Below, in pieces: positions 1 to 64,000 of a stretch of DNA of 64,000 bases. Each line of letters begins with the position of its first letter. Positions within the stretch are counted from its first letter, which is position 1. The DNA is from Pseudobdellovibrionaceae bacterium (lineage in GTDB: Bacteria; Bdellovibrionota_B; Oligoflexia; Oligoflexales; Bog-1112). The position numbers and the translations under genes are program-made. The notes beneath the pieces were generated by a model that was not told the DNA's origin, did no database searches, and worked only from the letters and a program-made list of their open reading frames with translations. The stretch is taken from the NCBI GenBank assembly GCA_002711925.1, contig PASJ01000027.1, positions 5,372 to 69,371 of the forward strand. Direction: 5' to 3'.

Positions 1-23
1 GTGAATCTGAAAACCTACTCGAT

Positions 24-1610
24 ATGGCAATTATTGCTAGAAATCGTTTAATTGAAAACGGTATTCTTCTCACTTACATAGAAAAAGTTGATGTACCAAC
101 TGAGAAATTTTATGTTGGCCTTTCAAAAATTACTTGTTTATCTCCTGACGTTTGGGCTGGTTTGTCGTATGAGTTTCTCAACGGAAAAGCGAAAGTGATT
201 AGTACAAATGCGAATATTGCAGTATCACGAGAAACAAGTAATATAACGACAACAAAAGCGCAAGGAACAAGTGGAATCAGAGAAGATGGCGCTTATGCCA
301 CGATCAAAAGAAGCTTCGCCAAAAAAGAATCAAAGAAAACAAAAGACGATCAAGGTCTTGGCAATGAACAAGAAGAAACTGTAGAAGAAGAGGATAAGAA
401 GAGGGGAAAAATTCCATTAGAAGATGAGTATACTTGGGCTTTTCGCGGAATTACTATACGTGCAACATTAAACGATTCAAAAGTTACTTCCAATGAAGAA
501 AATCAAATGATTAGCATGTTAAACTCTATGTTTCATGCTAATATTCATACTTTCCCGGAAAAAGCTGAAGCATATGAACAATCAAGAGAAATATTTTTAG
601 AACGAGAGATTAGTTCGATAGAACTTGATAAGCTGAAAAACGGTGTTAAACAAGGAATTATCGATACTGCATCACGCGCATCTAAACTTGGCAGAACAGT
701 CCTCAATGATTTTGTTGCTAAAATGGAAAACAAAGGTCATAACCAAATGGCAAATATCGTTAAAGAGTTTGTTAGTGATTATGGTATTAAAGCAGTTTCA
801 GCGGTCCATATCTTAACTGAAGGAAACTGCCGCAACTTAACAATAAGAACACAAAGTAGTTTATATTCTGACCCTATTAGCGAAGCTAATCGCTTTGAAG
901 CTCTCTATACAAGAGCTGATGTTGAAAATGATGATAAGCAAATCGTTGATATAAGTTATGATTCAAGTGAAAGAAAAGTAAGAACAATATTTGGAAACAT
1001 TCGAGTCAACATAAGAAAAATAGATAGAGCGCTCAAAGTTTTACATAGTGATCCTTTTTTTACTGATATCGATGACTTGATGGATTTTAATGATTCAAGT
1101 TTACGTGAAAAAAAATCAATTTTAAGAAGTCGACTCATAGCAACAAAAAAACAACTTCTTGATTTAATTGACCTCGAAAAACAAGAGTTTGATAGAGACT
1201 CAATGGTAAATACATTTAAAAAACTGAAGACGTCAGACTTAGATTATAAACAAAAATATTATTTATTAGCGGATAAATATAAAAGGAACATTAATACTTA
1301 TATGACACGGAGTGAAATATCTGAAAGGTGGGAAAATGTAAGCTCATTAATAAAAATAATTGAGCAAGAAATTAAATATTTTTCTAAACCTGTTTTAAAG
1401 AAAATTTACGGTGCTTTATTTATTGAAGATAGGATAAATGACTTGAATAGGATTTTAGTATTAACAAAGAAATTAATTACTCTTGATCATCTTGGAAATG
1501 ATGTTGATAACTTCGTCAGAAAACTTAAGAAAAAAAGACTAGGTCTTTTTCCTGCAAAACCAATCTTTCATGAAATTTCTGGTCATGCTTCAAGTATTAA
1601 AGAAAAATAG
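24..1610 (+). CDS. hypothetical protein (528 aa from the first ATG). The frame stays open back to base 3, so the gene may begin upstream of the window.
   Basis: Long ORF in an AT-rich background. It has a Lys/Glu-rich low-complexity stretch (KKESKKTKDDQGLGNEQEETVEEEDKKRGK) and a helical, charged C-terminal half. I recognised no family motif. Confidence 0.5.
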   Translation: MAIIARNRLIENGILLTYIEKVDVPTEKFYVGLSKITCLSPDVWAGLSYEFLNGKAKVISTNANIAVSRETSNITTTKAQGTSGIREDGAYATIKRSFAKKESKKTKDDQGLGNEQEETVEEEDKKRGKIPLEDEYTWAFRGITIRATLNDSKVTSNEENQMISMLNSMFHANIHTFPEKAEAYEQSREIFLEREISSIELDKLKNGVKQGIIDTASRASKLGRTVLNDFVAKMENKGHNQMANIVKEFVSDYGIKAVSAVHILTEGNCRNLTIRTQSSLYSDPISEANRFEALYTRADVENDDKQIVDISYDSSERKVRTIFGNIRVNIRKIDRALKVLHSDPFFTDIDDLMDFNDSSLREKKSILRSRLIATKKQLLDLIDLEKQEFDRDSMVNTFKKLKTSDLDYKQKYYLLADKYKRNINTYMTRSEISERWENVSSLIKIIEQEIKYFSKPVLKKIYGALFIEDRINDLNRILVLTKKLITLDHLGNDVDNFVRKLKKKRLGLFPAKPIFHEISGHASSIKEK

Positions 1611-1701
1611 CGGTATGATAAATTTTATTAAAAATATTTTAAGATGCAAGCTGAAGTTTTTGATGAATATAGAAGGGAAAATAATCCTTTAATATGATTT
1701 A

Positions 1702-3957
1702 TCAAAGCCTATCTATATCTATTATTTTATCGAGAAAAGATATATTTAGACTGTTTCTAATACTGTCTTTATCATAATAGTGCTTATAGTAGAAGAAATT
1801 CCTGATAATTAATTTTATATAATTTTTTGTCTCTTTATAGGGAACCTTTTCTATTGAAAGAATATAATCATTACTGCTCAAAATCTCACTCCAATCTTTA
1901 ATCTTCCTAGGACCTGCATTATATGCGATTAAGGCAAGGGGTAATGTCTTGTGTTTTTTAAGAAGTTTCCACATATGAAAAACACCCAAAGAAATATTAA
2001 TTTCAGGATGATACAAAGTATTTTTTGATTTTCTTAATAATTTCTTTATGTTGTTTGTTTTTTTCTTCGAAAGATAAGTATTGGGTATACCACCAGTAAT
2101 ATCATTTGCTGTACCTTTCATCAATTGCATCAAACCTTTTGCACCAGCCGACGATTGAGCTTGATTGTTAAAAGCGCTTTCTTGTCTTATTGTTGCAGCA
2201 ACCAAGAAAGGGTCAATTGACAACTTGGAGGAAAATTCATCAATTAAATCAGCATATTTAGGGGGGTATAAAATTATGTCTGACCCAAAAGGTAGTTTCT
2301 TTTGCTGTGATAATGGTATAGATTTATATACCAATATTGCATTCAAATAATTTGAAGCCTTATAATGAAGTAGTGCAATGAGATATTTCTCATAGACAGA
2401 CATGTTTTCTACTTCTCCTACCTCTTTTAATTCACATAAACCATCTTTAAAATAACCTAGTTTTATCATTATCGAGGCAAGTAAAAAATATTTTCGTTTC
2501 TTGTCTGGAAAAGATTTTATATATTTTTTAAAAGAGAACGACTCTCTTCCTTCTAGAGAATTTGATGTTTTTATATTTGATTTTTTTTCATATATATATT
2601 TTGAAAGAGCACCATAATAAGAAAATGAATCATTATTCACTATTTTTTTCAATATATGCTTTGATTTCTTAAAATCACTTAAGAGAATATATGACCTTGC
2701 TTGCCAGAAAAGCACAAATGACAAAATCATATTATTGTTTGAATCATCCGAATAATTTTGTTTATTAATCTCAAGACTGTCTTCTAAATAATTAAGTATT
2801 TGTGAATATTCCTTCATTTCAAAAAGAAAAAGTATAGTATCTTTTACCAACTCCTGATCCTTTACTAGAGAAACTTTACTTTTCCATCTTTTTTTATAAA
2901 ACAAAGATGCCTTATTAAAATCATTTTTCAAATAATAAGCTCTTGCACTGTAGTAATCAAGAAGATTTAATTCATTAGGGGAAACGTTCTCGTCTAAAGA
3001 AACTCTCAAATCGTCAAAGACATCAATTGCTTTTTTATGATAGCCATACGTCAAATAGAGAAAACCTTTTTTTAAATTATACTTAAACCAAGCGTTAATA
3101 CCGTATTTATTTTTAATAAGCTGAGAGCTTTTGTCCCAAAAAGACATTTTCCGGTGAAAAGTCATTTTATTATAACAAAAAACAACAAGTTCTTTTGCTT
3201 TAATAATACTATCGATAGAAATACCTACACCAGAGGCAATAGATGATTGAATTAAATTATTTGATTTTGTACAATGTTTTTTTTTCACATTTGAAGATAT
3301 CTCATCTAAAAAGGATTTGTTAAGATAACTAATCTTGTTTTTAAGGGGAAGGCTAAGATTATTTCCACTCACATAACTATTATACTTATAGTCTGGTAAA
3401 GTTTTGATAAGACGATTTGTGAGACTATTTACATTTTGTTTAGTCCAATTTTTTTCAATTTCTTTAATTTTATCTAACACATCTATCTTATAGGAACTGT
3501 CTAAACTATTTATTGCTAACTCAATGGTCTTATTGATTTTGTTTTTTTCAGCACCATCTATTATTTGTAATAGATTTTTATTTTTTTCTGAACAAGATAG
3601 CGAAAAATTATTCTTAATTAATTCTTCAAATAGTTGATGCTCATTTTGTAAAAAATTAAGCTTATTGAAAATTTCATTACTAATATTTTTTTTAATCTTA
3701 CTTCTTAATTTGGGTTTGTTTACCAAGTCTTCCCAAAAATTATTTCCTGTTATTGAATCATATTGTTTATTAGGTAAATAAATTTTATCCTTTTTCATAT
3801 TATAAAATTTTTTATTTTCGTGATTCACAAAGTCATAATCACTCAACCATTTATCAAGTTCACTGTCTAAATTAACCCATGACCATTCTTGTTGACTAGA
3901 TTGTGCTAAGTAGCTATCAAAAAGCAAAAGCAAAAGCAAAGTTTTTTGTTTAAGCAT
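1702..3957 (-). CDS. slt: soluble lytic murein transglycosylase (Slt70-like)
   Basis: C-terminal SLT motifs are present: IRQESAFNNQAQSSAGAKGLMQLM and LIAYNAGP. A long helical-repeat N-terminal region precedes them. The signal peptide MLKQKTLLLLLLFDSYLAQS starts at the ATG at 3957, so the ORF-track start at 4035 looks over-extended. Confidence 0.85.
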   Translation of the reverse strand: MLKQKTLLLLLLFDSYLAQSSQQEWSWVNLDSELDKWLSDYDFVNHENKKFYNMKKDKIYLPNKQYDSITGNNFWEDLVNKPKLRSKIKKNISNEIFNKLNFLQNEHQLFEELIKNNFSLSCSEKNKNLLQIIDGAEKNKINKTIELAINSLDSSYKIDVLDKIKEIEKNWTKQNVNSLTNRLIKTLPDYKYNSYVSGNNLSLPLKNKISYLNKSFLDEISSNVKKKHCTKSNNLIQSSIASGVGISIDSIIKAKELVVFCYNKMTFHRKMSFWDKSSQLIKNKYGINAWFKYNLKKGFLYLTYGYHKKAIDVFDDLRVSLDENVSPNELNLLDYYSARAYYLKNDFNKASLFYKKRWKSKVSLVKDQELVKDTILFLFEMKEYSQILNYLEDSLEINKQNYSDDSNNNMILSFVLFWQARSYILLSDFKKSKHILKKIVNNDSFSYYGALSKYIYEKKSNIKTSNSLEGRESFSFKKYIKSFPDKKRKYFLLASIMIKLGYFKDGLCELKEVGEVENMSVYEKYLIALLHYKASNYLNAILVYKSIPLSQQKKLPFGSDIILYPPKYADLIDEFSSKLSIDPFLVAATIRQESAFNNQAQSSAGAKGLMQLMKGTANDITGGIPNTYLSKKKTNNIKKLLRKSKNTLYHPEINISLGVFHMWKLLKKHKTLPLALIAYNAGPRKIKDWSEILSSNDYILSIEKVPYKETKNYIKLIIRNFFYYKHYYDKDSIRNSLNISFLDKIIDIDRL

Positions 3958-4147
3958 GGATCTTTCCTTGTTCTTGATCAAAAGTATACTTAATATTATA
4001 CGGTAAATAAAAAAAGATACAAATCTAATTCGCAAATAACCAAAAACATCACAAGAAATTTAAGATCGATAAAAAATCATCGCTCTCAGAAAAAAAAATA
4101 TCTCAAAAGCAAAAACTAGTGAATTTATTAATCAAAGAAAAATTATT

Positions 4148-5086
4148 TTATAAATAAATAATTTCAGGGAGAGGAGTTAAGGGACCTTTGATTTTCATTC
4201 TAACTTTACCTTCTGTAGACTTTTTTGCAAGGTAATCTAGAACAAAACCAAAAAGTGAATTAAGTTCATTTCTTATTTCTACATGCACAACAAAATCAGC
4301 AACAGATTTCATCACGTCTGGTTTCTGGGTTAGATTTCCCTCTAATAATAAATCTAAATCATCGGAGGAAATTCCAGAGCCTTCGTCAATTTCCAAGCGC
4401 CCAGATTTAAAGCTCGCTGAAATTTTAGCTTGATTAAACTCTTGACTAGGAAGATCTAGGGTTTCATCAAATTCCAACATGGCATCATTAATATTAATAC
4501 TTGCTACCCCTTGGGAGCGGCTAAGTTCTGACGAATTAATATCGAGATCAATTTTTGAATTCATTTTTCCATATAAATAAATTTGGCCTAATTGGCTCTT
4601 AATCATTGGGTTTGTTGTCTCATCATTTGATAATTTACTTAAAATAAAATTTAATATTGAAGCAATATCAAAATTGTCCGAAGATATATAAAAACCAGAA
4701 GGAACAGGAGACTCTTCATTAAGGGATAGTAACTTAAAAATTCCGAAACTTAATGAAACAACCATTTGCCCATCATACTTATCTTTGATGTTTAAGTTAA
4801 TTTTTGCCTTCCCAAGCAAAAGAGATAACAAGCTAACATCAAACTCCACTTCATTAAGATTTAAAGATTTCGATCCTGGAGTCTGTATACTAAGACCTTT
4901 TAATTCAAGTCCTACAGGTAGCTTAGGGCTTAATTCATCGATATGAAAAATAACGCCAGAGTTCTCCTCTATTTTACTTGAAATCATTTCTTTTAAAACT
5001 TGATAAGGAAATGTTATATATAAAAAAAACAGAAAACTACCAATTGCAAAAGATACATAAAGGAGAATTTTTGATAAATTATTCAT
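4148..5086 (-). CDS. gspN: T2SS protein GspN-like (last gene of the operon)
   Basis: Single N-terminal TM segment (ILLYVSFAIGSFLFFLYITF). Its position directly after gspM, with a 14-bp gap, matches GspN. The assignment rests mainly on gene order and topology. Confidence 0.4.
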   Translation of the reverse strand: MNNLSKILLYVSFAIGSFLFFLYITFPYQVLKEMISSKIEENSGVIFHIDELSPKLPVGLELKGLSIQTPGSKSLNLNEVEFDVSLLSLLLGKAKINLNIKDKYDGQMVVSLSFGIFKLLSLNEESPVPSGFYISSDNFDIASILNFILSKLSNDETTNPMIKSQLGQIYLYGKMNSKIDLDINSSELSRSQGVASININDAMLEFDETLDLPSQEFNQAKISASFKSGRLEIDEGSGISSDDLDLLLEGNLTQKPDVMKSVADFVVHVEIRNELNSLFGFVLDYLAKKSTEGKVRMKIKGPLTPLPEIIYL

Positions 5087-5100
5087 TGTTGTATTCCAAT

Positions 5101-5748
5101 TTATTTTGCCATATTAAAAGCTACAAAAGATACGGTAGAATCAAAATATAAACGATTCCCATACATTCCCGTTATTTTCAACTGTTTTAATCTAATGAAT
5201 TTATCAGACTTTTCAGCCTCAATTAAAAAATTCAGTAACCTTGGAATAGATATTTTAGCTAATTTAAAATCAATTTGCTTTTCTTCTATTTCATCAGACA
5301 AAGGATCATTTGAATTTCTTTCAACTCTTTCTACATTAAGGCCTTTCATATCGACCTTCTTTTCGTTAGAAAGGCTTTCGAAAAATGGTTTCATGTTCAA
5401 GCCTTGCGTTTTCTTTCGAATTAATTCCACCAAACTATTAAATTTATTTTTTTCGACTTGAAACTCTACTATCGAATCAGTTAATTCTCCATAAGCAATC
5501 GATACTTGATTTAATTCTTTGTCTAATGAATTAACATTATAAAAGTAGAGGGAAAGTAAACCTCCAATAAAAAACAAAACTAAAGCAGCAGCACCGAAGA
5601 GTGCTCCAGTTCTTTGTTCAGGCTGCAACTTATAGAAACTATCGATAATAAAATCAATATTTTCATTGTTTCTACCAAAGACCTTTTCTTTTAATTGGAC
5701 TATTGGTTGACTGAATAATTCATTTATTTTATCTTTTAATGCATTCAT
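5101..5748 (-). CDS. gspM: T2SS inner-membrane protein GspM-like
   Basis: Bitopic topology with one TM segment (GALFGAAALVLFFIGGLLSLYFY). It is about 215 aa and lies between gspL and gspN. Confidence 0.45.
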   Translation of the reverse strand: MNALKDKINELFSQPIVQLKEKVFGRNNENIDFIIDSFYKLQPEQRTGALFGAAALVLFFIGGLLSLYFYNVNSLDKELNQVSIAYGELTDSIVEFQVEKNKFNSLVELIRKKTQGLNMKPFFESLSNEKKVDMKGLNVERVERNSNDPLSDEIEEKQIDFKLAKISIPRLLNFLIEAEKSDKFIRLKQLKITGMYGNRLYFDSTVSFVAFNMAK

Positions 5749-5783
5749 AGTATCATTTCTCTTGATCTACAAGTTACTTAAAT

Positions 5784-7430
5784 TCAATTTTCTATACCAT
5801 AAGTTGTTTCGTAAACAGCTATTTTAATTGTTGAACCAGGTTTTGTATCAGAAGATTTTTCAACAATTTCTCCAAAATTTTTAATTTTAGATATAGCTTG
5901 ATTAAATTTTGCTAGAGTATCAAAAGAATCTGCTTCAACTCTTAGCTGAATTTTACCACTACCGTCTGGTTGACTAACATACTTGTATTCAACAACATCT
6001 ACTTTAATCTCTTTATCTAGATTCTCACTAATGTGCTTTATTGCTAAAAGTGAGCCACTATCGCCAATAACATTCTTAAATTGACTAATAGAATTTTTGA
6101 AAGATTTTGATCTATCTCTAATCTCAGTTAATGAATCTCGTTTGATTTTACTAAAAGGAATTTTAGGATTTTTGTATCGATTTTTCATTTCAGGCAAAAC
6201 ACTAAAAAACTGTTTTTTATAAATATTTTCAATCTTATTAATCTCTTGATTAAAAATATAATATTTCAAGCCATAGCTAACTGTCAAAAGTAATATTATA
6301 AATGAAAGACCTTTAGCGACGCCACCAAGGATCGAGAACAAAGAACCATAATCTTGGATATACGCATACTCATCTTTTCTTAAATTAATCTGAGACTGTT
6401 TTTTTAAAGAAGTAACAGCCCTTAAAGCAATACTAACACCTTGAGCAATATTAGCTGTTTTATCCACTAAATGATCACTAATCTGCAAATTTGATTGGGA
6501 AATTTTTGAAAAAGAAGAATTGACACCAACCTCAACTTCTATAAATTTTTCAAATCCTTTAATTAGACTACTACCACCTGATAAGTAAAGCTTTTCAACA
6601 GGAGATTTCTCCCAAGATTTGAAGGCATAGAGTGTTCGTCCGAGCTCACGAACAATAGCATTAGAAGCTTGCGTTATATTTTTTGCAACACCAAGTGAAA
6701 CCCCAGTTAGTGAGTCATTTGATCCAGGTAGTAGAATTTGACTTACTTCATGCTTAAGTCTTTGAGCTTCATCATATGAGACTTCTTGATCCTTAGCGAT
6801 AAAATCTGTTATGTACCTTCCACCAAGGTTTATAGAACGAAACAACCTTAAAACGCCATCTTGTACTAAGCAAATAGATGTTTTTTCATGTCCAACATCA
6901 ACTATTCCGTAGCATTTTCCAGCTTCCATATCAAGATACGGATTTAAATTATAGAAAGTTAAACTATCTACATCAACTAACTTAGGGTCTATATCTACTT
7001 TCTTAAGGTGATTAAGAAAATTTTCCATAAAAATTTTCCGAGTCAATACAATGAGGGCCATGGTTTTGTCACCCATTGTACCTATGATCTGATGGTCAAG
7101 TATCATGTCGTCTAGATCATATGGGACAACGTCTTCAATTTCCGCATAAACGGCAGCCTCAACCTTACTTGGATCAGAAAAATTAAACGGCATTATTCTA
7201 CTAGAAATATATTGCCCAGGGATAGCTGTGATAATACGATCTGCTTTAATTTGATTTTCCGAGAAAAGCTGCTTCATACAAGCAGGTATAATTTGCTCAG
7301 TTGGAACTTTATTAATTTTAGGAATTACATTTTCATAATAATTTGAAATCTCATAAGATTTAAACTGATTTATAATTTCTACGGCCTTAATAGAATAACT
7401 ACCAATGTCTAAACCAATTATCTTTTGCAT
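5784..7430 (-). CDS. gspL: T2SS assembly protein GspL with a PilM/FtsA-like actin-fold N-terminal domain
   Basis: The N-terminus MQKIIGLDIGSYSIKAVEI is a PilM/FtsA-type phosphate-1 motif. A later block reads LYLSGGSSLIKGF. One TM segment (GLSFIILLLTVSYGLKYYIF) precedes a ~150-aa periplasmic tail. The gene lies between gspK and gspM. Confidence 0.6.
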   Translation of the reverse strand: MQKIIGLDIGSYSIKAVEIINQFKSYEISNYYENVIPKINKVPTEQIIPACMKQLFSENQIKADRIITAIPGQYISSRIMPFNFSDPSKVEAAVYAEIEDVVPYDLDDMILDHQIIGTMGDKTMALIVLTRKIFMENFLNHLKKVDIDPKLVDVDSLTFYNLNPYLDMEAGKCYGIVDVGHEKTSICLVQDGVLRLFRSINLGGRYITDFIAKDQEVSYDEAQRLKHEVSQILLPGSNDSLTGVSLGVAKNITQASNAIVRELGRTLYAFKSWEKSPVEKLYLSGGSSLIKGFEKFIEVEVGVNSSFSKISQSNLQISDHLVDKTANIAQGVSIALRAVTSLKKQSQINLRKDEYAYIQDYGSLFSILGGVAKGLSFIILLLTVSYGLKYYIFNQEINKIENIYKKQFFSVLPEMKNRYKNPKIPFSKIKRDSLTEIRDRSKSFKNSISQFKNVIGDSGSLLAIKHISENLDKEIKVDVVEYKYVSQPDGSGKIQLRVEADSFDTLAKFNQAISKIKNFGEIVEKSSDTKPGSTIKIAVYETTYGIEN

Positions 7431-7519
7431 TCTAAATCACCCTTTTGTGGCCTCAAATTTTTAACTACTTCTATTGTCTTAAAGTCTATACATCATGTCA
7501 AATTTCCTCAGTCCATTTA

Positions 7520-8815
7520 TCAGATCATTTTCCAAAAAAGGAGCTGATATGAACGTTTCACCTTTTGGGAACCTCTACCATTTTTTGTTTCCTTAGGCAT
7601 TATTCTCCTAACAATAGCTTCGATAGATCTTTCTCTTTCGCCTGTTGTAGCATTTACTTTTATTCTAAAAACTTCGGATCGATTGGAGAACCACTTTTCT
7701 CGATTTGATGACTGATTCTGGTTATCTTGGCTTTTATTGTAACACAAAAGACTATTTAGTGTTTCCGAAATATCTCCACTACTAACCGCTTTCTTATTCT
7801 TCTTAAAATCATACATTTTTAATGCAAAATTCTCTGCACAAGAAGCAGATATTGCCTCTGGAACTAAACAACCAAGCAATTCTCTCGGTGCTGAATTTAT
7901 ATTTATTTGAGACTTATGACTACTAACTTTATTGATGGGGTAGATTGTCAAGTAATTTGAGAAAATTTGATGTAATTCTTCATCCCAGCCCTCAACTAAT
8001 TTAAGTTCATCTAGAGTAGCAAGTGGTAATTGCTTAGCTTTATAAGGAGGAGTGTATTTTTCGTAAGGAGAATTTTTATCAGAGTAACCAGACTCAGCTG
8101 AAGGATTTTTACTACTATTGATAAAATCTTTAATTCGATATGCTAATTCAGCTGGAACTATATTTTTATTGTCTAGGAATTTTTTTTCTGCAGGACATGA
8201 AAATAATGCTATCAATTTAGAAACGACTTCTGTACACCTGCCCGAAGAACAATCATTAAGATTAATCCTATTACCCTCGTCTTGAATATTAATTGTAAAA
8301 TTATCCTCGAACAACTTCATTATTTCTGCAGATCCTTCATTCATGATACCACTAGTTTTAAAAACATCTTCTTGATTTTCCTTACCCAGAGACCTTGCTA
8401 ATTCAAGACTACTTGCACCAAGGGGGGGTAATGAATTAAATGTATTCCACAAACTCTCATCGCTATCTGTAAGATCTTGCTTTATTGGAGCCGGAGCACT
8501 TGGTTGTGCCCTATATAGATCAATTCCCCAACTCATACTTAAAAGAAATACAGCCAAGTTATAACCAGACTTCGCAATATATTCAGCCTTTACTCTATCA
8601 CGAGTACTGACAGCCAACTGTAAATTAACCGCAGAAGAAATCATAAGATCACTGACAAATCCCATCATCATAGCAACTGTCATTAAAGCTATGAGAAGAG
8701 AAATGCCTTGTTTCCTTTTCTTTTGGACAACTTCCGAAACACAACCTGATTCAAAAGGAAATCCCCAATACACTTTAGGGATTCGAGATTTTATTTTTTG
8801 TAAATAGTTTTTCAT
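7520..8815 (-). CDS. gspK: T2SS minor pseudopilin GspK
   Basis: The pseudopilin-like N-terminus KRKQGISLLIALMTVAMMMGF lacks Glu at +5, as is typical of GspK. It has a large periplasmic domain and sits directly after gspJ. Confidence 0.65.
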   Translation of the reverse strand: MKNYLQKIKSRIPKVYWGFPFESGCVSEVVQKKRKQGISLLIALMTVAMMMGFVSDLMISSAVNLQLAVSTRDRVKAEYIAKSGYNLAVFLLSMSWGIDLYRAQPSAPAPIKQDLTDSDESLWNTFNSLPPLGASSLELARSLGKENQEDVFKTSGIMNEGSAEIMKLFEDNFTINIQDEGNRINLNDCSSGRCTEVVSKLIALFSCPAEKKFLDNKNIVPAELAYRIKDFINSSKNPSAESGYSDKNSPYEKYTPPYKAKQLPLATLDELKLVEGWDEELHQIFSNYLTIYPINKVSSHKSQININSAPRELLGCLVPEAISASCAENFALKMYDFKKNKKAVSSGDISETLNSLLCYNKSQDNQNQSSNREKWFSNRSEVFRIKVNATTGERERSIEAIVRRIMPKETKNGRGSQKVKRSYQLLFWKMI

Positions 8816-8848
8816 AAAATCAAATTAAACCTATTTATTGCATAACTA

Positions 8849-9589
8849 TTAAAGACGAAAGCTAGATAGTCTATCTTTAATCTCGTCAAAATCCAAAGCA
8901 TAAGGAAGATAGACTACGGTAGAGTAAGTATCAATTGCTACATTATCAGTAAAACTGTCGATACCTTCTTCTGATTCATTTGCAAAAAGTTCAATGTCCA
9001 CTTTAATAATTTGAGGTATACGATTTTGAGTTTCTCGACTTGTACTATCCCAACCATCTTTTAACCACCCATCACCATTCCATGGAGTAAACTTTATTGA
9101 CTTTACATTTCTTGCAAACAGATTCATTTTTGGATCTTCTTTGAAATCTTCGGGAACTCTTGGAAACTCACCTCGGTATAGATGACTAACTCCTCCACTT
9201 TCCTGACCTTCTTTAACTTCATAAACAACATAAGACAAAGATGCCTCTTTACTATTCTTGTGTATTGGACTATGTCCCATGTAAGTAAAAGCTAGACGAT
9301 CTCCCTTATCTGAAGATTTAATAACAAAAGAAGTGATAGTTTTACCGTTTGTTCTTAAGTCATCTTTAGTTGAGAGTAAGAAAGCATGGGATAAATCATA
9401 AGAAATTTTATCCATAATTCTATTTAAATTTTGAGTAACTCGCGCCTTGTCTCCTAAAGCAAACTTAATATCTATACTTGATTTTAACATCTGTGAAACG
9501 GCAAAAATAATAGAAACTAAAATGGTAAGTGCAATTAAGACTTCAAGTAAAGTGAATGCTTTTTCAGTTTTTTTAAACATTATCTTCAT
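8849..9589 (-). CDS. gspJ: T2SS minor pseudopilin (GspJ position)
   Basis: Prepilin-type N-terminus KKTEKA/FTLLEVLIALTILVSII with Glu at +5. Assigned by operon order. Confidence 0.6.
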   Translation of the reverse strand: MKIMFKKTEKAFTLLEVLIALTILVSIIFAVSQMLKSSIDIKFALGDKARVTQNLNRIMDKISYDLSHAFLLSTKDDLRTNGKTITSFVIKSSDKGDRLAFTYMGHSPIHKNSKEASLSYVVYEVKEGQESGGVSHLYRGEFPRVPEDFKEDPKMNLFARNVKSIKFTPWNGDGWLKDGWDSTSRETQNRIPQIIKVDIELFANESEEGIDSFTDNVAIDTYSTVVYLPYALDFDEIKDRLSSFRL

Positions 9590-9602
9590 ATGTCTCTCAT
9601 TC

Positions 9603-10259
9603 TTATAAATTATCTGAATCTATAGGAACACACTTTCCATCGGCATCCATAACCTGACCATCAGCACAAGTCGGAGTAGGCTGACTTTTTTCACCACCAG
9701 GTGGTGAAAGCTGTTCAATTTTTTGATCTAACACAAGTTGATTTGTTAATAAGTATGTAAGCTGAACGTCATTTCTTTTACTTCCTTCAGGCCAAGTAAC
9801 TTTTATGTGAGCAACCTTTAGAAGCTCATCACCCAAGGTGCTTTTTAATTGATCTTTTATCATTTCTGTCATTGGATTTGGCTCTGCACTCTCATCCTCT
9901 GATGATTGATTTCCTAAAATTATGTCTATTAATGGGAGCTTCCACTCTTTTATAGTTAAGTCATACCTGAAGTCACAACCAAAATCTGAGTCTTTAGGAC
10001 ATAGGTCATCTTTAAACTCTTGTTCTTTAAGCTCCATGTTCATTTCAGATAAAGGATAAAAGTTAGCCTTATACTCAATTTGAGCTAACAACGCTTTTCC
10101 TAACCAAGTCGCTTGTGTTAGATTTCTTTCATAGGTTGAAAAGTTTAAAGCATTACCTTGCACAGAAGCAACTTCTAAAAGAATTGTGACCATTAGGCCA
10201 AGTGCAATAATGGTTTCTAATAAAGTGAAGCTTCTCTCCCCCTTTTTCCGATATAGCAT
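9603..10259 (-). CDS. gspI: T2SS minor pseudopilin (GspI position), oversized, with a Cys-containing tail
   Basis: Prepilin-type N-terminus KKGERS/FTLLETIIALGLMVTILL. The C-terminal tail reads PTPTCADGQVMDADGKCVPIDSDNL. Assigned by operon order. Confidence 0.55.
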   Translation of the reverse strand: MLYRKKGERSFTLLETIIALGLMVTILLEVASVQGNALNFSTYERNLTQATWLGKALLAQIEYKANFYPLSEMNMELKEQEFKDDLCPKDSDFGCDFRYDLTIKEWKLPLIDIILGNQSSEDESAEPNPMTEMIKDQLKSTLGDELLKVAHIKVTWPEGSKRNDVQLTYLLTNQLVLDQKIEQLSPPGGEKSQPTPTCADGQVMDADGKCVPIDSDNL

Positions 10260-10308
10260 TTTTCAACACCTTCAAATTCAAAGAAAATTCTCAAAAAAAA
10301 AAAATAAC

Positions 10309-11097
10309 TTATTCTATTTGATTCATTTCATCACTATCGTATTCAACAAGACCATTTAGAATCTCAACGGTTCCTCTGTATGCTTTTGTTATGACTGAAT
10401 AAGGTTTTTGATCCTGATCTATTTCGACTTCATCTTTACGATAATGAATATGAATAAGTGCTTTTTCTATGTAACCAGACGGCAGAAGATAAATATAGGC
10501 TCGATTATCTTCTTCAACACTTTCAAGAACAACAGGCTCCATGTGATGTTCAGCTTGGATAGATGTTATGATAAGAAGATCTGTTAACTGGCGGCCCTGC
10601 CACTCTAAAGAAACAACTTTATTCCATTTGATTGGCATTAACTTTTCTTTGGCTCTCAGAAGCGGTGATACTGGTAATATTTCATCTTCACTTAAAGGAT
10701 CAGTAAAAGTTTCACCGGCAAGATCTTCATATTCTTTAAACTTTTCATCGAATAAAACTTGTTCCTCTTCTTGCTGCTCTTGTGTTAAATCCTTTTCGGA
10801 CTTTTGATCACCCATGTAAAAATGATCAGAATCTGTACTTTCTAACCAGTATTCTCCAGAAACTAAATCAAAAACAAGTCTGTGAGGCTTAGCATTCAAA
10901 ACTGTTAAATCAAAAGCAGCACGGACGTCACTACTAAGTCGCGCTAGAGAGTCTGCAATCTGAGTTTGAGTCTGAATACCAAGATTGGGAAGGGCGATGG
11001 AGTAAACACCAGCAATCAGGGCAATAACAATAATTATTTCGATGAGGGTAAAAGCAGATTGCCTTTCTACAAAAATTTTTTTGTTACGGCAAGTCAT
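10309..11097 (-). CDS. gspH: T2SS minor pseudopilin (GspH position)
   Basis: Prepilin-type N-terminus VERQSA/FTLIEIIIVIALIAGV. It is the first gene after the major pseudopilin. Confidence 0.55.
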   Translation of the reverse strand: MTCRNKKIFVERQSAFTLIEIIIVIALIAGVYSIALPNLGIQTQTQIADSLARLSSDVRAAFDLTVLNAKPHRLVFDLVSGEYWLESTDSDHFYMGDQKSEKDLTQEQQEEEQVLFDEKFKEYEDLAGETFTDPLSEDEILPVSPLLRAKEKLMPIKWNKVVSLEWQGRQLTDLLIITSIQAEHHMEPVVLESVEEDNRAYIYLLPSGYIEKALIHIHYRKDEVEIDQDQKPYSVITKAYRGTVEILNGLVEYDSDEMNQIE

Positions 11098-11121
11098 GAA
11101 AACACCTTACAATCAAAATAA

Positions 11122-11142
11122 AGTTTCAATTATTTAGAAACT
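11122..11142 (-). terminator. weak hairpin plus U-run between gspG and gspH (possible attenuator)
   Basis: On the minus strand the sequence reads AGTTTC-taaataatt-GAAACT, followed by TTATTTTGATT. The stem is AT-rich with only 2 GC pairs. Confidence 0.25.
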
Positions 11143-11217
11143 GAAAATGCTTTCTTTCTAGAAAGTACTCTATAGAACCAATTCACTTTAGTCGTTCTTC
11201 TCCTTGTAAAAAAAATC

Positions 11218-11682
11218 TTACTCAGTCTTTTCAGGATAAAAAATATCTAAGTCCGTCCCAAGCTCGCCATCTTTACCAGGAGATGTCAGTTGGTAATTTC
11301 TACCGTCGGATTGATACTCTACGTCGTTTCCCCAAGCATCAACCAACTTACTTTTTTCAATGTAAGGGCCTCTCCACCTTTTTGTTCCACCTGGATCGGC
11401 AACTAAAGAGTTGATACCTTGCTGAGTTGTTGGGTATTTTCCATTATGTACTTTATAAAGTTGAAGTGCTTGAGAAATATTGCCTAACTGAATCCTAGTT
11501 TGATCTTCATAAGCACCATCTGCTTGATCAGTTACGTTTCTAATTAGAATTGTCATTAAAGACCCAATAATAGCTATAACGATGATAATTTCAATAAGGG
11601 TCATACCTTTTCTTTGACCAGAGTTAAATGGTCTATTCACAAACTTACTTAATTTTAAAAACAAACGATTTAAGATTTGCAT
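11218..11682 (-). CDS. gspG: T2SS major pseudopilin GspG
   Basis: Prepilin motif QRKG/MTLIEIIIVIAIIGSLMTI. GspG-type body: LQLYKVHNGKYPTTQQGINSLV...RWRGPYIEK...DAWGN...Y.SPGKDGELGT.DI. A GGAG Shine-Dalgarno lies 5 nt before the ATG. Confidence 0.9.
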   Translation of the reverse strand: MQILNRLFLKLSKFVNRPFNSGQRKGMTLIEIIIVIAIIGSLMTILIRNVTDQADGAYEDQTRIQLGNISQALQLYKVHNGKYPTTQQGINSLVADPGGTKRWRGPYIEKSKLVDAWGNDVEYQSDGRNYQLTSPGKDGELGTDLDIFYPEKTE

Positions 11683-11712
11683 AAATTCTCCAAAGTTTAA
11701 GACAAAATTATT

Positions 11713-12933
11713 TTATCTCATCTGACTCATTATGGAAAGCATAGGTACAAGCATAGCAACAACAACGAGCACGACAACCCCCCCCATAAAAATAATCATC
11801 AAAGGTTCAATAAGTGATATCATAGATTCAATCTTTCTTTCAACTTCTGCATCATAAGCATTTGCCACATGCTGTAACATTTTTTCTAATTCCCCTGTTT
11901 TTTCCCCTGTTTTAATCATATGACTTACCAAAGCAGGGAATTGGCCACTTTTTTCAATGACACCGCCAAGACTTTCTCCTTCTTGAACGGCTTGTTTTGA
12001 ATTCATAACTACATTAGAAATTACCGTATTTGAAATCACGTTTTTTGTTATTTCAAGAGCAGGTATAATTGGAACCCCTGAGCCAAGAAGAGTCGAAAGA
12101 GTCTTCGTAAATTTAGAAATATTGACCCTCATAATGATAGAGCCAAACATTGGAACAACTAAAGAAAACCGATCAAAAGTTGCTCGCCCAGACTCAGATT
12201 CATACCAGTATTTAAATAGTACAAAGCACCCACCTATTGCAGCAATAACCAGATACCATTGATGCTGAAGAAACTCTGAAACAGAAATTAAAAACTTAGT
12301 ATACCAAGGCAAAGTAATCTTTAGACTCGTAAAAACTTTTTGTAACTTTGGTACAACGCTAACAAATAGATATACAATTATGCCCAATGAAGCAGTTATC
12401 ATCAAACCAGGATATGAGAGTGCACTGAATATTTTACCTTTGATAGCTACTTGATACTCTTGAAAATCTGCAAGACTTTCAAGTACCAAACCAAGATTTC
12501 CTGCTGTTTCTCCAGCTTTCACCATGTTGACATAGAGCCTATCAAAAACTCCAGGAAAATCGGCAAGAGAATCGCCAAGAGATTTCCCTTCAGAAACAGA
12601 CTCCTTTACCGCTGCTAAGGTATTTCTTAAAACTAAATGATCCACTTGTTCAGTCAAAGCCTTCAAGCATTCATCAAGCGGAACTTGAGCAACCTGCAAA
12701 GTTGCAAACTGCTTGGTCATAATTGCAAGATCTTGTAAACTAACCTTACTGGCAAAAAGTGAGCTTGAAGACTTAGACTTTTGGACACTCAATTCCTCTT
12801 TCAACTCTGATGGAATTATCTTTTCTTTGGAGCGAAGCTTTTGACGAGCTGCTTTAGGAGATTCAGCTTCAAGCTTCCCTTTACGAGAAGCTCCAGTTTT
12901 TGAATCATATCCCTTATATAAATAAATAGGCAA
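11713..12933 (-). CDS. gspF: T2SS inner-membrane platform protein GspF
   Basis: About 400 aa with the duplicated GspF-type architecture (two cytoplasmic helical domains and three TM segments). It ends in PLMIIFMGGVVVLVVVAMLVPM. TTG start preceded by GGGAG. Confidence 0.9.
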   Translation of the reverse strand: MPIYLYKGYDSKTGASRKGKLEAESPKAARQKLRSKEKIIPSELKEELSVQKSKSSSSLFASKVSLQDLAIMTKQFATLQVAQVPLDECLKALTEQVDHLVLRNTLAAVKESVSEGKSLGDSLADFPGVFDRLYVNMVKAGETAGNLGLVLESLADFQEYQVAIKGKIFSALSYPGLMITASLGIIVYLFVSVVPKLQKVFTSLKITLPWYTKFLISVSEFLQHQWYLVIAAIGGCFVLFKYWYESESGRATFDRFSLVVPMFGSIIMRVNISKFTKTLSTLLGSGVPIIPALEITKNVISNTVISNVVMNSKQAVQEGESLGGVIEKSGQFPALVSHMIKTGEKTGELEKMLQHVANAYDAEVERKIESMISLIEPLMIIFMGGVVVLVVVAMLVPMLSIMSQMR

Positions 12934-12962
12934 AGGTTTTTACTCCCAAAAGATATGTAAAA

Positions 12963-14747
12963 TTACATTTCAAGATCTTCAGTTTGTGTTGTAGAGATAG
13001 CTTCTTCTATTGAAGTTATCCCTTCAAGAACTTTTCTTACAGCTGAAATGCGTAATGTTTTCATCCCATTTTTTAGTGCTAATTTTCTGATTGCAGAAGA
13101 ATCTTGAGTTGTCATGAGAAGTTCTCTAAGAGGATCATCAAGAACAAGAAGCTCATGAATTGGAGTTCTTCCACTATAGCCACTTTGAAAGCAGTGCTCA
13201 CAACCTGATCCTACTTTATATATTTTTTTACCTTTTATATCTTTTGGTGTAATCTCCATCAACTTCATTTCTTCTTCGGTTGGAGTATGCTCTTCCTTAC
13301 ATTGCTCACACAAGCGCCTTATTAACCTGGTAGCCATTACACCTAAAAGTGCTGAAGCTATTTGAAACGGCTCTATATCCAAATCATCAAGTCGAGTAAT
13401 TGTTGAAGCAGCATCGTTTGTATGCAGTGTTGAGAAAACTAAATGACCAGTTAAAGATGACTCTACTGCGATTTTAGCTGTTTCATTATCACGAATTTCA
13501 CCAATCATTATAACATCTGGGTCTTGACGAAGGATGGATCTAAGCGCAGCTGAAAATGTTAGACCAATTTTAGATTTAACATCAATTTGACCTAAACCGG
13601 CCAAAGTATATTCAACTGGATCTTCAACTGTCATTATATTAATATCGGGTTCATTAATATGAAGAACTGATGCATAAAGTAATGAAGACTTACCTGATCC
13701 TGTCGGTCCTGTTACCAAAACAATACCATGCTTTTGTTGTACCAACGCTGTCCACGCTCGATATGTCCAATCGTCCATACCCATTTCTTCTAATCGTCTT
13801 ACACCTGCAGACTTGTCTAACAACCTCATAACAACTCTTTCGCCATGAGATGTTGGAAGAATTGAAAGACGAACATCAATATCTTTGCCTGCAACCTTGA
13901 TACTGATACGACCATCTTGTGGAATTCTTTTTTCTGCAATATTAAGCTTACCAATAATTTTTATACGAGAAACAACAGCACCCACATGTCGTTTAGGTAC
14001 TTGCATAGCTTCATGTAATGTCCCATCGATACGAAATCTTACAATAACTTCGGTTTCAAAAGGTTCAATGTGGACATCTGAAACTCTTTCTTTTACCGCT
14101 CGAGCTAAGAGGCTATTTACAAGTCTGATAATAGGTTTATCGTCATTTGATGCTTCAAGTAAATCCTTAGCTTCTTCTAGGTCTTCAGAAGAATCTATAT
14201 CTGATACATTTAAAGCATCTATTGCTTTTTGAGATGCATCTTGAGCTCTTTCATACACACGATTAATTGTGTTATTAATTACGTTTGGTGTACTTACAAC
14301 CATATTTATATTTGCAGATAAAATTAACCGCAAATCATCCATAGGAAAGATATTTAAAGGATCAGCAACAGCTACTGTAATATTGAAGGAATCTCTTGCA
14401 ATAGGTAGAATTAAATGATCTCTACAAAATTGAATAGGAATATTTTCAACCAATTCTGGGTCAATTTCAGCAACAGGTAAACGATCATAATATGGTAAAT
14501 CAAGCTGAATAGCCAAAGATTTTAACATTTCATCTTCGGTAACATACTCTTTTTCAACTAAAATATCACCTAATCTTTTACCATAGCTAGTTTTTTGAGC
14601 TTGCAATGCGTCATCTAATTGGTCTTGCGTAATCGTACCTGTTTTGATTAAGACTTCACCAAGAGGCTTTTTTTGCAAATCACGAAATGGACGTTGCCCT
14701 GGAGTCACATTTTTTAAATTTGATATACTTTTGTCTTCTTCACTCAT
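12963..14747 (-). CDS. gspE: T2SS ATPase GspE with an MshEN-type N-terminal domain
   Basis: Walker A VTGPTGSGKSS, the Asp box, Walker B DPDVIMIGEIRD and the His box SLTGHLVFSTLHTN are all present. The tetracysteine cluster reads CEQC...CEHC. The N-terminus carries LGEVLIKTGTITQDQLDDALQAQ and RLGDILVEKEYVTEDEMLKSLAIQ. Confidence 0.95.
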   Translation of the reverse strand: MSEEDKSISNLKNVTPGQRPFRDLQKKPLGEVLIKTGTITQDQLDDALQAQKTSYGKRLGDILVEKEYVTEDEMLKSLAIQLDLPYYDRLPVAEIDPELVENIPIQFCRDHLILPIARDSFNITVAVADPLNIFPMDDLRLILSANINMVVSTPNVINNTINRVYERAQDASQKAIDALNVSDIDSSEDLEEAKDLLEASNDDKPIIRLVNSLLARAVKERVSDVHIEPFETEVIVRFRIDGTLHEAMQVPKRHVGAVVSRIKIIGKLNIAEKRIPQDGRISIKVAGKDIDVRLSILPTSHGERVVMRLLDKSAGVRRLEEMGMDDWTYRAWTALVQQKHGIVLVTGPTGSGKSSLLYASVLHINEPDINIMTVEDPVEYTLAGLGQIDVKSKIGLTFSAALRSILRQDPDVIMIGEIRDNETAKIAVESSLTGHLVFSTLHTNDAASTITRLDDLDIEPFQIASALLGVMATRLIRRLCEQCKEEHTPTEEEMKLMEITPKDIKGKKIYKVGSGCEHCFQSGYSGRTPIHELLVLDDPLRELLMTTQDSSAIRKLALKNGMKTLRISAVRKVLEGITSIEEAISTTQTEDLEM

Positions 14748-14755
14748 AAAAAAAC

Positions 14756-17308
14756 CTATCTGCTAGATTCACTGTCTGATATATTATCAAAGCTTTTTAA
14801 AAGATTTTCAGTATCAAGGCTTAATCTACTTTCATCAGAGACAAAAGGTACCGTGATTTCTTTTTCTTTTGTCTCACTTGATTTTTCATAGGAATCAACC
14901 ATTGCCGATGTATAACCCATTTCAATATATGCGTCTCTTCTGATCTGCTCTAGGTGACTATTCTCTTTCTTATCAATTTCATCTGGCTTGTATTTACCAT
15001 CTTCTAACTGAGGAATACTCTTAAAATAATTATCGTCACGGTACCCGCTTCCAAACACTTTGTTCATAAACTCATCACGCTCTTTGATCTTAGCAGCATA
15101 AATAGCAGCTAAATCACCAGCCCCGTGAATAACATGAGGAGTTATAAATATGACAAGATTACTTTTAGACCCGGAAAGCATTCGATTACTGAAAAGCCAA
15201 CCTAGAATTGGAATATCACCAAGAAGAGGGATCTTTTTGATGCTTTCTATATTATTTGACTTCATGAGTCCTGAAATAACAACTGTTTGACTATTCTTTA
15301 CTGTAACAAGTTGCTTGCTTTTTCTTTTGGCAACTTGAGGAAGATTTTGAGAAATTCCTTTTACAAAGTTAGACTCGAGCTGAACATTTAATGTAATATA
15401 ATTAGAATAACTAATGTTCGGTTTAATTGTTAAGGTTAAATCAACATCTTCTTTCTGGACTGATTTAGCAACACTTCCTGTCGTTGAGGTAGTTTCAGTT
15501 GTGTAAAAAACTTTTTCACCGACAGAAATAGTAGCTTCTTCATTGTTAGAAGTTAAAATTTGCGGAGAAGATAAAATTTTAGAATTTCCATCATTTTTAA
15601 TTAAATTAATAAGCATCCCTGGACTAAAAGTACCAAATCCTTCTAATTCAACTGATTGTCCCGCTAAGATTCCAAGAACAAAATCTTGAGAAAATGAATT
15701 AGCAACACCTTGAAGAGTTGTTATAGATGTTGCTGCTGTTTGACCCTGTTGGGCTTGAGCAAGAATAAGATCTTTCATTTTTGCACCTTCCCAGCCAAGT
15801 AAAGCTTTATTTGCACTACTTCCTCTATCTGAAGTAAGTGCTCCTGCAAAAATAGAAATACCCGAATTAAAATCGTTTTGTTCACTTATATCAATAATAT
15901 CTGCTTCCACATATACTTGACTTCTTCTTATATCAAGTTTTCTAACAATAATATTTAAAGCTTCATAAGCAGCTCGACTACCAGTGATAATTAGTGAGTT
16001 GGTAGCTTCATCCGAAGTTATTTTTACTCCATCACCAAGATCTGAAATCGAAGGAGCTCCACCTGTATTTGTTGAAGATGCTTTTGACCCTCGAGAAGAA
16101 TTCTTATTTTTACCACTTGTTAATGACGAAAGAGTGGTTGCTATTTTTTTAGCATCAGCGTAGTCTAACGGTCTGACGTGTATTGAAGCCTGACTTCTAG
16201 GGTCATCAATAGGCATATCGAACATATTAACAAGCTCTTTAACATCTTTTATTGTTCGCGGAGGACCGAAAATTATGATTGAATTTGTTCTTTCATCTGT
16301 TAGAACTTTAAATGTGTGATATGAAGTACTTTTCTTAGATCCAGAGCCTTTCAAAATTTCTTTTACTTTGGTGGCAACATCTTTAGGATCAGAGTGCTTT
16401 ATTGGTACTATCATAACTTTAGGCTGTTGAGTTTGAACATCGATCATGTCAAGTACATCGAGAACTCTTTTAATTTGATAACCTGTATCAGAGATAATAA
16501 GTGTATTTGTTGGTTCGTAGGCAATTATTGATCCTGGTGAAACAATTTTCGATAATGTTGTTGTCACCTCTTTGGCATCAACATACTTTAATGGTATAAT
16601 TTGGGAAATAATTTCATCGGTTCGTAAAGTCCAATTTGATCCGTAGAAAGTTCGTAAGTTTGCCTTTGTTGCGCTTCTTAATTTCATTATCTTTATAACT
16701 TTTCCAGTTTCCACTGTTGTTAAACCAAGCATGTTTAATGCAGACAAGAATGCTTGGTATGCTTCTTCTTTTGTTACTTTTTTAGGAGATATTATTTGAA
16801 TTTTTCCAGTAACGTTTCTGTCGAGGATAACATTTCTACCAGTCCATAAAGAAACTGCTTTTATTATGTCTTTGATGTCAGTTAACTCAGGAAAATCCAT
16901 ATTGACCAGTTCAACTCCAGGGTCTATGAGATCAGCTCCTTTCCCTGATTTCCTCGGTTTTTCTCCTTCATCACTATCGCTAAGATAAGAAATTTCTGAT
17001 TCCTCGTTACTTTTTTCTAAGATTTTTTTCACTTTTGCTTGAGCAATTAAAGTATCTTTTAGTTGTAACTGGTTTTCTTGTTGAGTTATTTTATTATTAT
17101 CTATATCTTGAAGCTTTTTCTCGTCATTTAATTTAATCTTATTTAAAGCTTTTTTTAATACGTCAGGGTCAAGTTGATTTTTTCCACCTTCAGGATCTTT
17201 TTTTTCCATAGTATTCTCTAAAATAGGATTCGAAGAGTTACTTTGAGAAAAACCTGATGTTGTCACAGAAAAAAATATAGCAAGAAAAAATATTAAATTA
17301 ATTTTCAT
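14756..17308 (-). CDS. gspD: T2SS secretin GspD, long paralog (D2)
   Basis: Signal peptide MKINLIFFLAIFFSVTTSGFS (ATG at 17308; the ORF-track GTG at 17341 is less likely). N0-like block IKAVSLWTGRNVILD...AYQAFLSALNMLGLTTVE. Secretin core ...KIPLLGDIPILGWLFS...VIFITPHVI. It also has a charged N-terminal linker and an acidic C-terminal tail. Confidence 0.9.
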   Translation of the reverse strand: MKINLIFFLAIFFSVTTSGFSQSNSSNPILENTMEKKDPEGGKNQLDPDVLKKALNKIKLNDEKKLQDIDNNKITQQENQLQLKDTLIAQAKVKKILEKSNEESEISYLSDSDEGEKPRKSGKGADLIDPGVELVNMDFPELTDIKDIIKAVSLWTGRNVILDRNVTGKIQIISPKKVTKEEAYQAFLSALNMLGLTTVETGKVIKIMKLRSATKANLRTFYGSNWTLRTDEIISQIIPLKYVDAKEVTTTLSKIVSPGSIIAYEPTNTLIISDTGYQIKRVLDVLDMIDVQTQQPKVMIVPIKHSDPKDVATKVKEILKGSGSKKSTSYHTFKVLTDERTNSIIIFGPPRTIKDVKELVNMFDMPIDDPRSQASIHVRPLDYADAKKIATTLSSLTSGKNKNSSRGSKASSTNTGGAPSISDLGDGVKITSDEATNSLIITGSRAAYEALNIIVRKLDIRRSQVYVEADIIDISEQNDFNSGISIFAGALTSDRGSSANKALLGWEGAKMKDLILAQAQQGQTAATSITTLQGVANSFSQDFVLGILAGQSVELEGFGTFSPGMLINLIKNDGNSKILSSPQILTSNNEEATISVGEKVFYTTETTSTTGSVAKSVQKEDVDLTLTIKPNISYSNYITLNVQLESNFVKGISQNLPQVAKRKSKQLVTVKNSQTVVISGLMKSNNIESIKKIPLLGDIPILGWLFSNRMLSGSKSNLVIFITPHVIHGAGDLAAIYAAKIKERDEFMNKVFGSGYRDDNYFKSIPQLEDGKYKPDEIDKKENSHLEQIRRDAYIEMGYTSAMVDSYEKSSETKEKEITVPFVSDESRLSLDTENLLKSFDNISDSESSR

Positions 17309-17544
17309 AAACCCACCAACCTTTTCGAGGAAAAAATTCACAATTTAGCTTTTGGTAAATGTGCAAAAAATAAAAATTTTATGCGATTTAAGTTTGCAAA
17401 ACACACTTTCACTCCACCACCTGAAAACAGACTATAAGAACTAGCCCTTTCCTTCACCGTAGCATCTACCATCTTTATCATCTACAAGACAAGAGGCATT
17501 ATATGTAAGATACTATTATTAATGCAATAAATAAAGTGTTAGTG

Positions 17545-19503
17545 CTAATGACTTTTCAAAAAGTGGGAAAAAAATTCATCTTTAGAGGCTCCACTTCTTT
17601 GTAGCTCTAAGAAACTTTTATTTGTAATTTCTGATAGATCATTTTGTCCGTAAATAATATGAGGCGTAATAAAGAAGAGTAAGCGAGTGTTATCAAGATC
17701 TTTTTTTAATGTCTTAAAGAAATAACCAAGAATAGGCAAGTCACCCAAAATCGGCACTTTATTTTGATGTCTAAAATCACTAAAGTTAGAATATCCTGAC
17801 ACAAAAACTGTTTGTCCAGAGTAGGTATTAATCTTTTGTTTTATTTTTCTTTTAGCCACACGTGGGTATCCATCCTCACTTAAACCGACGATTGATGTTA
17901 GGTTTAATTCAAGATCAATATCAAGCTCATTATCTTTTGTTATGTGTGGCGTTAGTAATACTGATATCTCAGAAGATTCTTTTTCAACTTTTTTACTAAC
18001 TGCCCCTGTAGAACTGATACTTTCTGTAAGGAAGGCATAGGTATCACCTGAACTGAATGAAGTTTCAACCCTATCAGAAGATATTATATATGGCTCTGAC
18101 ACAATACGAGAATTAGAGTCATTCTTTATAAGTTTTAATAGCTGTGTCGGACGAAATTTTCCTAAGCCACTAATTTCAGCATTGCCGGAAAAAACCCCAA
18201 AAACAAAATCTTCTGTTAAGGAAGAAGGAAGTTGTGGGACAACTGTATTAGTATTACTTTGAGCTTGTTGAACAATAATAGGAGCTACACTGCCACCTTG
18301 CCAACCTGAAATTATTTTAGCATCGTCATTTATTTCTTTACCCAGCCCAATTTGAGATGCTGAAAATTGAAAAGAAGAACCTGAGACTATTTCAAGTACG
18401 GAAACTTTAAAATGAACTTGAGCTCTTTTTTTATCAATTCGATTTAAAAGTTTATCAAATAATTTTAAATTTTTTTCGTACCCTTCAACAACAATAGCAT
18501 TTGAAGCTTCATCAGCAGACATTTTTAACTCAGAGCCAAGCGTGAAAACTTCAGATGAATCACTAAATTCTATACTTGATTTATCTTTTGACTTATCTCT
18601 TAGCTTTTGAAGTGTATTCAAAACATCTTTGGCCTGGAGATAGTTCAACTTATAAACTCTAAATGATGATGAATTGTCAGCATCACTTCTAGTATCAAAA
18701 AAAAGGATCTTTTCCTTTAGATAATCAATATAAGATTTTTTTCCTGCCAAAATTAAAGCATTAAGCTCACTGTCTAGTATTATCTTATTCTCCCCACTAC
18801 TACTAACATTTTTTCCCAAATATTTTTCGAGTTCTAGGCCGTTTATTATTTTATAAAGCTCTTTGGCTAGAATATGTTTCGCAAAGTAAATTTCAACATC
18901 AAAATGTTGATTAGGAACATCAATTTCAGTGAGTATTCTTTCTATCTTTCTTAAATTATAATTTGTATTTGTTATAAGAATAGCGTTGTATTGCTGTAAA
19001 TCAATATATGTTCCCGGATCAAGATAATGAGTCAAAATTTTTAGTAAATCTGATGATTGGATATATTTTAGATATATGATTTTTGCTATAACAGAATCTA
19101 AAAACTCTGACTCTTTTACTTTTAAACTACCAATATTTTTACTTTTCAAGGAAACAATTTTAGTTAACCTACTGGTTTCTATGGTAGTAAAACCTAAAGT
19201 ATTTAAAGCAGAGGTATAAATTTGATAAGCTAAATTTAAAGGTATTTTTTGAGGTACAATAATTTCAACTTTTCCTGAAAACTTTTGATCATAAATTAAA
19301 TTTTTATTTAGTTCAGTAAAAATTCGCTTTGAAATATCTTTTATATCTGAACCTGCTTTATAATTAAAATCAATTAATGACTGACTCGAATCTTGAGGCT
19401 GTCCATGGATATCTAAATTAATACATGAAAAAAAAAATAAAAAAATATACAGCAATTTTAAAGAAAAACAACAAGTCACCCTCTTTTGTAGTATAATGAT
19501 CAC
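17545..19503 (-). CDS. gspD: T2SS secretin GspD, short paralog (D1)
   Basis: Signal peptide ending in FFFSCINLDIHG. N0-like block ISKRIFTELNKNLIYD...AYQIYTSALNTLGFTTIE. Secretin core ...KVPILGDLPILGYFFK...LFFITPHII. Confidence 0.9.
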   Translation of the reverse strand: MIIILQKRVTCCFSLKLLYIFLFFFSCINLDIHGQPQDSSQSLIDFNYKAGSDIKDISKRIFTELNKNLIYDQKFSGKVEIIVPQKIPLNLAYQIYTSALNTLGFTTIETSRLTKIVSLKSKNIGSLKVKESEFLDSVIAKIIYLKYIQSSDLLKILTHYLDPGTYIDLQQYNAILITNTNYNLRKIERILTEIDVPNQHFDVEIYFAKHILAKELYKIINGLELEKYLGKNVSSSGENKIILDSELNALILAGKKSYIDYLKEKILFFDTRSDADNSSSFRVYKLNYLQAKDVLNTLQKLRDKSKDKSSIEFSDSSEVFTLGSELKMSADEASNAIVVEGYEKNLKLFDKLLNRIDKKRAQVHFKVSVLEIVSGSSFQFSASQIGLGKEINDDAKIISGWQGGSVAPIIVQQAQSNTNTVVPQLPSSLTEDFVFGVFSGNAEISGLGKFRPTQLLKLIKNDSNSRIVSEPYIISSDRVETSFSSGDTYAFLTESISSTGAVSKKVEKESSEISVLLTPHITKDNELDIDLELNLTSIVGLSEDGYPRVAKRKIKQKINTYSGQTVFVSGYSNFSDFRHQNKVPILGDLPILGYFFKTLKKDLDNTRLLFFITPHIIYGQNDLSEITNKSFLELQRSGASKDEFFSHFLKSH

Positions 19504-19519
19504 TTAAATAAGATCCCTT

Positions 19520-20494
19520 TTATTTGATTTCTACTTCAAGACTACTTGGCTTACTATCTCTTAATATATAAATTCGTATAAGATCTTCATTTTGAAAAGC
19601 TTCGTACAAAGAAAATCCATTATCTGCTGTTAAAGGAGTATCATTAATCTTAGTCACAATATCGTTATTTTTTATACCAGACTTGTCTAATAAAGACCCT
19701 TTTTTAATGGAAAAAAACTTAAATCCCTTAAAAACATCACCTTCTTGAACTGGTACCATTCTCGCAGACTGTAGGACGTTACCAAACCCATCTCCCAATT
19801 CTGACTCAACCCAAGAAGACTGAAGTAAAAATGACTTGGGACTTGTATCTTTATTTTGATTTATAGTTTTGCTTTGAAAAGCTTTTTTTGACGAAATCTG
19901 ATCTTCTTTAGATGTATAAATACACTCTTTTTTACCATTATTATTTAAAATCAAAACTTTTGGCTGAATCAATGCAACTTGAACACCTTCTTGACCCACT
20001 AAAAACTCGCCTTTTAAGTAAACATCCACATCTTCAACCCCCTTCTCCCGCACAACAGCCACTGTCTCTTTGCCTTCGCTAAAGAAAATTGTACCGACTA
20101 GTTTCAAAGGTAGTTTACTATCTTGGCAAGATGCATTTATATCGAAAACATCATCAAAAACTAAATCTTCCTCTTCAATTGTTTCATCTGGAAAGTTGCC
20201 CTCAAGGTTAAATATATTGCGATCTAATATTCCTTTTTTAATATCTCTAAAATTTATATTGCTCGAATCAACTTTGAACCTTTCAGCTTTTGTAACAATA
20301 GGATTAGAATTTGATATTGCGTCGATCAGGGTAGGTAATATAAAGGAAATAGCAACACCAGAAAGAATATAAGAGAAACTTAGCAAACCTATAATCAATG
20401 AAATTTTTTTAACTAATAAACTCAGAGAATTTTTTTCACCTGAATAAACTGATTTTAAAAACTTCCTAAATATCATTATAATTTTTTCTTGCAT
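19520..20494 (-). CDS. gspC: T2SS GspC-like protein, paralog 2 (TM + HR-like + PDZ-like)
   Basis: The start ATG at 20494 lies 1 nt after the TAG of the upstream paralog, so the ORF-track start at 20536 is over-extended. TM segment ISLIIGLLSFSYILSGVAISFIL. HR-like block LPLKLVGTIFFSEGKETVAVV. PDZ-like block GFKFFSIKKGSLLDKSGIKNNDIVTKIND. Confidence 0.6.
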   Translation of the reverse strand: MQEKIIMIFRKFLKSVYSGEKNSLSLLVKKISLIIGLLSFSYILSGVAISFILPTLIDAISNSNPIVTKAERFKVDSSNINFRDIKKGILDRNIFNLEGNFPDETIEEEDLVFDDVFDINASCQDSKLPLKLVGTIFFSEGKETVAVVREKGVEDVDVYLKGEFLVGQEGVQVALIQPKVLILNNNGKKECIYTSKEDQISSKKAFQSKTINQNKDTSPKSFLLQSSWVESELGDGFGNVLQSARMVPVQEGDVFKGFKFFSIKKGSLLDKSGIKNNDIVTKINDTPLTADNGFSLYEAFQNEDLIRIYILRDSKPSSLEVEIK

Positions 20495-20495
20495 G

Positions 20496-21470
20496 CTAGC
20501 GAACCTGAACATTAATAGTTTGCATTTTGCTGCCACGTTTTATTTGCATTTCAATGCTTGACTCATTTCTTAACGAGTTTAGCAATCTTATTGCTTGAGC
20601 GGTATCGACAAGTTGAACCCCATTTATCTCTCTAATGATATCATCATTTTGTAATCCAGACTTTTGATAAATAGAATCTTGACGGACTCGAACAAGCCTA
20701 AAACCCTTTAGCTCATTACCTTCAAAGTAAGGCTCAGCCTTGGCGTCTTGTAAAACTTTAGTAAAATCTGTTGTCAAAAGCTTTTGACGAAATTCTTGAG
20801 ACATGACTATTTCACTACCAACACGTTCAAAACCTTCTTCTTTATATGAGTCAGGGGGAGCATCTAAGGCAAAAGTGGGAAGATCAACCGTCTTCTTTTT
20901 TGCTTTACCCTTCTGTCGTTTTTGGGGCAACAAAAAAGGATCCAACTCCATAAATTCTTTGAACTTACCATTTTGAATAATAATTTTTTGCTGATGAACC
21001 TCTATCAAAAAAACGTCAGCACTTATTTCGTCTCCCACAAAAAAGCTATTTATCGACTTATCTTTACTTCTTTCAATAAGAGCAAGGCCTGATAATTTGT
21101 CTCCACCGTAAATAACTCCAACAAGTTTCATGGGGAGTTGCGACAGCAAAACTTCATCTATAGTTTCTTTATCTCTTTTTACTATAGTTTCAGTATCCCC
21201 TGTCTTTCCTTCTATATTAAAAATATTTCTTTCAATGATTTTTCCGATATCTCCATCGGATAAAGTAGCACCACCTCTTTCCAAGATCAAAGATGATTCA
21301 ACCTCTTTTCTTTTGTTTTTTTTACCAAAATCAGGTAATAAAATTTTGGAAAAATACAAGGAAACAGAAAAAGATAGAATAAAAGAAAAAATAGCTATAT
21401 ATGAAATATTTTTGTAAGGAAAATTTTTTAAGACTTGTAAAGCCTTAAAGTTAAATTCAGCAAAATTCAT
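20496..21470 (-). CDS. gspC: T2SS GspC-like protein, paralog 1 (TM + HR-like + PDZ-like)
   Basis: TM segment ISYIAIFSFILSFSVSLYF. HR-like block LPMKLVGVIYGGDKLSGLALI. PDZ-like block GFRLVRVRQDSIYQKSGLQNDDIIREING. It is the first gene of the gsp operon. Confidence 0.6.
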   Translation of the reverse strand: MNFAEFNFKALQVLKNFPYKNISYIAIFSFILSFSVSLYFSKILLPDFGKKNKRKEVESSLILERGGATLSDGDIGKIIERNIFNIEGKTGDTETIVKRDKETIDEVLLSQLPMKLVGVIYGGDKLSGLALIERSKDKSINSFFVGDEISADVFLIEVHQQKIIIQNGKFKEFMELDPFLLPQKRQKGKAKKKTVDLPTFALDAPPDSYKEEGFERVGSEIVMSQEFRQKLLTTDFTKVLQDAKAEPYFEGNELKGFRLVRVRQDSIYQKSGLQNDDIIREINGVQLVDTAQAIRLLNSLRNESSIEMQIKRGSKMQTINVQVR

Positions 21471-21524
21471 AGATCAGATCCCAGTAAAAGTAATTCTACC
21501 CAAGAAACGATACATTCAAGCTTA

Positions 21525-22127
21525 TCAAACTTTTAATAAAGACTGTATCCGTCTTGCACAATCATTAGGTGTCAAATAGTCTCCATTAACAAAGACTTCT
21601 GCCTTTTCATAAAACTCACGTCTTTCAAGCATAAGATCGTTTAATTTTTTTTCTAAATCTTGTGTCATTGTTGACAATCTTAGTTTTTTGCTTAAATCAG
21701 ACAACAAAGGTCTACTTACTATGCTCATCTCATTCTTCAAAAGACGCTTCACTATATGCTCAATAGAAATATCTAACCAAACAAGAACTCCAAGTTTATG
21801 AATTCGAGACCTATTCTTTTTATCTAGCAAGGCCCCTCCACCGAGAGAAATAACATGATTTTTAACTGACAACAGCTGCTCCAGCTTATCTGATTCAACT
21901 CTTCGAAAACTGTCTATACCATATTTTTTAACAAAGTCAGAAATTGATAATTTAACTTCTTTTTCAATCAATTGATCTAAATCAAGAAACCCCATTCGCA
22001 TCAGCTGCGCGACCTCGCGGCCCACTGTGGTTTTACCGCATCCAGTTAATCCAATAATGACAATATTAGGCAATAGGTTCTGATCTATAGTGCTGAGAGT
22101 CTCTTTATTATTTTGAACCTTTGACAT
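21525..22127 (-). CDS. aroK: shikimate kinase
   Basis: P-loop NIVIIGLTGCGKTTVGREVA followed by LDLDQLIE and SLGGGALL. The ATG at 22127 is preferred over the TTG at 22145. Confidence 0.85.
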   Translation of the reverse strand: MSKVQNNKETLSTIDQNLLPNIVIIGLTGCGKTTVGREVAQLMRMGFLDLDQLIEKEVKLSISDFVKKYGIDSFRRVESDKLEQLLSVKNHVISLGGGALLDKKNRSRIHKLGVLVWLDISIEHIVKRLLKNEMSIVSRPLLSDLSKKLRLSTMTQDLEKKLNDLMLERREFYEKAEVFVNGDYLTPNDCARRIQSLLKV

Positions 22128-22632
22128 TACTGACTCAAACCCCAAAAAAAAATAGAGGAACTTATGAAAAACATGAAGCTATTTTTAAAACAACTCCTAA
22201 AGATCAGTATATAGCATTTCCTTAGAACACAAAAGCTTGCCAAGCGATAAGTTCTATATTTTTTTTATAACATTATATTATGATTTAACTTTTTTAAATT
22301 TATACAAATTCAAGAAAAAAAAAAAGAGACCTGGGCCCAATCAACGACTCAAAAACCTAATCTACTAAGCTTACTGACAAAAATATCGAAAAAGGTTAAA
22401 TTGGAATACAAACTTTATAACGCATAAATTGCCTCATTTTTCAAATTGAGTAAAACCACACGAGAGATTAAAAAGGTGAGAATGAGTGAGTTACTAAATA
22501 GTTTATTATAATTTCTCCTCAAAAAAAATATTTCTATCAACGAAAACAGTGACAAGGTCAGCTTAAAAAAGTACCTTCAGACGCATCAAATTCACAATAA
22601 AAGTTTTGTTTGAACATACGTCCAAATATCAT

Positions 22633-24813
22633 TCACTTGCAAAATAAATTAGTTTTTTGATGAAAACCGTCCCACACAGGCCTATTTGCGCAACCAAGAA
22701 TCCGATACTCAAAGTTATTAGAGTTTAAAATTTGACAGTGGTTTAACAAACTAGAGGTAGCTGTAATAAGTTTGAATGCTTCAACTCGCTCAAAAAGATT
22801 TACTAGTTGCAAGTAATCTACATTGTAGAAAAAAGGAAGCACAAAAGTATGCTTAGATAAAAAAGAAGCAAATGACCCTGTAATATTCTGAAAATCAACA
22901 AACGGAAATAAGGGCAACGATAGGTTACTTTCTGAAAACACACGAGCTCCCAATTTTTTGTAACGAGATATTTCCTGATTTAAACTATCTAGAGAAAAAA
23001 GATTTTTTTGTTCATCGGAAAATACAGAAAAATAAGTATTACGTAATATTTTATATATTTCGCAAATATCTTGTTGGTCAGGTGATAAGAAAAAAATTGC
23101 TTGGGAAGAAAAGCAACCCGCTTGTCCAAGGGAAAAAGCATCTTTTACAGCTAGCTCGAGAGTCTTTGTGTCCGTCGCATCAATAATCGAGGTTGAAAAA
23201 ACTTGGCCAAAGCCTTTTAACTTATCACTAAAGTCCATATCAAATCTATTTATTGTGTCATTCGACCCATAACACAAAAGATAATCAAAAGGTGATAGGT
23301 CACTCTTATCTTTTATTCGATAAGAAGTATCAATCTTATTTATTTTGCAAGAAAGCAAAGTAGAAAGCCGATCAATAAAAATATCTACCGACGATCCTTG
23401 ATTAAATTGTTGCGGTAGACGAACTGATATGTTGGCACCACCTAAAAAACCAAGAATAAGTGGGTAATAAATAACAAAAGGGTGAGAGTCAGGAAGAATA
23501 AGTAACCAACGATCTCCAGCTGTTACTTTTGAATTTTCAATGGCTTTGATCCAATCATCTTCTTTTTGTGGAAGACTAAATAGAAGATCTTCTATGGCTA
23601 ATCTCATTAATTGCTTTGAACCAAGCTCTTTTGCTATAATATTTCGTACAGTATCATCAAAGAATTTTGTTTTTATGAAATAATCAACTTTCTTTATTGA
23701 AAATAAAATCGATTGATTCAAGTTATTTACTGTTGTTGATCTAGAAATATTTTGCTTAAGCTGTTTTTTATTTCTGTAGCTTTTATCTTTTTCAGCTAAC
23801 AACGAGCAACCTTTCGCTGGAGCTTTGATTAGCCTGCCTCTAATTTGAAAGGATCCGTTCTCCTGCAAACAGACAACATCTTCTGTTTTAATTGGCCATT
23901 TGTAGTCAATTCGATGAGGGTCATAAACGATTAAAGATCCTGTCCCCTTACTTTTTAAAACACGACTATCACGAGAGATAAACGGAGTCACCCAATACGG
24001 GAAACGAAAAAATCTTTTATCTAATGTTTCTGTAGAAGAAAAATCATATGCTTGGCACGCCAGTTCACACATGCCATATTCGCTAACAATATGATTTTCA
24101 TCAAGCCCGAAAGTTTCCCCTATCCTTTGATAAAGATCTGCTCTTTCCAGACACTTTTGTAAACCTTTCGTTCCACCTGTTTCAATGATAACACTACCCT
24201 TTGGAAGACTAAACCTAAGTCCCATTTCATGAAGATTTACATAATGAAAAGCTGTACCGAAGATCCATATAGGCTCAGAAACTTTTGACAAATTAGAACT
24301 TATATTTTTTTCATCAATAAACTTTACTGAATAAATCTGAGAAATCCAGTCGATCATCTTTGCTAAACTACTAAACTTCCAATTATCAACGGTAGGAATA
24401 AGACTAAAGCCAGAAATATCGCTTAAATGTTGGAAAGAAAAAAACTCACTGAGCATCGAAGAAAAAGATATTAATGCTTGATGCCGATAACTTAAGAGAC
24501 CTTGCTTAGAAAAGTATGACTTTGAACAAATATCAGAACTCGTACCACTTGATCGAAAAACATTTTCTTTGTTAAAGTTTGAAAGTGAATCGATTTTTTG
24601 AGGCTCACGAAAAAACTCTATTGGTAAGTATGTTAACCTTTTCTTATCTCCTATTCTCATAGAAGGGAGAAGTGAATTTTTATTGCAAATGATTTGTTCA
24701 GTCAAACTATTTCTACTTTGAGAAAATATAGTAGAGTCTATTTTTTCAGGAAAAGAAAAAGAATTCACTTTTTGATCAAATTCAAAAATTTCACTACTTT
24801 TTTCATTATACAT
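22633..24813 (-). CDS. fusion of LuxE-like acyl-protein synthetase (N-terminal half) and LuxC-like acyl-CoA reductase (C-terminal half)
   Basis: The N-terminal half carries adenylate-forming LuxE-family blocks: FRSSGTSSD..SKSYF, IIETGGTKG, VSEYGMCELACQAY and FQIRGRLIKAPAKGCSLL. The C-terminal half (~380 aa) has an aldehyde-dehydrogenase/LuxC-like Cys block, SLGQAGCFSSQAIFF. Confidence 0.55.
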   Translation of the reverse strand: MYNEKSSEIFEFDQKVNSFSFPEKIDSTIFSQSRNSLTEQIICNKNSLLPSMRIGDKKRLTYLPIEFFREPQKIDSLSNFNKENVFRSSGTSSDICSKSYFSKQGLLSYRHQALISFSSMLSEFFSFQHLSDISGFSLIPTVDNWKFSSLAKMIDWISQIYSVKFIDEKNISSNLSKVSEPIWIFGTAFHYVNLHEMGLRFSLPKGSVIIETGGTKGLQKCLERADLYQRIGETFGLDENHIVSEYGMCELACQAYDFSSTETLDKRFFRFPYWVTPFISRDSRVLKSKGTGSLIVYDPHRIDYKWPIKTEDVVCLQENGSFQIRGRLIKAPAKGCSLLAEKDKSYRNKKQLKQNISRSTTVNNLNQSILFSIKKVDYFIKTKFFDDTVRNIIAKELGSKQLMRLAIEDLLFSLPQKEDDWIKAIENSKVTAGDRWLLILPDSHPFVIYYPLILGFLGGANISVRLPQQFNQGSSVDIFIDRLSTLLSCKINKIDTSYRIKDKSDLSPFDYLLCYGSNDTINRFDMDFSDKLKGFGQVFSTSIIDATDTKTLELAVKDAFSLGQAGCFSSQAIFFLSPDQQDICEIYKILRNTYFSVFSDEQKNLFSLDSLNQEISRYKKLGARVFSESNLSLPLFPFVDFQNITGSFASFLSKHTFVLPFFYNVDYLQLVNLFERVEAFKLITATSSLLNHCQILNSNNFEYRILGCANRPVWDGFHQKTNLFCK

Positions 24814-24856
24814 AAAAGAGATCCTTGTAAGAAAAGATGATCAACAAATAATATTA

Positions 24857-25876
24857 TTATACTTTTTCAGCAAGAACATAAAATCTTCTTGGAGCTAAAT
24901 AACCTTCAACAGTTAATGAGTCGTTACCACTTAACAAAAAATCATTTAGACTTTTTATAGGTGCCCAAACAGAAGGTCTTTGCTCATCAGAGGACAACTT
25001 CTCATTGTAAAAACACTCAATTTTCTTAAACCCTGCTCTTGACAGCCAATGAAATAAAGCTGGAAGTGTCGGTAAATACCAAACTCCTTTCGCTCCAGCA
25101 TACCTTTTGCCAGGAAAAAAACAGCTAGATTCTTCACCTTCTATGCCCTGACAATCAATAATAACCTTTCCCCGTTTTTGAAGAGATTTATATATTATTG
25201 TTAGTATTTTATGAGGATCTGGGTGATGATATAAAATACCGAGACAGAAAACTGTATGAAAAAAATTATCAAATGCAACAAGGCTTTCCACGCCTAAAGG
25301 TTCAAAGTGTATAGAGGGTACTTGGGCAAAACTTTGTAAAAAAGAGAAAGTACACCAATGCTTAATCACTGGTTCAAATCCGATGACTAACTCAGGACAG
25401 CTTGCTGCCATACGGAAAAGAAAATACCCATTATTGCTTCCGATATCCGCTATTCTTTTACCCGATAAAGAGCCTATTGATTTTTCGATCCTCTGCCACT
25501 TTAAGTCTGAGCGCCACTCACTATCTAAAGGGGTATCAAAAAGAGTAAAAGGTCCTTTTTTCCATGGCTTTATAAATCTTAAAATGTACTGTAAGTCAAT
25601 AAGCTCACTATCGTTTAATTCATCTTTCTTACCAATTTCTACGACTGAAGAATCAATCAATATATGATTTGATTTAAAAGGCTTAATCTTGTGGAAAATA
25701 TTTAAGGAATTAAAAAAAGGTTGTAAACCTAGGTTTCTTTTAACTGCTAACCTCTCAAAGTTTATTCGATCGTAATTAACAGCTTTACGGTAATAAAAAA
25801 GATAGTCGTTCAACGTATCTAAGCTTAATAAATGATTGCAAAACGACGTACCTAGTTCTTCTTTTTTCAATACCAT
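24857..25876 (-). CDS. cmoB: tRNA U34 carboxymethyltransferase CmoB
   Basis: It is collinear with E. coli CmoB as I recall it. The matching blocks are KPWKKGPF (E. coli MPWRKGPF), DSEWRSDLKWQRI (E. coli DTEWRSDWKWDRV), LGILYHHPDP and TVEGYLAPRRFYVLAEK. SAM motif I is atypical: DIGSNNGY where DVGCGSGY is usual. Confidence 0.85.
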   Translation of the reverse strand: MVLKKEELGTSFCNHLLSLDTLNDYLFYYRKAVNYDRINFERLAVKRNLGLQPFFNSLNIFHKIKPFKSNHILIDSSVVEIGKKDELNDSELIDLQYILRFIKPWKKGPFTLFDTPLDSEWRSDLKWQRIEKSIGSLSGKRIADIGSNNGYFLFRMAASCPELVIGFEPVIKHWCTFSFLQSFAQVPSIHFEPLGVESLVAFDNFFHTVFCLGILYHHPDPHKILTIIYKSLQKRGKVIIDCQGIEGEESSCFFPGKRYAGAKGVWYLPTLPALFHWLSRAGFKKIECFYNEKLSSDEQRPSVWAPIKSLNDFLLSGNDSLTVEGYLAPRRFYVLAEKV

Positions 25877-26164
25877 TCCTACTGATTTTGGCTTTTATGA
25901 TGTTACAAAATAATAAGATTTTAGGTATATATCATCTTCCGCTAAATGTCAGCAAAGAATTATTTATTAAAATAACTTATAAAAGTAATAATCGCTGAGT
26001 TAAGTTTCATACGAAGAAACTGAAGACCAAAATACCCTTATATACAAACAAGAGCCCTAATTTAATTTTAAAAAATATTTTCTAACGAAATAATGACTAT
26101 GAAAAAATTAAGGTTTAAGTTAAATTACAAACTATAAAATTTATCTTTATTCAAAGAGGGAAAA

Positions 26165-26566
26165 ATGGAAAATATCACAAACAAAATTGTGATAAAAAAA
26201 TCTTCGATTAAAAATGCAGGTAAAGGAATCTTTACAAAAGAGAAACTAAAAGCTAAGCTTAAAATTGGCCAATATAAAGGAAGATTGATTTCAAAGAAAA
26301 TTTACAATACCCTAAGCGACACTCGTTATACGTTTGAACTATCTAAAAAAATTGGTAAAAGTTATAAACTTTTTTATATTGATGCTCAGAATAAAAAAGA
26401 AAGTAATTGGCTACGATATATTAATGGAGCTAAAACCAAGCATCAAAAAAAAATGATTAACATCGAAGCCTATCAGTATAACGAAAAAATATTCTACAGA
26501 ACAACAAAGGAAATCAAAGCAGGAGCAGAGCTAATCATTGACTATGGAGATAGTTACTGGTTATGA
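26165..26566 (+). CDS. minimal SET-domain protein (putative protein-lysine methyltransferase)
   Basis: SET signature blocks are present: SSIKNAGKGIFTKEKLKAKLKIGQYKG, YTFEL, NWLRYINGA and the C-terminal GAELIIDYGDSYW. It is 133 aa, a lone plus-strand gene between minus-strand genes, and is flanked by long AT-rich spacers. Confidence 0.75.
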   Translation: MENITNKIVIKKSSIKNAGKGIFTKEKLKAKLKIGQYKGRLISKKIYNTLSDTRYTFELSKKIGKSYKLFYIDAQNKKESNWLRYINGAKTKHQKKMINIEAYQYNEKIFYRTTKEIKAGAELIIDYGDSYWL

Positions 26567-26840
26567 AAAATTCAAATATTACAAACTGAAAAGGCATGTT
26601 TCAACTCTTATTGATCAGGAGATAGATTTGAATAATTATGAGATACTAACACTAGTGATTGGCTGCTTCTTATTTTTTTCAGGTTGTATAGGATATTGGA
26701 AATTTAGTAAATCTTTTCAAAAAAGAAAAACTGATAATTCATAAAAATTAGTTTTTTAGAATGATAAACCCACATACTTGAATCTTATTTGAATATGGAT
26801 TTACTATCAGTAAAAATTGAGAATAATTTGAACGTAAAAT

Positions 26841-28229
26841 TTAGAAAAGAAGCTTAGCATTTAAAGCTATTTTACTGCAGCTTTCAACTTTCACACTAAC
26901 TTTTTGCCCCACTAAACAAAAAGAAGAAAAAACTCGAATCAATCGAAAATGCTCATTTCTTCCATAGTAAATATTTTCTTCTTTCTTACTTTTATAAAGA
27001 AAAAGAACGGTCATTGTTAGACCAAGAGATTTTTTATTTTCTTCTATAGTGATCTCGTTAAGTAGTGCGTTTAAACGATTAAGTCTAGCACTTTTAACTT
27101 CCTCAGGTATTTGATCTTTAAATCTTGTCGCAGGTGTATTCTTCCTTTGAGAGTATTTAAAGGCAAACGCAAATGAAAACCTCGTCCACCGCACAAGCTC
27201 CATAGTAGCTTCAAAGTCTTCTTCCGTCTCTCCAGGAAAGCCAACAATGATATCAGTTGAGACAGCTATATCAGGCACAAATTCTTTTAACCATGTTATT
27301 CTTTGCTTAAATTGTGCGACCGTAACTTTTCGTTTCATTGCTAGTAAAACTTGATCACTGCCACTTTGTACAGGTAAGTGAAGATACTTTCCCAAAACCT
27401 TTTTTTCACCAAAAAGCTTTGCAAGTGGAAAGGTAAAATCATGCGGGTTTGAGGTTGTAAAACGTAAGCTTTGAAGTCCATCAATTTCGCTTACTTGACG
27501 AAGCAATCGAACAAAAGGTGTTTCTTCAGACTCTTCTAAAGAGCCATCGGGAGTCAAATCAAGTCCGTAACTATTGACATTTTGACCTAACAAGGTAATT
27601 TCTTTCGCTCCTCTACGAATAAATGCCTTACTTTGCTCAATAATTGAATGGGGCGAAAGAGAAATTTCTCGTCCTCTGGTAAAAGGGACCACACAAAACG
27701 TGCAGTAATTATTACAACCTTGTTGAATGGTAACAAACCTACTAACTTCATTTTTACCGTTTAAGGGAGCATTTGAACGGACAGTTGTTTGGTTATTTGA
27801 TTCTAAGCTTTGAACTTCTTTTTTCTGATTTAGTTTTGGAAACCCTACTGCTAAAGATTGTTTTCGAGTCTCTTTAAAATCACTTAAAAGACGCGGCAAC
27901 TCTTCCAGTCGCCCCGGCCCCAAAAGGATATCTATAGTCTGGTTTTGTGCTAGCAGTTTTTTTCCTTCAGCTTGAGCAACACAACCTGCGACAACAACAA
28001 TAAGGTTTTTGTTTTTCATTTTTTGTTCAGCCAGAACACCTAAACGCGAAACGACTTTGTGACGAGCTTTTTCTCTGATATGACAGGTATTAAGAACAAT
28101 GAGATCAGCTTCGTTAGCATTTGAAATCAAATGATATTCTTTTTCAAGACCTGTTGCCATAGACTCGCTATCAGCAACATTCATTTGACAACCCCAAGTT
28201 TCAATACTTAATTTTTTTTTCATATTCAT
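26841..28229 (-). CDS. miaB: tRNA-i6A37 methylthiotransferase MiaB
   Basis: UPF0004 N-terminus SIETWGCQMNVADSE...LNTCHIREKA. Radical-SAM cluster motif QQGCNNYCTFCVVP. TRAM-like C-terminus. Confidence 0.9.
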   Translation of the reverse strand: MNMKKKLSIETWGCQMNVADSESMATGLEKEYHLISNANEADLIVLNTCHIREKARHKVVSRLGVLAEQKMKNKNLIVVVAGCVAQAEGKKLLAQNQTIDILLGPGRLEELPRLLSDFKETRKQSLAVGFPKLNQKKEVQSLESNNQTTVRSNAPLNGKNEVSRFVTIQQGCNNYCTFCVVPFTRGREISLSPHSIIEQSKAFIRRGAKEITLLGQNVNSYGLDLTPDGSLEESEETPFVRLLRQVSEIDGLQSLRFTTSNPHDFTFPLAKLFGEKKVLGKYLHLPVQSGSDQVLLAMKRKVTVAQFKQRITWLKEFVPDIAVSTDIIVGFPGETEEDFEATMELVRWTRFSFAFAFKYSQRKNTPATRFKDQIPEEVKSARLNRLNALLNEITIEENKKSLGLTMTVLFLYKSKKEENIYYGRNEHFRLIRVFSSFCLVGQKVSVKVESCSKIALNAKLLF

Positions 28230-28271
28230 CTTTACACACACATATATCAGTTAGCTAAATGTTCGTAAGGT

Positions 28272-29780
28272 TTATTTTCTACTTTTTTGCCGATTTCTTT
28301 TCGCTTGTTTTCTTAGTTTCTTCAATTTCTCACGATCTACTTTTCTTGGAGGAGCAAAAGCTTTGGTTTTCCTTGAGCTATCAGCCATCATCTGCCTCAG
28401 ATCTCCTAATGAGGGAGCATTTCCTGTCAGTTTATTTAAGCCAGGTATCTTGCTCATAAGACCACCAAAGTTTTTCCCCATATTTCCCATGACAGCACGC
28501 ATTTGCTTAAATCTTTTTAAGAGATCAGCAACGTCTTTTACCTGGCGCCCAGATCCTTTTGCAATTCTTTCCACCCGGCTTTTATCAATCAAATCTGGGT
28601 TAACTCGTTCTTTTTCAGTCATTGAGTCAATCATGTAACGAATTTTATGAAGCTGCTTGTCATCTATATTCATATTTTCTGGCATAGCTCCTTGCATCGG
28701 AAGCTTGGCCATCAAATCTTTCAAAGAACCCATTTTTTGAATCATTGAAATTTGTTTATAGAAATCTTTGAAAGTAAAATTACCCTGTAAAATTCGCTCT
28801 GCATCCTTTTCGGTATCTTTGTCTGCAACTTTTTCGAAGTCATCCATCAACCCAACCACGTCGCCCATGCCAAGGATACGACTAGCAAGCCCCTCTGGGC
28901 GAAACTCTTCAAGTCGATGAAGGTCTTCACCCATTCCTAAAAATTTTATGGATTTTCCTGTCACCTCTTTGATACTTAAAGCAGCACCACCACGAGCATC
29001 ACCATCAAGCTTTGTCATAACAAAGCCTGTTAGATCTAAACTTTTGTTAAATGAAGTCGCAGTATGGACAGCGTCTTGCCCCATCATGGCATCGCAAACT
29101 AAAAGAATATTATCGGGTTTCGTCGATGCTTTTATTTGCAGCAGCTCTTCCATAAGTTCTTGGTCAACTGTCAACCGACCTGCCGTGTCAAAAATCATAG
29201 AGTCACAATGATTTTCAATGGCAAACTTTTCAGCTTGTTGACAAATTTCAACGGGTGATTTTCCTTCCATATGAAAGACAGGAATATCTAGCCTTTTCCC
29301 CAAGACCCTAAGCTGATCCACAGCTGCAGGGCGGTAGATATCAGCAGCAACAAGCAACGGCTTCTTTTTTTTACTGCTCTTTAAAAAATTCCCAAGTTTT
29401 GCCGCAGTTGTTGTTTTCCCCGTTCCTTGAAGACCAACCATCATTATACTTGCGGGACGATTTGTTGGAAAATTTAACTCAACATTTACAGGCCCCATTA
29501 AATTTTCAAGCTCATCCTTACAAATTTTAACAAAATGATCTCCAGCTGTTACCTTCATTGCTGAAGATTTCTTTCCAGCAACAAGTTTAACTTGCTCGCC
29601 AAGAGATTTTTCTTTAACGCGAGACAAAAAAACTTTAGCAACGTTATACTCGACATCTGCTTCAAGTAAGCTGCTCCGGATGTCTTCTAACGCACTGGAA
29701 ATATTTGACTCTGTTAAAGTTGTTTTACCCTTAAAATGTAACCTTGCTTTATTGAAGCCGTCACTTAAAACACTGAGCAT
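28272..29780 (-). CDS. ffh: signal recognition particle protein Ffh
   Basis: NG domain with MMVGLQGTGKTTTAAKL, DTAGR and TKLDGDARGGAALS. The Met-rich M domain reads MGSLKDLMAKLPMQGAMPENM. A basic C-terminal tail follows. Confidence 0.95.
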   Translation of the reverse strand: MLSVLSDGFNKARLHFKGKTTLTESNISSALEDIRSSLLEADVEYNVAKVFLSRVKEKSLGEQVKLVAGKKSSAMKVTAGDHFVKICKDELENLMGPVNVELNFPTNRPASIMMVGLQGTGKTTTAAKLGNFLKSSKKKKPLLVAADIYRPAAVDQLRVLGKRLDIPVFHMEGKSPVEICQQAEKFAIENHCDSMIFDTAGRLTVDQELMEELLQIKASTKPDNILLVCDAMMGQDAVHTATSFNKSLDLTGFVMTKLDGDARGGAALSIKEVTGKSIKFLGMGEDLHRLEEFRPEGLASRILGMGDVVGLMDDFEKVADKDTEKDAERILQGNFTFKDFYKQISMIQKMGSLKDLMAKLPMQGAMPENMNIDDKQLHKIRYMIDSMTEKERVNPDLIDKSRVERIAKGSGRQVKDVADLLKRFKQMRAVMGNMGKNFGGLMSKIPGLNKLTGNAPSLGDLRQMMADSSRKTKAFAPPRKVDREKLKKLRKQAKRNRQKSRK

Positions 29781-30080
29781 GACCTGTTCCTAAAAGAAAT
29801 AACGCTGTATAATCTCACTAGAAAAACTCATAGAAAGCTACACAACAAAAAATTCTATAAAATCGGTTTCTTATTTTGTTCTTTTGGCAAACTCAAATAG
29901 ATATTTACCTGCCCTTTACACATGATGAATGGAATAAAAAACAAGAATACAAGAATGCACATTGTGAAACCTGAAAAAAGAAGTATTTTTCCAATCTCAT
30001 ACAACTGGTAATTAATACAAGATTTATATCTTTTTAGTCAACCCAACAGGTCACTTAAGAAGAGATTTTCATATTGAAAA

Positions 30081-30566
30081 TCAAAGGAAACGCTTTAACT
30101 TTACCTCTCTAACAGCAAGTTCGATACTTTCTTTGTATCCACCTGAGGCTTCATCTGCAGCTTCCAAAGTCCACGATTGAGGTTTACACTTTGTCAAAGT
30201 ATATGATGCAAGAATTAACCCATCTTTGTTTTTATAAACAACGGATATGCTCTGGGGAAGAGTGTTATTTTCAAAGTTTTGCCTTGCCCAACTTGATAAA
30301 GGAAGGTCTGTCACAAAGTGTCTTTTCAGCGAAACTCGCTTCAAGTGTCCAGAAGTTAAGTTTGAATAGCTATGATCCGCAACACCTTCAACAAAATTAA
30401 ATCGCCCGAAATCCACACCGTTAATTTCCACGTGTGGGTAGAGTTCTGTCGGCTCAAAAGAAGCTCTTATTCTGCCATAATTTAAAAAACTAAGAACAAG
30501 AAGAAAAAGAGTGGGAAGCACTCTTAAAACAAAAGTTTTAATTTCTGTACTAGTTATAAACAGCAA
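30081..30566 (-). CDS. orphan phage tail-tube (T4 gp19 / contractile-injection tube, PF06841-like) homolog with an N-terminal hydrophobic signal or anchor
   Basis: The pattern matches the family consensus as I recall it: HVEINGVDFGRFNFVEGV, then VSLKRHFVTDLPLSSWARQ, ISVVYKNKDGLILASYTLTKCKPQSWT and ESIELAVREV. The N-terminus VLRVLPTLFLLVLSFLNYG is hydrophobic. Confidence 0.45.
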   Translation of the reverse strand: MLFITSTEIKTFVLRVLPTLFLLVLSFLNYGRIRASFEPTELYPHVEINGVDFGRFNFVEGVADHSYSNLTSGHLKRVSLKRHFVTDLPLSSWARQNFENNTLPQSISVVYKNKDGLILASYTLTKCKPQSWTLEAADEASGGYKESIELAVREVKLKRFL

Positions 30567-30691
30567 ATTTATTCACCTACATATAAAATAACCATCTAAA
30601 AATATCATAGCATAGACAAAATAATTAGCCAATAAACCAAAGCTAATGTTTATTGTTATAAGTAATTTTTCATAAAAAAAACTAGCTATTA

Positions 30692-31069
30692 TTATAAAAT
30701 CGCTATGGCATCAATTTCTATGATTGCACCTAGTGGTAAAGCTGCAACGCCTACTGTGGATCGAACTGGATAAGGCTTTTGAAAATATTCCATGTAAACG
30801 CGATTGACTCTCTCAAAAAGACTCAAGTCTGTTAAAAAGATGTTTGTTTTTACAACGTAACTTAAGGTTAAATTATGAGCTGAAAGTATGGACTTAATAT
30901 TATCTAAGATTAGGCTAGCTTGGTCCTCAATTGTTCCATGAATGAGCTTACCTGTATTTGGGTCAATAGCTATTTGCCCAGAAGTCATCAAAAAACCATT
31001 AGCAAGAACTGCCTGAGAGTATGGACCTATAGCTTTTGGGGCTTTTTGGGTTTCAATAGCTGTAAAAAT
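30692..31069 (-). CDS. ridA: RidA/YjgF family reactive-intermediate deaminase, apparently started from ATT
   Basis: The conserved RidA N-terminus (IETQKAPKAIGPYSQAV) is encoded upstream of the first ATG/TTG. An in-frame TAA lies 5 codons above it. The only start-like codon is ATT at 31069, which sits 7 nt after AAGGAGG. The C-terminal motifs are intact (VKTNIFLTDL..F..VN.VY.EYF..PYPVRSTVGVAALPLGAIIEIDAIA). Confidence 0.75.
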   Translation of the reverse strand: MFTAIETQKAPKAIGPYSQAVLANGFLMTSGQIAIDPNTGKLIHGTIEDQASLILDNIKSILSAHNLTLSYVVKTNIFLTDLSLFERVNRVYMEYFQKPYPVRSTVGVAALPLGAIIEIDAIAIL

Positions 31070-31076
31070 TTTTGAC

Positions 31077-31083
31077 CCTCCTT
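31077..31083 (-). promoter_or_regulatory. Shine-Dalgarno AAGGAGG serving the ATT start of ridA
   Basis: The plus strand reads ccctcctt across these bases, which is AAGGAGG on the minus strand. The spacer gtcaaaa (7 nt) then leads to ATT. Confidence 0.6.
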
Positions 31084-31166
31084 AAGTTTTACTTATATAC
31101 AAAAAACGATTCTCTTAAAAAAAGACTGCTTCTTAGAATTAAGCCAAAAACATATTTTTGCAGTAG

Positions 31167-32990
31167 CTATAAGTCTTGTCCATCAAAGTCAATAATATAC
31201 TTTTTGATATGAAGGTCCCTTAACTGATCGTCACCAACCTGGCTCGGAGCATCGGTCATTAAACATGTCGCCTTTTGCGTTTTAGGGAAAGGAATAACAT
31301 CGCGGATAGCTTCCGAGTGAGTCAAAATCATAACCAAACGGTCTAAGCCAAAGGCGATTCCGCCATGAGGGGGAGCGCCGTACTTTAAAGCTTGAAGAAG
31401 AAAACCGAATTTTTTTTGCGCTTCTTCTTCAGAAAGTCCTATCAACTCAAATATCTTTTGTTGAATATTTGGATTATGGACTCTTACGGAGCCTCCACCA
31501 ATTTCGTAACCATTACAAACAAGATCATAGGCAGCTGCCCTTGCTTGTTCTGGGTTACTTTCTAGTAAGTCGAGATCTTCTTCTCTTGGCATGCAAAAAG
31601 GATGATGTCTAGCCATCAAGCGTCCAGATTGAAGGTCTTTTTCAAAAAGTGGAAACTCAACAACCCAAGCAAATTTAAAATCTAGCGAATTGTATAAGTT
31701 CAGCTCTTTACCAAGAAAATTTCTAACTGCAGAGAGTGAACTTTTCACAGCCTCATAGGGTCCTGCCGAAAACAGGATCAAATCATTATCTTGTACGTCA
31801 CATTTGTCATTAATTTGATTAATCTCGGCATCAGTAAAAAACTTTGCTATGGGAGACTGCCAAGACGATGCCGCAGTTTCTGATTGCTTTTTGGCCCAAG
31901 CTAAGCCTTTAACACCGTAGTTTTTTGCTAAATCAGTTAACTGATCTATCTTCTTTCTCGAATATTTGCTAGCACAGTTTTTCACAACTAAGCAATTGAC
32001 AATTCCACCCAGAGATTGAGCTTGAGAAAAGACCTGAAACTGACAGTCTTTTACAAGGGAGCCCACGTCTTGTAGCTTAAGATCAAAACGTAAGTCAGGC
32101 TTATCACAGCCATAGTTTTCCATAGCATCATGATAGGTAATACGTTGGAAAGACCCTAGAGACTGTCCACTGAAGAAACCGTTGAAAACTTTTTGTATAA
32201 CAGACTCAAACGTTTTTAAAATCATCTCTTCGTTGACAAAAGACATCTCGCAATCAATTTGTGTAAATTCTGGCTGACGATCTGCCCTTAAGTCTTCGTC
32301 ACGAAAGCATTTTACAATCTGATAGTAACGATCAAAACCACTTACCATGAAAAGCTGTTTGAAAAGCTGAGGGCTTTGGGGTAATGCATAAAATTGGCCA
32401 GGATTAACCCTTGATGGGACAAGAAACTCTCTTGCTCCTTCTGGGGTCGACTTATATAAAAAGGGAGTTTCTAAATCTGAAAAGCCAAACTCCTCTAATG
32501 CCCGTCTAGCAAGAGATGTGATCTTACTTCTATCGAGAATCTTTTGTTTCATGGTGGTGCGTCTTAAATCAAGATACCGATATTTCAATCTCAGACTTTC
32601 GGAAGCATCAGACATATCAGAGACAGAAAAAGGGAGCGGTTCTGACTTATTTAATACCACTAGATTATCCACAAGAACCTCTATAGCCCCTGTTTTCATA
32701 TCCTTGTTGACCATTTCTTGAGGACGTAAAACAACCTTACCTTGAACAGCAAGCACATATTCATGCCGCAAACTGTGACCTAAGTCATGAACTTGACTAG
32801 AAACAGCAGGATCAATAACAATTTGTGTAACCCCAAATTGATCTCTTAAGTCAATAAAAATCAGTTGCCCATGATCCCTTCTTTTTAAGACCCAGCCTAA
32901 GAGGTTAACAACACTACCGCCATGACCTTCAGTAAGCTCACCGCATGTATGACTTCTATTGTGCCATTTCTGATTCGATTGATTCTCCAT
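31167..32990 (-). CDS. aspS: aspartyl-tRNA synthetase
   Basis: Class II motifs are present: FRDEDLRADRQPEFTQID, GGGSVRVH and PPHGGIAFGLDRLVM. The OB-fold N-terminus reads HTCGELTEGHGGSVVNLLGWV. The start MENQSNQKW at 32990 is preferred; the extra 51 codons in the ORF track look spurious. Confidence 0.93.
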   Translation of the reverse strand: MENQSNQKWHNRSHTCGELTEGHGGSVVNLLGWVLKRRDHGQLIFIDLRDQFGVTQIVIDPAVSSQVHDLGHSLRHEYVLAVQGKVVLRPQEMVNKDMKTGAIEVLVDNLVVLNKSEPLPFSVSDMSDASESLRLKYRYLDLRRTTMKQKILDRSKITSLARRALEEFGFSDLETPFLYKSTPEGAREFLVPSRVNPGQFYALPQSPQLFKQLFMVSGFDRYYQIVKCFRDEDLRADRQPEFTQIDCEMSFVNEEMILKTFESVIQKVFNGFFSGQSLGSFQRITYHDAMENYGCDKPDLRFDLKLQDVGSLVKDCQFQVFSQAQSLGGIVNCLVVKNCASKYSRKKIDQLTDLAKNYGVKGLAWAKKQSETAASSWQSPIAKFFTDAEINQINDKCDVQDNDLILFSAGPYEAVKSSLSAVRNFLGKELNLYNSLDFKFAWVVEFPLFEKDLQSGRLMARHHPFCMPREEDLDLLESNPEQARAAAYDLVCNGYEIGGGSVRVHNPNIQQKIFELIGLSEEEAQKKFGFLLQALKYGAPPHGGIAFGLDRLVMILTHSEAIRDVIPFPKTQKATCLMTDAPSQVGDDQLRDLHIKKYIIDFDGQDL

Positions 32991-33444
32991 AAAATTTCTT
33001 GCCCTAAGTATCGTACAGGTTAATTTGTAATCTTTATAAATAATCTTAGTTGGATTGTATACTATTTTATACCTGTTCTTTCTCTCAGTCAAAGTTTCAA
33101 CGAAAATAAACTCTGAATAAAAATTATTGCTATAAAAGAACAAAATCAGAAAACAAATTACTTTCTATTTATAAACACTGCAAAAAATTAAACTTTGTTT
33201 GTACCATTTGCTTTTTGAGAGAAAAAATCAAAAGCCGTGACAACCATACATTTGGATTTTTTCTTAAATAAATTTTTAAGAAGTAACTTTAGCTATTTAC
33301 AATATGAACACAGCCTCTTATAAAACAGCCTATAACAAACATGAATCTTATAAAGAAAGACTAGGAAATAACTTGCATCCTTCAAGATAAAAAGTCATGT
33401 TTATTCGCGCCTTAGTTAAATATATTTAGTTTTAGGGGTGATCG

Positions 33445-34788
33445 GTGCTAAAGATTAAAAAAGGACTAGAAATACCCATCAACGGCAAGCCATCTGAAGA
33501 AATTTTTGATGGCCACCAAGTCAGAAGCGTTGCTGTCACAGGACTCGATTTTATTGGTATGAAACCAACCATGCATATCAAAGAGGGGGATCAAGTTAAA
33601 ATTGGGCAAAAACTCTTTGAATGTAAAAAAAATCCTGGAGTAATATTTACCTCGCCTGGAAGTGGAAAAGTCACCTCAATTAAAAGGGGTCAAAAAAGGG
33701 TTTTTGAAACTTTAGAGATCCTCCTGGATTCAGAAAATCATGTAGACTTTACTCATTTTAAGAAACAATCGCCGGAATCTTACACAAGAGAGGAAGCTAA
33801 AGAACTTTTAGTTGAGTCAGGCTTGTGGACATCTATAAGAGAAAGACCATTTAATAAAACTCCAGCTTTAAATAAAATTCCCCACTCTCTTTTTGTTTCA
33901 ACACTTGATACGCAACCTTTAGCTATGGACCCAAATATCATACTTTCACAACGGAAAGATGATTTTATAGCTGGACTTAAAGTACTTGCGCTTATGCCGG
34001 AACACCACCTCTATGTGGCAAAATCAAATTCAGAGCTTGAATTATCAGAGCTAAAAAATCTTAAAAAGATAGATATAAAAGGTCTTCATCCTGCTGGAAA
34101 CGTTGGAACACATATCCATTTTTTTGAACCCGTTTCTCTACAAAAAAGTGTTTGGCACGTTGGTTACCAAGACGTTATAGCTATCGGTAACTTATTTAAA
34201 ACAGGCCGTATTGACACACAACGTTTTGTTGCGTTAGGTGGACCAAAAGTCAAAAACCCTCGAATATTAAAAACACGAATGGGAGCAAGCCTTGATCACT
34301 TGTTAGAAGGCGAGCTCGACTCACCTGAAGAAACAAGAGTTATCAGCGGATCTATACTTCACGGAAGAAAAAAAGATGAAACTTTTCGCTTTTTAGGAAG
34401 GTTTGACAACCAAGTTTCTTGTATTGCTGAAGACAGTTCAAGAAAATTTTTAGGGTGGCACTCTCCTGGATTCAACCTGTTCTCCCAAAAAAGAATTTAC
34501 CTATCAAAATTAATGCCAAAGCGAAAGTTTTCTCTTGGAACATCTACTCACGGATCACCAAGAGCTCTTGTCCCAATAGGTTCTTACGAAGAGGTAACAC
34601 CTCTTGATATACTACCTACTCAACTTTTAAGGGCACTGCTGTCCAAAGATACAGATCAAGCTCAAGATCTAGGGTGTCTGGACTTAGCTGAGGAAGATCT
34701 TGCCCTTTATACTTTTGTCTCAAATGGTAAAACTGATTTTGGTCCAGTTTTTCGTGAAAATTTGACAAAAATAGAAAAGGAAGGCTAA
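33445..34788 (+). CDS. nqrA: Na+-translocating NADH:quinone oxidoreductase subunit A
   Basis: The N-terminus (M)[15 protein letters not shown] resembles Vibrio NqrA (MITIKKGLDLPIAG). GTG start. It is the first gene of a collinear nqrA-F operon, and its TAATG junction overlaps the nqrB start. Confidence 0.9.
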
Positions 34789-35996
34789 TGGATCCTCTAA
34801 GAAAATTCTTAGACAAACAACACCAAGTTTTTGTCAAAGGTGGTAAACTAGAAAAACTTTACCCACTCTATGAAGCCATTGATACCTTTTTATATACCCC
34901 AGGAGAAGTTAGTAAAGGTTCAGTACATGTAAGAGATGGAATCGATCTAAAAAGAACGATGATAACTGTTGCTATGGCACTTTTACCCTGTATCCTTATG
35001 GCGATGTATAATACAGGTCTTCAGTCTCTAACAGCCTTGCAGGGTATGGGCGTATCACAAATTTCTGGCTGGCGAGGACTTGTGTACCATAGTCTTGGTT
35101 TTGGTATAGACCAAACTAATATCGTAGCAGCATTTTTCCTAGGGGCCCTTTATTTTGTCCCAGTTTTCATTGTTACAAATGTTGTAGGTGGATTGTGTGA
35201 GTTGATATTCTCTGTTGTCAGAAAGCATGAAATTAATGAAGGGTTTTTAGTTACAGGCTTATTGTATCCTCTTACCCTACCTCCAGCAATTCCCTTGTGG
35301 CAAGTAGCTATTGGTATAATTTTTGGCGTAGTTGTAGGTAAAGAAATTTTTGGAGGAACAGGAAAAAACTTTTTAAATCCTGCATTAACCGCACGAGCAT
35401 TTCTATTTTTTGCATACCCTGCTGAAATCTCTGGTAACGCTGTATGGACAGCTGCTGACGGTTACACGGGAGCGACATTACTTGGACAAGCTGCTGAATT
35501 TGGCATGGCTACTTTAAGCTACACTTGGACAGATGCCTTCTTAGGTTTTATTCCAGGTTCTATGGGAGAAACGTCGACGATTGCCTGTATTTTTGGTGCG
35601 TTCTTCTTGATTTTAACTGGAATTGGATCTTGGAGAACCATGCTCAGTATGACTCTATCAACAGTTTTTTTTGCAGGTTTATTAAATTTTATCGGTTCAA
35701 GTTCTAACCCAATGTTTGAAATTCCTGCTCACTGGCATCTTGTCATGGGTAGCTTCGCATTTGGTTGTGTTTTTATGGCAACTGACCCAGTAAGTTCAGC
35801 AATGACTGATACAGGACGTTATTTTTATGGCGCCTTGATAGGCTTTATGGTGATCCTCGTGAGATCAATCAACCCAGCCTACCCAGAAGGAGTTATGTTA
35901 GCTATTTTATTTGGTAATGTTTTTGCACCACTTATTGATTACTTCGTAGTAAGTGCTAATATAAAGAGAAGGAAACTAAGGTATGCAAAAGGATAG
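34788..35996 (+). CDS. nqrB: Na+-NQR subunit B
   Basis: Polytopic membrane protein. It carries the FMN-attachment region [11 protein letters not shown] and the NqrB/RnfD-like block [13 protein letters not shown]. Confidence 0.9.
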
Positions 35997-36783
35997 TCCA
36001 GTAAGAACCATCCTCGTAGCCATTTTACTATGCTTTGTCTGTTCAATTCTTGTGACGTCAGCTGCTGTTCTACTTAGGTCGAAGCAAGAAAAAAATAAGA
36101 TTCTCGATGTCAAAAAGAATTTACTCTTGGCATCTGGTATCATTCAAAATCCAAAACCTACCGAACAAGAGATACTAGAAGCTTACGAAACTGTTAGAGC
36201 AGAAATCGTAGATTTATCTAGCGGGGAAACTGTTTCTACATTTGAGATCGAAAGTTTCGATGAAAGAAAAATGAGTAAAGATCCGAAGCATAGCTATAAA
36301 ATCCCTGTTGATAAAGATACTGCAGGTATCAAAGTCAGAGCAAAGTATAACCTTGCTTATAAAATCTTCGAAAATGATGAACTTTCTATGATAGTCTTAC
36401 CAGTAAACGGTAAAGGTCTCTGGTCTACCCTCTACGGCTTTATTGCTCTTGCCCCAGACACCAGAATCATAAAAGGTATTGGTTTTTATGAACATGCAGA
36501 GACTCCAGGTTTGGGTGGAGAGGTTGACAATGTTTTATGGAAGAACCAATGGGCTGGAAAATTAGCTCTAGATGAAAATTACCAACCTATTTTTCAGGTA
36601 AATAAAGGTGTTGTTACACCTTCAACCGTAAATCATGAAAGTAAAGTGGACGGTCTTTCAGGCGCAACCATAACTTCAAATGGTGTGACTGGGCTCGTTA
36701 GATACTGGTTGGGTGAAGATGCGTATGGACCATACTTAGAAAAGCTGAGACAATCATTAAAGGGGAAAAGAGTTAAAACATGA
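35983..36783 (+). CDS. nqrC: Na+-NQR subunit C
   Basis: Single N-terminal TM segment. The FMN-binding motif reads [14 protein letters not shown] (SGAT). The gene overlaps its neighbours, which suggests translational coupling. Confidence 0.9.
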
Positions 36784-37400
36784 AAAAAATAAAAGAAGTT
36801 ATTTTTGAGCCACTCTTTAATAATAACCCTATTGCTTTACAAATACTTGGTATATGTTCCGCATTAGCGGTAACCACAAAGATGGATAAAGCTATCGTAA
36901 TGTGCCTCGCAGTTATTGCTGTTACTGGCTTATCAAATTTTTTTGTCAGTCTCATAAGAACTTACATTCCTTCTAGTATTCGTATAATAGTACAGATGAC
37001 AATTATAGCTTCTCTTGTTATTGTCACAGATCAAATTCTAAAGGCCTTTGTGTACGATGTTGCAAAAGAGATGTCTGTCTTCATTGGTCTGATAATAACA
37101 AACTGTATTGTGATGGGTCGAACTGAAGGTTATGCCATGAAAAACTCTCCAGTAATGAGCTTTTTTGACGGTATTGGAAATGGCGTTGGCTACAGTCTTG
37201 TTCTAATTTTTGTTGCTCTTTTTAGAGAACTATTTGGATCTGGTAAAATCATGAACACAACAATCCTTCAACCCGTCAATGAAGGAGGTTGGTATCCAAC
37301 GAATGGTATGATGCTTTTAGCACCTAGTGCTTTTTTTCTTATAGGTTTTTTTATTTGGATAATTCGTATCTGGAAACCTGATCAAGTTGAAGAAGAATAG
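36780..37400 (+). CDS. nqrD: Na+-NQR subunit D
   Basis: NqrD/RnfE-type membrane protein with [18 protein letters not shown] and [12 protein letters not shown]. Confidence 0.9.
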
Positions 37401-37410
37401 GAGTTTTATA

Positions 37411-38022
37411 GTGCTTGCTCATCATTTAAGTATTTTTATAAAAGCAGCTTTTATCGAAAATCTTGCACTTTCTTTTTTTCTCGGAATGTGCACATTTTTA
37501 GCTGTTTCTAAAAAAGTGTCTACTGCAATTGGTCTTGGAATTGCTGTTATAGTTGTCCAACTCGTCACTGTACCATTGAATAATCTTTTATATAATTTTC
37601 TTCTTAAAGAAGATGCTCTTATGTGGCTGGGTGTTCAAGGAATCGATCTTAGTTTTTTAGGGCTAATCTGCTACATCGGGGTGATTGGAGCCATGGTTCA
37701 AATACTTGAAATGTCTCTCGACCGTTACGTTCCTGCTTTATATAACGCTTTAGGAATATTTCTTCCCCTAATTACTGTTAATTGTGCAATCTTAGGCGCT
37801 TCATTGTTTATGGTCGAAAGAGATTACAGTTTTATCGAGTCTGTTACTTTCGGACTCGGCTCTGGTGTCGGTTGGGCTCTGGCCATTATGGCACTTGCTG
37901 GCATAAGAGAAAAGATGAAATATTCTGATGTTCCAGATGGTCTAAAAGGCCTTGGCATTACATTCATGGTTGTTGGACTGATGTCCCTTGGATTTTTAGC
38001 TTTTTCTGGAATCCAGTTATAA
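37411..38022 (+). CDS. nqrE: Na+-NQR subunit E
   Basis: [22 protein letters not shown] and [11 protein letters not shown] match the NqrE/RnfA signature. The GTG at 37411, 8 nt after AGGAG, is preferred over the TTG at 37387, which would overlap nqrD. Confidence 0.88.
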
Positions 38023-38113
38023 GCTTTTATCTTTACTAATCTGTAGATTTTTATGTACCCACTAAGGTATAATTAAAAAAGATAAAAAGATACCAGTAAA
38101 GGATAGTAAACCT

Positions 38114-39337
38114 ATGTTTGAGATTATCGTCGGCGTAACTATGTTTACAAGTGTGGTTGTTGCCCTTGTTTGCCTCATACTTTTTGCTAAGTCTATATTA
38201 GTTCCTTCTGGTGACATAACCATTAATGTTAACGGTGAAAAAGACATTAAGGTAGCTGCAGGTAATAAATTATTGAATGTTCTAGCAGATAATAAGCTCT
38301 TTGTTTCCAGTGCTTGTGGAGGTGGGGGAACTTGTGCCCAATGTAAAGTAAAGATCTTCGAGGGTGGAGGAGAAATTCTCGAAACAGAAACCTCACATAT
38401 AACAAAAAAAGAAGCTCGAGAAGGTGAAAGACTTTCTTGCCAAGTCGCTGTTAAACAAAACATGAAGATTGAAGTTCCTGAAGAAGTTTTTGGAGTAAGA
38501 AAGTGGAACTGTAAGGTTAGATCAAACCACAATGTCGCAACATTTATTAAAGAATTAATACTTGAACTCCCAAAAGGTGAAGAAGTCCCTTTCCGAGCAG
38601 GTGGTTTCATTCAAATTGAAAGACCAAAAGATCTCAATATAGATTTCAAAAATTTCGACATAGAAAAAGAATATCATGAAGATTGGGATAGATACGACTT
38701 ATGGAAATATAAGTCTTCCTCTGATGAAGAAACAATTAGAGCATATTCAATGGCTAGCTATCCAGAAGAAAAAGACATTATCATGCTCAATGTTAGAATA
38801 GCGACTCCTCCACCACAAACTCCAGATGCACCACCCGGTTTAATGTCTTCTTACATCTTTGATCTAAAACCAGGGGATGAAGTTATCATATCGGGACCTT
38901 TCGGGGAGTTTTTTGCAAGAGAAACAGAAAAAGAGATGATTTTTATTGGTGGTGGAGCAGGTATGGCACCAATGCGTTCTCACATATTTGATCTTTTCCG
39001 TAGATTAAAAACAAAACGTAAAGTTACTTTTTGGTATGGGGCTCGAAGTAAAAGAGAAATGTTTTATGTTGAAGATTTTAACTCTATAGAAAAAGAAAAC
39101 AAAAACTTCGACTGGCACTGTGCTCTTTCTGACCCACTGCCTGAAGACGACTGGTCTGGTCATAAGGGATTTATTCACCAAGTCTTGTTTGACGAGTATT
39201 TAAAAGATCACCCAAACCCCGAAGACTGCGAGTTTTATGTTTGCGGACCTCCTATTATGAATGAATGCGTTGTAAATATGCTTATTGATATCGGTGTGGA
39301 ACGTGAAGATATTATGCTTGATGACTTTGGTGGTTAA
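38114..39337 (+). CDS. nqrF: Na+-NQR subunit F
   Basis: N-terminal TM segment. 2Fe-2S ferredoxin motif [14 protein letters not shown]...C. FAD/NADH-binding blocks RAYSMAS and [12 protein letters not shown]. Confidence 0.95.
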
Positions 39338-39358
39338 CCTACTTTCAAACTTCTTTTT

Positions 39359-40462
39359 ATGACCACACAAAAATTATCTTTCTCTCTTACTCCTTTTTTG
39401 AAGATCATGATGGAAAAATTTACGAAAAAAAGACACCCCGGCAAGAAATTATTTTTGATCCTTTTTAGCATAGGTTCCTTTTTATGGCTTTTGTCAAACA
39501 CTCAAGAAAGTGGAAAGAAACTTTCTCCTCTTATTATTAGAGGGTCAACTATGGGAACATACTTTATTGTTACCTACTTTCCAAATCAAGGTAAGAAGAT
39601 AAAGATTGAAAATTTAAACGAGATGATTACGAAAGACTTAGAAAAAGTTAACCAACAAATGTCAACATACATAGATGATTCTGAAATAAGTCAATTCAAT
39701 AGAATCGAAAAGAATAAAGATTTTCGTATAAGCCCATGGTTTTACGAAGTTACAAAATTCTCTCTAGAACTATCAAATAAAACTTCTGGATCATTTGATC
39801 CTACTGTTGGTCCTCTTGTCAACAAATGGGGTTTTGGGCCAAAAAAAAACCAGCTCCCCCCCACAGCACAAGAGATTCAAAAAACTCTTTCCCAAGTCGG
39901 TTATGAAAAAATTAAACTAACAGAGAAAACTATAAAAAAAAGTCATAGCAAAGTTTACTTAGACCTTTCCTCTGTCGCAAAAGGTTTTGCTGTAGATATT
40001 ATATCAGAAAAATTAAATTCCCTAGGTATTTCAAATCACCTTGTTGAGATTGGTGGAGAAATAAGAGCGTCCGGTGACAAAAATGGAAGTCCTTGGTTAA
40101 TAGGTATAGAAGATCCCAATTTAACAGAAAATTTGCAACAGTTGGTATTTCTAAAAAATAGTTCTATTGCCACTAGCGGTCCATATAGAAATTATTTCGA
40201 GACAGAAAATGGCAAAATAACACATACAATTGACCCTAAAACAGGAAAAGCTTTAATTAATAATATTCTTTCTGTCAGTATTATTGATAAAAAATGCATG
40301 AAAGCAGACGCTCTGGCAACAGCATTACTTGTTATGGGAGAAAATAAAGCTATTCAATATACGAAAGATAATCAGATTGCAGCAATGCTAATTATCGAAA
40401 ATGGAACAAACAAAAAGACTTTTATGACAGAAAAGTTTAAACAAGCAATTTTTAGAGGATAA
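39359..40462 (+). CDS. apbE: FAD:protein FMN transferase ApbE
   Basis: ApbE-family blocks are present: MGTYFIVTY, SEISQFN, FDPTVGPLVNKWGFGP, LDLSSVAKGFAVD, IATSGPYRNYF, HTIDPKTG and ADALATAL. It lies directly downstream of nqrF. Confidence 0.9.
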   Translation: MTTQKLSFSLTPFLKIMMEKFTKKRHPGKKLFLILFSIGSFLWLLSNTQESGKKLSPLIIRGSTMGTYFIVTYFPNQGKKIKIENLNEMITKDLEKVNQQMSTYIDDSEISQFNRIEKNKDFRISPWFYEVTKFSLELSNKTSGSFDPTVGPLVNKWGFGPKKNQLPPTAQEIQKTLSQVGYEKIKLTEKTIKKSHSKVYLDLSSVAKGFAVDIISEKLNSLGISNHLVEIGGEIRASGDKNGSPWLIGIEDPNLTENLQQLVFLKNSSIATSGPYRNYFETENGKITHTIDPKTGKALINNILSVSIIDKKCMKADALATALLVMGENKAIQYTKDNQIAAMLIIENGTNKKTFMTEKFKQAIFRG

Positions 40463-40466
40463 TAAA

Positions 40467-40643
40467 ATGTTAAAGCTTTTTATGATTGGTTTTATTATCT
40501 TCGTAATATTTATTTTTGCTATGGCCATAGGTATAATTTTCGGTCAAAGGCCCCTAAGAGGATCATGCGGAGGGTTAGGTAAAATCATTGGTAAAGACTG
40601 TACTATTTGCAAAGAAAGAAACAAATGTCAGAAAAAAAAATGA
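40467..40643 (+). CDS. nqrM: (Na+)-NQR maturation factor NqrM (58 aa; absent from the ORF track)
   Basis: The ATG lies 4 nt after the apbE stop. The translation is MLKLFMIGFIIFVIFIFAMAIGIIFGQRPLRGSCGGLGKIIGKDCTICKERNKCQKKK. It has one TM helix, the GSCGG block and further Cys residues, as in DUF539/NqrM. The nqrF-apbE-nqrM synteny is conserved. Confidence 0.75.
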   Translation: MLKLFMIGFIIFVIFIFAMAIGIIFGQRPLRGSCGGLGKIIGKDCTICKERNKCQKKK

Positions 40644-40786
40644 TCTGTTAAATTTTTATCTCCACAAAATTTCAAAGTATTCTAGATCTTATATCTTATC
40701 TTAATTTTTCTTGTCACCTTTCATTTTTAATATTAGCTTATAGTTTGCACTTTTTGTAAGTCAAACATCAAAGAAAGATAAACCTT

Positions 40787-41371
40787 ATGACTAAAATTTT
40801 AATTATTGCTTTATTCTTTTTTAATTTTACTCTTTTTGGATCAAGTCAAAGGAGAAAAGGCGAATCTGAAAAAAATTTATATAATGATAGTTCTCAAAGA
40901 GTTTCAAGCAAGACAAGAAAAAATAATAATGAATTCAACAGTACACCTAGTCGTGAATATTTGAGAAACATGTATAAAGAGTTAAATATCTTTTTATCTC
41001 CGGAAAAAATTAAAGATTTTGCTATAAATGAAAGTGTTTACTTCAATTATTTTAAACAAAACTATAATCAGAACTTAAAACACTTAACAGAAAGTCAACT
41101 TCAAAAACTATGCTCACAAAAAAACTTATTTTTTAACGCGTTAAATAATTATCTTCCTTACTATTCTATTGGTCCTTTTGAAATCCAATCATTAATAAGA
41201 TCAGCTATTTTCATTTTTTACAGTATTGAAATCTCTTTATCTTTTCGGATAAAAGAAAGGGAAGGTGGAAATATTTCTGACATCTTGAGAAGAATTAACG
41301 GATACAACATCAAAGAAGGTTATACAGACTTATTCCATTTTAATTTCGAACACTTTCACAACAAGCTTTAA
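40787..41371 (+). CDS. hypothetical secreted protein
   Basis: Signal peptide MTKILIIALFFFNFTLFGSS. The N-terminal region is Asn/Ser/Lys-rich. No recognised domain. Confidence 0.5.
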   Translation: MTKILIIALFFFNFTLFGSSQRRKGESEKNLYNDSSQRVSSKTRKNNNEFNSTPSREYLRNMYKELNIFLSPEKIKDFAINESVYFNYFKQNYNQNLKHLTESQLQKLCSQKNLFFNALNNYLPYYSIGPFEIQSLIRSAIFIFYSIEISLSFRIKEREGGNISDILRRINGYNIKEGYTDLFHFNFEHFHNKL

Positions 41372-41470
41372 ACATATTGTCATTTCATGAAAAAAAAAAA
41401 TACGCTACTCTCCCCCCAATAATTCATGTACATCTAAAAAGATAATTCACTATTCTCAACTTTTCTTGAG

Positions 41471-42091
41471 GTGCATCTACTTATGCGTAAACACCTATAT
41501 GTTTTCCTCTATTTTATTTTTCTGGTAGTAAACTTTCGTTCTGTAGTAGCCTCAGAGGAGGAAGATAGCTCTGAAATATTTTTTGATGCTCAAAGTGAGC
41601 TTGTTGAAGATTATCAAGATCCATTTCACGAATCATCTGGGTTTACTGATTTTGAGACAAACACTTGCCCAGCAAAACCCCATGAAAATATAAAAAAATT
41701 TATCATTGAGCAATTAAATTCGGCAGGAAATTTGCAAATTCAAAGCATCAGGTTTGTCTCATTTTTTCTCAAAGATATGGGTGAATACACAATTGGTGGT
41801 AAAATACGATACGGCTGTAATCTTGAAAAAAGAGAGTTAGACAATTCAATACTTTTATCTTATGAAGCTATGTACAGTAATTTGAAAATTTATGGTAACA
41901 CTGAATCTGGCTTAAACCCTAAGTTTACAATCAGTAAGATTAACTCAATTTTTCCCGGTTGCCAAATTATTACAAGTATGGATCAGTTTAAAAACCCTCA
42001 ATTAACAGTTTTGCTTGGGCCAGACTTTACTTTTGGTGTTGATATTAAACTAGGAATAGAGCTGACTTTTCATAGTCCTTCCCATTCGTAG
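41471..42091 (+). CDS. hypothetical secreted protein
   Basis: Signal peptide LYVFLYFIFLVVNFRSVVASEEE. The propeptide-like stretch is acidic. The start could be the GTG at 41471 or the ATG at 41483. No recognised domain. Confidence 0.5.
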   Translation: MHLLMRKHLYVFLYFIFLVVNFRSVVASEEEDSSEIFFDAQSELVEDYQDPFHESSGFTDFETNTCPAKPHENIKKFIIEQLNSAGNLQIQSIRFVSFFLKDMGEYTIGGKIRYGCNLEKRELDNSILLSYEAMYSNLKIYGNTESGLNPKFTISKINSIFPGCQIITSMDQFKNPQLTVLLGPDFTFGVDIKLGIELTFHSPSHS

Positions 42092-42108
42092 GACAAAAAA
42101 TAAACTCT

Positions 42109-43002
42109 TCAATCCTTTAAAGGAAGTATTTTCTTAGGGATGGAAAAGTACGTTGTTAACGACATTTCTTGAACTCCAGAGGAAGCAGCCAGTTTTTTTG
42201 TTAAAGCTTGAGCATCAACTTGCTTAAGGCCACAAGGCAACTTTCCAAACGGTTTTTCTAGGACAAATACTTGCTCATGGTGAGAATAATATTTCGCCTT
42301 TTGAAGGCGAGAGCATGCAGATTTTAATGAAATTAACTCAACGGTATCAGTTTCAAGATGATTTTTTTTAAACGCTTCATCAAGAATAGACTTCATATCT
42401 TCTCCGCGAGGAATCGACTCAATTTCCTTACTTGTTAGAGCAATTAGTTTACATTTCTTTTTATTGGAAAAGTCTACAAATGATTCCCAATCAGGAAATT
42501 TTCTCTTTTTATTCTTTTCAACTAAGAAAAGATGATTCATAGAACCGACACAATGGCCATCTACTCTTTTTAATAGTGAAGCTGTTGCCCCTTTCGATAG
42601 TGTTAAGCTATCATCTTTAAGAAGTTTGAGTGCTTTTAAAATATCAGCTGACACTTCTTTGATTATAACTTTTTGTCTTGTTAGTTTACCAGCATTATGG
42701 GTAACATCATTTAATTTACAAGATTTTGTGACATAAAACACAAAGCCAGAATAACCTACATACGAGTCTTTATGCTTTTCACAAACAGACTTCTTTGCTT
42801 TTTGTGAAAGATCTTTTACTGGAGGGTTAATATACTTAGGTATTATTCGATCTTTTTTGTTTTCATCGTCTGAGTTTTCGTTTTCTTGACTATAGCTCAA
42901 CTGAGGTATTAGAGTTAAAATCATAAAAAAAGCATATATTTTGATAAAACCTAAATACTCTTGAGTCTTACACATTGAAAAAGTCCCCACTTTAATTTGC
43001 AT
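42109..43002 (-). CDS. hypothetical secreted protein (Cys- and Lys-rich)
   Basis: Signal peptide IKIYAFFMILTLIPQLSYSQE. It has several spaced Cys residues and no recognised domain. Confidence 0.5.
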   Translation of the reverse strand: MQIKVGTFSMCKTQEYLGFIKIYAFFMILTLIPQLSYSQENENSDDENKKDRIIPKYINPPVKDLSQKAKKSVCEKHKDSYVGYSGFVFYVTKSCKLNDVTHNAGKLTRQKVIIKEVSADILKALKLLKDDSLTLSKGATASLLKRVDGHCVGSMNHLFLVEKNKKRKFPDWESFVDFSNKKKCKLIALTSKEIESIPRGEDMKSILDEAFKKNHLETDTVELISLKSACSRLQKAKYYSHHEQVFVLEKPFGKLPCGLKQVDAQALTKKLAASSGVQEMSLTTYFSIPKKILPLKD

Positions 43003-43339
43003 AAGCCTATTCTACCTTTATTTGACTAAAATAGTGAGATATGAAACCAAATAATAGAAAAACTGATGTTTTCATAACCATAAATTTAATCAATTCTATC
43101 CGTAATGACAATACCCTATATCACACAAAAACCCTAGTGAGGTCTTTCAATAAAATGTTTGAACCAGGCAGAATTTTAAGCTTTTGAAAAATCACCACTA
43201 CGTATAAATTAAATCTATCAAGACAAAAATATACAGATGATTTCGCAAAAAATCTCAAACTAGATAACATCACTTAAAGTGATAAAGAGAAAATTTTTAG
43301 ATTTTAAATTCTTTCGCACAATAAAATTTATACATTGCG

Positions 43340-44656
43340 CTACACTTTTTTTCTCTCCAAAGCCCAAATAAGAAAAGGAGGGGTAATCATCGTAGTAATC
43401 ATGACCATCATGACGATAGCTGAATAAAGCTTTTCATCAACTACGCTTTGCCCATGAAGACTTAAACCAGCGCCAATCATTGCAAAAATTAGTCCTACTT
43501 CTCCCCTTGGAATCATACCTATTCCTACGAGAGCTCGAGATACACCTCGGGTATTTTTTCCTAAGATACCAAGACCACATGCTTGTTTTCCTAAAATCGC
43601 AACAAAAGATAAACATAGTCCAAAAGCTAAAACGTCTAAATTAAGCAAAGAGTGGACCTCAACTTGCATTCCCATATGAACAAAGAAAACGGGAACAAAA
43701 AACTTTGATACGGGAAAAATAAGTGCTCCTAGGTGCCGATCATCACCGTACATTTTTGGAAACCTAACTCCGTCCAACATAAGTCCTGCAGCAAAAGCTC
43801 CAACAATTGGAGCTAAACCAACCAAATGAGCTAAGTATGATAAAACAAAACAAAAAATTAAAGAAAGACTGAGAAGAACTCCTTCTAACTGAAGTTTTGC
43901 TCCGAAACGAAAAAATGATGGTGAAATTTTTGTTCCAATAATGAGAGCACCAACTAAAAAACCGACGGCTTTGAGAAAAACTAAAAAGATATCAGTTAAT
44001 GTTAGTTCAGCGCCCCCTGTTGAAATACTAGAAATGATTCCAGAAACAACAGCTAAAATAATGAGTCCAAGAACATCATCAATGACAGCAGCTCCAAGAA
44101 TAATCTTAGCCTCTTTAATATTGATTTTACCTAAATCTTTAAGAACTCTTGCTGTGATACCAACACTTGTTGCACATAGTGTTGCACCTACAAAAGCATG
44201 AATATAAATTGATTTTTCTGGCATGAAAAAATAACTAACACCAAGGCCAAGAAAGAATGGAAAAACAACACCAATAATAGCCACAACTGATGCCACAAAA
44301 CCAACCTTAATCATTTCGCTTAAACTTGACTCTAAACCAACTTCGAACAAAAGAAGGATAACACCAATACCTGCTAGAATTTGGAAGACTTCGCCGGTTT
44401 TTATAAAATCAAACCCATCATAACCGAGAAAAACGAGATTACCAAGAAAAACTCCCACAACCAGTTCTCCGAGAACAACAGGTTGTTTTAACTTATTAGC
44501 TAGAAACCCTCCGAAACTTGCCCCACTAAACAAGACAACTAGGCCAAGTAGAATAGGAGGAACAGGGTCAACATGCCCTCCTGCTTCGAAAGAAAAGATA
44601 GATGACGATGAAAAGATAGTAAAAACTATAGATAATAAATACTTAATTGCTTTCAA
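43340..44656 (-). CDS. cation:proton antiporter (CPA2 / Kef-NapA-like Na+/H+ exchanger family)
   Basis: About 12 predicted TM helices. Family-like blocks are present: QPVVLGELVVGVFLG, ATLCATSVGITARVL and AAVIDDVLGLIILAV. TTG start after GGGAGG. Confidence 0.8.
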   Translation of the reverse strand: MKAIKYLLSIVFTIFSSSSIFSFEAGGHVDPVPPILLGLVVLFSGASFGGFLANKLKQPVVLGELVVGVFLGNLVFLGYDGFDFIKTGEVFQILAGIGVILLLFEVGLESSLSEMIKVGFVASVVAIIGVVFPFFLGLGVSYFFMPEKSIYIHAFVGATLCATSVGITARVLKDLGKINIKEAKIILGAAVIDDVLGLIILAVVSGIISSISTGGAELTLTDIFLVFLKAVGFLVGALIIGTKISPSFFRFGAKLQLEGVLLSLSLIFCFVLSYLAHLVGLAPIVGAFAAGLMLDGVRFPKMYGDDRHLGALIFPVSKFFVPVFFVHMGMQVEVHSLLNLDVLAFGLCLSFVAILGKQACGLGILGKNTRGVSRALVGIGMIPRGEVGLIFAMIGAGLSLHGQSVVDEKLYSAIVMMVMITTMITPPFLIWALERKKV

Positions 44657-44880
44657 AGGACCTCCCAGACAAATTTTTTCAGAACTTTTGTACCGCGCTT
44701 GTGATCATCTCACCCTAGAACAAGAATAGCAAGAGTGATTTTAGTACGACAAAACCCAAGGTTTCTCAACGAGGAAACTAGGGGGGAAACATGTAAACTT
44801 TGATAATTTACTTATTTCCTAAATTGAATTATCTCCTAAAACTATTTTTAACGTCTCTTTAAGATAAAAAAAACAAAAAA

Positions 44881-45990
44881 CTAACGGCTTAAATAATCAT
44901 GAACCACCTTATTCTCTTCTTCTCGACCGATAGAAATACGCAAAGCAAAACATGCTGAAGAACAAAAAACAGGGCGAACTAAAACACCGCTTCTTTTTAA
45001 GTCTTGAAAAAAATTGTTATACTTTGTCTCATCTTGCCAAGTTAGTAACAAGAAATTTGCTGAAGAGGGGTAGACTTTATAAGCAAACTTCAAACTATTT
45101 TCACCGAGAGCTTTATAAAGTTTTTTTCTTTCTTCGATAATAAAATAAACATAACTTCTAAGAGAGTAAAGAAATTTCTTATGTTTCAAAGCATGCTTCA
45201 TAGCAACAAGAGAAAAATAATTTAATAAAAAGGGTAAGGTTAACTTGCGTAAGTTATCAATAAAAACCTGACTACCTGCAGTGTAAGCAAGCCTTACTCC
45301 TGCCGCACAAAAAGCTTTTGAGAAGGTACGTAAAATCAGAAGATTCGAGTGGTCCTTCAACAAATCTGTGTAAGGCTCTGAAGAAAATTCGTAATATGCT
45401 TCATCTGCCACAAAAAAAACGTCTGGGTATTGGTTTAAAAGACTTTTCAAGTCATTCTTTGGTAAAAAACTACCAGTTGGGTTATTTGGTGAAGCAAAAA
45501 TTAATACGGAGCCTCGTGGTAGTTCAGGTAATTTTTTTAGATCATATTGAAAATTTTTGTCTAACTCCCATCTCTCAAATTCAATCCCTTCATACAAACA
45601 ATGTCCCTCATAAAGAGGAAAGGAAGGATTAGCAATAACAAGTTTTGCATTTTTATTAACACGCATTAACATATTAATAACTACGGTAATATGATAATTA
45701 GAACCCGGAGAAAGTAAAATATTTTTTTCGTTAATACCAGCATAGTTTGCGACTAATTTTTCTAACTCAAGGCTGTAGGGTTCTGGATAACGATTCCATT
45801 GCTTTTCTTTCAAAGACTTTAGTACTTTATTTTTCAAATCATCAGGCCAATCAAAAGGCAACTCGTTTTGATCTAGTTTAATATAATTTTGCGAGGGTTC
45901 TATGTGGTAAGCATTGGCACTCTGTAACTTAGGTTTTAAAAAGAGACTTCTATGGTACTCGCTCATTTCTTTAGCACTTATAAAAGACAT
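44881..45990 (-). CDS. hisC: class I/II pyridoxal-phosphate aminotransferase, histidinol-phosphate aminotransferase-like
   Basis: LDQNELPFDWP, ASPNNPTGSF, VADEAYYEF and LRTFSKAFCAAGVRLAY (PLP lysine in SK). Confidence 0.6.
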   Translation of the reverse strand: MSFISAKEMSEYHRSLFLKPKLQSANAYHIEPSQNYIKLDQNELPFDWPDDLKNKVLKSLKEKQWNRYPEPYSLELEKLVANYAGINEKNILLSPGSNYHITVVINMLMRVNKNAKLVIANPSFPLYEGHCLYEGIEFERWELDKNFQYDLKKLPELPRGSVLIFASPNNPTGSFLPKNDLKSLLNQYPDVFFVADEAYYEFSSEPYTDLLKDHSNLLILRTFSKAFCAAGVRLAYTAGSQVFIDNLRKLTLPFLLNYFSLVAMKHALKHKKFLYSLRSYVYFIIEERKKLYKALGENSLKFAYKVYPSSANFLLLTWQDETKYNNFFQDLKRSGVLVRPVFCSSACFALRISIGREEENKVVHDYLSR

Positions 45991-46005
45991 TAAATCTCCT
46001 AAAAT

Positions 46006-46494
46006 TTACAATTGTAATCTCTTTTTTCGACTTAATAATTGATGATAAGTAACTATTGAAACACTGTTTGCTAAGTTTAAACTACGAACTTTTTCGTGAT
46101 AAATAGGAATTTTATAAAAATTATCTGAAAATTTTTGCCACAAATCATTTGGCAAACCTGATGTTTCTTGTCCAAAAATTAGTGTATCAATGTGATCAGG
46201 CATATCAAAGTAATTTTTTTCTGCCTTCTTAGAAAAAAAAGCTAACCTGCGGCTTGAGAAAAGTTTCAAAAAATGATCCATATGCTGATGAATTTCAACA
46301 TCTAAGTAAGGCCAATAGTCAAGACCACTTCTTCTCAAGTTTTTATCCGAATCGGAAAAACCAAAAGGTTTAATAAGATGTAAACGGCATTGAGTAGCAG
46401 CAGCAAGACGCCCAATATTACCTGTATTCTGAGGGATTTCAGGTTGGTACAAAACAAGATGTAAATGGTTTTTAATCATAATAAACTTCGTCAA
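46006..46494 (-). CDS. trmL: tRNA (cytidine/uridine-2'-O)-methyltransferase TrmL (SpoU/TrmH family)
   Basis: LHLVLYQPEIPQNTGNIGRLAAAT..RLHLIKPFGF....LRRSGLDYW resembles E. coli TrmL ([23 protein letters not shown]). The C-terminal block reads SLNLANSVSIVTY. Confidence 0.85.
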   Translation of the reverse strand: MTKFIMIKNHLHLVLYQPEIPQNTGNIGRLAAATQCRLHLIKPFGFSDSDKNLRRSGLDYWPYLDVEIHQHMDHFLKLFSSRRLAFFSKKAEKNYFDMPDHIDTLIFGQETSGLPNDLWQKFSDNFYKIPIYHEKVRSLNLANSVSIVTYHQLLSRKKRLQL

Positions 46495-47105
46495 TTTTTC
46501 TCAACAGAAATTTTCTCTAAGTTGAGAAGAAAGCCTCCTCGAAAAAGAAAGCAAAGATTTAAAATAAAATGGACAACAAGACAAGGAATAAGAGACCCTG
46601 TAAAAAAGAATAAAACACCAAATAGCAAACTACGCATACCCACGTAAAGCGTCCAACCGGAGACTCTAAACGTAGAGCCTAAGTGTAGAAGACTTACCAG
46701 AAAGCTGGTTAGAACGATACCAAGATAAGGCTGAAGACAAGCTCGAAAGAAAAACTCCTCACCGACAGAGCTTAAAAGAGCTATATAAGCCAAACCAAAA
46801 AATTTAAGAGGACGCGTGTAAATAGCCGTTAAAATTTGCTGTCTTCTAAAATAGACTGATGAAGTCTCAAATAATAAATTGAAACACAAAAGAATTACAC
46901 AAGAAATCAAAGACAAAATAAAAACCTGTACACTTGGCATCTTAAAACTGTCTGGAGACAATATTTCTACAAAATTACTATGATGAAACTTACACACATA
47001 AACACTAACAGTTAAAATGAAAAGATACACCACTGTCGAATGCTCAAGTATACGGTTTGATGCCTTACTCAGCCACTTTTTTTCTTCATTCAATTCATCG
47101 TCCAA
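46491..47105 (-). CDS. CPBP (CAAX) family intramembrane glutamic endopeptidase
   Basis: Polytopic protein with the EExxxR motif (GEEFFFRACLQPYLG) and downstream His motifs (LVSLLHL, VVHFILN). A 4-bp overlap links it to trmL. Confidence 0.7.
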   Translation of the reverse strand: MDDELNEEKKWLSKASNRILEHSTVVYLFILTVSVYVCKFHHSNFVEILSPDSFKMPSVQVFILSLISCVILLCFNLLFETSSVYFRRQQILTAIYTRPLKFFGLAYIALLSSVGEEFFFRACLQPYLGIVLTSFLVSLLHLGSTFRVSGWTLYVGMRSLLFGVLFFFTGSLIPCLVVHFILNLCFLFRGGFLLNLEKISVEKN

Positions 47106-47158
47106 ACGAGCACCAAACCTTCCGTCAAGTGTAGCAGATTATAGCGGGTCAAATTTCT

Positions 47159-49126
47159 CTAAACTCGTAAATCTAGAGTTTTACTTTTTTGCAGCGACTT
47201 TAAAACTGCCCGATCTTCAATTGTACTTAGGTCTCCTGAAAAACTTCTACCGCAAGCATGATCTCTTAACAGACGCCGCATAATTTTTCCAGAACGAGTT
47301 TTAGGGAGCTGCTCAACGATACAGATATCTTTTGGTACTGCAATTGCACCAATTTTCTTTCTAACATGTTGTTTTAAAGAGGAAACTAAATCATCTGCAG
47401 TGCATCCAATCTTGTCTATAACAACAAAACAAAAGATTGCTTCTCCTGTTATATCATCTGGACGGCCGACTACTGCAGCTTCTACTACACTAGGATAACT
47501 TACTAAAGCACTTTCCATCTCCATGGTACTTAAACGGTGACCAGAAACATTGAGAACATCGTCGACACGACCCAGTAACCAATAAAAACCATCTTCGTCT
47601 CTTTTTGCTCCATCCCCCGTAAAGTATACACCAGGTATTTTTTGCCAATACTGCTCAACAAAGCGGTCATGATTATTGTATATAGTTCGTGCCATACTTG
47701 GCCAAGGCTTTCTTACAACAAGAAATCCTTCTGTATTCGTACCTTTTGTGTTGCCCTTTTCGTCGACGATATCACAAATAAGACCGGGTAAAGGCTTAGA
47801 AGCAGAGCCTGGCTTTAACGTTTTTTCGAAAGGCAAAGGACTTATCATAATAGAGCCCGTTTCTGTTTGCCACCACGTATCAACGACGGGACAACGTTTT
47901 TGTCCGATGTGGTGAAAAAACCAGAGCCAAACATCTGGGTTAATTGGTTCACCAACAGACCCAAGAATCTTCAATGAAGAAAGGTCATAAGAATGAGGGA
48001 TTTTGACGCCTTCGCTCATAAACATTCGAATTGCAGTGGGGGCAGTATAAAATTTACTTATTTTGTGTTTTTCAATCATGTTCCAGAACCGCCCAGGCTT
48101 GGGAAAACTAGGAGCTCCTTCATAAAGAAAAATAGTAGAACCGTTGGACAAGGGACCATAAACAACATATGAATGCCCTGTAATCCACCCAATGTCTGCT
48201 GTACACCAATAAATATCATCGGGGTGAAGATCAAAAATATAACGACTCGATAGCGTCGCACCTAAAAGATATCCTGCACTCGTATGAACCAAGCCTTTAG
48301 GTTTACCAGTGCTTCCTGAGGTATAAAGCAAAAAAAGCGGATGCTCTGAATCCCAGAATCGTATATTTTCCTCCAAACACACTTTTTGCATCAGTTGATG
48401 CCAATCTAAGTCATTTAAATTTTTTCTATAAGAAACAAGGCCTCTATCCCAAATAATAACATTCTCTACAGACTTATTACCTACCAAGCTTTTATCAACA
48501 ATATTTTTTAAAGGTAAAACTTTTCCTTTACGCCATGTGCCATCTGCTGTTACGATAATTTTACTTGAGCAATCGTTTAATCTGTCACGGATACTTTCTG
48601 CACTAAAGCCTGGAAAAATAACATTATGCATAGCACCAAGACGAGCACAAGCAAGCATAACGATAACAAGCTCTAGAGACATTGGCATATAGACAGACAC
48701 AACATCTTCACTAGTGATACCAAGATTTTTAAGAACATTAGAAAATCTAACAACTTGTTGATGTAATTGACGGTAAGTCACTTTTTCCACCGTACCGTCT
48801 TCACTCTCGCAAATTACGGCAAGCTTATCTGATTTATCGTGCAGGTGACGGTCAAGACAATTATAAGATACGTTTAATTTACCACCTGAAAACCAGTTGA
48901 ATTTATGATTTTCCTTTTCAGCAAAGACAGTGTGCCACTTACTTTTCCAGTGTAATAAACGCTCAGCTTGCACACGCCAAAAAGACTCAAATTTTTCATT
49001 TGAATCATGCCATTCTTTTTGATCTTGACGCCACTGAGAAAAAAAAGCGCTATTATCATCAGTTGAATATGGGTTCTGAATAAATTTATCTTGAGTTAAA
49101 CTTTTAAAATTACTCTTAGTACTCAT
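47159..49126 (-). CDS. acs: acetyl-CoA synthetase
   Basis: FNWFSGGKLNVSYNCLDRH, AMP-binding motif LYTSGSTGKPKG, TWWQTETG, YFTGDGAKRDEDGFYWLLGRVDDV, and LPKTRSGKIMRR. The ATG at 49126 is preferred over the TTG at 49150. Confidence 0.95.
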   Translation of the reverse strand: MSTKSNFKSLTQDKFIQNPYSTDDNSAFFSQWRQDQKEWHDSNEKFESFWRVQAERLLHWKSKWHTVFAEKENHKFNWFSGGKLNVSYNCLDRHLHDKSDKLAVICESEDGTVEKVTYRQLHQQVVRFSNVLKNLGITSEDVVSVYMPMSLELVIVMLACARLGAMHNVIFPGFSAESIRDRLNDCSSKIIVTADGTWRKGKVLPLKNIVDKSLVGNKSVENVIIWDRGLVSYRKNLNDLDWHQLMQKVCLEENIRFWDSEHPLFLLYTSGSTGKPKGLVHTSAGYLLGATLSSRYIFDLHPDDIYWCTADIGWITGHSYVVYGPLSNGSTIFLYEGAPSFPKPGRFWNMIEKHKISKFYTAPTAIRMFMSEGVKIPHSYDLSSLKILGSVGEPINPDVWLWFFHHIGQKRCPVVDTWWQTETGSIMISPLPFEKTLKPGSASKPLPGLICDIVDEKGNTKGTNTEGFLVVRKPWPSMARTIYNNHDRFVEQYWQKIPGVYFTGDGAKRDEDGFYWLLGRVDDVLNVSGHRLSTMEMESALVSYPSVVEAAVVGRPDDITGEAIFCFVVIDKIGCTADDLVSSLKQHVRKKIGAIAVPKDICIVEQLPKTRSGKIMRRLLRDHACGRSFSGDLSTIEDRAVLKSLQKSKTLDLRV

Positions 49127-49248
49127 ATATATTGCCTTATTTGATTTCAATACCTTGTCGAGTGCTTGTTTGAAAGATCATGATAATGAAATCTGAAATA
49201 TACTTAGTCAATATGAATTTTAAAAGAAAATAAACTTAATACGCACAA

Positions 49249-50451
49249 CTACCCTTCTGGCTTAAACTTATAGATCATACGACCTTGTTGCCATTTTATC
49301 GCATGATTCTTCTCAGTAATTGGTGACTTGAAGTGATAGATAAATTCAGGATTAAGTTCATGCTTGAAATGACTTAACTGCAAAAGAAAATTTTTATAGA
49401 ACAAGGAATTTTTTCCCTTCTCATATTGATAAAATATTTTTTTAACTTTTTCGTGTGATTCAAAACCAAGTTTGTTAGAAAAAATTTGTGTGCTAGATCT
49501 TTTGTATTCGTATGGAAATTTTAAAACAGATGAACTTTTATCCTCAAGGGCAAGAAGGGTTATTAATTCAAGTTCTAAAGAGCAAACATCATATTCGAAG
49601 CTCTCATCACCAAAATTAATTGCAACTAAAATTTGTGTTTTATATCTATTCTCTACCAAGACATCTTCTATAAGATGACTTGATTTTGTGTAAACATAAA
49701 CCTTGGCATCAGCAAATATACTATTAACAATTTTATTAAACTGAATAATAGAAAGACCGACAGAGGCAGGATATATTTCCTGATTCTCGACAATAACAAC
49801 TCGACTATAACTTGTATCAATTATATTTATTTCAATGGGGATGGATGTCAATTTTTTTTTCTTTAATAAGCTTTTTAATTTTAAAAGTATTAAACTCTCA
49901 TGAAAAAGCCCACCAGAGCCAAAAAAAGTGATAACCAAAGGACCCTTAGTCTCATTTTCATCCACTATTCGTTGTTCAATTTCTTTAAAAAATTGTTTTT
50001 CACAAGCCTGATCAATTTTGTTTCTTCGCCCGTACTTACGATTCCAAGGGCATGAATTTGAACAACATTCACAAAGATCAGAAATAGGCTCGACATATTT
50101 AAGACTCTTTGAACTCTCTTTAATTTTACTTTTATAAATTTCTTGTTTCTTATAAAACTTTACTTTTTCCCTCTCATATATTTTTCCTTTATCTTTGTCT
50201 GTGTTTAGCTCAGGAAACAAAGTTAAAAACTGATCAAATTTGGGAAAAGACTCTTTTGCCTTCATGGCATTTAGTGACTTTATTGTTCTTCTTTTTAAAT
50301 ACCTAAGAACCTTCATTTCTTCTTTATCAAGACTTTCTTCCTTGTTTAAAAGTAAACCTTTCAACGGTGATTTTTTTTCGCTAACAAAAGCAAATGCAAA
50401 ATTCTCAAAAGAAAAAATCAACATAAAAAAAATAGAAATTTTCATTATCAT
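49249..50451 (-). CDS. hypothetical secreted protein with a Cys cluster
   Basis: Signal peptide MIMKISIFFMLIFSFENFAFA. Cys cluster DLCECCSNSCPWNRKYGRRNKIDQACE. No recognised domain. Confidence 0.5.
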   Translation of the reverse strand: MIMKISIFFMLIFSFENFAFAFVSEKKSPLKGLLLNKEESLDKEEMKVLRYLKRRTIKSLNAMKAKESFPKFDQFLTLFPELNTDKDKGKIYEREKVKFYKKQEIYKSKIKESSKSLKYVEPISDLCECCSNSCPWNRKYGRRNKIDQACEKQFFKEIEQRIVDENETKGPLVITFFGSGGLFHESLILLKLKSLLKKKKLTSIPIEINIIDTSYSRVVIVENQEIYPASVGLSIIQFNKIVNSIFADAKVYVYTKSSHLIEDVLVENRYKTQILVAINFGDESFEYDVCSLELELITLLALEDKSSSVLKFPYEYKRSSTQIFSNKLGFESHEKVKKIFYQYEKGKNSLFYKNFLLQLSHFKHELNPEFIYHFKSPITEKNHAIKWQQGRMIYKFKPEG

Positions 50452-50635
50452 ATGTCCCTCAACAACTAAAATTATGGTGAAAGAAAGTCTTAAATTCAAT
50501 TGGTTTAGCTATTTCACAAAATTATAATATTAAATGAATACTTTCCTGTAAATTTCAAAAGGAAAAATAATATCGGTCAACTTGTTTTCATAAATTGTGA
50601 ATATAGAAATATTGTCTTGTAGAGAAAATTATTTT

Positions 50636-51814
50636 TTATAATTTTGATTTAGCTAGAGTTAGTATTTTGTCTAAAATAGAATTCAAGGAGAAAAATTTAT
50701 CATAGACCTGAATAGCCTTTTTGCCTAAGTTTAGTCGATAAGCTGTATCATATATAACTTTATCACATAAAGTTTTCATTTTTTTTACGTCACTATCTGG
50801 ACTAAGGACAACACATGAACTTTTCCCCCAGACAAACTCGGTATTTTTTCCAAAATTTGTTACAATTGGTTTACCGTGAGCCAAGGAAACCATAATGCTT
50901 GTCCGGTTTGTTGCTACGCCTTGAAAATAGGGCTGAACCATCAGATCACAAGACTGAACATGAGCAGACAAAGCCTTTACATCAAGCTCCCCAGAAGTCT
51001 CAAGTTGACTTGATATATTGGAGTTTTCATCTTTTAGCCTTTCCACAAAAGCATCACTGCCTCGACCGAGAAGAAGAAATGACCTTTCGGGATGATTTGT
51101 CAAAATACATTTAATTGTTTGTTGGAGTAAGTCTAAATGCTTTAAGTCGTAGTAGCTACCAAAAGAACCAAATAAAAATTGAGCATCAGGAGCAAATGCT
51201 TTTCGAAGATTTTTTGCCCGACGAATATCTTTTATATAAGGCACAGTACTTTGCAATGGTAGCCAGTGGAGTTTTTCCTTATTGATTTCTTTGGCTAATG
51301 ATCTTAAAGGTTTTTCCCACGCGCCTGTTGGAATAAAAATTTTATGTGATAATTTATTAATTTGTAGCGCTTTTTGTTTTTCATAGAAATGACTAAGTAT
51401 ATTTCTAGGCTTTAAATTAAAAACATACTCTGAATATGGAATATGAAACATTGTCCATAAAACATGTTTTTTTTTAGTTTGCTGCTGAAGAAATACGTTT
51501 AGATTTTTATTATAGCAACCACCAAAAAAATCTGGACGATACTGTAAAAAAATATATGATGACTTAGAACTTTTGTCGATATACATGGTCATTTTGGAAA
51601 ATTCTTCCTTACTCCAAGAAGTAAAGATAGGATGAAAATTGACCAATTGCTTATATTTTTTTCTAGGTCGCTCTCTTTTTTTTGAGTGATACCAAATATG
51701 AACTTCGTGACCTAATTGGGCTAAACCATTTGCTAGACTTAAAGTATAATAGCCAACACTAGAATTTTGAGGTGGTAGCGTTTCACACAAAAAGTGCCAA
51801 GTCCTTTTAATCAT
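50636..51814 (-). CDS. glycosyltransferase, GT-B fold (GT4/GT1-like)
   Basis: The N-terminus PPQNSSVGYYTLSLANGLAQLGHEVHIW is typical of GT4 enzymes. The C-terminal half carries CDLMVQPY....ATNRTSIMVSLAHGKPIVT. Confidence 0.65.
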   Translation of the reverse strand: MIKRTWHFLCETLPPQNSSVGYYTLSLANGLAQLGHEVHIWYHSKKRERPRKKYKQLVNFHPIFTSWSKEEFSKMTMYIDKSSKSSYIFLQYRPDFFGGCYNKNLNVFLQQQTKKKHVLWTMFHIPYSEYVFNLKPRNILSHFYEKQKALQINKLSHKIFIPTGAWEKPLRSLAKEINKEKLHWLPLQSTVPYIKDIRRAKNLRKAFAPDAQFLFGSFGSYYDLKHLDLLQQTIKCILTNHPERSFLLLGRGSDAFVERLKDENSNISSQLETSGELDVKALSAHVQSCDLMVQPYFQGVATNRTSIMVSLAHGKPIVTNFGKNTEFVWGKSSCVVLSPDSDVKKMKTLCDKVIYDTAYRLNLGKKAIQVYDKFFSLNSILDKILTLAKSKL

Positions 51815-51828
51815 CTATGTCCCAAAAG

Positions 51829-53124
51829 TTAAATTTTGTTTTTTCCATAGTACTTTACGACAACTTCTTCAATACCATCATAATTTTTTCCTTGCCATAG
51901 TAAACGATTCATATGAGACTTTGCTTGCCAAAACAGATGAATATTAGCTGTGATAATAGAATCGCCCTCCAATCCAAAGTCAAAAAAACGAATGGCTTTT
52001 TCTATATCAAACTGTTCTTTTATATTCAAAATATTTCTTTCTAAGGCTCTTGTGGGTCCATCCATTGCTGTTTTTTGTCTCAAACCAATTTTATACTGTT
52101 CTACTGCTTGGTTCTTTTTAATTATAACAATTTCCGTAGACCTCTTTAAATCAGCTAAAGTCTTCTGATAATAAACTTCTATTTGCTTGATTCTTGATCT
52201 AGATATTTTAATACTTGGAAAATATCCCCAGCCAATAGGGTTCTGCATCTGGGGTTGAAAATAACTGTAAATTTCTTGTTTTAAACTAAACTTTGACGCT
52301 TGCTTGAGCGCATCAAGGTTTTTTATTTCTCTTGATTTACGATAAACCTCATTAAAATCAGGATCTTTTGCTTCCTTTACTTCTTCATCAATTTTTTTCA
52401 GTGAGATCATTTCAATACAAAACCCCTTTAAGTTACCATTCAAACCAAGCAAAAAAAATAAGTTAGAATAAACCTTTTGAAGCTCTGATTGAATATACCT
52501 TGACCTATAACTCAGCTGAGCCTTAATTGTGTACAATAGACCAATTTCTTCGTCAGTAATTTTACGACCCTTTTTCTCGATCTGGCCCTCTATAGTTGAA
52601 ATAATATTGATAATTTGATTCTTGTAAAAATTTATCATTTTTACTTGAAGGGTAAACAAGTGAATATTGTAATAAATTGTTTCGATTTCATTAATACGAT
52701 TTGCTAAAAAAGTTCGAAAACTTTCTTTTTCAGCTTGACTTAAACTTGATTTCTCTTTCCAAGAGTACCAACGACTTGGAAACATAAATCCAACAAAAGA
52801 AGAAGCAACCTCAATAAAATTACCTAAAGAAAAAGCAACAACGGTCGACAAACCAATGTGGGGCAAAATACGACCAAAAGATTGGTCTATCATATATTTT
52901 TTTTGTAATAAATCTTCGCCTTTCTCTCTTGTTTCATAACCATTTAAAATTGCAAAAGCAGTCATCTCTGGAAGCGATATTTTTTTTGAAAAACTCTCTT
53001 CTTCTAAATCAAAATTTTCAAAAGGAAATGTCCGTAAATTCAAAGTGCCAGAAAATAAGGGCTTATAGAAGAATAGAAATACCACAAACACCAGAAATTT
53101 TACGTGCAATTTTTTGTCCATCAC
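51829..53124 (-). CDS. hypothetical exported protein, possibly a TolC-like outer-membrane factor
   Basis: Signal peptide VKFLVFVVFLFFYKPLFSG. The N-terminal block ISLPEMTAFAILNGYETREKGEDLLQKKYMIDQSFGRILPHIGLS resembles the first repeat of outer-membrane efflux proteins. Helical heptad-like sequence follows. Confidence 0.35.
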   Translation of the reverse strand: MMDKKLHVKFLVFVVFLFFYKPLFSGTLNLRTFPFENFDLEEESFSKKISLPEMTAFAILNGYETREKGEDLLQKKYMIDQSFGRILPHIGLSTVVAFSLGNFIEVASSFVGFMFPSRWYSWKEKSSLSQAEKESFRTFLANRINEIETIYYNIHLFTLQVKMINFYKNQIINIISTIEGQIEKKGRKITDEEIGLLYTIKAQLSYRSRYIQSELQKVYSNLFFLLGLNGNLKGFCIEMISLKKIDEEVKEAKDPDFNEVYRKSREIKNLDALKQASKFSLKQEIYSYFQPQMQNPIGWGYFPSIKISRSRIKQIEVYYQKTLADLKRSTEIVIIKKNQAVEQYKIGLRQKTAMDGPTRALERNILNIKEQFDIEKAIRFFDFGLEGDSIITANIHLFWQAKSHMNRLLWQGKNYDGIEEVVVKYYGKNKI

Positions 53125-53775
53125 ATGACTTTTGTTTGTTGTTTATAAATATTCATATCTTTATCAAAGAAAGATTGCAAAAGATAAAATAAATTTTTAG
53201 CTTGCTATAAAAATAAACGGCCTCTAAATCTGAGTATTTCATATTATCTTTACTTAAAAGTGAAGTTTAGCTATCTAAGAAAAAAGTAGAATAAGATGTC
53301 ACGGTAAAACTAGGTAAATAGTTTTAAATCTATAAAAGAAAAATAATCTATGTTATAGCTTTAGAGTAAGAAAAACAGAGCCTTAAATAGAAGAATAGAA
53401 TATCGACAACATGGGCCTTCTTTTTCAAGGTTATCATAAAAAAAAATCAGCCGTTTTTCAAGAGAAGTTCTGTCTCCATTTAATTACTTTGAAGCTCCAG
53501 GTAGGGCTTTTCTTTTAATAAAAGCCAAAAGAAACTGAGCGACAAAAAGAACTCATTACGATTTTTATAGTTCACTGAAACAACGGCACGCTTCAAGCAA
53601 AGTAGATATTAAATTTTAGCTTCGCTGATAAAAAAAGTAAAAGTTTACTTCATAGTTATAGAAATTTCCAAGTACGAAAGTAGTCTTTTCTAATCTTTCC
53701 TTCTTACTTGAATCAAGTAATTACTAGAAATTCTTCATATGACAACGACTAATGTCAATAGCAATAAAATAATTA

Positions 53776-54075
53776 TCGAATGCTTTCAAATCAAAAATTA
53801 GTGTTAAATAAGTAGAGAACGATAAAGACGTAATTAAATTAATGAATGATACCAAGTACGGCGCAACCACTTGTGTTCTCAGCCAAGATAGAATCAGAGT
53901 AAAAAAAATCTTATATCAATTAGACTGCGGAATATTTTATATCAATGCTTGTAGCAGGATTAGCCCGTATTTACCTTTGACAAAAAGACAGCATGTAGGT
54001 GCTGGAAGCACACTTTCTCAAGCATGTGTTCGAAGCTTTTTTCAACCAAAATTGTGTCGTATTGTAATCACATAA
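53776..54075 (+). pseudogene. decayed C-terminal remnant of an aldehyde dehydrogenase (BetB-like)
   Basis: The translation AFKSKISVK*VENDKDVIKLMNDTKYGATTCVLSQD...YQLDCGIFYINA...HVGAGS...FFQPKLCRIVI aligns with ALDH C-termini (EEIFGPV.SV..F..eDEAI.LANDT.YGL....QLEAG..WIN....PFGG.K.SG.GRE...Y...K.V). It has an in-frame TAA at 53809 and has lost the PFGG block. Upstream sequence cannot hold the missing ~400 codons. Confidence 0.6.
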
Positions 54076-54184
54076 GACCTTTTGGATTTACTTTCAACTA
54101 TAAAAATTGTTCAATATGACTTGACATGTATTTTTGATTTTTTAGTATTAGTATGAGCAAAAAACTATTAAAAAGGCTTCTTTC

Positions 54185-55117
54185 ATGTATCTAAAGTTTA
54201 TATTACAACCCAAAAAATTCTTACCACTTTCACTCTTTTTTATTTTCTTTTCCACGTCATGCGTTCACACCTTTGACAAAGGAAATAAAATTCACGACAT
54301 GGAAACAGTCACCAATCCTACAGATGAGTATCAAGACAAGTTGTATAATTATGAAACGATTGTTGTTCTAGGAGCAGGAGGATCGAGAGGGCTAGCTCAC
54401 CTTGGTGTTCTTGAAGAGTTTGAAAAAGCCAAAATACCAATTGATTACATTGTCGGTTGTAGTGCTGGGAGTATTGTTGGTTCTTTGTACGCCCTTTACC
54501 CGAGCACAAAAAAAATTAAACCCCTTCTTCTTACTCTAAAAGCTAAAGATATACTTGACTTCGATATGAAAAACATACGATTTGGCTTATCTCCTGGGAA
54601 CAAACTGAGAAAATTTCTAACAAAATACCTAGGAAAAAAGAAATTTTCCCAACTCAAAATACCCCTTGCTGTAGTAGCAACAGACCTAACAAAAGGCGAA
54701 GCAAAATACTTCACAACAGGAGCAATTGTACCTGCTGTCAGTGCATCAAGTGCTTATCCACTAGTTTTTCAACCCGTGAATTTCAATAACAGACTCTATG
54801 TTGACGGTGGAGTCAGCTCTCCGGTCCCAACAGATTTTGCAAGAAGCCTTAAGGGAAAAGTGATCATTGCTATTGATGTAAGCTCAAGTTTACCTAAAGA
54901 AATGCCACAACACCTTTTTGGAGTAGCAAAGCGTAGTCTAGAAATTTCATACTTAAATCAAAGTCGCAACAGCTTAAAATCTGCAGATATAATCATACAA
55001 CCTATACTTAATAATGTTGGAACCTTCGAAGAAAACTATAATCAATTTTTATATGAACAAGGTAAAAAAGAAGCTAGAAAGCAAATAAGCAAAATACAAA
55101 AACTACTGTTAAAGTAA
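54185..55117 (+). CDS. patatin-like phospholipase, probable lipoprotein
   Basis: Oxyanion motif LGAGGSRGLAHLGVL, nucleophile elbow GCSAGS and catalytic Asp in YVDGGV. The N-terminal signal has a lipobox-like FFSTSC. Confidence 0.85.
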   Translation: MYLKFILQPKKFLPLSLFFIFFSTSCVHTFDKGNKIHDMETVTNPTDEYQDKLYNYETIVVLGAGGSRGLAHLGVLEEFEKAKIPIDYIVGCSAGSIVGSLYALYPSTKKIKPLLLTLKAKDILDFDMKNIRFGLSPGNKLRKFLTKYLGKKKFSQLKIPLAVVATDLTKGEAKYFTTGAIVPAVSASSAYPLVFQPVNFNNRLYVDGGVSSPVPTDFARSLKGKVIIAIDVSSSLPKEMPQHLFGVAKRSLEISYLNQSRNSLKSADIIIQPILNNVGTFEENYNQFLYEQGKKEARKQISKIQKLLLK

Positions 55118-55123
55118 CACTTA

Positions 55124-55145
55124 ATCAACAAAAAGGGCTGTTGAT
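55124..55145. terminator. possible bidirectional hairpin between the convergent patatin and rpoZ genes
   Basis: ATCAACA-aaaagggc-TGTTGAT, a 7-bp stem. No strong U-run follows. Confidence 0.2.
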
Positions 55146-55224
55146 CATTCAAAAAGTATTTACGAATAAAAATTGGTGTCAAATAGAAAATCAAGGCTGA
55201 AGTTGTTCCAACGGATCAAGAAAA

Positions 55225-55440
55225 TTAACCTTCTGTCTCTGCATTCTCACCCATTTTACCTTTAAACTCAATCTTCCCTTCAGCAATTTCTCTAAGGGCG
55301 ACAACAGCTATTTTATTTTTGCTCGCAACAAGAGGGTGACTACTACTCATAAGCTGACGAGCGCGGTTAGCAGCAACAACAACTAACGCAAAACGGTTAG
55401 GCATTTTCTTTTGGCAATCTTCTATCGAAACACGAGCCAT
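55225..55440 (-). CDS. rpoZ: DNA-directed RNA polymerase subunit omega
   Basis: MARVSIEDCQKKMPNRFALVVVAANRARQL is the canonical RpoZ N-terminus. Confidence 0.9.
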   Translation of the reverse strand: MARVSIEDCQKKMPNRFALVVVAANRARQLMSSSHPLVASKNKIAVVALREIAEGKIEFKGKMGENAETEG

Positions 55441-55888
55441 TTTAAATTCTCCATGAACATAGTGATATGCTATTGTGATTCATTACATAAGATTATCACA
55501 TTACAGATAAAAGCCCAAGCTGTCAACGAAAACACAAAAACTGACTCTCCAGCAGCAAGAAGATGAAGCTCATTAAACACAAAAACCGCCGGGAAAACAA
55601 TTTTTTTCAAGATTAAAACTTTAAAAAATAGAAAGAAAAAAAACGTCCGATAGTTCAAAATTACCGGAGATAAAAGCGGGAAAATCCAAATTTTTTCAAA
55701 CCTAGGACGTAAGGGTCTATAAATAAATAAAATAGTTTTTTTTAAAAACTCTTAGTAGAAGTGTAGTGTAGTGAAGATAAAGCTGAGTCTAAAATTAATT
55801 TTTATCAATTCATCAAGAAAAAACGAAAAAATAAATGATTCCAAAAAACTGAAATTAAAATACAAATGCCACATAAAGTGAGGTTTCA

Positions 55889-56197
55889 ATGAAGATTCAT
55901 TTTAAATCAAAGACACAAGTAAAGATCCTTGAGGAAATTAAAAAAGAAATAGAAACAACACCTTACAAAAATATAATCCACCTCTCCGAAGAAAAAGGAT
56001 TTGTTAACGTCAAAATAAAAAAACTAGGAACTTCAGAGCTTTACTTTTCTTGCGAGGAAAATAAGGGTAAGAAAACAGTCGAATGGCATCTTTTCAAAGA
56101 AAAAATAGCTTTTACTCACAAAGCTTACAAAAGTGAGGTCTTAGAGCATATCAACAAAATCATTAGAAACATTGGCGGTAAAATAAACAAAACCTAA
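55889..56197 (+). CDS. hypothetical small protein
   Basis: A 102-aa Lys-rich ORF with a GAGG-like SD (aagtgaggtttcaATG). No recognised motif. Confidence 0.4.
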   Translation: MKIHFKSKTQVKILEEIKKEIETTPYKNIIHLSEEKGFVNVKIKKLGTSELYFSCEENKGKKTVEWHLFKEKIAFTHKAYKSEVLEHINKIIRNIGGKINKT

Positions 56198-56210
56198 AAC
56201 AAAGCAAACT

Positions 56211-56741
56211 CTAAAAAGTAACTACCACATCTTTTAAAAGCTCTGGTTTCACATAATAAAGATCATTTACACCTTGCCTTTTTAAATACATCGCTGCACT
56301 ATAGCTTCTTTTACCACTTGAGCAAAAAATCAACTTCGCTGCAGAAAGAACTTTTAAATTCTTTATAAAGTCTGACAGATTCTCTTCCCAAAGAAAATGA
56401 ACATTACCTAGACTTCCAGTAAAAGGCCTCTTTTCATGAGGAAAACTAGCGTCAAGACAAATAAGATCCTTTAAACTATGACCTTTTTCTTTAACAAGCC
56501 GATGTAAGTTAATTTTATCAATCTTGATGCTCTCGTTGCACCTTATAAGTTCTCTTAAGCGTCTCATAATCTCATCTGGACTTAAGCCACAGATTTGGCT
56601 CAAATCTGCTATTGTTTTGATTGAATTAATATTTTTGCTTGCCTGCCAGATGAAAAAAATTTCTTCCAAAACAACATCTAGGCAAGAAAGTTCTAGCGCC
56701 TTTAGCTTTGTCTCAAGCTTTAATGTAATTTTTTTAGACAT
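56211..56741 (-). CDS. rhodanese-domain protein with an unknown N-terminal domain
   Basis: The C-terminal rhodanese active-site loop reads LIFCSSGKRSYSAAMYLKRQGV. The N-terminal ~90 aa are uncharacterised. Confidence 0.55.
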   Translation of the reverse strand: MSKKITLKLETKLKALELSCLDVVLEEIFFIWQASKNINSIKTIADLSQICGLSPDEIMRRLRELIRCNESIKIDKINLHRLVKEKGHSLKDLICLDASFPHEKRPFTGSLGNVHFLWEENLSDFIKNLKVLSAAKLIFCSSGKRSYSAAMYLKRQGVNDLYYVKPELLKDVVVTF

Positions 56742-56951
56742 ACTCTCGTTTTGTTTCTAAGTTTAATTGAAAAAAATGGACTCCTTATCTCACCAAAACA
56801 TAGAAAAAACAAGATCCTTATTAAATCATCACTAAAAAATTAAAAAATTAATAAAATAAATTTTACACGGATATTTTTTTTATCGTTAGCTACCATGACC
56901 TAAAATTTCAAATTTAGTATACTAAAATTATTTTAAAAGTCTTTTTTCCGT

Positions 56952-57923
56952 GTGAGTATTACTATGAATTTTTCTACTTTAATAAGATTAAATGTAAGTT
57001 TTCTCTTTCTTTGCTTAAGTTTTTGTCAACAAGAGCAAGTAAGTAACCGTAAAGGAAATGATACATCCAATATTATTGCTAACTTTGATGAAGAAATAGA
57101 TTTTATTTTAGGTTCAGATTTAAATTTTGCTGATGATCCCAATTTTTTTGATGAATAAAGAGGTATTTCAGAGCAAGAAAAACAAAACACCTATAATATC
57201 GGGGTTTACATAAAAAAGATAAAAGGAATAAATAGTAATAAGTGTGATTACACCCAAGCGTTCTCAGAAACAGAAGGGGGTTTAGATTGCGCAGCAAACT
57301 GGTCTGCAGAAGCTGCAGAGACAACAGCAGAAGGGTTTAGAGAAGAAGTAACAAGTCCAACCAAAACAACTTTTACCAAAGACTACTGGGATCCAACAAG
57401 CTCAACAGGCATCTTTGGTTCAAGTAAAAAAAGGAAGAAAGGTTGGTTTGGCCTGGCAAGTGAATGTGAAAATGATACTTTAGAAGGAGATTTTTCGGTT
57501 CATTCTATTAGATTCCAAGTCAATGGAAAAACATATACAAAAAAAATTGCCGAACAGACTCATACCTTAGGAAATGATGAGGAGGCAGAATATAACTTAC
57601 TGGTTGTTCCTGAGCTTCAAGAAGAGCCAATGCATATTCTTTTTGATGCAAAGGTTTCTATTAATATTGAAATGAAAGAAGTTAAAAATACTGATGGTGA
57701 CAAAACATTAAAATCAAATGCTATTTCTGCTAGATATAACGATTTTCCAATGAAAGATCAGGTGATTCTGGGCACAACATCAAATGGATGTACAGCTGAG
57801 GTTTACTTCCATATTGGTGAAGTGATAAAACCAGAGAGTGGTGGTACTTATACGATGTACGGGATAGACGAAGAGGATGAGACAGAAGAAACCGATCAAA
57901 AATACCTTGAAACTGAAGATTAA
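56952..57923 (+). pseudogene. acidic lipoprotein gene interrupted by one in-frame TAA (57156-57158)
   Basis: The signal/lipobox ORF (NFSTLIRLNVSFLFLCLSFCQQ) ends at a TAA. The same frame then stays open for 157 codons with no ATG, GTG or TTG, up to the Met at 57630, and runs on to 57923. The protein is a paralog of the downstream gene. Confidence 0.55.
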
Positions 57924-57977
57924 AACAGACAAAAGAAAATAAGAGTAACTAACTGATAAAAATGATTATTCACTCCA

Positions 57978-57990
57978 TTTTTTTTTTTTT
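57978..57990. repeat. T13 homopolymer tract upstream of the lipoprotein gene
   Basis: cactcca-T13-aactac, about 97 bp upstream of the ATG at 58087. Confidence 0.9.
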
Positions 57991-58086
57991 AACTACTTAT
58001 ATGTTTTAACATTCTAGACAAATTAACCCTTTGTGGATTAGAATTATAAGGTATAAAAAAATTTTATATTATTGTGGAGTCAAAAA

Positions 58087-59265
58087 ATGAAAGTAAATAT
58101 CATCAAGTTATTTTTATATGGGGCAATACTTTTAATTTTTAATAATGCATGCAAACAAGCAACCACTGGATCGAACCTGACAAGAACTCAAGTTGTTGCA
58201 GAAACAGCAGAAGCTCTTGGTCTTTCCCATGATTCTTTTGGAGAATGTTCTGAATGTATAGTTAATCCAAATGAGTATATGCTAGGAATCTATCTTACAA
58301 ACATAACAGCAATTCAAAGTGACGGATGTGATGCATCAAACCTTGGAAACGTATTTTTTGATGCAGGCGCTGATATACTCACAGCTGCAAGTAAATGCAG
58401 CGATGAAGCTCTGGGAATTGCTGAAGATGGGTATAATACTGTAAAAGAAGGAACTATTGATGCATATAATACGGTCAAAGATACAACTGTTGACGCATAT
58501 AACACAACAGTCGACACAACTGTTGATGCATACAACACAACAGTCGACACAACTAGTGACGCATACAACACAACAGTTGACACGACAAATAATGCTATTT
58601 CAACTGTTAACGATACGGTCGATGAAACACAGAAAACAACTAAAAAGATAAAAAAAGCTTTTGGTTTTGGATTAACTGATAGTCCTCTTGATACAGGTGT
58701 AAGTGCAGTAACTGGGGTAACGGGAAGTGCTTGCGGTGATGTCAAATTGACAGGAGACTTCACCATAACAGCCATAAACGTAAGTATAAACCCAGATACA
58801 GCAGAAGAAGAAACAGTTGAGATCAGTGTAGACTTGCCTGTAACGTCTCTAGAAACAAAAGAGAGTTTAGCAATCAATGAACTTTTTGTCGTTAAACAGG
58901 GAAGTATCATTAAAAAATTCCAAAATGATGATGTTGTCAAAATTTCTTTTACAGTAATCAATGATAATTCAGACCAGGAAAATAAAGATCTCCTTGCCCA
59001 AGCTGGAAGCCTGCGTTATGGTGCCGATGTAAACTCAATGACTGACGCCGATATTTTAGAACATGAACCAATCTATATTAATAGAAACAATCTTCCAGAT
59101 TACTATTATCAAACTGATGATACTGGAATAGAGGCTGATGCTGAAGAAAAAGATAATTGCTCCGTATATGTCAATGCTTATTTTGCTGAAGTTATAGAAG
59201 ATCCAAATAAAAATAATGTATTACGTATGTATGATGAAAAAAATGAAAATTGGATTTCTCCATAA
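58087..59265 (+). CDS. acidic repeat-containing lipoprotein (paralog of 56952-57923)
   Basis: GGAG lies 6 nt before the ATG. The signal MKVNIIKLFLYGAILLIFNNAC has a lipobox Cys. It carries an 11-aa DAYNT(T/V)VDTT(V/S) repeat and an Asp/Glu-rich C-terminus. Confidence 0.7.
   Translation: MKVNIIKLFLYGAILLIFNNACKQATTGSNLTRTQVVAETAEALGLSHDSFGECSECIVNPNEYMLGIYLTNITAIQSDGCDASNLGNVFFDAGADILTAASKCSDEALGIAEDGYNTVKEGTIDAYNTVKDTTVDAYNTTVDTTVDAYNTTVDTTSDAYNTTVDTTNNAISTVNDTVDETQKTTKKIKKAFGFGLTDSPLDTGVSAVTGVTGSACGDVKLTGDFTITAINVSINPDTAEEETVEISVDLPVTSLETKESLAINELFVVKQGSIIKKFQNDDVVKISFTVINDNSDQENKDLLAQAGSLRYGADVNSMTDADILEHEPIYINRNNLPDYYYQTDDTGIEADAEEKDNCSVYVNAYFAEVIEDPNKNNVLRMYDEKNENWISP
58426..58623 (+). 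repeat. six tandem copies of a 33-bp (11-codon) in-frame repeat
   Basis: The units begin at 58426, 58459, 58492, 58525, 58558 and 58591. The central copies are nearly identical (gaYgcataYaacacaacagtYgacacaactNNt). The outer copies are degenerate. Confidence 0.85.
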
Positions 59266-59301
59266 AATTCAATTGTTTCATTGATTTTAGTCATTTAATA
59301 T

Positions 59302-61881
59302 TTATTTTGACATAAATGACTTAAGATATTTTGCTGTGACGGAATTCTTACACGTTAGAATGTTTTTTGACACTCCTTCATACAAAACCCTACCTCCTTT
59401 ATCACTAGCACCAGGCCCTAAGTCAATCAACCAATCACTTCTTAGAATAAGGGTAGGGTGGTGCTCTATAATAATGAGAGTTGCTCCTTTTTCTTTCACT
59501 TGATTTATTGCCTTCATTAAAATATCAATATCTGATTCGTGAAGACCTCTTGTGGGTTCATCTAAAATTATAAGGTGATTTTTCTTCATTTTTGAAGGGA
59601 GAATAAAGGGTAAAAGCTTAAGTCGCTGAGCCTCACCTCCAGATAAACTACTAAGACTTTGGCCGAGCTTTAAATATCCAATACCGATACTTTTTAAACA
59701 ATGGAAAATATTTTTTATTTTACTATATGATGAAAAGATATCTTCGGCCTCACCAATTGTCATCCCAAGAATATCAGCTATAGAGTGGCCCTTATACTTA
59801 ATCGATAAAATATGTGATTCAAAACATTTACCTTCACATGAAGAACAAGAAATACGAGCATCTTCTAAAAATTTCATGGATAAAGTAATATATCCTTTAC
59901 CCTTACATTCTTTACATCGGCCCTGATCGAGCCTTAAAGAAAAATGAGATGCAGTAAATCCTGCAATTTTTGAAGCGGGTAAAGAAGCAAAGATCTTCCT
60001 AATAAAGTCAAAAACCTTGATATATGTAACAATCATACTTATAGAGCTTTTAGCAAGGGGCTTACTATCAATTAAAACTATAGAGTCAAGCTTTTGACTT
60101 GTATTTATTTTAAAACATTCCGATGCCTTTCTTGAATATGCTAAACTTTCTCCCTTCAACAAAGAACTTAAATATCTATATAAACTATGGATAACTAGAC
60201 TTGTCTTACCAGAACCACTAACACCAGAGACAACATTAATTTTATTCATTTGAAAGATAACTTTATCAACGGATAAATTATGCTTCTCGGCTTTAAAAAC
60301 TTCGATAATACCATGTGACTGCTTATCTTCCAAAAATTTTTTTTCCTCAAGCTTTATCTTACTTAGTAAAAATTTTGCCGTTAAAGATTTTGACTTATAC
60401 TTTTCAAGATCTTTTACGGGAAAAGATGCTACAATCTCTCCACCTTGTTCTCCACCTTTTGGTCCAACATCAATAATCCAATCTGATCTTTCAAGAAGAT
60501 AAGGATCGTGTTCAACAAGAATTATCGTGTTGCCTAACTTTTTTAAGTTTGTAAGAGATTGAGATAATTGATTAAGCTCCGAAAGATGGAGTCCCTGGCT
60601 AGGCTCATCTAAAACATATAAAACTCCACTTAAACTTTGCGACAAAACAGCAGATAATTTTAATCTTTGTAGCTCACCTCCTGATAAGGTTTTCACTCTT
60701 CTGGATAAAGTTAAATAAGATAGTCCTATTTGATTGAGTGAGCTTAAAGTCTTTTGAATTTCAGCTTGAAGACGTTGAAAAGCCTGATTGTGACCTCCAT
60801 GATAAAAAACTTCATCTTTCATAAAATCATAAAATTGACCAACGGTACTTTCATAAATATCTTTTATATTTAAACCACCAAGACGAAAATTCCAGTATTT
60901 TTTGTCAATACCAACCCCATCACATTCAAAACAAGTTTTTTTAATGTCAGCTTCGTCACACATGTCACCTTCAATTTCACCGCTACCATGACATTTAGAG
61001 CATTGCCCAAGTGAATTTGCTGAAAAGTATCTTGAATCAATTTTCGGCCAGCTCATTCCACACTTTGGACAACCCCCTTGGGTAGAAAAACTAATCTTCT
61101 CCTCATCTTTAGATAACTTGCCCCCTTCATCAAGGAAAAGGCATTCTATGGATCCTTTCCCCTCCTTAATAGCTCTTGCTATACTTGCTTTAAGCCTTTT
61201 GCTTGGCTCGGAGCTTATTTGAATAAAATCGACAACAAGTTTAATGGTGTGCTTTTTCTCTTTTGACAAGCTGGGTACTTTATCTAAAGAAAAAATACTC
61301 CCATCACAAAAAACTTTTAAGTAACCTTTTTCAATTAATGATTCGAATACTTTCTCATATGTCCCTTTGCGCATCTCAACAATTGGCGCACAAATTGCAA
61401 AGAACCTTCCAGAAAACTGGCTGCATAAATTCGCAATAATTTCTTCAACAGCTAGCGGCTTAGTTTTTAAACCATGGCTTGGACAGTAAGACTCAGAAAA
61501 CTGAGCCATAGCAACACCAATTAACTCGTTCAAATCGCTTAATGAAGCAACTGTTGCACGGCTGGATGGTTGGGTCTCGCGTTGCCCAAGAGCTATGGCA
61601 GGTGATAAGCCTGTCACCTGCCTCACGCACGGCTTACTGCTCACGTTAAGAAATTGCCTTGCATAATGTGAAAGAGTATAAAAAAAACGCCTATTCGACT
61701 CAGCCAAAATTGTATCAAAAGCTAAAGAACTTTTACCAGAACCACTCACACCTGTTATTGCTATTATTTTTCCTCGAGGCAAAGTAACATTAACATCTTT
61801 TAGGTTGTGTTCCCTTGCACCTCTCACGCTGATAAATTTTGAATTATTCGGGATAAAATCATTCATATTTGATATTTCCAC
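59302..61881 (-). CDS. uvrA: UvrA-family ABC ATPase (excinuclease subunit A homolog) lacking the insertion domain
   Basis: SVRGAREHNLKDVNVTLPRGKIIAITGVSGSGKSSLAFDT, signature LSGGELQRLKL, second P-loop GVSGSGKTSL, Zn module CKECKGKGY...CSSCEGKCF, LSGGEAQRLKL and ILDEPTRGLH. It is 859 aa, whereas canonical UvrA is about 940 aa. Confidence 0.85.
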   Translation of the reverse strand: MEISNMNDFIPNNSKFISVRGAREHNLKDVNVTLPRGKIIAITGVSGSGKSSLAFDTILAESNRRFFYTLSHYARQFLNVSSKPCVRQVTGLSPAIALGQRETQPSSRATVASLSDLNELIGVAMAQFSESYCPSHGLKTKPLAVEEIIANLCSQFSGRFFAICAPIVEMRKGTYEKVFESLIEKGYLKVFCDGSIFSLDKVPSLSKEKKHTIKLVVDFIQISSEPSKRLKASIARAIKEGKGSIECLFLDEGGKLSKDEEKISFSTQGGCPKCGMSWPKIDSRYFSANSLGQCSKCHGSGEIEGDMCDEADIKKTCFECDGVGIDKKYWNFRLGGLNIKDIYESTVGQFYDFMKDEVFYHGGHNQAFQRLQAEIQKTLSSLNQIGLSYLTLSRRVKTLSGGELQRLKLSAVLSQSLSGVLYVLDEPSQGLHLSELNQLSQSLTNLKKLGNTIILVEHDPYLLERSDWIIDVGPKGGEQGGEIVASFPVKDLEKYKSKSLTAKFLLSKIKLEEKKFLEDKQSHGIIEVFKAEKHNLSVDKVIFQMNKINVVSGVSGSGKTSLVIHSLYRYLSSLLKGESLAYSRKASECFKINTSQKLDSIVLIDSKPLAKSSISMIVTYIKVFDFIRKIFASLPASKIAGFTASHFSLRLDQGRCKECKGKGYITLSMKFLEDARISCSSCEGKCFESHILSIKYKGHSIADILGMTIGEAEDIFSSYSKIKNIFHCLKSIGIGYLKLGQSLSSLSGGEAQRLKLLPFILPSKMKKNHLIILDEPTRGLHESDIDILMKAINQVKEKGATLIIIEHHPTLILRSDWLIDLGPGASDKGGRVLYEGVSKNILTCKNSVTAKYLKSFMSK

Positions 61882-61994
61882 ATATTTTGAGTCAAACCTA
61901 AGAGAGTTATTTGTACTTGGCGTAAATCACAAAATTTGCGTCCTCCTCCCCTTCTTTATTGACCCTTATTACCTTGTTCTAGCCTGGATAGTAC

Positions 61995-62372
61995 TCACGA
62001 GTTTTCATTTTTATGTTTAGAAAAAGAGTCTGAAACTAATATTTTACCACCTTTTGTTAGTACCTTCTCTAACAAAGGCTTTTCAACAGAAATTTTCATA
62101 CTCTCTATCTGCGGATATACTCGCCACAATAAATCTTTTGTTTCAAATAATACGGTTTCTAAAAGCTTACACTCTTTACCAGAAAAATATTGCTCCAACT
62201 CAAACAACAAGTTACCATAATCTATCGTATTTGAAAGTTCATCATTATATCCTTCACTCGAAGATTTAAACTCAATTGATAAAGTAAATCTAACCTCTTG
62301 TTTTGATTGGCGTTCAGATTCTAACCATCCTATTGACATAAGAATTGGGTAGCCTTTGATTTCAATTAACAT
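61995..62372 (-). CDS. folB: dihydroneopterin aldolase
   Basis: The FolB pattern is present: MLIEIKGYPILMSIGWLESERQSKQEVRFTLSIEF, IDYGNL, KLLETVLFE and ISVEKP. The start ATG at 62372 is preferred. Confidence 0.7.
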   Translation of the reverse strand: MLIEIKGYPILMSIGWLESERQSKQEVRFTLSIEFKSSSEGYNDELSNTIDYGNLLFELEQYFSGKECKLLETVLFETKDLLWRVYPQIESMKISVEKPLLEKVLTKGGKILVSDSFSKHKNENS

Positions 62373-62482
62373 AAAAACTTTCCGAAAATTTTTTGATATA
62401 GGCAAAAATAGTCAAATTAAAAGAAAAATAAATTGACCAAGATCTTCAGCATAGCTAAATTAGTGAAAAAATCAAATAAACT

Positions 62483-63406
62483 ATGAAGTCTGACCGTAAA
62501 AGGATCTTCTCAATGATTATGCTACATAAATTTATAAAGAACTGCTTTTTGATTTATATTTGCTTATTTTTTCAAACGATAAAAGGAGAATCAAACAACG
62601 AACTAGAAGCAATCTACCAAGAAGATAATCGGCAGGAAGTTCGTGACACTTTAGAAGAGTACATTAAAGAAATGTCTTCTGGTGTTGTACTTATTACTGA
62701 TAAAGAAAAATTATCGAAGTCTAAGCAGACTAACTATATGGAGCTTCCCCAAAAAACTTTAGAGCAAAAATTCTTTGTTTGTAAAAATGAAAGATTTTCT
62801 GAACAGATTAGCCCCGGAAACTGTTCAGGATTTCTTGTTTCTCCTAGACACATAATAACAGCTGGACACTGTGTCACTTATAGGTCTTCTTGTAGTAATA
62901 CTGCTTTCATTTTTGACTTTTCAGTAACAGAAAATGGTAAAGACTTATCCCTAATACCGAAAGATAACGTATTTTATTGCGCTAAGGTTGTTGAAACGAA
63001 AATTTCGTTAACGAGCGGACACGATTTTGCTGTTATAGAGCTAGATCGTGCAACAAAAAATAGAGCTATCTTTCCACTTGCAAAAGACAGCAGAAACTTA
63101 AGCGAACGCTCGAAGCTAACAGTAATTGGACACCCTTTGGGGCTACCACAAAAAATATCTAGCGGCGTAGTCCTTGTTAATAATCTGAAAAGTAGTACGT
63201 TTACAACAAACTTAGACACCTATATAGGTAACTCTGGTTCTCCCGTAATAAATAATCAGACGAAGCTAACAGAAGGTATGATTGTTGGGGGAAACCAAGA
63301 TTTCTACCGCGACGGATCTTGCTATAAAAGTAAAGTCTATACATTCACGGAATCTGAAGGTGAAAAAGTACTCAGATCATCTAACTTTACTCATTTTGTT
63401 TTGTAA
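62483..63406 (+). CDS. secreted trypsin-fold serine endopeptidase (S1B / V8-like)
   Basis: The catalytic triad contexts are GFLVSPRHIITAGHC (His), HDFAVIELD (Asp) and GNSGSPV (Ser). A hydrophobic signal (FLIYICLFFQTIKG) lies at the N-terminus. Confidence 0.8.
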   Translation: MKSDRKRIFSMIMLHKFIKNCFLIYICLFFQTIKGESNNELEAIYQEDNRQEVRDTLEEYIKEMSSGVVLITDKEKLSKSKQTNYMELPQKTLEQKFFVCKNERFSEQISPGNCSGFLVSPRHIITAGHCVTYRSSCSNTAFIFDFSVTENGKDLSLIPKDNVFYCAKVVETKISLTSGHDFAVIELDRATKNRAIFPLAKDSRNLSERSKLTVIGHPLGLPQKISSGVVLVNNLKSSTFTTNLDTYIGNSGSPVINNQTKLTEGMIVGGNQDFYRDGSCYKSKVYTFTESEGEKVLRSSNFTHFVL

Positions 63407-64000
63407 AACTATAGAACTCATTCAAAACCTCCACTTTTTCGAGAGCTAATTGATTTGAAACCTCTTCTCCACGTAAAATTTGAGTAACCATAAGCTCAAC
63501 TTTTTTCCCCGTCTTTGTGTAAGGTATAAATGAAACTGGAAATATTTCTGCAGGTTTATGTCTTGGACTGAGATCTTTGCAAATGGATTGAACAATTTTA
63601 TCCTTTATGTCTTGAGACAAAATCATTTTGTCTTTTAGCTTAACAAACAAAATAAACTCAACATCCTCTCCCTTAGGTCTTGACACAGCTAAGCTGTCAA
63701 GGATCTCGTCAATATCTGATAGAGAATTATAGATTTCACTAGTGCCAATCCGAATTCCACCTGGGTTCAAAGTTGTGTCACTTCGACCCAACATGGTAAC
63801 TCCCATTCGTGAATTTATTTCGATAAAGTCTCCATGTTTCCAGACTTGGTTATTCCTATAAAAATGAAAATATGATTTTTCATATTTTTGACCATCTAAA
63901 TCGTTTAAAAAACCAGCAGGCATAGAAACAAAAGGACGCGTACAAACAAGCTCTCCCTTTTTGTCAATAAGTTCATTACCTTCCCCATCATAAGCAGCAA
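63387..64000 (-). CDS. acetoacetyl-CoA synthetase, C-terminal part (5' end lies beyond the window)
   Basis: The frame is open to base 64000 (..AAYDGEGNELIDKKGELVCTRPFVSMPAGF). VWKHGDFIEI, GRSDTTLNPGGIRIGTSEIY and IPYTKTGKKVE are typical of acetoacetate-CoA ligases. Confidence 0.75.
   Translation of the reverse strand, partial: AAYDGEGNELIDKKGELVCTRPFVSMPAGFLNDLDGQKYEKSYFHFYRNNQVWKHGDFIEINSRMGVTMLGRSDTTLNPGGIRIGTSEIYNSLSDIDEILDSLAVSRPKGEDVEFILFVKLKDKMILSQDIKDKIVQSICKDLSPRHKPAEIFPVSFIPYTKTGKKVELMVTQILRGEEVSNQLALEKVEVLNEFYSFTKQNE

Follow-up and report, generated by a model that had tools for sequence, protein, structure and literature searches.

Two GspC paralogs and two secretin paralogs in a T2SS operon of a marine Oligoflexales-like bacterium

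The analyzed window, a stretch of DNA of 64,000 nt, contains one T2SS operon, encoded on the minus strand, in which two diverged gspC genes are followed by two diverged gspD genes. Canonical T2SS, such as Klebsiella Pul, Vibrio Eps and E. coli Gsp, have one GspC and one GspD. The C pair is near-universal in the sampled Oligoflexales, while the extra secretin is restricted to one sub-clade, and thus the two duplications are independent. On balance, we lean towards the operon encoding one machine, with a C layer made of two paralogs, D2 as the main gate and D1 as a clade-specific accessory gate.

This is a single chromosomal T2SS operon, in which aroK is followed by C1, C2, D1, D2 and then gspE-F-G-H-I-J-K-L-M-N. 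The order from C1 to N had been proposed in an earlier note on this DNA, and it was confirmed, with the ORFs of C1, C2, D1 and D2 found at the coordinates given there and I and M assigned from position and sequence features only. The components are as follows.

20496..21470, minus strand: gspC1, the upstream one of the two C genes, 324 aa; TM helix at the N-terminus, conserved RNxFN, HR domain, PDZ domain at the C-terminus
19520..20494, minus strand: gspC2, 324 aa from ATG 20494; TM helix, RNxFN, HR domain, PDZ-like C-terminus
17545..19503, minus strand: gspD1, 652 aa; signal peptide, N0, N1-N3, secretin barrel, two C-terminal helices
17342..17544, minus strand: gap between D1 and D2; 203 nt up to GTG 17341, ~236 nt up to the more likely start, ATG 17308
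14756..17341, minus strand: gspD2, 861-aa ORF, ~850 aa from ATG 17308; K/E/N/D/Q-rich linker before N0, partly conserved C-terminal extension
12963..14747, minus strand: gspE ATPase (TIGR02533, 649.8 bits, above the cut-off of 630); MshEN-type c-di-GMP-binding motif at the N-terminus, residues 28-81 (NF053729, 65 bits, cut-off 38)
11713..12933, minus strand: gspF platform protein (TIGR02120, 422 bits; two PF00482 domains)
11218..11682, minus strand: gspG major pseudopilin (TIGR01710, 101.5 bits, above the cut-off of 88.85)
10309..11097, minus strand: GspH-position minor pseudopilin; weak match to TIGR01708, N_methyl motif present
9603..10259, minus strand: minor pseudopilin, placed as GspI only from its position and features of its sequence; prepilin-type N-terminus KKGERSFTLLETIIALGLMV, no match in the HMM search
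8849..9589, minus strand: gspJ minor pseudopilin (PF11612, 32.7 bits)
7520..8815, minus strand: gspK minor pseudopilin (PF21687, 38.1 bits; NF037980, 102 bits)
5784..7430, minus strand: gspL-like gene; PilM/actin-like cytoplasmic domain (PF11104, 110 bits)
5101..5748, minus strand: bitopic protein, placed as GspM only from its position and its one TM helix; no match in the HMM search
4148..5086, minus strand: gspN of the Leptospira type (TIGR04411, 107 bits, above the cut-off of 50)

The operon shares with canonical T2SS the set of C, D, E, F, G, H-K, L, M and N genes in one operon, as well as the TM-HR-PDZ structure of C and the N0-N3-secretin structure of D, the best PDB matches being PulD/GspD 15-mers and the PulC/OutC chain of 6hcg. 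It differs from them as follows: GspC is encoded by two diverged genes, 29% identical and present at almost every Oligoflexales locus sampled; there is a second secretin, found in one clade; GspN is of the Leptospira type; and D2 has a long N-terminal linker of low complexity as well as an extension at the C-terminus.

By HMM and PDB sequence matches, both C1 and C2 are best assigned to GspC. Both exceed the cut-off of 27 bits for the HR-domain model PF11356 T2SSC, C1 with 34.3 and C2 with 27.6 bits. The best NCBIfam match, near full-length for both, is NF041515 GspC_delta (117.1 bits for C1, aligned over 10-311/311, and 101.5 bits for C2), below its equivalog cut-off of 150 in both cases; the TIGR01713 scores, 81.7 bits for C1 and 53.4 for C2, are also below the cut-off of 101.6. 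As divergent members scoring under the equivalog cut-offs, C1 and C2 are thus claimed for GspC at the family rather than the equivalog level. The PDZ_2 model (cut-off 27) matches C1 with 37.3 bits; C2 reaches 23.3 bits, below the cut-off, and aligns with the PDZ region of C1 and with the end of NF041515. The best PDB match of C1 is the OutC/PulC chain 6hcg_e, to which C2 aligns across the HR domain. Each protein has a single N-terminal TM helix (ISYIAIFSFILSFSVSLYF in C1, ISLIIGLLSFSYILSGVAISFIL in C2; hydrophobic segments read straight from the sequence), and the pairwise alignment of the two has 29% identity (E 2e-19). The R-N-x-F-N...G motif and residues of the HR and PDZ domains are kept by both C families, while the C2 family has a private Cys pair in the HR domain (C123 and C191), in columns that are 100% conserved in C2 and lack these residues in C1. 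Both genes adjoin gspD, in the arrangement aroK-C1-C2-D(-D)-E-F-G, in the window and in 68/70 informative loci. C1 and D1 are annotated as "hypothetical protein" by NCBI.

The junction of C1 and C2 in the window is TAG-c-ATG, the C2 ATG (20494) lying 1 nt past the C1 stop, as the earlier note had it. The C2 ORF reaches further upstream, to GTG 20536. D1 starts at GTG 19503, 16 nt past the C2 stop and with a Shine-Dalgarno-like AAGGGA upstream.

D1 is a divergent paralog within the T2SS GspD class, as judged by HMM, PDB sequence and predicted fold. Its domain scores are 43.3 bits for N0 (PF21305), 76.6 for Secretin_N (PF03958) and 110.9 for Secretin (PF00263), and the best NCBIfam model is TIGR02517 GspD with 253.0 bits, below the equivalog cut-off of 351.35 (PilQ 131, SctC 92). 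For D1 and D2 alike, the PilQ, SctC, MshL and HofQ models score far below TIGR02517. Among PDB sequences D1 is closest to GspD 15-mers (5zdh, 137 bits), followed by PilQ (64), RcpA (41) and InvG (34). The AF2 monomer model (pLDDT 74) contains N0, N1, N2 and N3, the barrel and helices, and its best Foldseek match is PulD 6hcg_A (E 1.7e-27), the top seven matches all being T2SS GspD. D1 retains near-invariant residues of the family, among them G486, which lies in SSGDT, the segment opposite SVGEK of D2 in the alignment, and has neither the N-terminal linker nor the long C-terminal tail of D2.

D2 scores 76.9 bits for N0, 135.8 for Secretin_N and 148.5 for Secretin with the same Pfam models (PF21305, PF03958 and PF00263), and its best NCBIfam match, TIGR02517 GspD with 437.8 bits, is above the 351.35 cut-off; it has hundreds of homologs at 52-62% identity. 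Comparison with PDB sequences likewise places D2 in the T2SS GspD class. The alignment of D1 and D2 begins at N0, closes with the secretin domain and covers 638 residues at 31% identity (E 1e-92). The linker, Ser/Gly-rich insertion and tail that the earlier note had assigned to D2 are present, but their sizes were revised: instead of a ~130-aa linker and a ~110-aa tail, the extra length consists of a ~100-aa linker rich in K, E, N, D and Q (53% of positions 35-139), ~20 aa in small Ser/Gly-rich insertions and an added C-terminal tail of ~80 aa (D+E 22%, K+R 15%).

The start of D2 is probably ATG 17308 (MKINLIFF..., preceded by GGTGG) rather than GTG 17341, in which case the untranslated gap between D1 and D2 is ~236 nt, not 203 nt; the previously described 200-bp gap corresponds to the GTG start. 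No terminator-like hairpin was found in this gap, so co-transcription of D1 and D2 is plausible. Promoter-like matches in the gap are at chance level (32 found, 35.2 expected), and an Rfam search of it gave no match. The gap contains a TATAAT box, unremarkable in DNA of 33% GC. In relatives, the distance between the two secretin genes ranges from -4 to 398 nt.

The survey of related genomes shows that the two duplications are distributed differently. The tight C1-C2 pair, in the order aroK-C1-C2-D-E, occurs at 68 of the 70 informative loci from related Oligoflexales, its carriers including the cultured Oligoflexus tunisiensis Shr3 (L055) and Pseudobacteriovorax MAGs, and neither C1 nor C2 is ever alone in informative loci having any C genes. 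The distance from the C1 stop to the C2 start has a median of 5 nt and does not exceed 12 nt in 50/65 loci; together with the 1-nt spacing in the window, this suggests coupled translation and near-equimolar amounts of the two proteins. Two C genes accompany a single secretin in 49 clean loci, and a second secretin occurs at 14 loci only, the single-secretin status being judged from the locus plus ~10 kb of flank. In the concatenated C1+C2+D2+E tree, a split (195/200) separates the two-secretin genomes from all the others. Thus, the C2D2 unit suggested in the earlier note, with each gate having its own C, was not supported: its C half recurs almost everywhere in the survey, and its second secretin is limited to one clade. 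The distributions of the C pair and the D pair are uncoupled, and this speaks against one C adaptor for each gate.

The dating of the duplications, also suggested earlier, gave a clear answer for C and an equivocal one for D. Each C family is monophyletic with respect to the other (bootstrap 200/200 for the upstream family, C1, and 196/200 for the downstream one, C2), with identity of 0.42 and 0.40 within the families and 0.22 between them; by this phylogeny, the C duplication is older than the sampled Oligoflexales radiation. D2-type and single secretins form one clade (195/200), in which D2 is placed as the ortholog of the sole secretin of most Oligoflexales. Positional orthologs of D1 are found at the two-secretin loci and at L088, L089 and L090, and the three closest relatives of D1 among 1.84 billion representative proteins sit in the same operon slot. 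Monophyly of the D1 type is unsupported in the tree (20/200), and D1-type copies are as far from D2-type as from single secretins (p-distances of 0.672 and 0.675, respectively). An ancient D duplication with a single later loss and a single gain are equally parsimonious.

When both are compared over identical pairs of genomes, D1-type copies diverge a median of 3.1 times more than D2. Despite this approximately threefold faster evolution, the substitution pattern indicates that D1-type copies are under purifying selection: dN/dS, approximate since dS is saturated, is 0.04-0.11 for the D1 type, 0.05-0.08 for C1 in relatives and 0.01-0.05 for C2. D1-type copies are ~30% identical among themselves and ~33% identical to D2-type copies. 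By region, identity between the two types is highest in N0 and the barrel core (0.41 in both) and lowest in N2 (0.22).

These data bear on several other readings of the operon. It is very improbable, and already largely refuted, that D1 is a secretin of another class or a pseudogene, or that C2 is a generic PDZ protein. The NCBIfam scores of D1, C1 and C2 below equivalog cut-offs, the hypothetical labels of D1 and C1 and the fast evolution of D1-type copies could be taken in this sense, but the ORFs are full-length in DNA of 33% GC, D1-type and C2 dN/dS values are in the ranges given above, GspD is the best class of D1 by HMM, PDB sequence and fold, C2 combines a T2SSC HR match above threshold with a full-length GspC_delta alignment, and positional orthologs are kept across a deep clade. 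The four copies, which selection maintains, are thus intact and of the T2SS C and D classes, as the earlier note supposed, and the outcomes that it named as contrary (another class for D1, generic PDZ proteins for C, decay) were not seen in the HMM, PDB and fold assignments or in dN/dS. Dedicated adaptor-gate pairs, with one C paralog serving D1 and the other D2 on one inner-membrane platform, seem quite unlikely to us, even though two C and two D genes lie adjacent and all are intact. An alternative GspC/GspD module on one platform is already a precedented concept: in P. aeruginosa, the orphan GspC and GspD paralogs XphA and XqhA join the remaining T2SS components to form a hybrid machine, and xphA-xqhA is a coupled C+D pair outside the xcp locus and separately regulated (Michel, Durand and Filloux 2007, J Bacteriol 189:3776, summarised in PMC6567927). 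Of the known systems compared, it comes closest to an alternative gate working on a shared platform, and such sharing is presumed here. In contrast to xphA-xqhA, the operon itself contains all four genes, the C pair mostly occurs without a second D, and the duplications are distributed differently; the extra C and D are thus neither inherited as a linked pair nor encoded away from the main cluster. Against dedicated pairs there are also the retention of both C paralogs in the clean single-secretin loci, the C duplication predating the sampled radiation, the restriction of the extra secretin to one clade, partial correlations of the C-D distance matrices that are alike for every combination (0.60-0.74) and single out no pairing, and the position of N0 among the regions best conserved between D1 and D2 types, so that no obvious change of partner is visible. 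The search of the literature found no description of a two-GspC/two-GspD operon layout in what is searchable, in agreement with the earlier note, which knew of no characterised T2SS of this kind.

A mixed ring in which D1 and D2 co-assemble is unlikely. It would suit two adjoining genes of one operon that no terminator separates, and a barrel core that is best conserved between the types, and it has a parallel in the mitochondrial T2SS-derived system of some protists, which keeps two secretin C-domain paralogs, GspD and the markedly more divergent GspDL (PMC8134430). The pairing of a conserved paralog with a markedly divergent one is common to both cases, but GspD/GspDL are eukaryotic, have split N-domains and are of an origin unrelated to the D1/D2 duplication (PMC8134430). 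Moreover, in most relatives a D2 ortholog works without a second secretin, the solved T2SS secretins matched by D1 or D2 are all homo-oligomers, and the divergence of D1-type copies, both mutual and from the D2 type, at a threefold rate is hard to square with a conserved 15-mer interface. We likewise doubt that C1 and C2 are mutually exclusive, with one C type per machine picked by condition or cargo. In their PDZ and HR regions the two families have diverged (0.22 identity), the C2 Cys pair being one example of residues invariant in a single family, and the part of the literature consulted on other systems indicates that the GspC PDZ influences substrate choice (PMC12369372); yet the 1-12 nt spacing in 50/65 loci points to coupled rather than alternative expression, and C1 and C2 are never single in informative loci having C genes.

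We therefore return to one machine with a two-paralog C layer. In the Klebsiella T2SS platform, PulC:E:L:M:N is 2:1:1:1:1 (Chernyatina and Low 2019, PMC6882859), and HR domains each bind single N0 domains independently (PMC6882859). The tightly spaced C1 and C2 genes would provide exactly two C chains per protomer; both Klebsiella chains come from one gene, while here we infer two paralogs in non-equivalent roles. C1 and C2 may thus be in the same machine, jointly forming the GspC layer that would join the GspL/M/E/F platform to the secretin N0 ring, most likely with one copy of each per L-M-E protomer, occupying both GspC positions measured in Klebsiella. D2 would be the principal secretin, while D1 may form a second, separate pore, docking onto the same C layer and using the same platform without a private C adaptor, as an in-operon analogue of XqhA. 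The differing PDZ and HR surfaces of C1 and C2 would then broaden or split cargo recognition.

The locus is a T2SS by every criterion that could be tested here, and its genes follow one another on the minus strand.

22145 to 4148, minus strand: T2SS gene run, starting with aroK and ending with gspN
21525-22145, minus strand: aroK, the first gene of the run, ahead of C1
20496-21470, minus strand: C1, GspC-like
19520-20494, minus strand: C2, GspC-like
17545-19503, minus strand: D1, secretin
14756-17341, minus strand: D2, secretin
After D2, minus strand: gspE, gspF, gspG, three or four minor pseudopilins, gspK, an L-like gene, an M-position protein and a Leptospira-type gspN

The classes that the earlier note had claimed for the four tandem genes agree with the profile and structure comparisons. 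C1 and C2 both exceed the Pfam T2SSC (HR-domain) threshold and match PDZ models; their best NCBIfam family is GspC_delta (NF041515), matched over nearly the whole length at scores below the equivalog cut-off, and among solved structures both are most similar to the PulC/OutC chain in the outer-membrane complex of Klebsiella. D1 and D2 both have a GspD-type N0 domain, Secretin_N repeats and a secretin domain, and both score highest with TIGR02517 (GspD; 437.8 for D2, above the cut-off, and 253 for D1, below it), the PilQ, SctC, MshL, HofQ and RcpA-like models being far weaker. The best PDB sequences for D1 are 15-meric GspDs (137 bits vs. 64 for PilQ). Its AlphaFold2 model (mean pLDDT 74) contains the domains N0, N1, N2 and N3, the barrel and two C-terminal helices, and its top Foldseek hits are PulD and other T2SS secretins. 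The HMM comparisons thus assign D1 to no other secretin class and neither C copy to the generic PDZ proteins, the outcomes named in the earlier note as speaking against its reading. C1, C2 and D1 are divergent members of their families, with scores below the equivalog cut-offs. The pairwise identity, whose calculation had also been proposed, is 29% for C1/C2 and 31% for D1/D2, the two secretins aligning collinearly from N0 through the complete barrel.

The ATG of C2 comes 1 nt after the stop codon of C1, and the GTG start of D1, with an AAGGGA motif upstream, lies 16 nt past the C2 stop. The gap between D1 and D2 is 203 nt long, or about 236 nt with the better-placed D2 start (ATG 17308). An internal promoter or terminator in this gap was considered, but the scan was uninformative: it yielded no terminator-like site, no Rfam family and promoter-like matches only at chance level, and the gap length is not conserved, ranging from -4 to 398 nt in relatives.

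The operon neighbours are ordinary chromosomal genes (ffh, aspS, the Na+-NQR operon, apbE, acs and a uvrA-like gene), and therefore the operon is not on an obvious mobile element. Exact protein matches come from Tara Oceans data and from NCBI (MBC61365.1, MBC61367.1, MBC61369.1), that is, from a marine metagenome-assembled genome (MAG), which is labelled "Zetaproteobacteria" or "Pseudobdellovibrionaceae", while its T2SS genes group with Oligoflexales. Besides the MshEN domain, GspE (12963-14747, minus strand) has in residues 28-81 an MshE-type c-di-GMP-binding motif (NF053729, 65 bits with a cut-off of 38), and this N-terminal motif suggests control of the secretion ATPase by c-di-GMP. Directly downstream of gspN (1702-4035, minus strand) there is a gene for a 777-aa lytic transglycosylase with TPR and SLT domains, which among NCBIfam models scores highest with the lytic transglycosylase of Borrelia flagellar assembly, its 132.8 bits falling short of the cut-off of 234; it may be a peptidoglycan-clearing enzyme for assembly of the machine. 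A gene upstream of aroK (22633-24813, minus strand) encodes a 726-aa protein with regions weakly similar to LuxE and LuxC, resembling an acyl-protein synthetase/reductase fusion; it also adjoins the operon in locus L089 (917-3142), which is among the three closest D1-type relatives that were looked up. An isolated 161-aa ORF between ffh and aspS (30081-30566, minus strand) scores 27.8 bits with the T4 gp19 tail-tube family (cut-off 28.2); it may represent a remnant or a tube-like protein that acts on its own.

The survey of related genomes for the same layout, suggested in the earlier note, was based on a scan with the D2 profile (one genome per species, about 10 kb of flank per genome), and the ORFs obtained were then searched with the proteins of the window. 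The scan returned 80 loci, all of them Oligoflexales-like, including the cultured type strain Oligoflexus tunisiensis Shr3 and Pseudobacteriovorax MAGs. A C1-like and then a C2-like gene precede the secretin (aroK-C1-C2-D-E) in 68 of the 70 loci with enough upstream DNA. Two C genes are combined with one secretin in 49 clean loci, and with two secretins in 14. Hence, in the sampled Oligoflexales, a C pair is the rule and a second secretin the exception, the layout seen in the window being a superposition of two separate events. The two exceptional loci are L015, where an orphan D2-type secretin (9620-11872) is accompanied by neither a C nor an E gene over 9.6 kb of upstream and 4 kb of downstream DNA, and L058, where D and E are present (1717-4131) with no C gene within the available 1.7 kb upstream; both could result from rearrangement or chimeric assembly. 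In one Oligoflexales MAG (locus L052, 8412-9554, plus strand) a third, very weak C2-like ORF (23 bits) lies between C2 and the secretin; tblastn gave no confirmation of it at E<=1e-3 among rows above 35 bits. In locus L082 (8635-12281) both C2 and the secretin are split into two ORFs each, which could be caused by MAG frameshift errors or by genuine pseudogenization of the T2SS in that lineage.

Neighbour-joining on corrected distances of 66 C pairs and three outside GspCs divides the upstream and downstream C genes into two families, each monophyletic with respect to the other (bootstrap 200/200 and 196/200), with identity of 0.42 and 0.40 within the families and 0.22 between them. The dN/dS values among close relatives, approximate given saturated dS, are 0.05-0.08 for C1 and 0.01-0.05 for C2. 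C was duplicated long ago, and both copies are under constraint. The two genes are close to each other, the median distance from the stop of C1 to the start of C2 being 5 nt; in 50 of 65 loci it does not exceed 12 nt. Both families have common HR and PDZ core residues and a common R-N-x-F-N...G motif ahead of the HR domain. In the window this R-N-x-F-N-x-x-G motif (residues 81-88 of C1 and 92-99 of C2) follows the TM helix and precedes the HR domain; it resembles the RDPF-type motif of PilP-like proteins, and the segment may bind the platform. Moreover, two cysteines flanking the HR domain (C123 and C191 in the C2 of the window) are invariant in 66/66 members of the C2 family and absent from the C1 family, and may form a periplasmic disulfide. 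Outside Oligoflexales, the search with the C2-family profile returned almost nothing but the same family; the nearest outside GspC (protein P0327) belongs to an operon that is ordered differently and has a single detectable C.

The D duplication is clade-restricted and asymmetric. The secretins in the D2 position and those from single-secretin loci form one clade (195/200), with every D1-position protein outside, as obtained by neighbour-joining on corrected distances. Oligoflexales MAGs contain hundreds of D2 homologs with 52-62% identity, while the exhaustive search of 1.84 billion representative proteins found no homolog of D1 above 34% identity, and a word-index search with D1 yielded, apart from the identical Tara protein, nothing but distant GspDs. 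The three closest relatives of D1 in the exhaustive search all occupy the same operon slot. The exhaustive search also returned many proteins of 2,500-5,500 aa with a secretin domain at their end (P0151, P0155, P0171-P0173 and about 50 others; none in the window). One of them, P0151 (3,947 aa), has about 40 Secretin_N repeats followed by one PF00263 domain, and these proteins look like giant secretins with very long periplasmic stacks of N-domains.

The D1-position proteins keep the near-invariant residues of the secretin family, and their mutual identity averages 30%, compared with 61% for their D2 partners; in the same genome pairs they diverge faster than D2 by a median factor of 3.1 (range 2.1-4.4). 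The dN/dS values, again approximate due to saturated dS, are 0.04-0.11 for the D1 position, about 0.02 for D2 and 0.01-0.03 for GspE. Between the D1 and D2 types, N0 and the barrel core are the best conserved regions (identity 0.41 each) and N2 is the least conserved one (0.22). D1 lacks the N-terminal linker and the extended C-terminus of D2, N0 and the complete barrel being kept. An FFSC stretch in the signal peptide of the window D1 could have indicated a lipoprotein ("liposecretin"), but this was rejected, as the D1-type orthologs have ordinary signal peptides with no conserved Cys.

In the tree of concatenated C1, C2, D2 and E from 61 genomes, the 14 two-secretin genomes lie on one side of a single split (195/200), which implies one gain or one loss. 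In the neighbour-joining tree the D1-type copies form a basal grade (monophyly support only 20/200), and this placement may reflect long-branch effects. They are equidistant from the D2-type and single secretins (0.672 vs. 0.675, p = 0.06, with only 6 diagnostic columns). Thus, of the two duplications that the earlier note proposed to date by phylogeny, that of C proved ancient, while for that of D the trees and distances do not distinguish an origin before the whole sampled radiation from one before the two-secretin clade only.

Taken together, the operon is a single one in which two C families are co-inherited in nearly all sampled relatives, D2 is the conserved principal secretin, and D1 is an accessory GspD-class secretin, fast-evolving yet selected, found in one clade. 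For every PulE-L-M protomer the Klebsiella platform contains two PulC chains, and the HR domains bind one N0 domain each, independently of one another (PMC6882859). Because of this stoichiometry and independent binding, the simplest reading of the tightly spaced, co-occurring paralogs would be that each GspL-M-E protomer carries one C1 and one C2, the diverged HR and PDZ surfaces of which would provide two kinds of contact or cargo site. By analogy with XqhA and the Xcp machine of P. aeruginosa, D1 most likely forms its own ring on the same C layer.

One of the two options in the earlier note is that each secretin has its own C paralog as adaptor on a single inner-membrane platform. This is disfavoured, since the C pair is present without a second gate in most relatives, and since partial correlations of distance matrices (mirror-tree) are 0.59-0.74 for every C-D combination, with no preferred pairing. 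The other option, a ring of mixed D1 and D2 subunits, is less likely: it sits badly with the rapid divergence of D1 and with the fact that D2 orthologs work alone elsewhere. A bolder scenario, less probable than not, is that in Oligoflexales the two GspC chains per GspL-M-E protomer (2:1 in Klebsiella) became an obligate, non-interchangeable set of six C1 and six C2, and that one sub-clade then gained a rapidly evolving second secretin, which docks as a gate of its own on the heteromeric cage of C proteins. If true, no earlier natural T2SS would be known to encode in its gene content that GspC positions are non-equivalent and how a 12-fold cage meets a 15-fold pore.

The nearest functional precedent, together with the 2:1 stoichiometry of PulC, is XphA/XqhA of P. 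aeruginosa, summarized in a review (PMC6567927) as an alternative C and D module working with the Xcp machine. XphA/XqhA is located outside the operon and inherited as a pair, whereas in the window all four C and D genes are inside the operon. The mitochondrial T2SS-derived system also has two paralogs of the GspD C-domain (PMC8134430). The earlier note knew of no characterized T2SS with two C and two D genes, and our literature search, with incomplete coverage of subscription journals, likewise found nothing on the T2SS of Oligoflexus or Oligoflexales, on tandem gspC or on in-operon tandem T2SS secretins. In NCBI, D1 (MBC61367.1) and C1 (MBC61369.1) are named hypothetical proteins, and a C2 ortholog (P0286) is named "type II secretion system protein N" (GspN) in public records; therefore automated counts of T2SS components in Oligoflexales are wrong.

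Of the two parts of the finding, the tandem GspC pair of the sampled Oligoflexales is the more interesting one. How about 12 GspC chains couple the hexameric platform to a 15-fold secretin, and what role GspC has in cargo choice, are open questions of T2SS biology. A diverged GspC pair kept across the sampled Oligoflexales, including the cultured Oligoflexus tunisiensis, is a natural experiment on the equivalence of GspC positions, and the clade-specific extra secretin provides an in-operon case for asking whether one platform can serve two gates.
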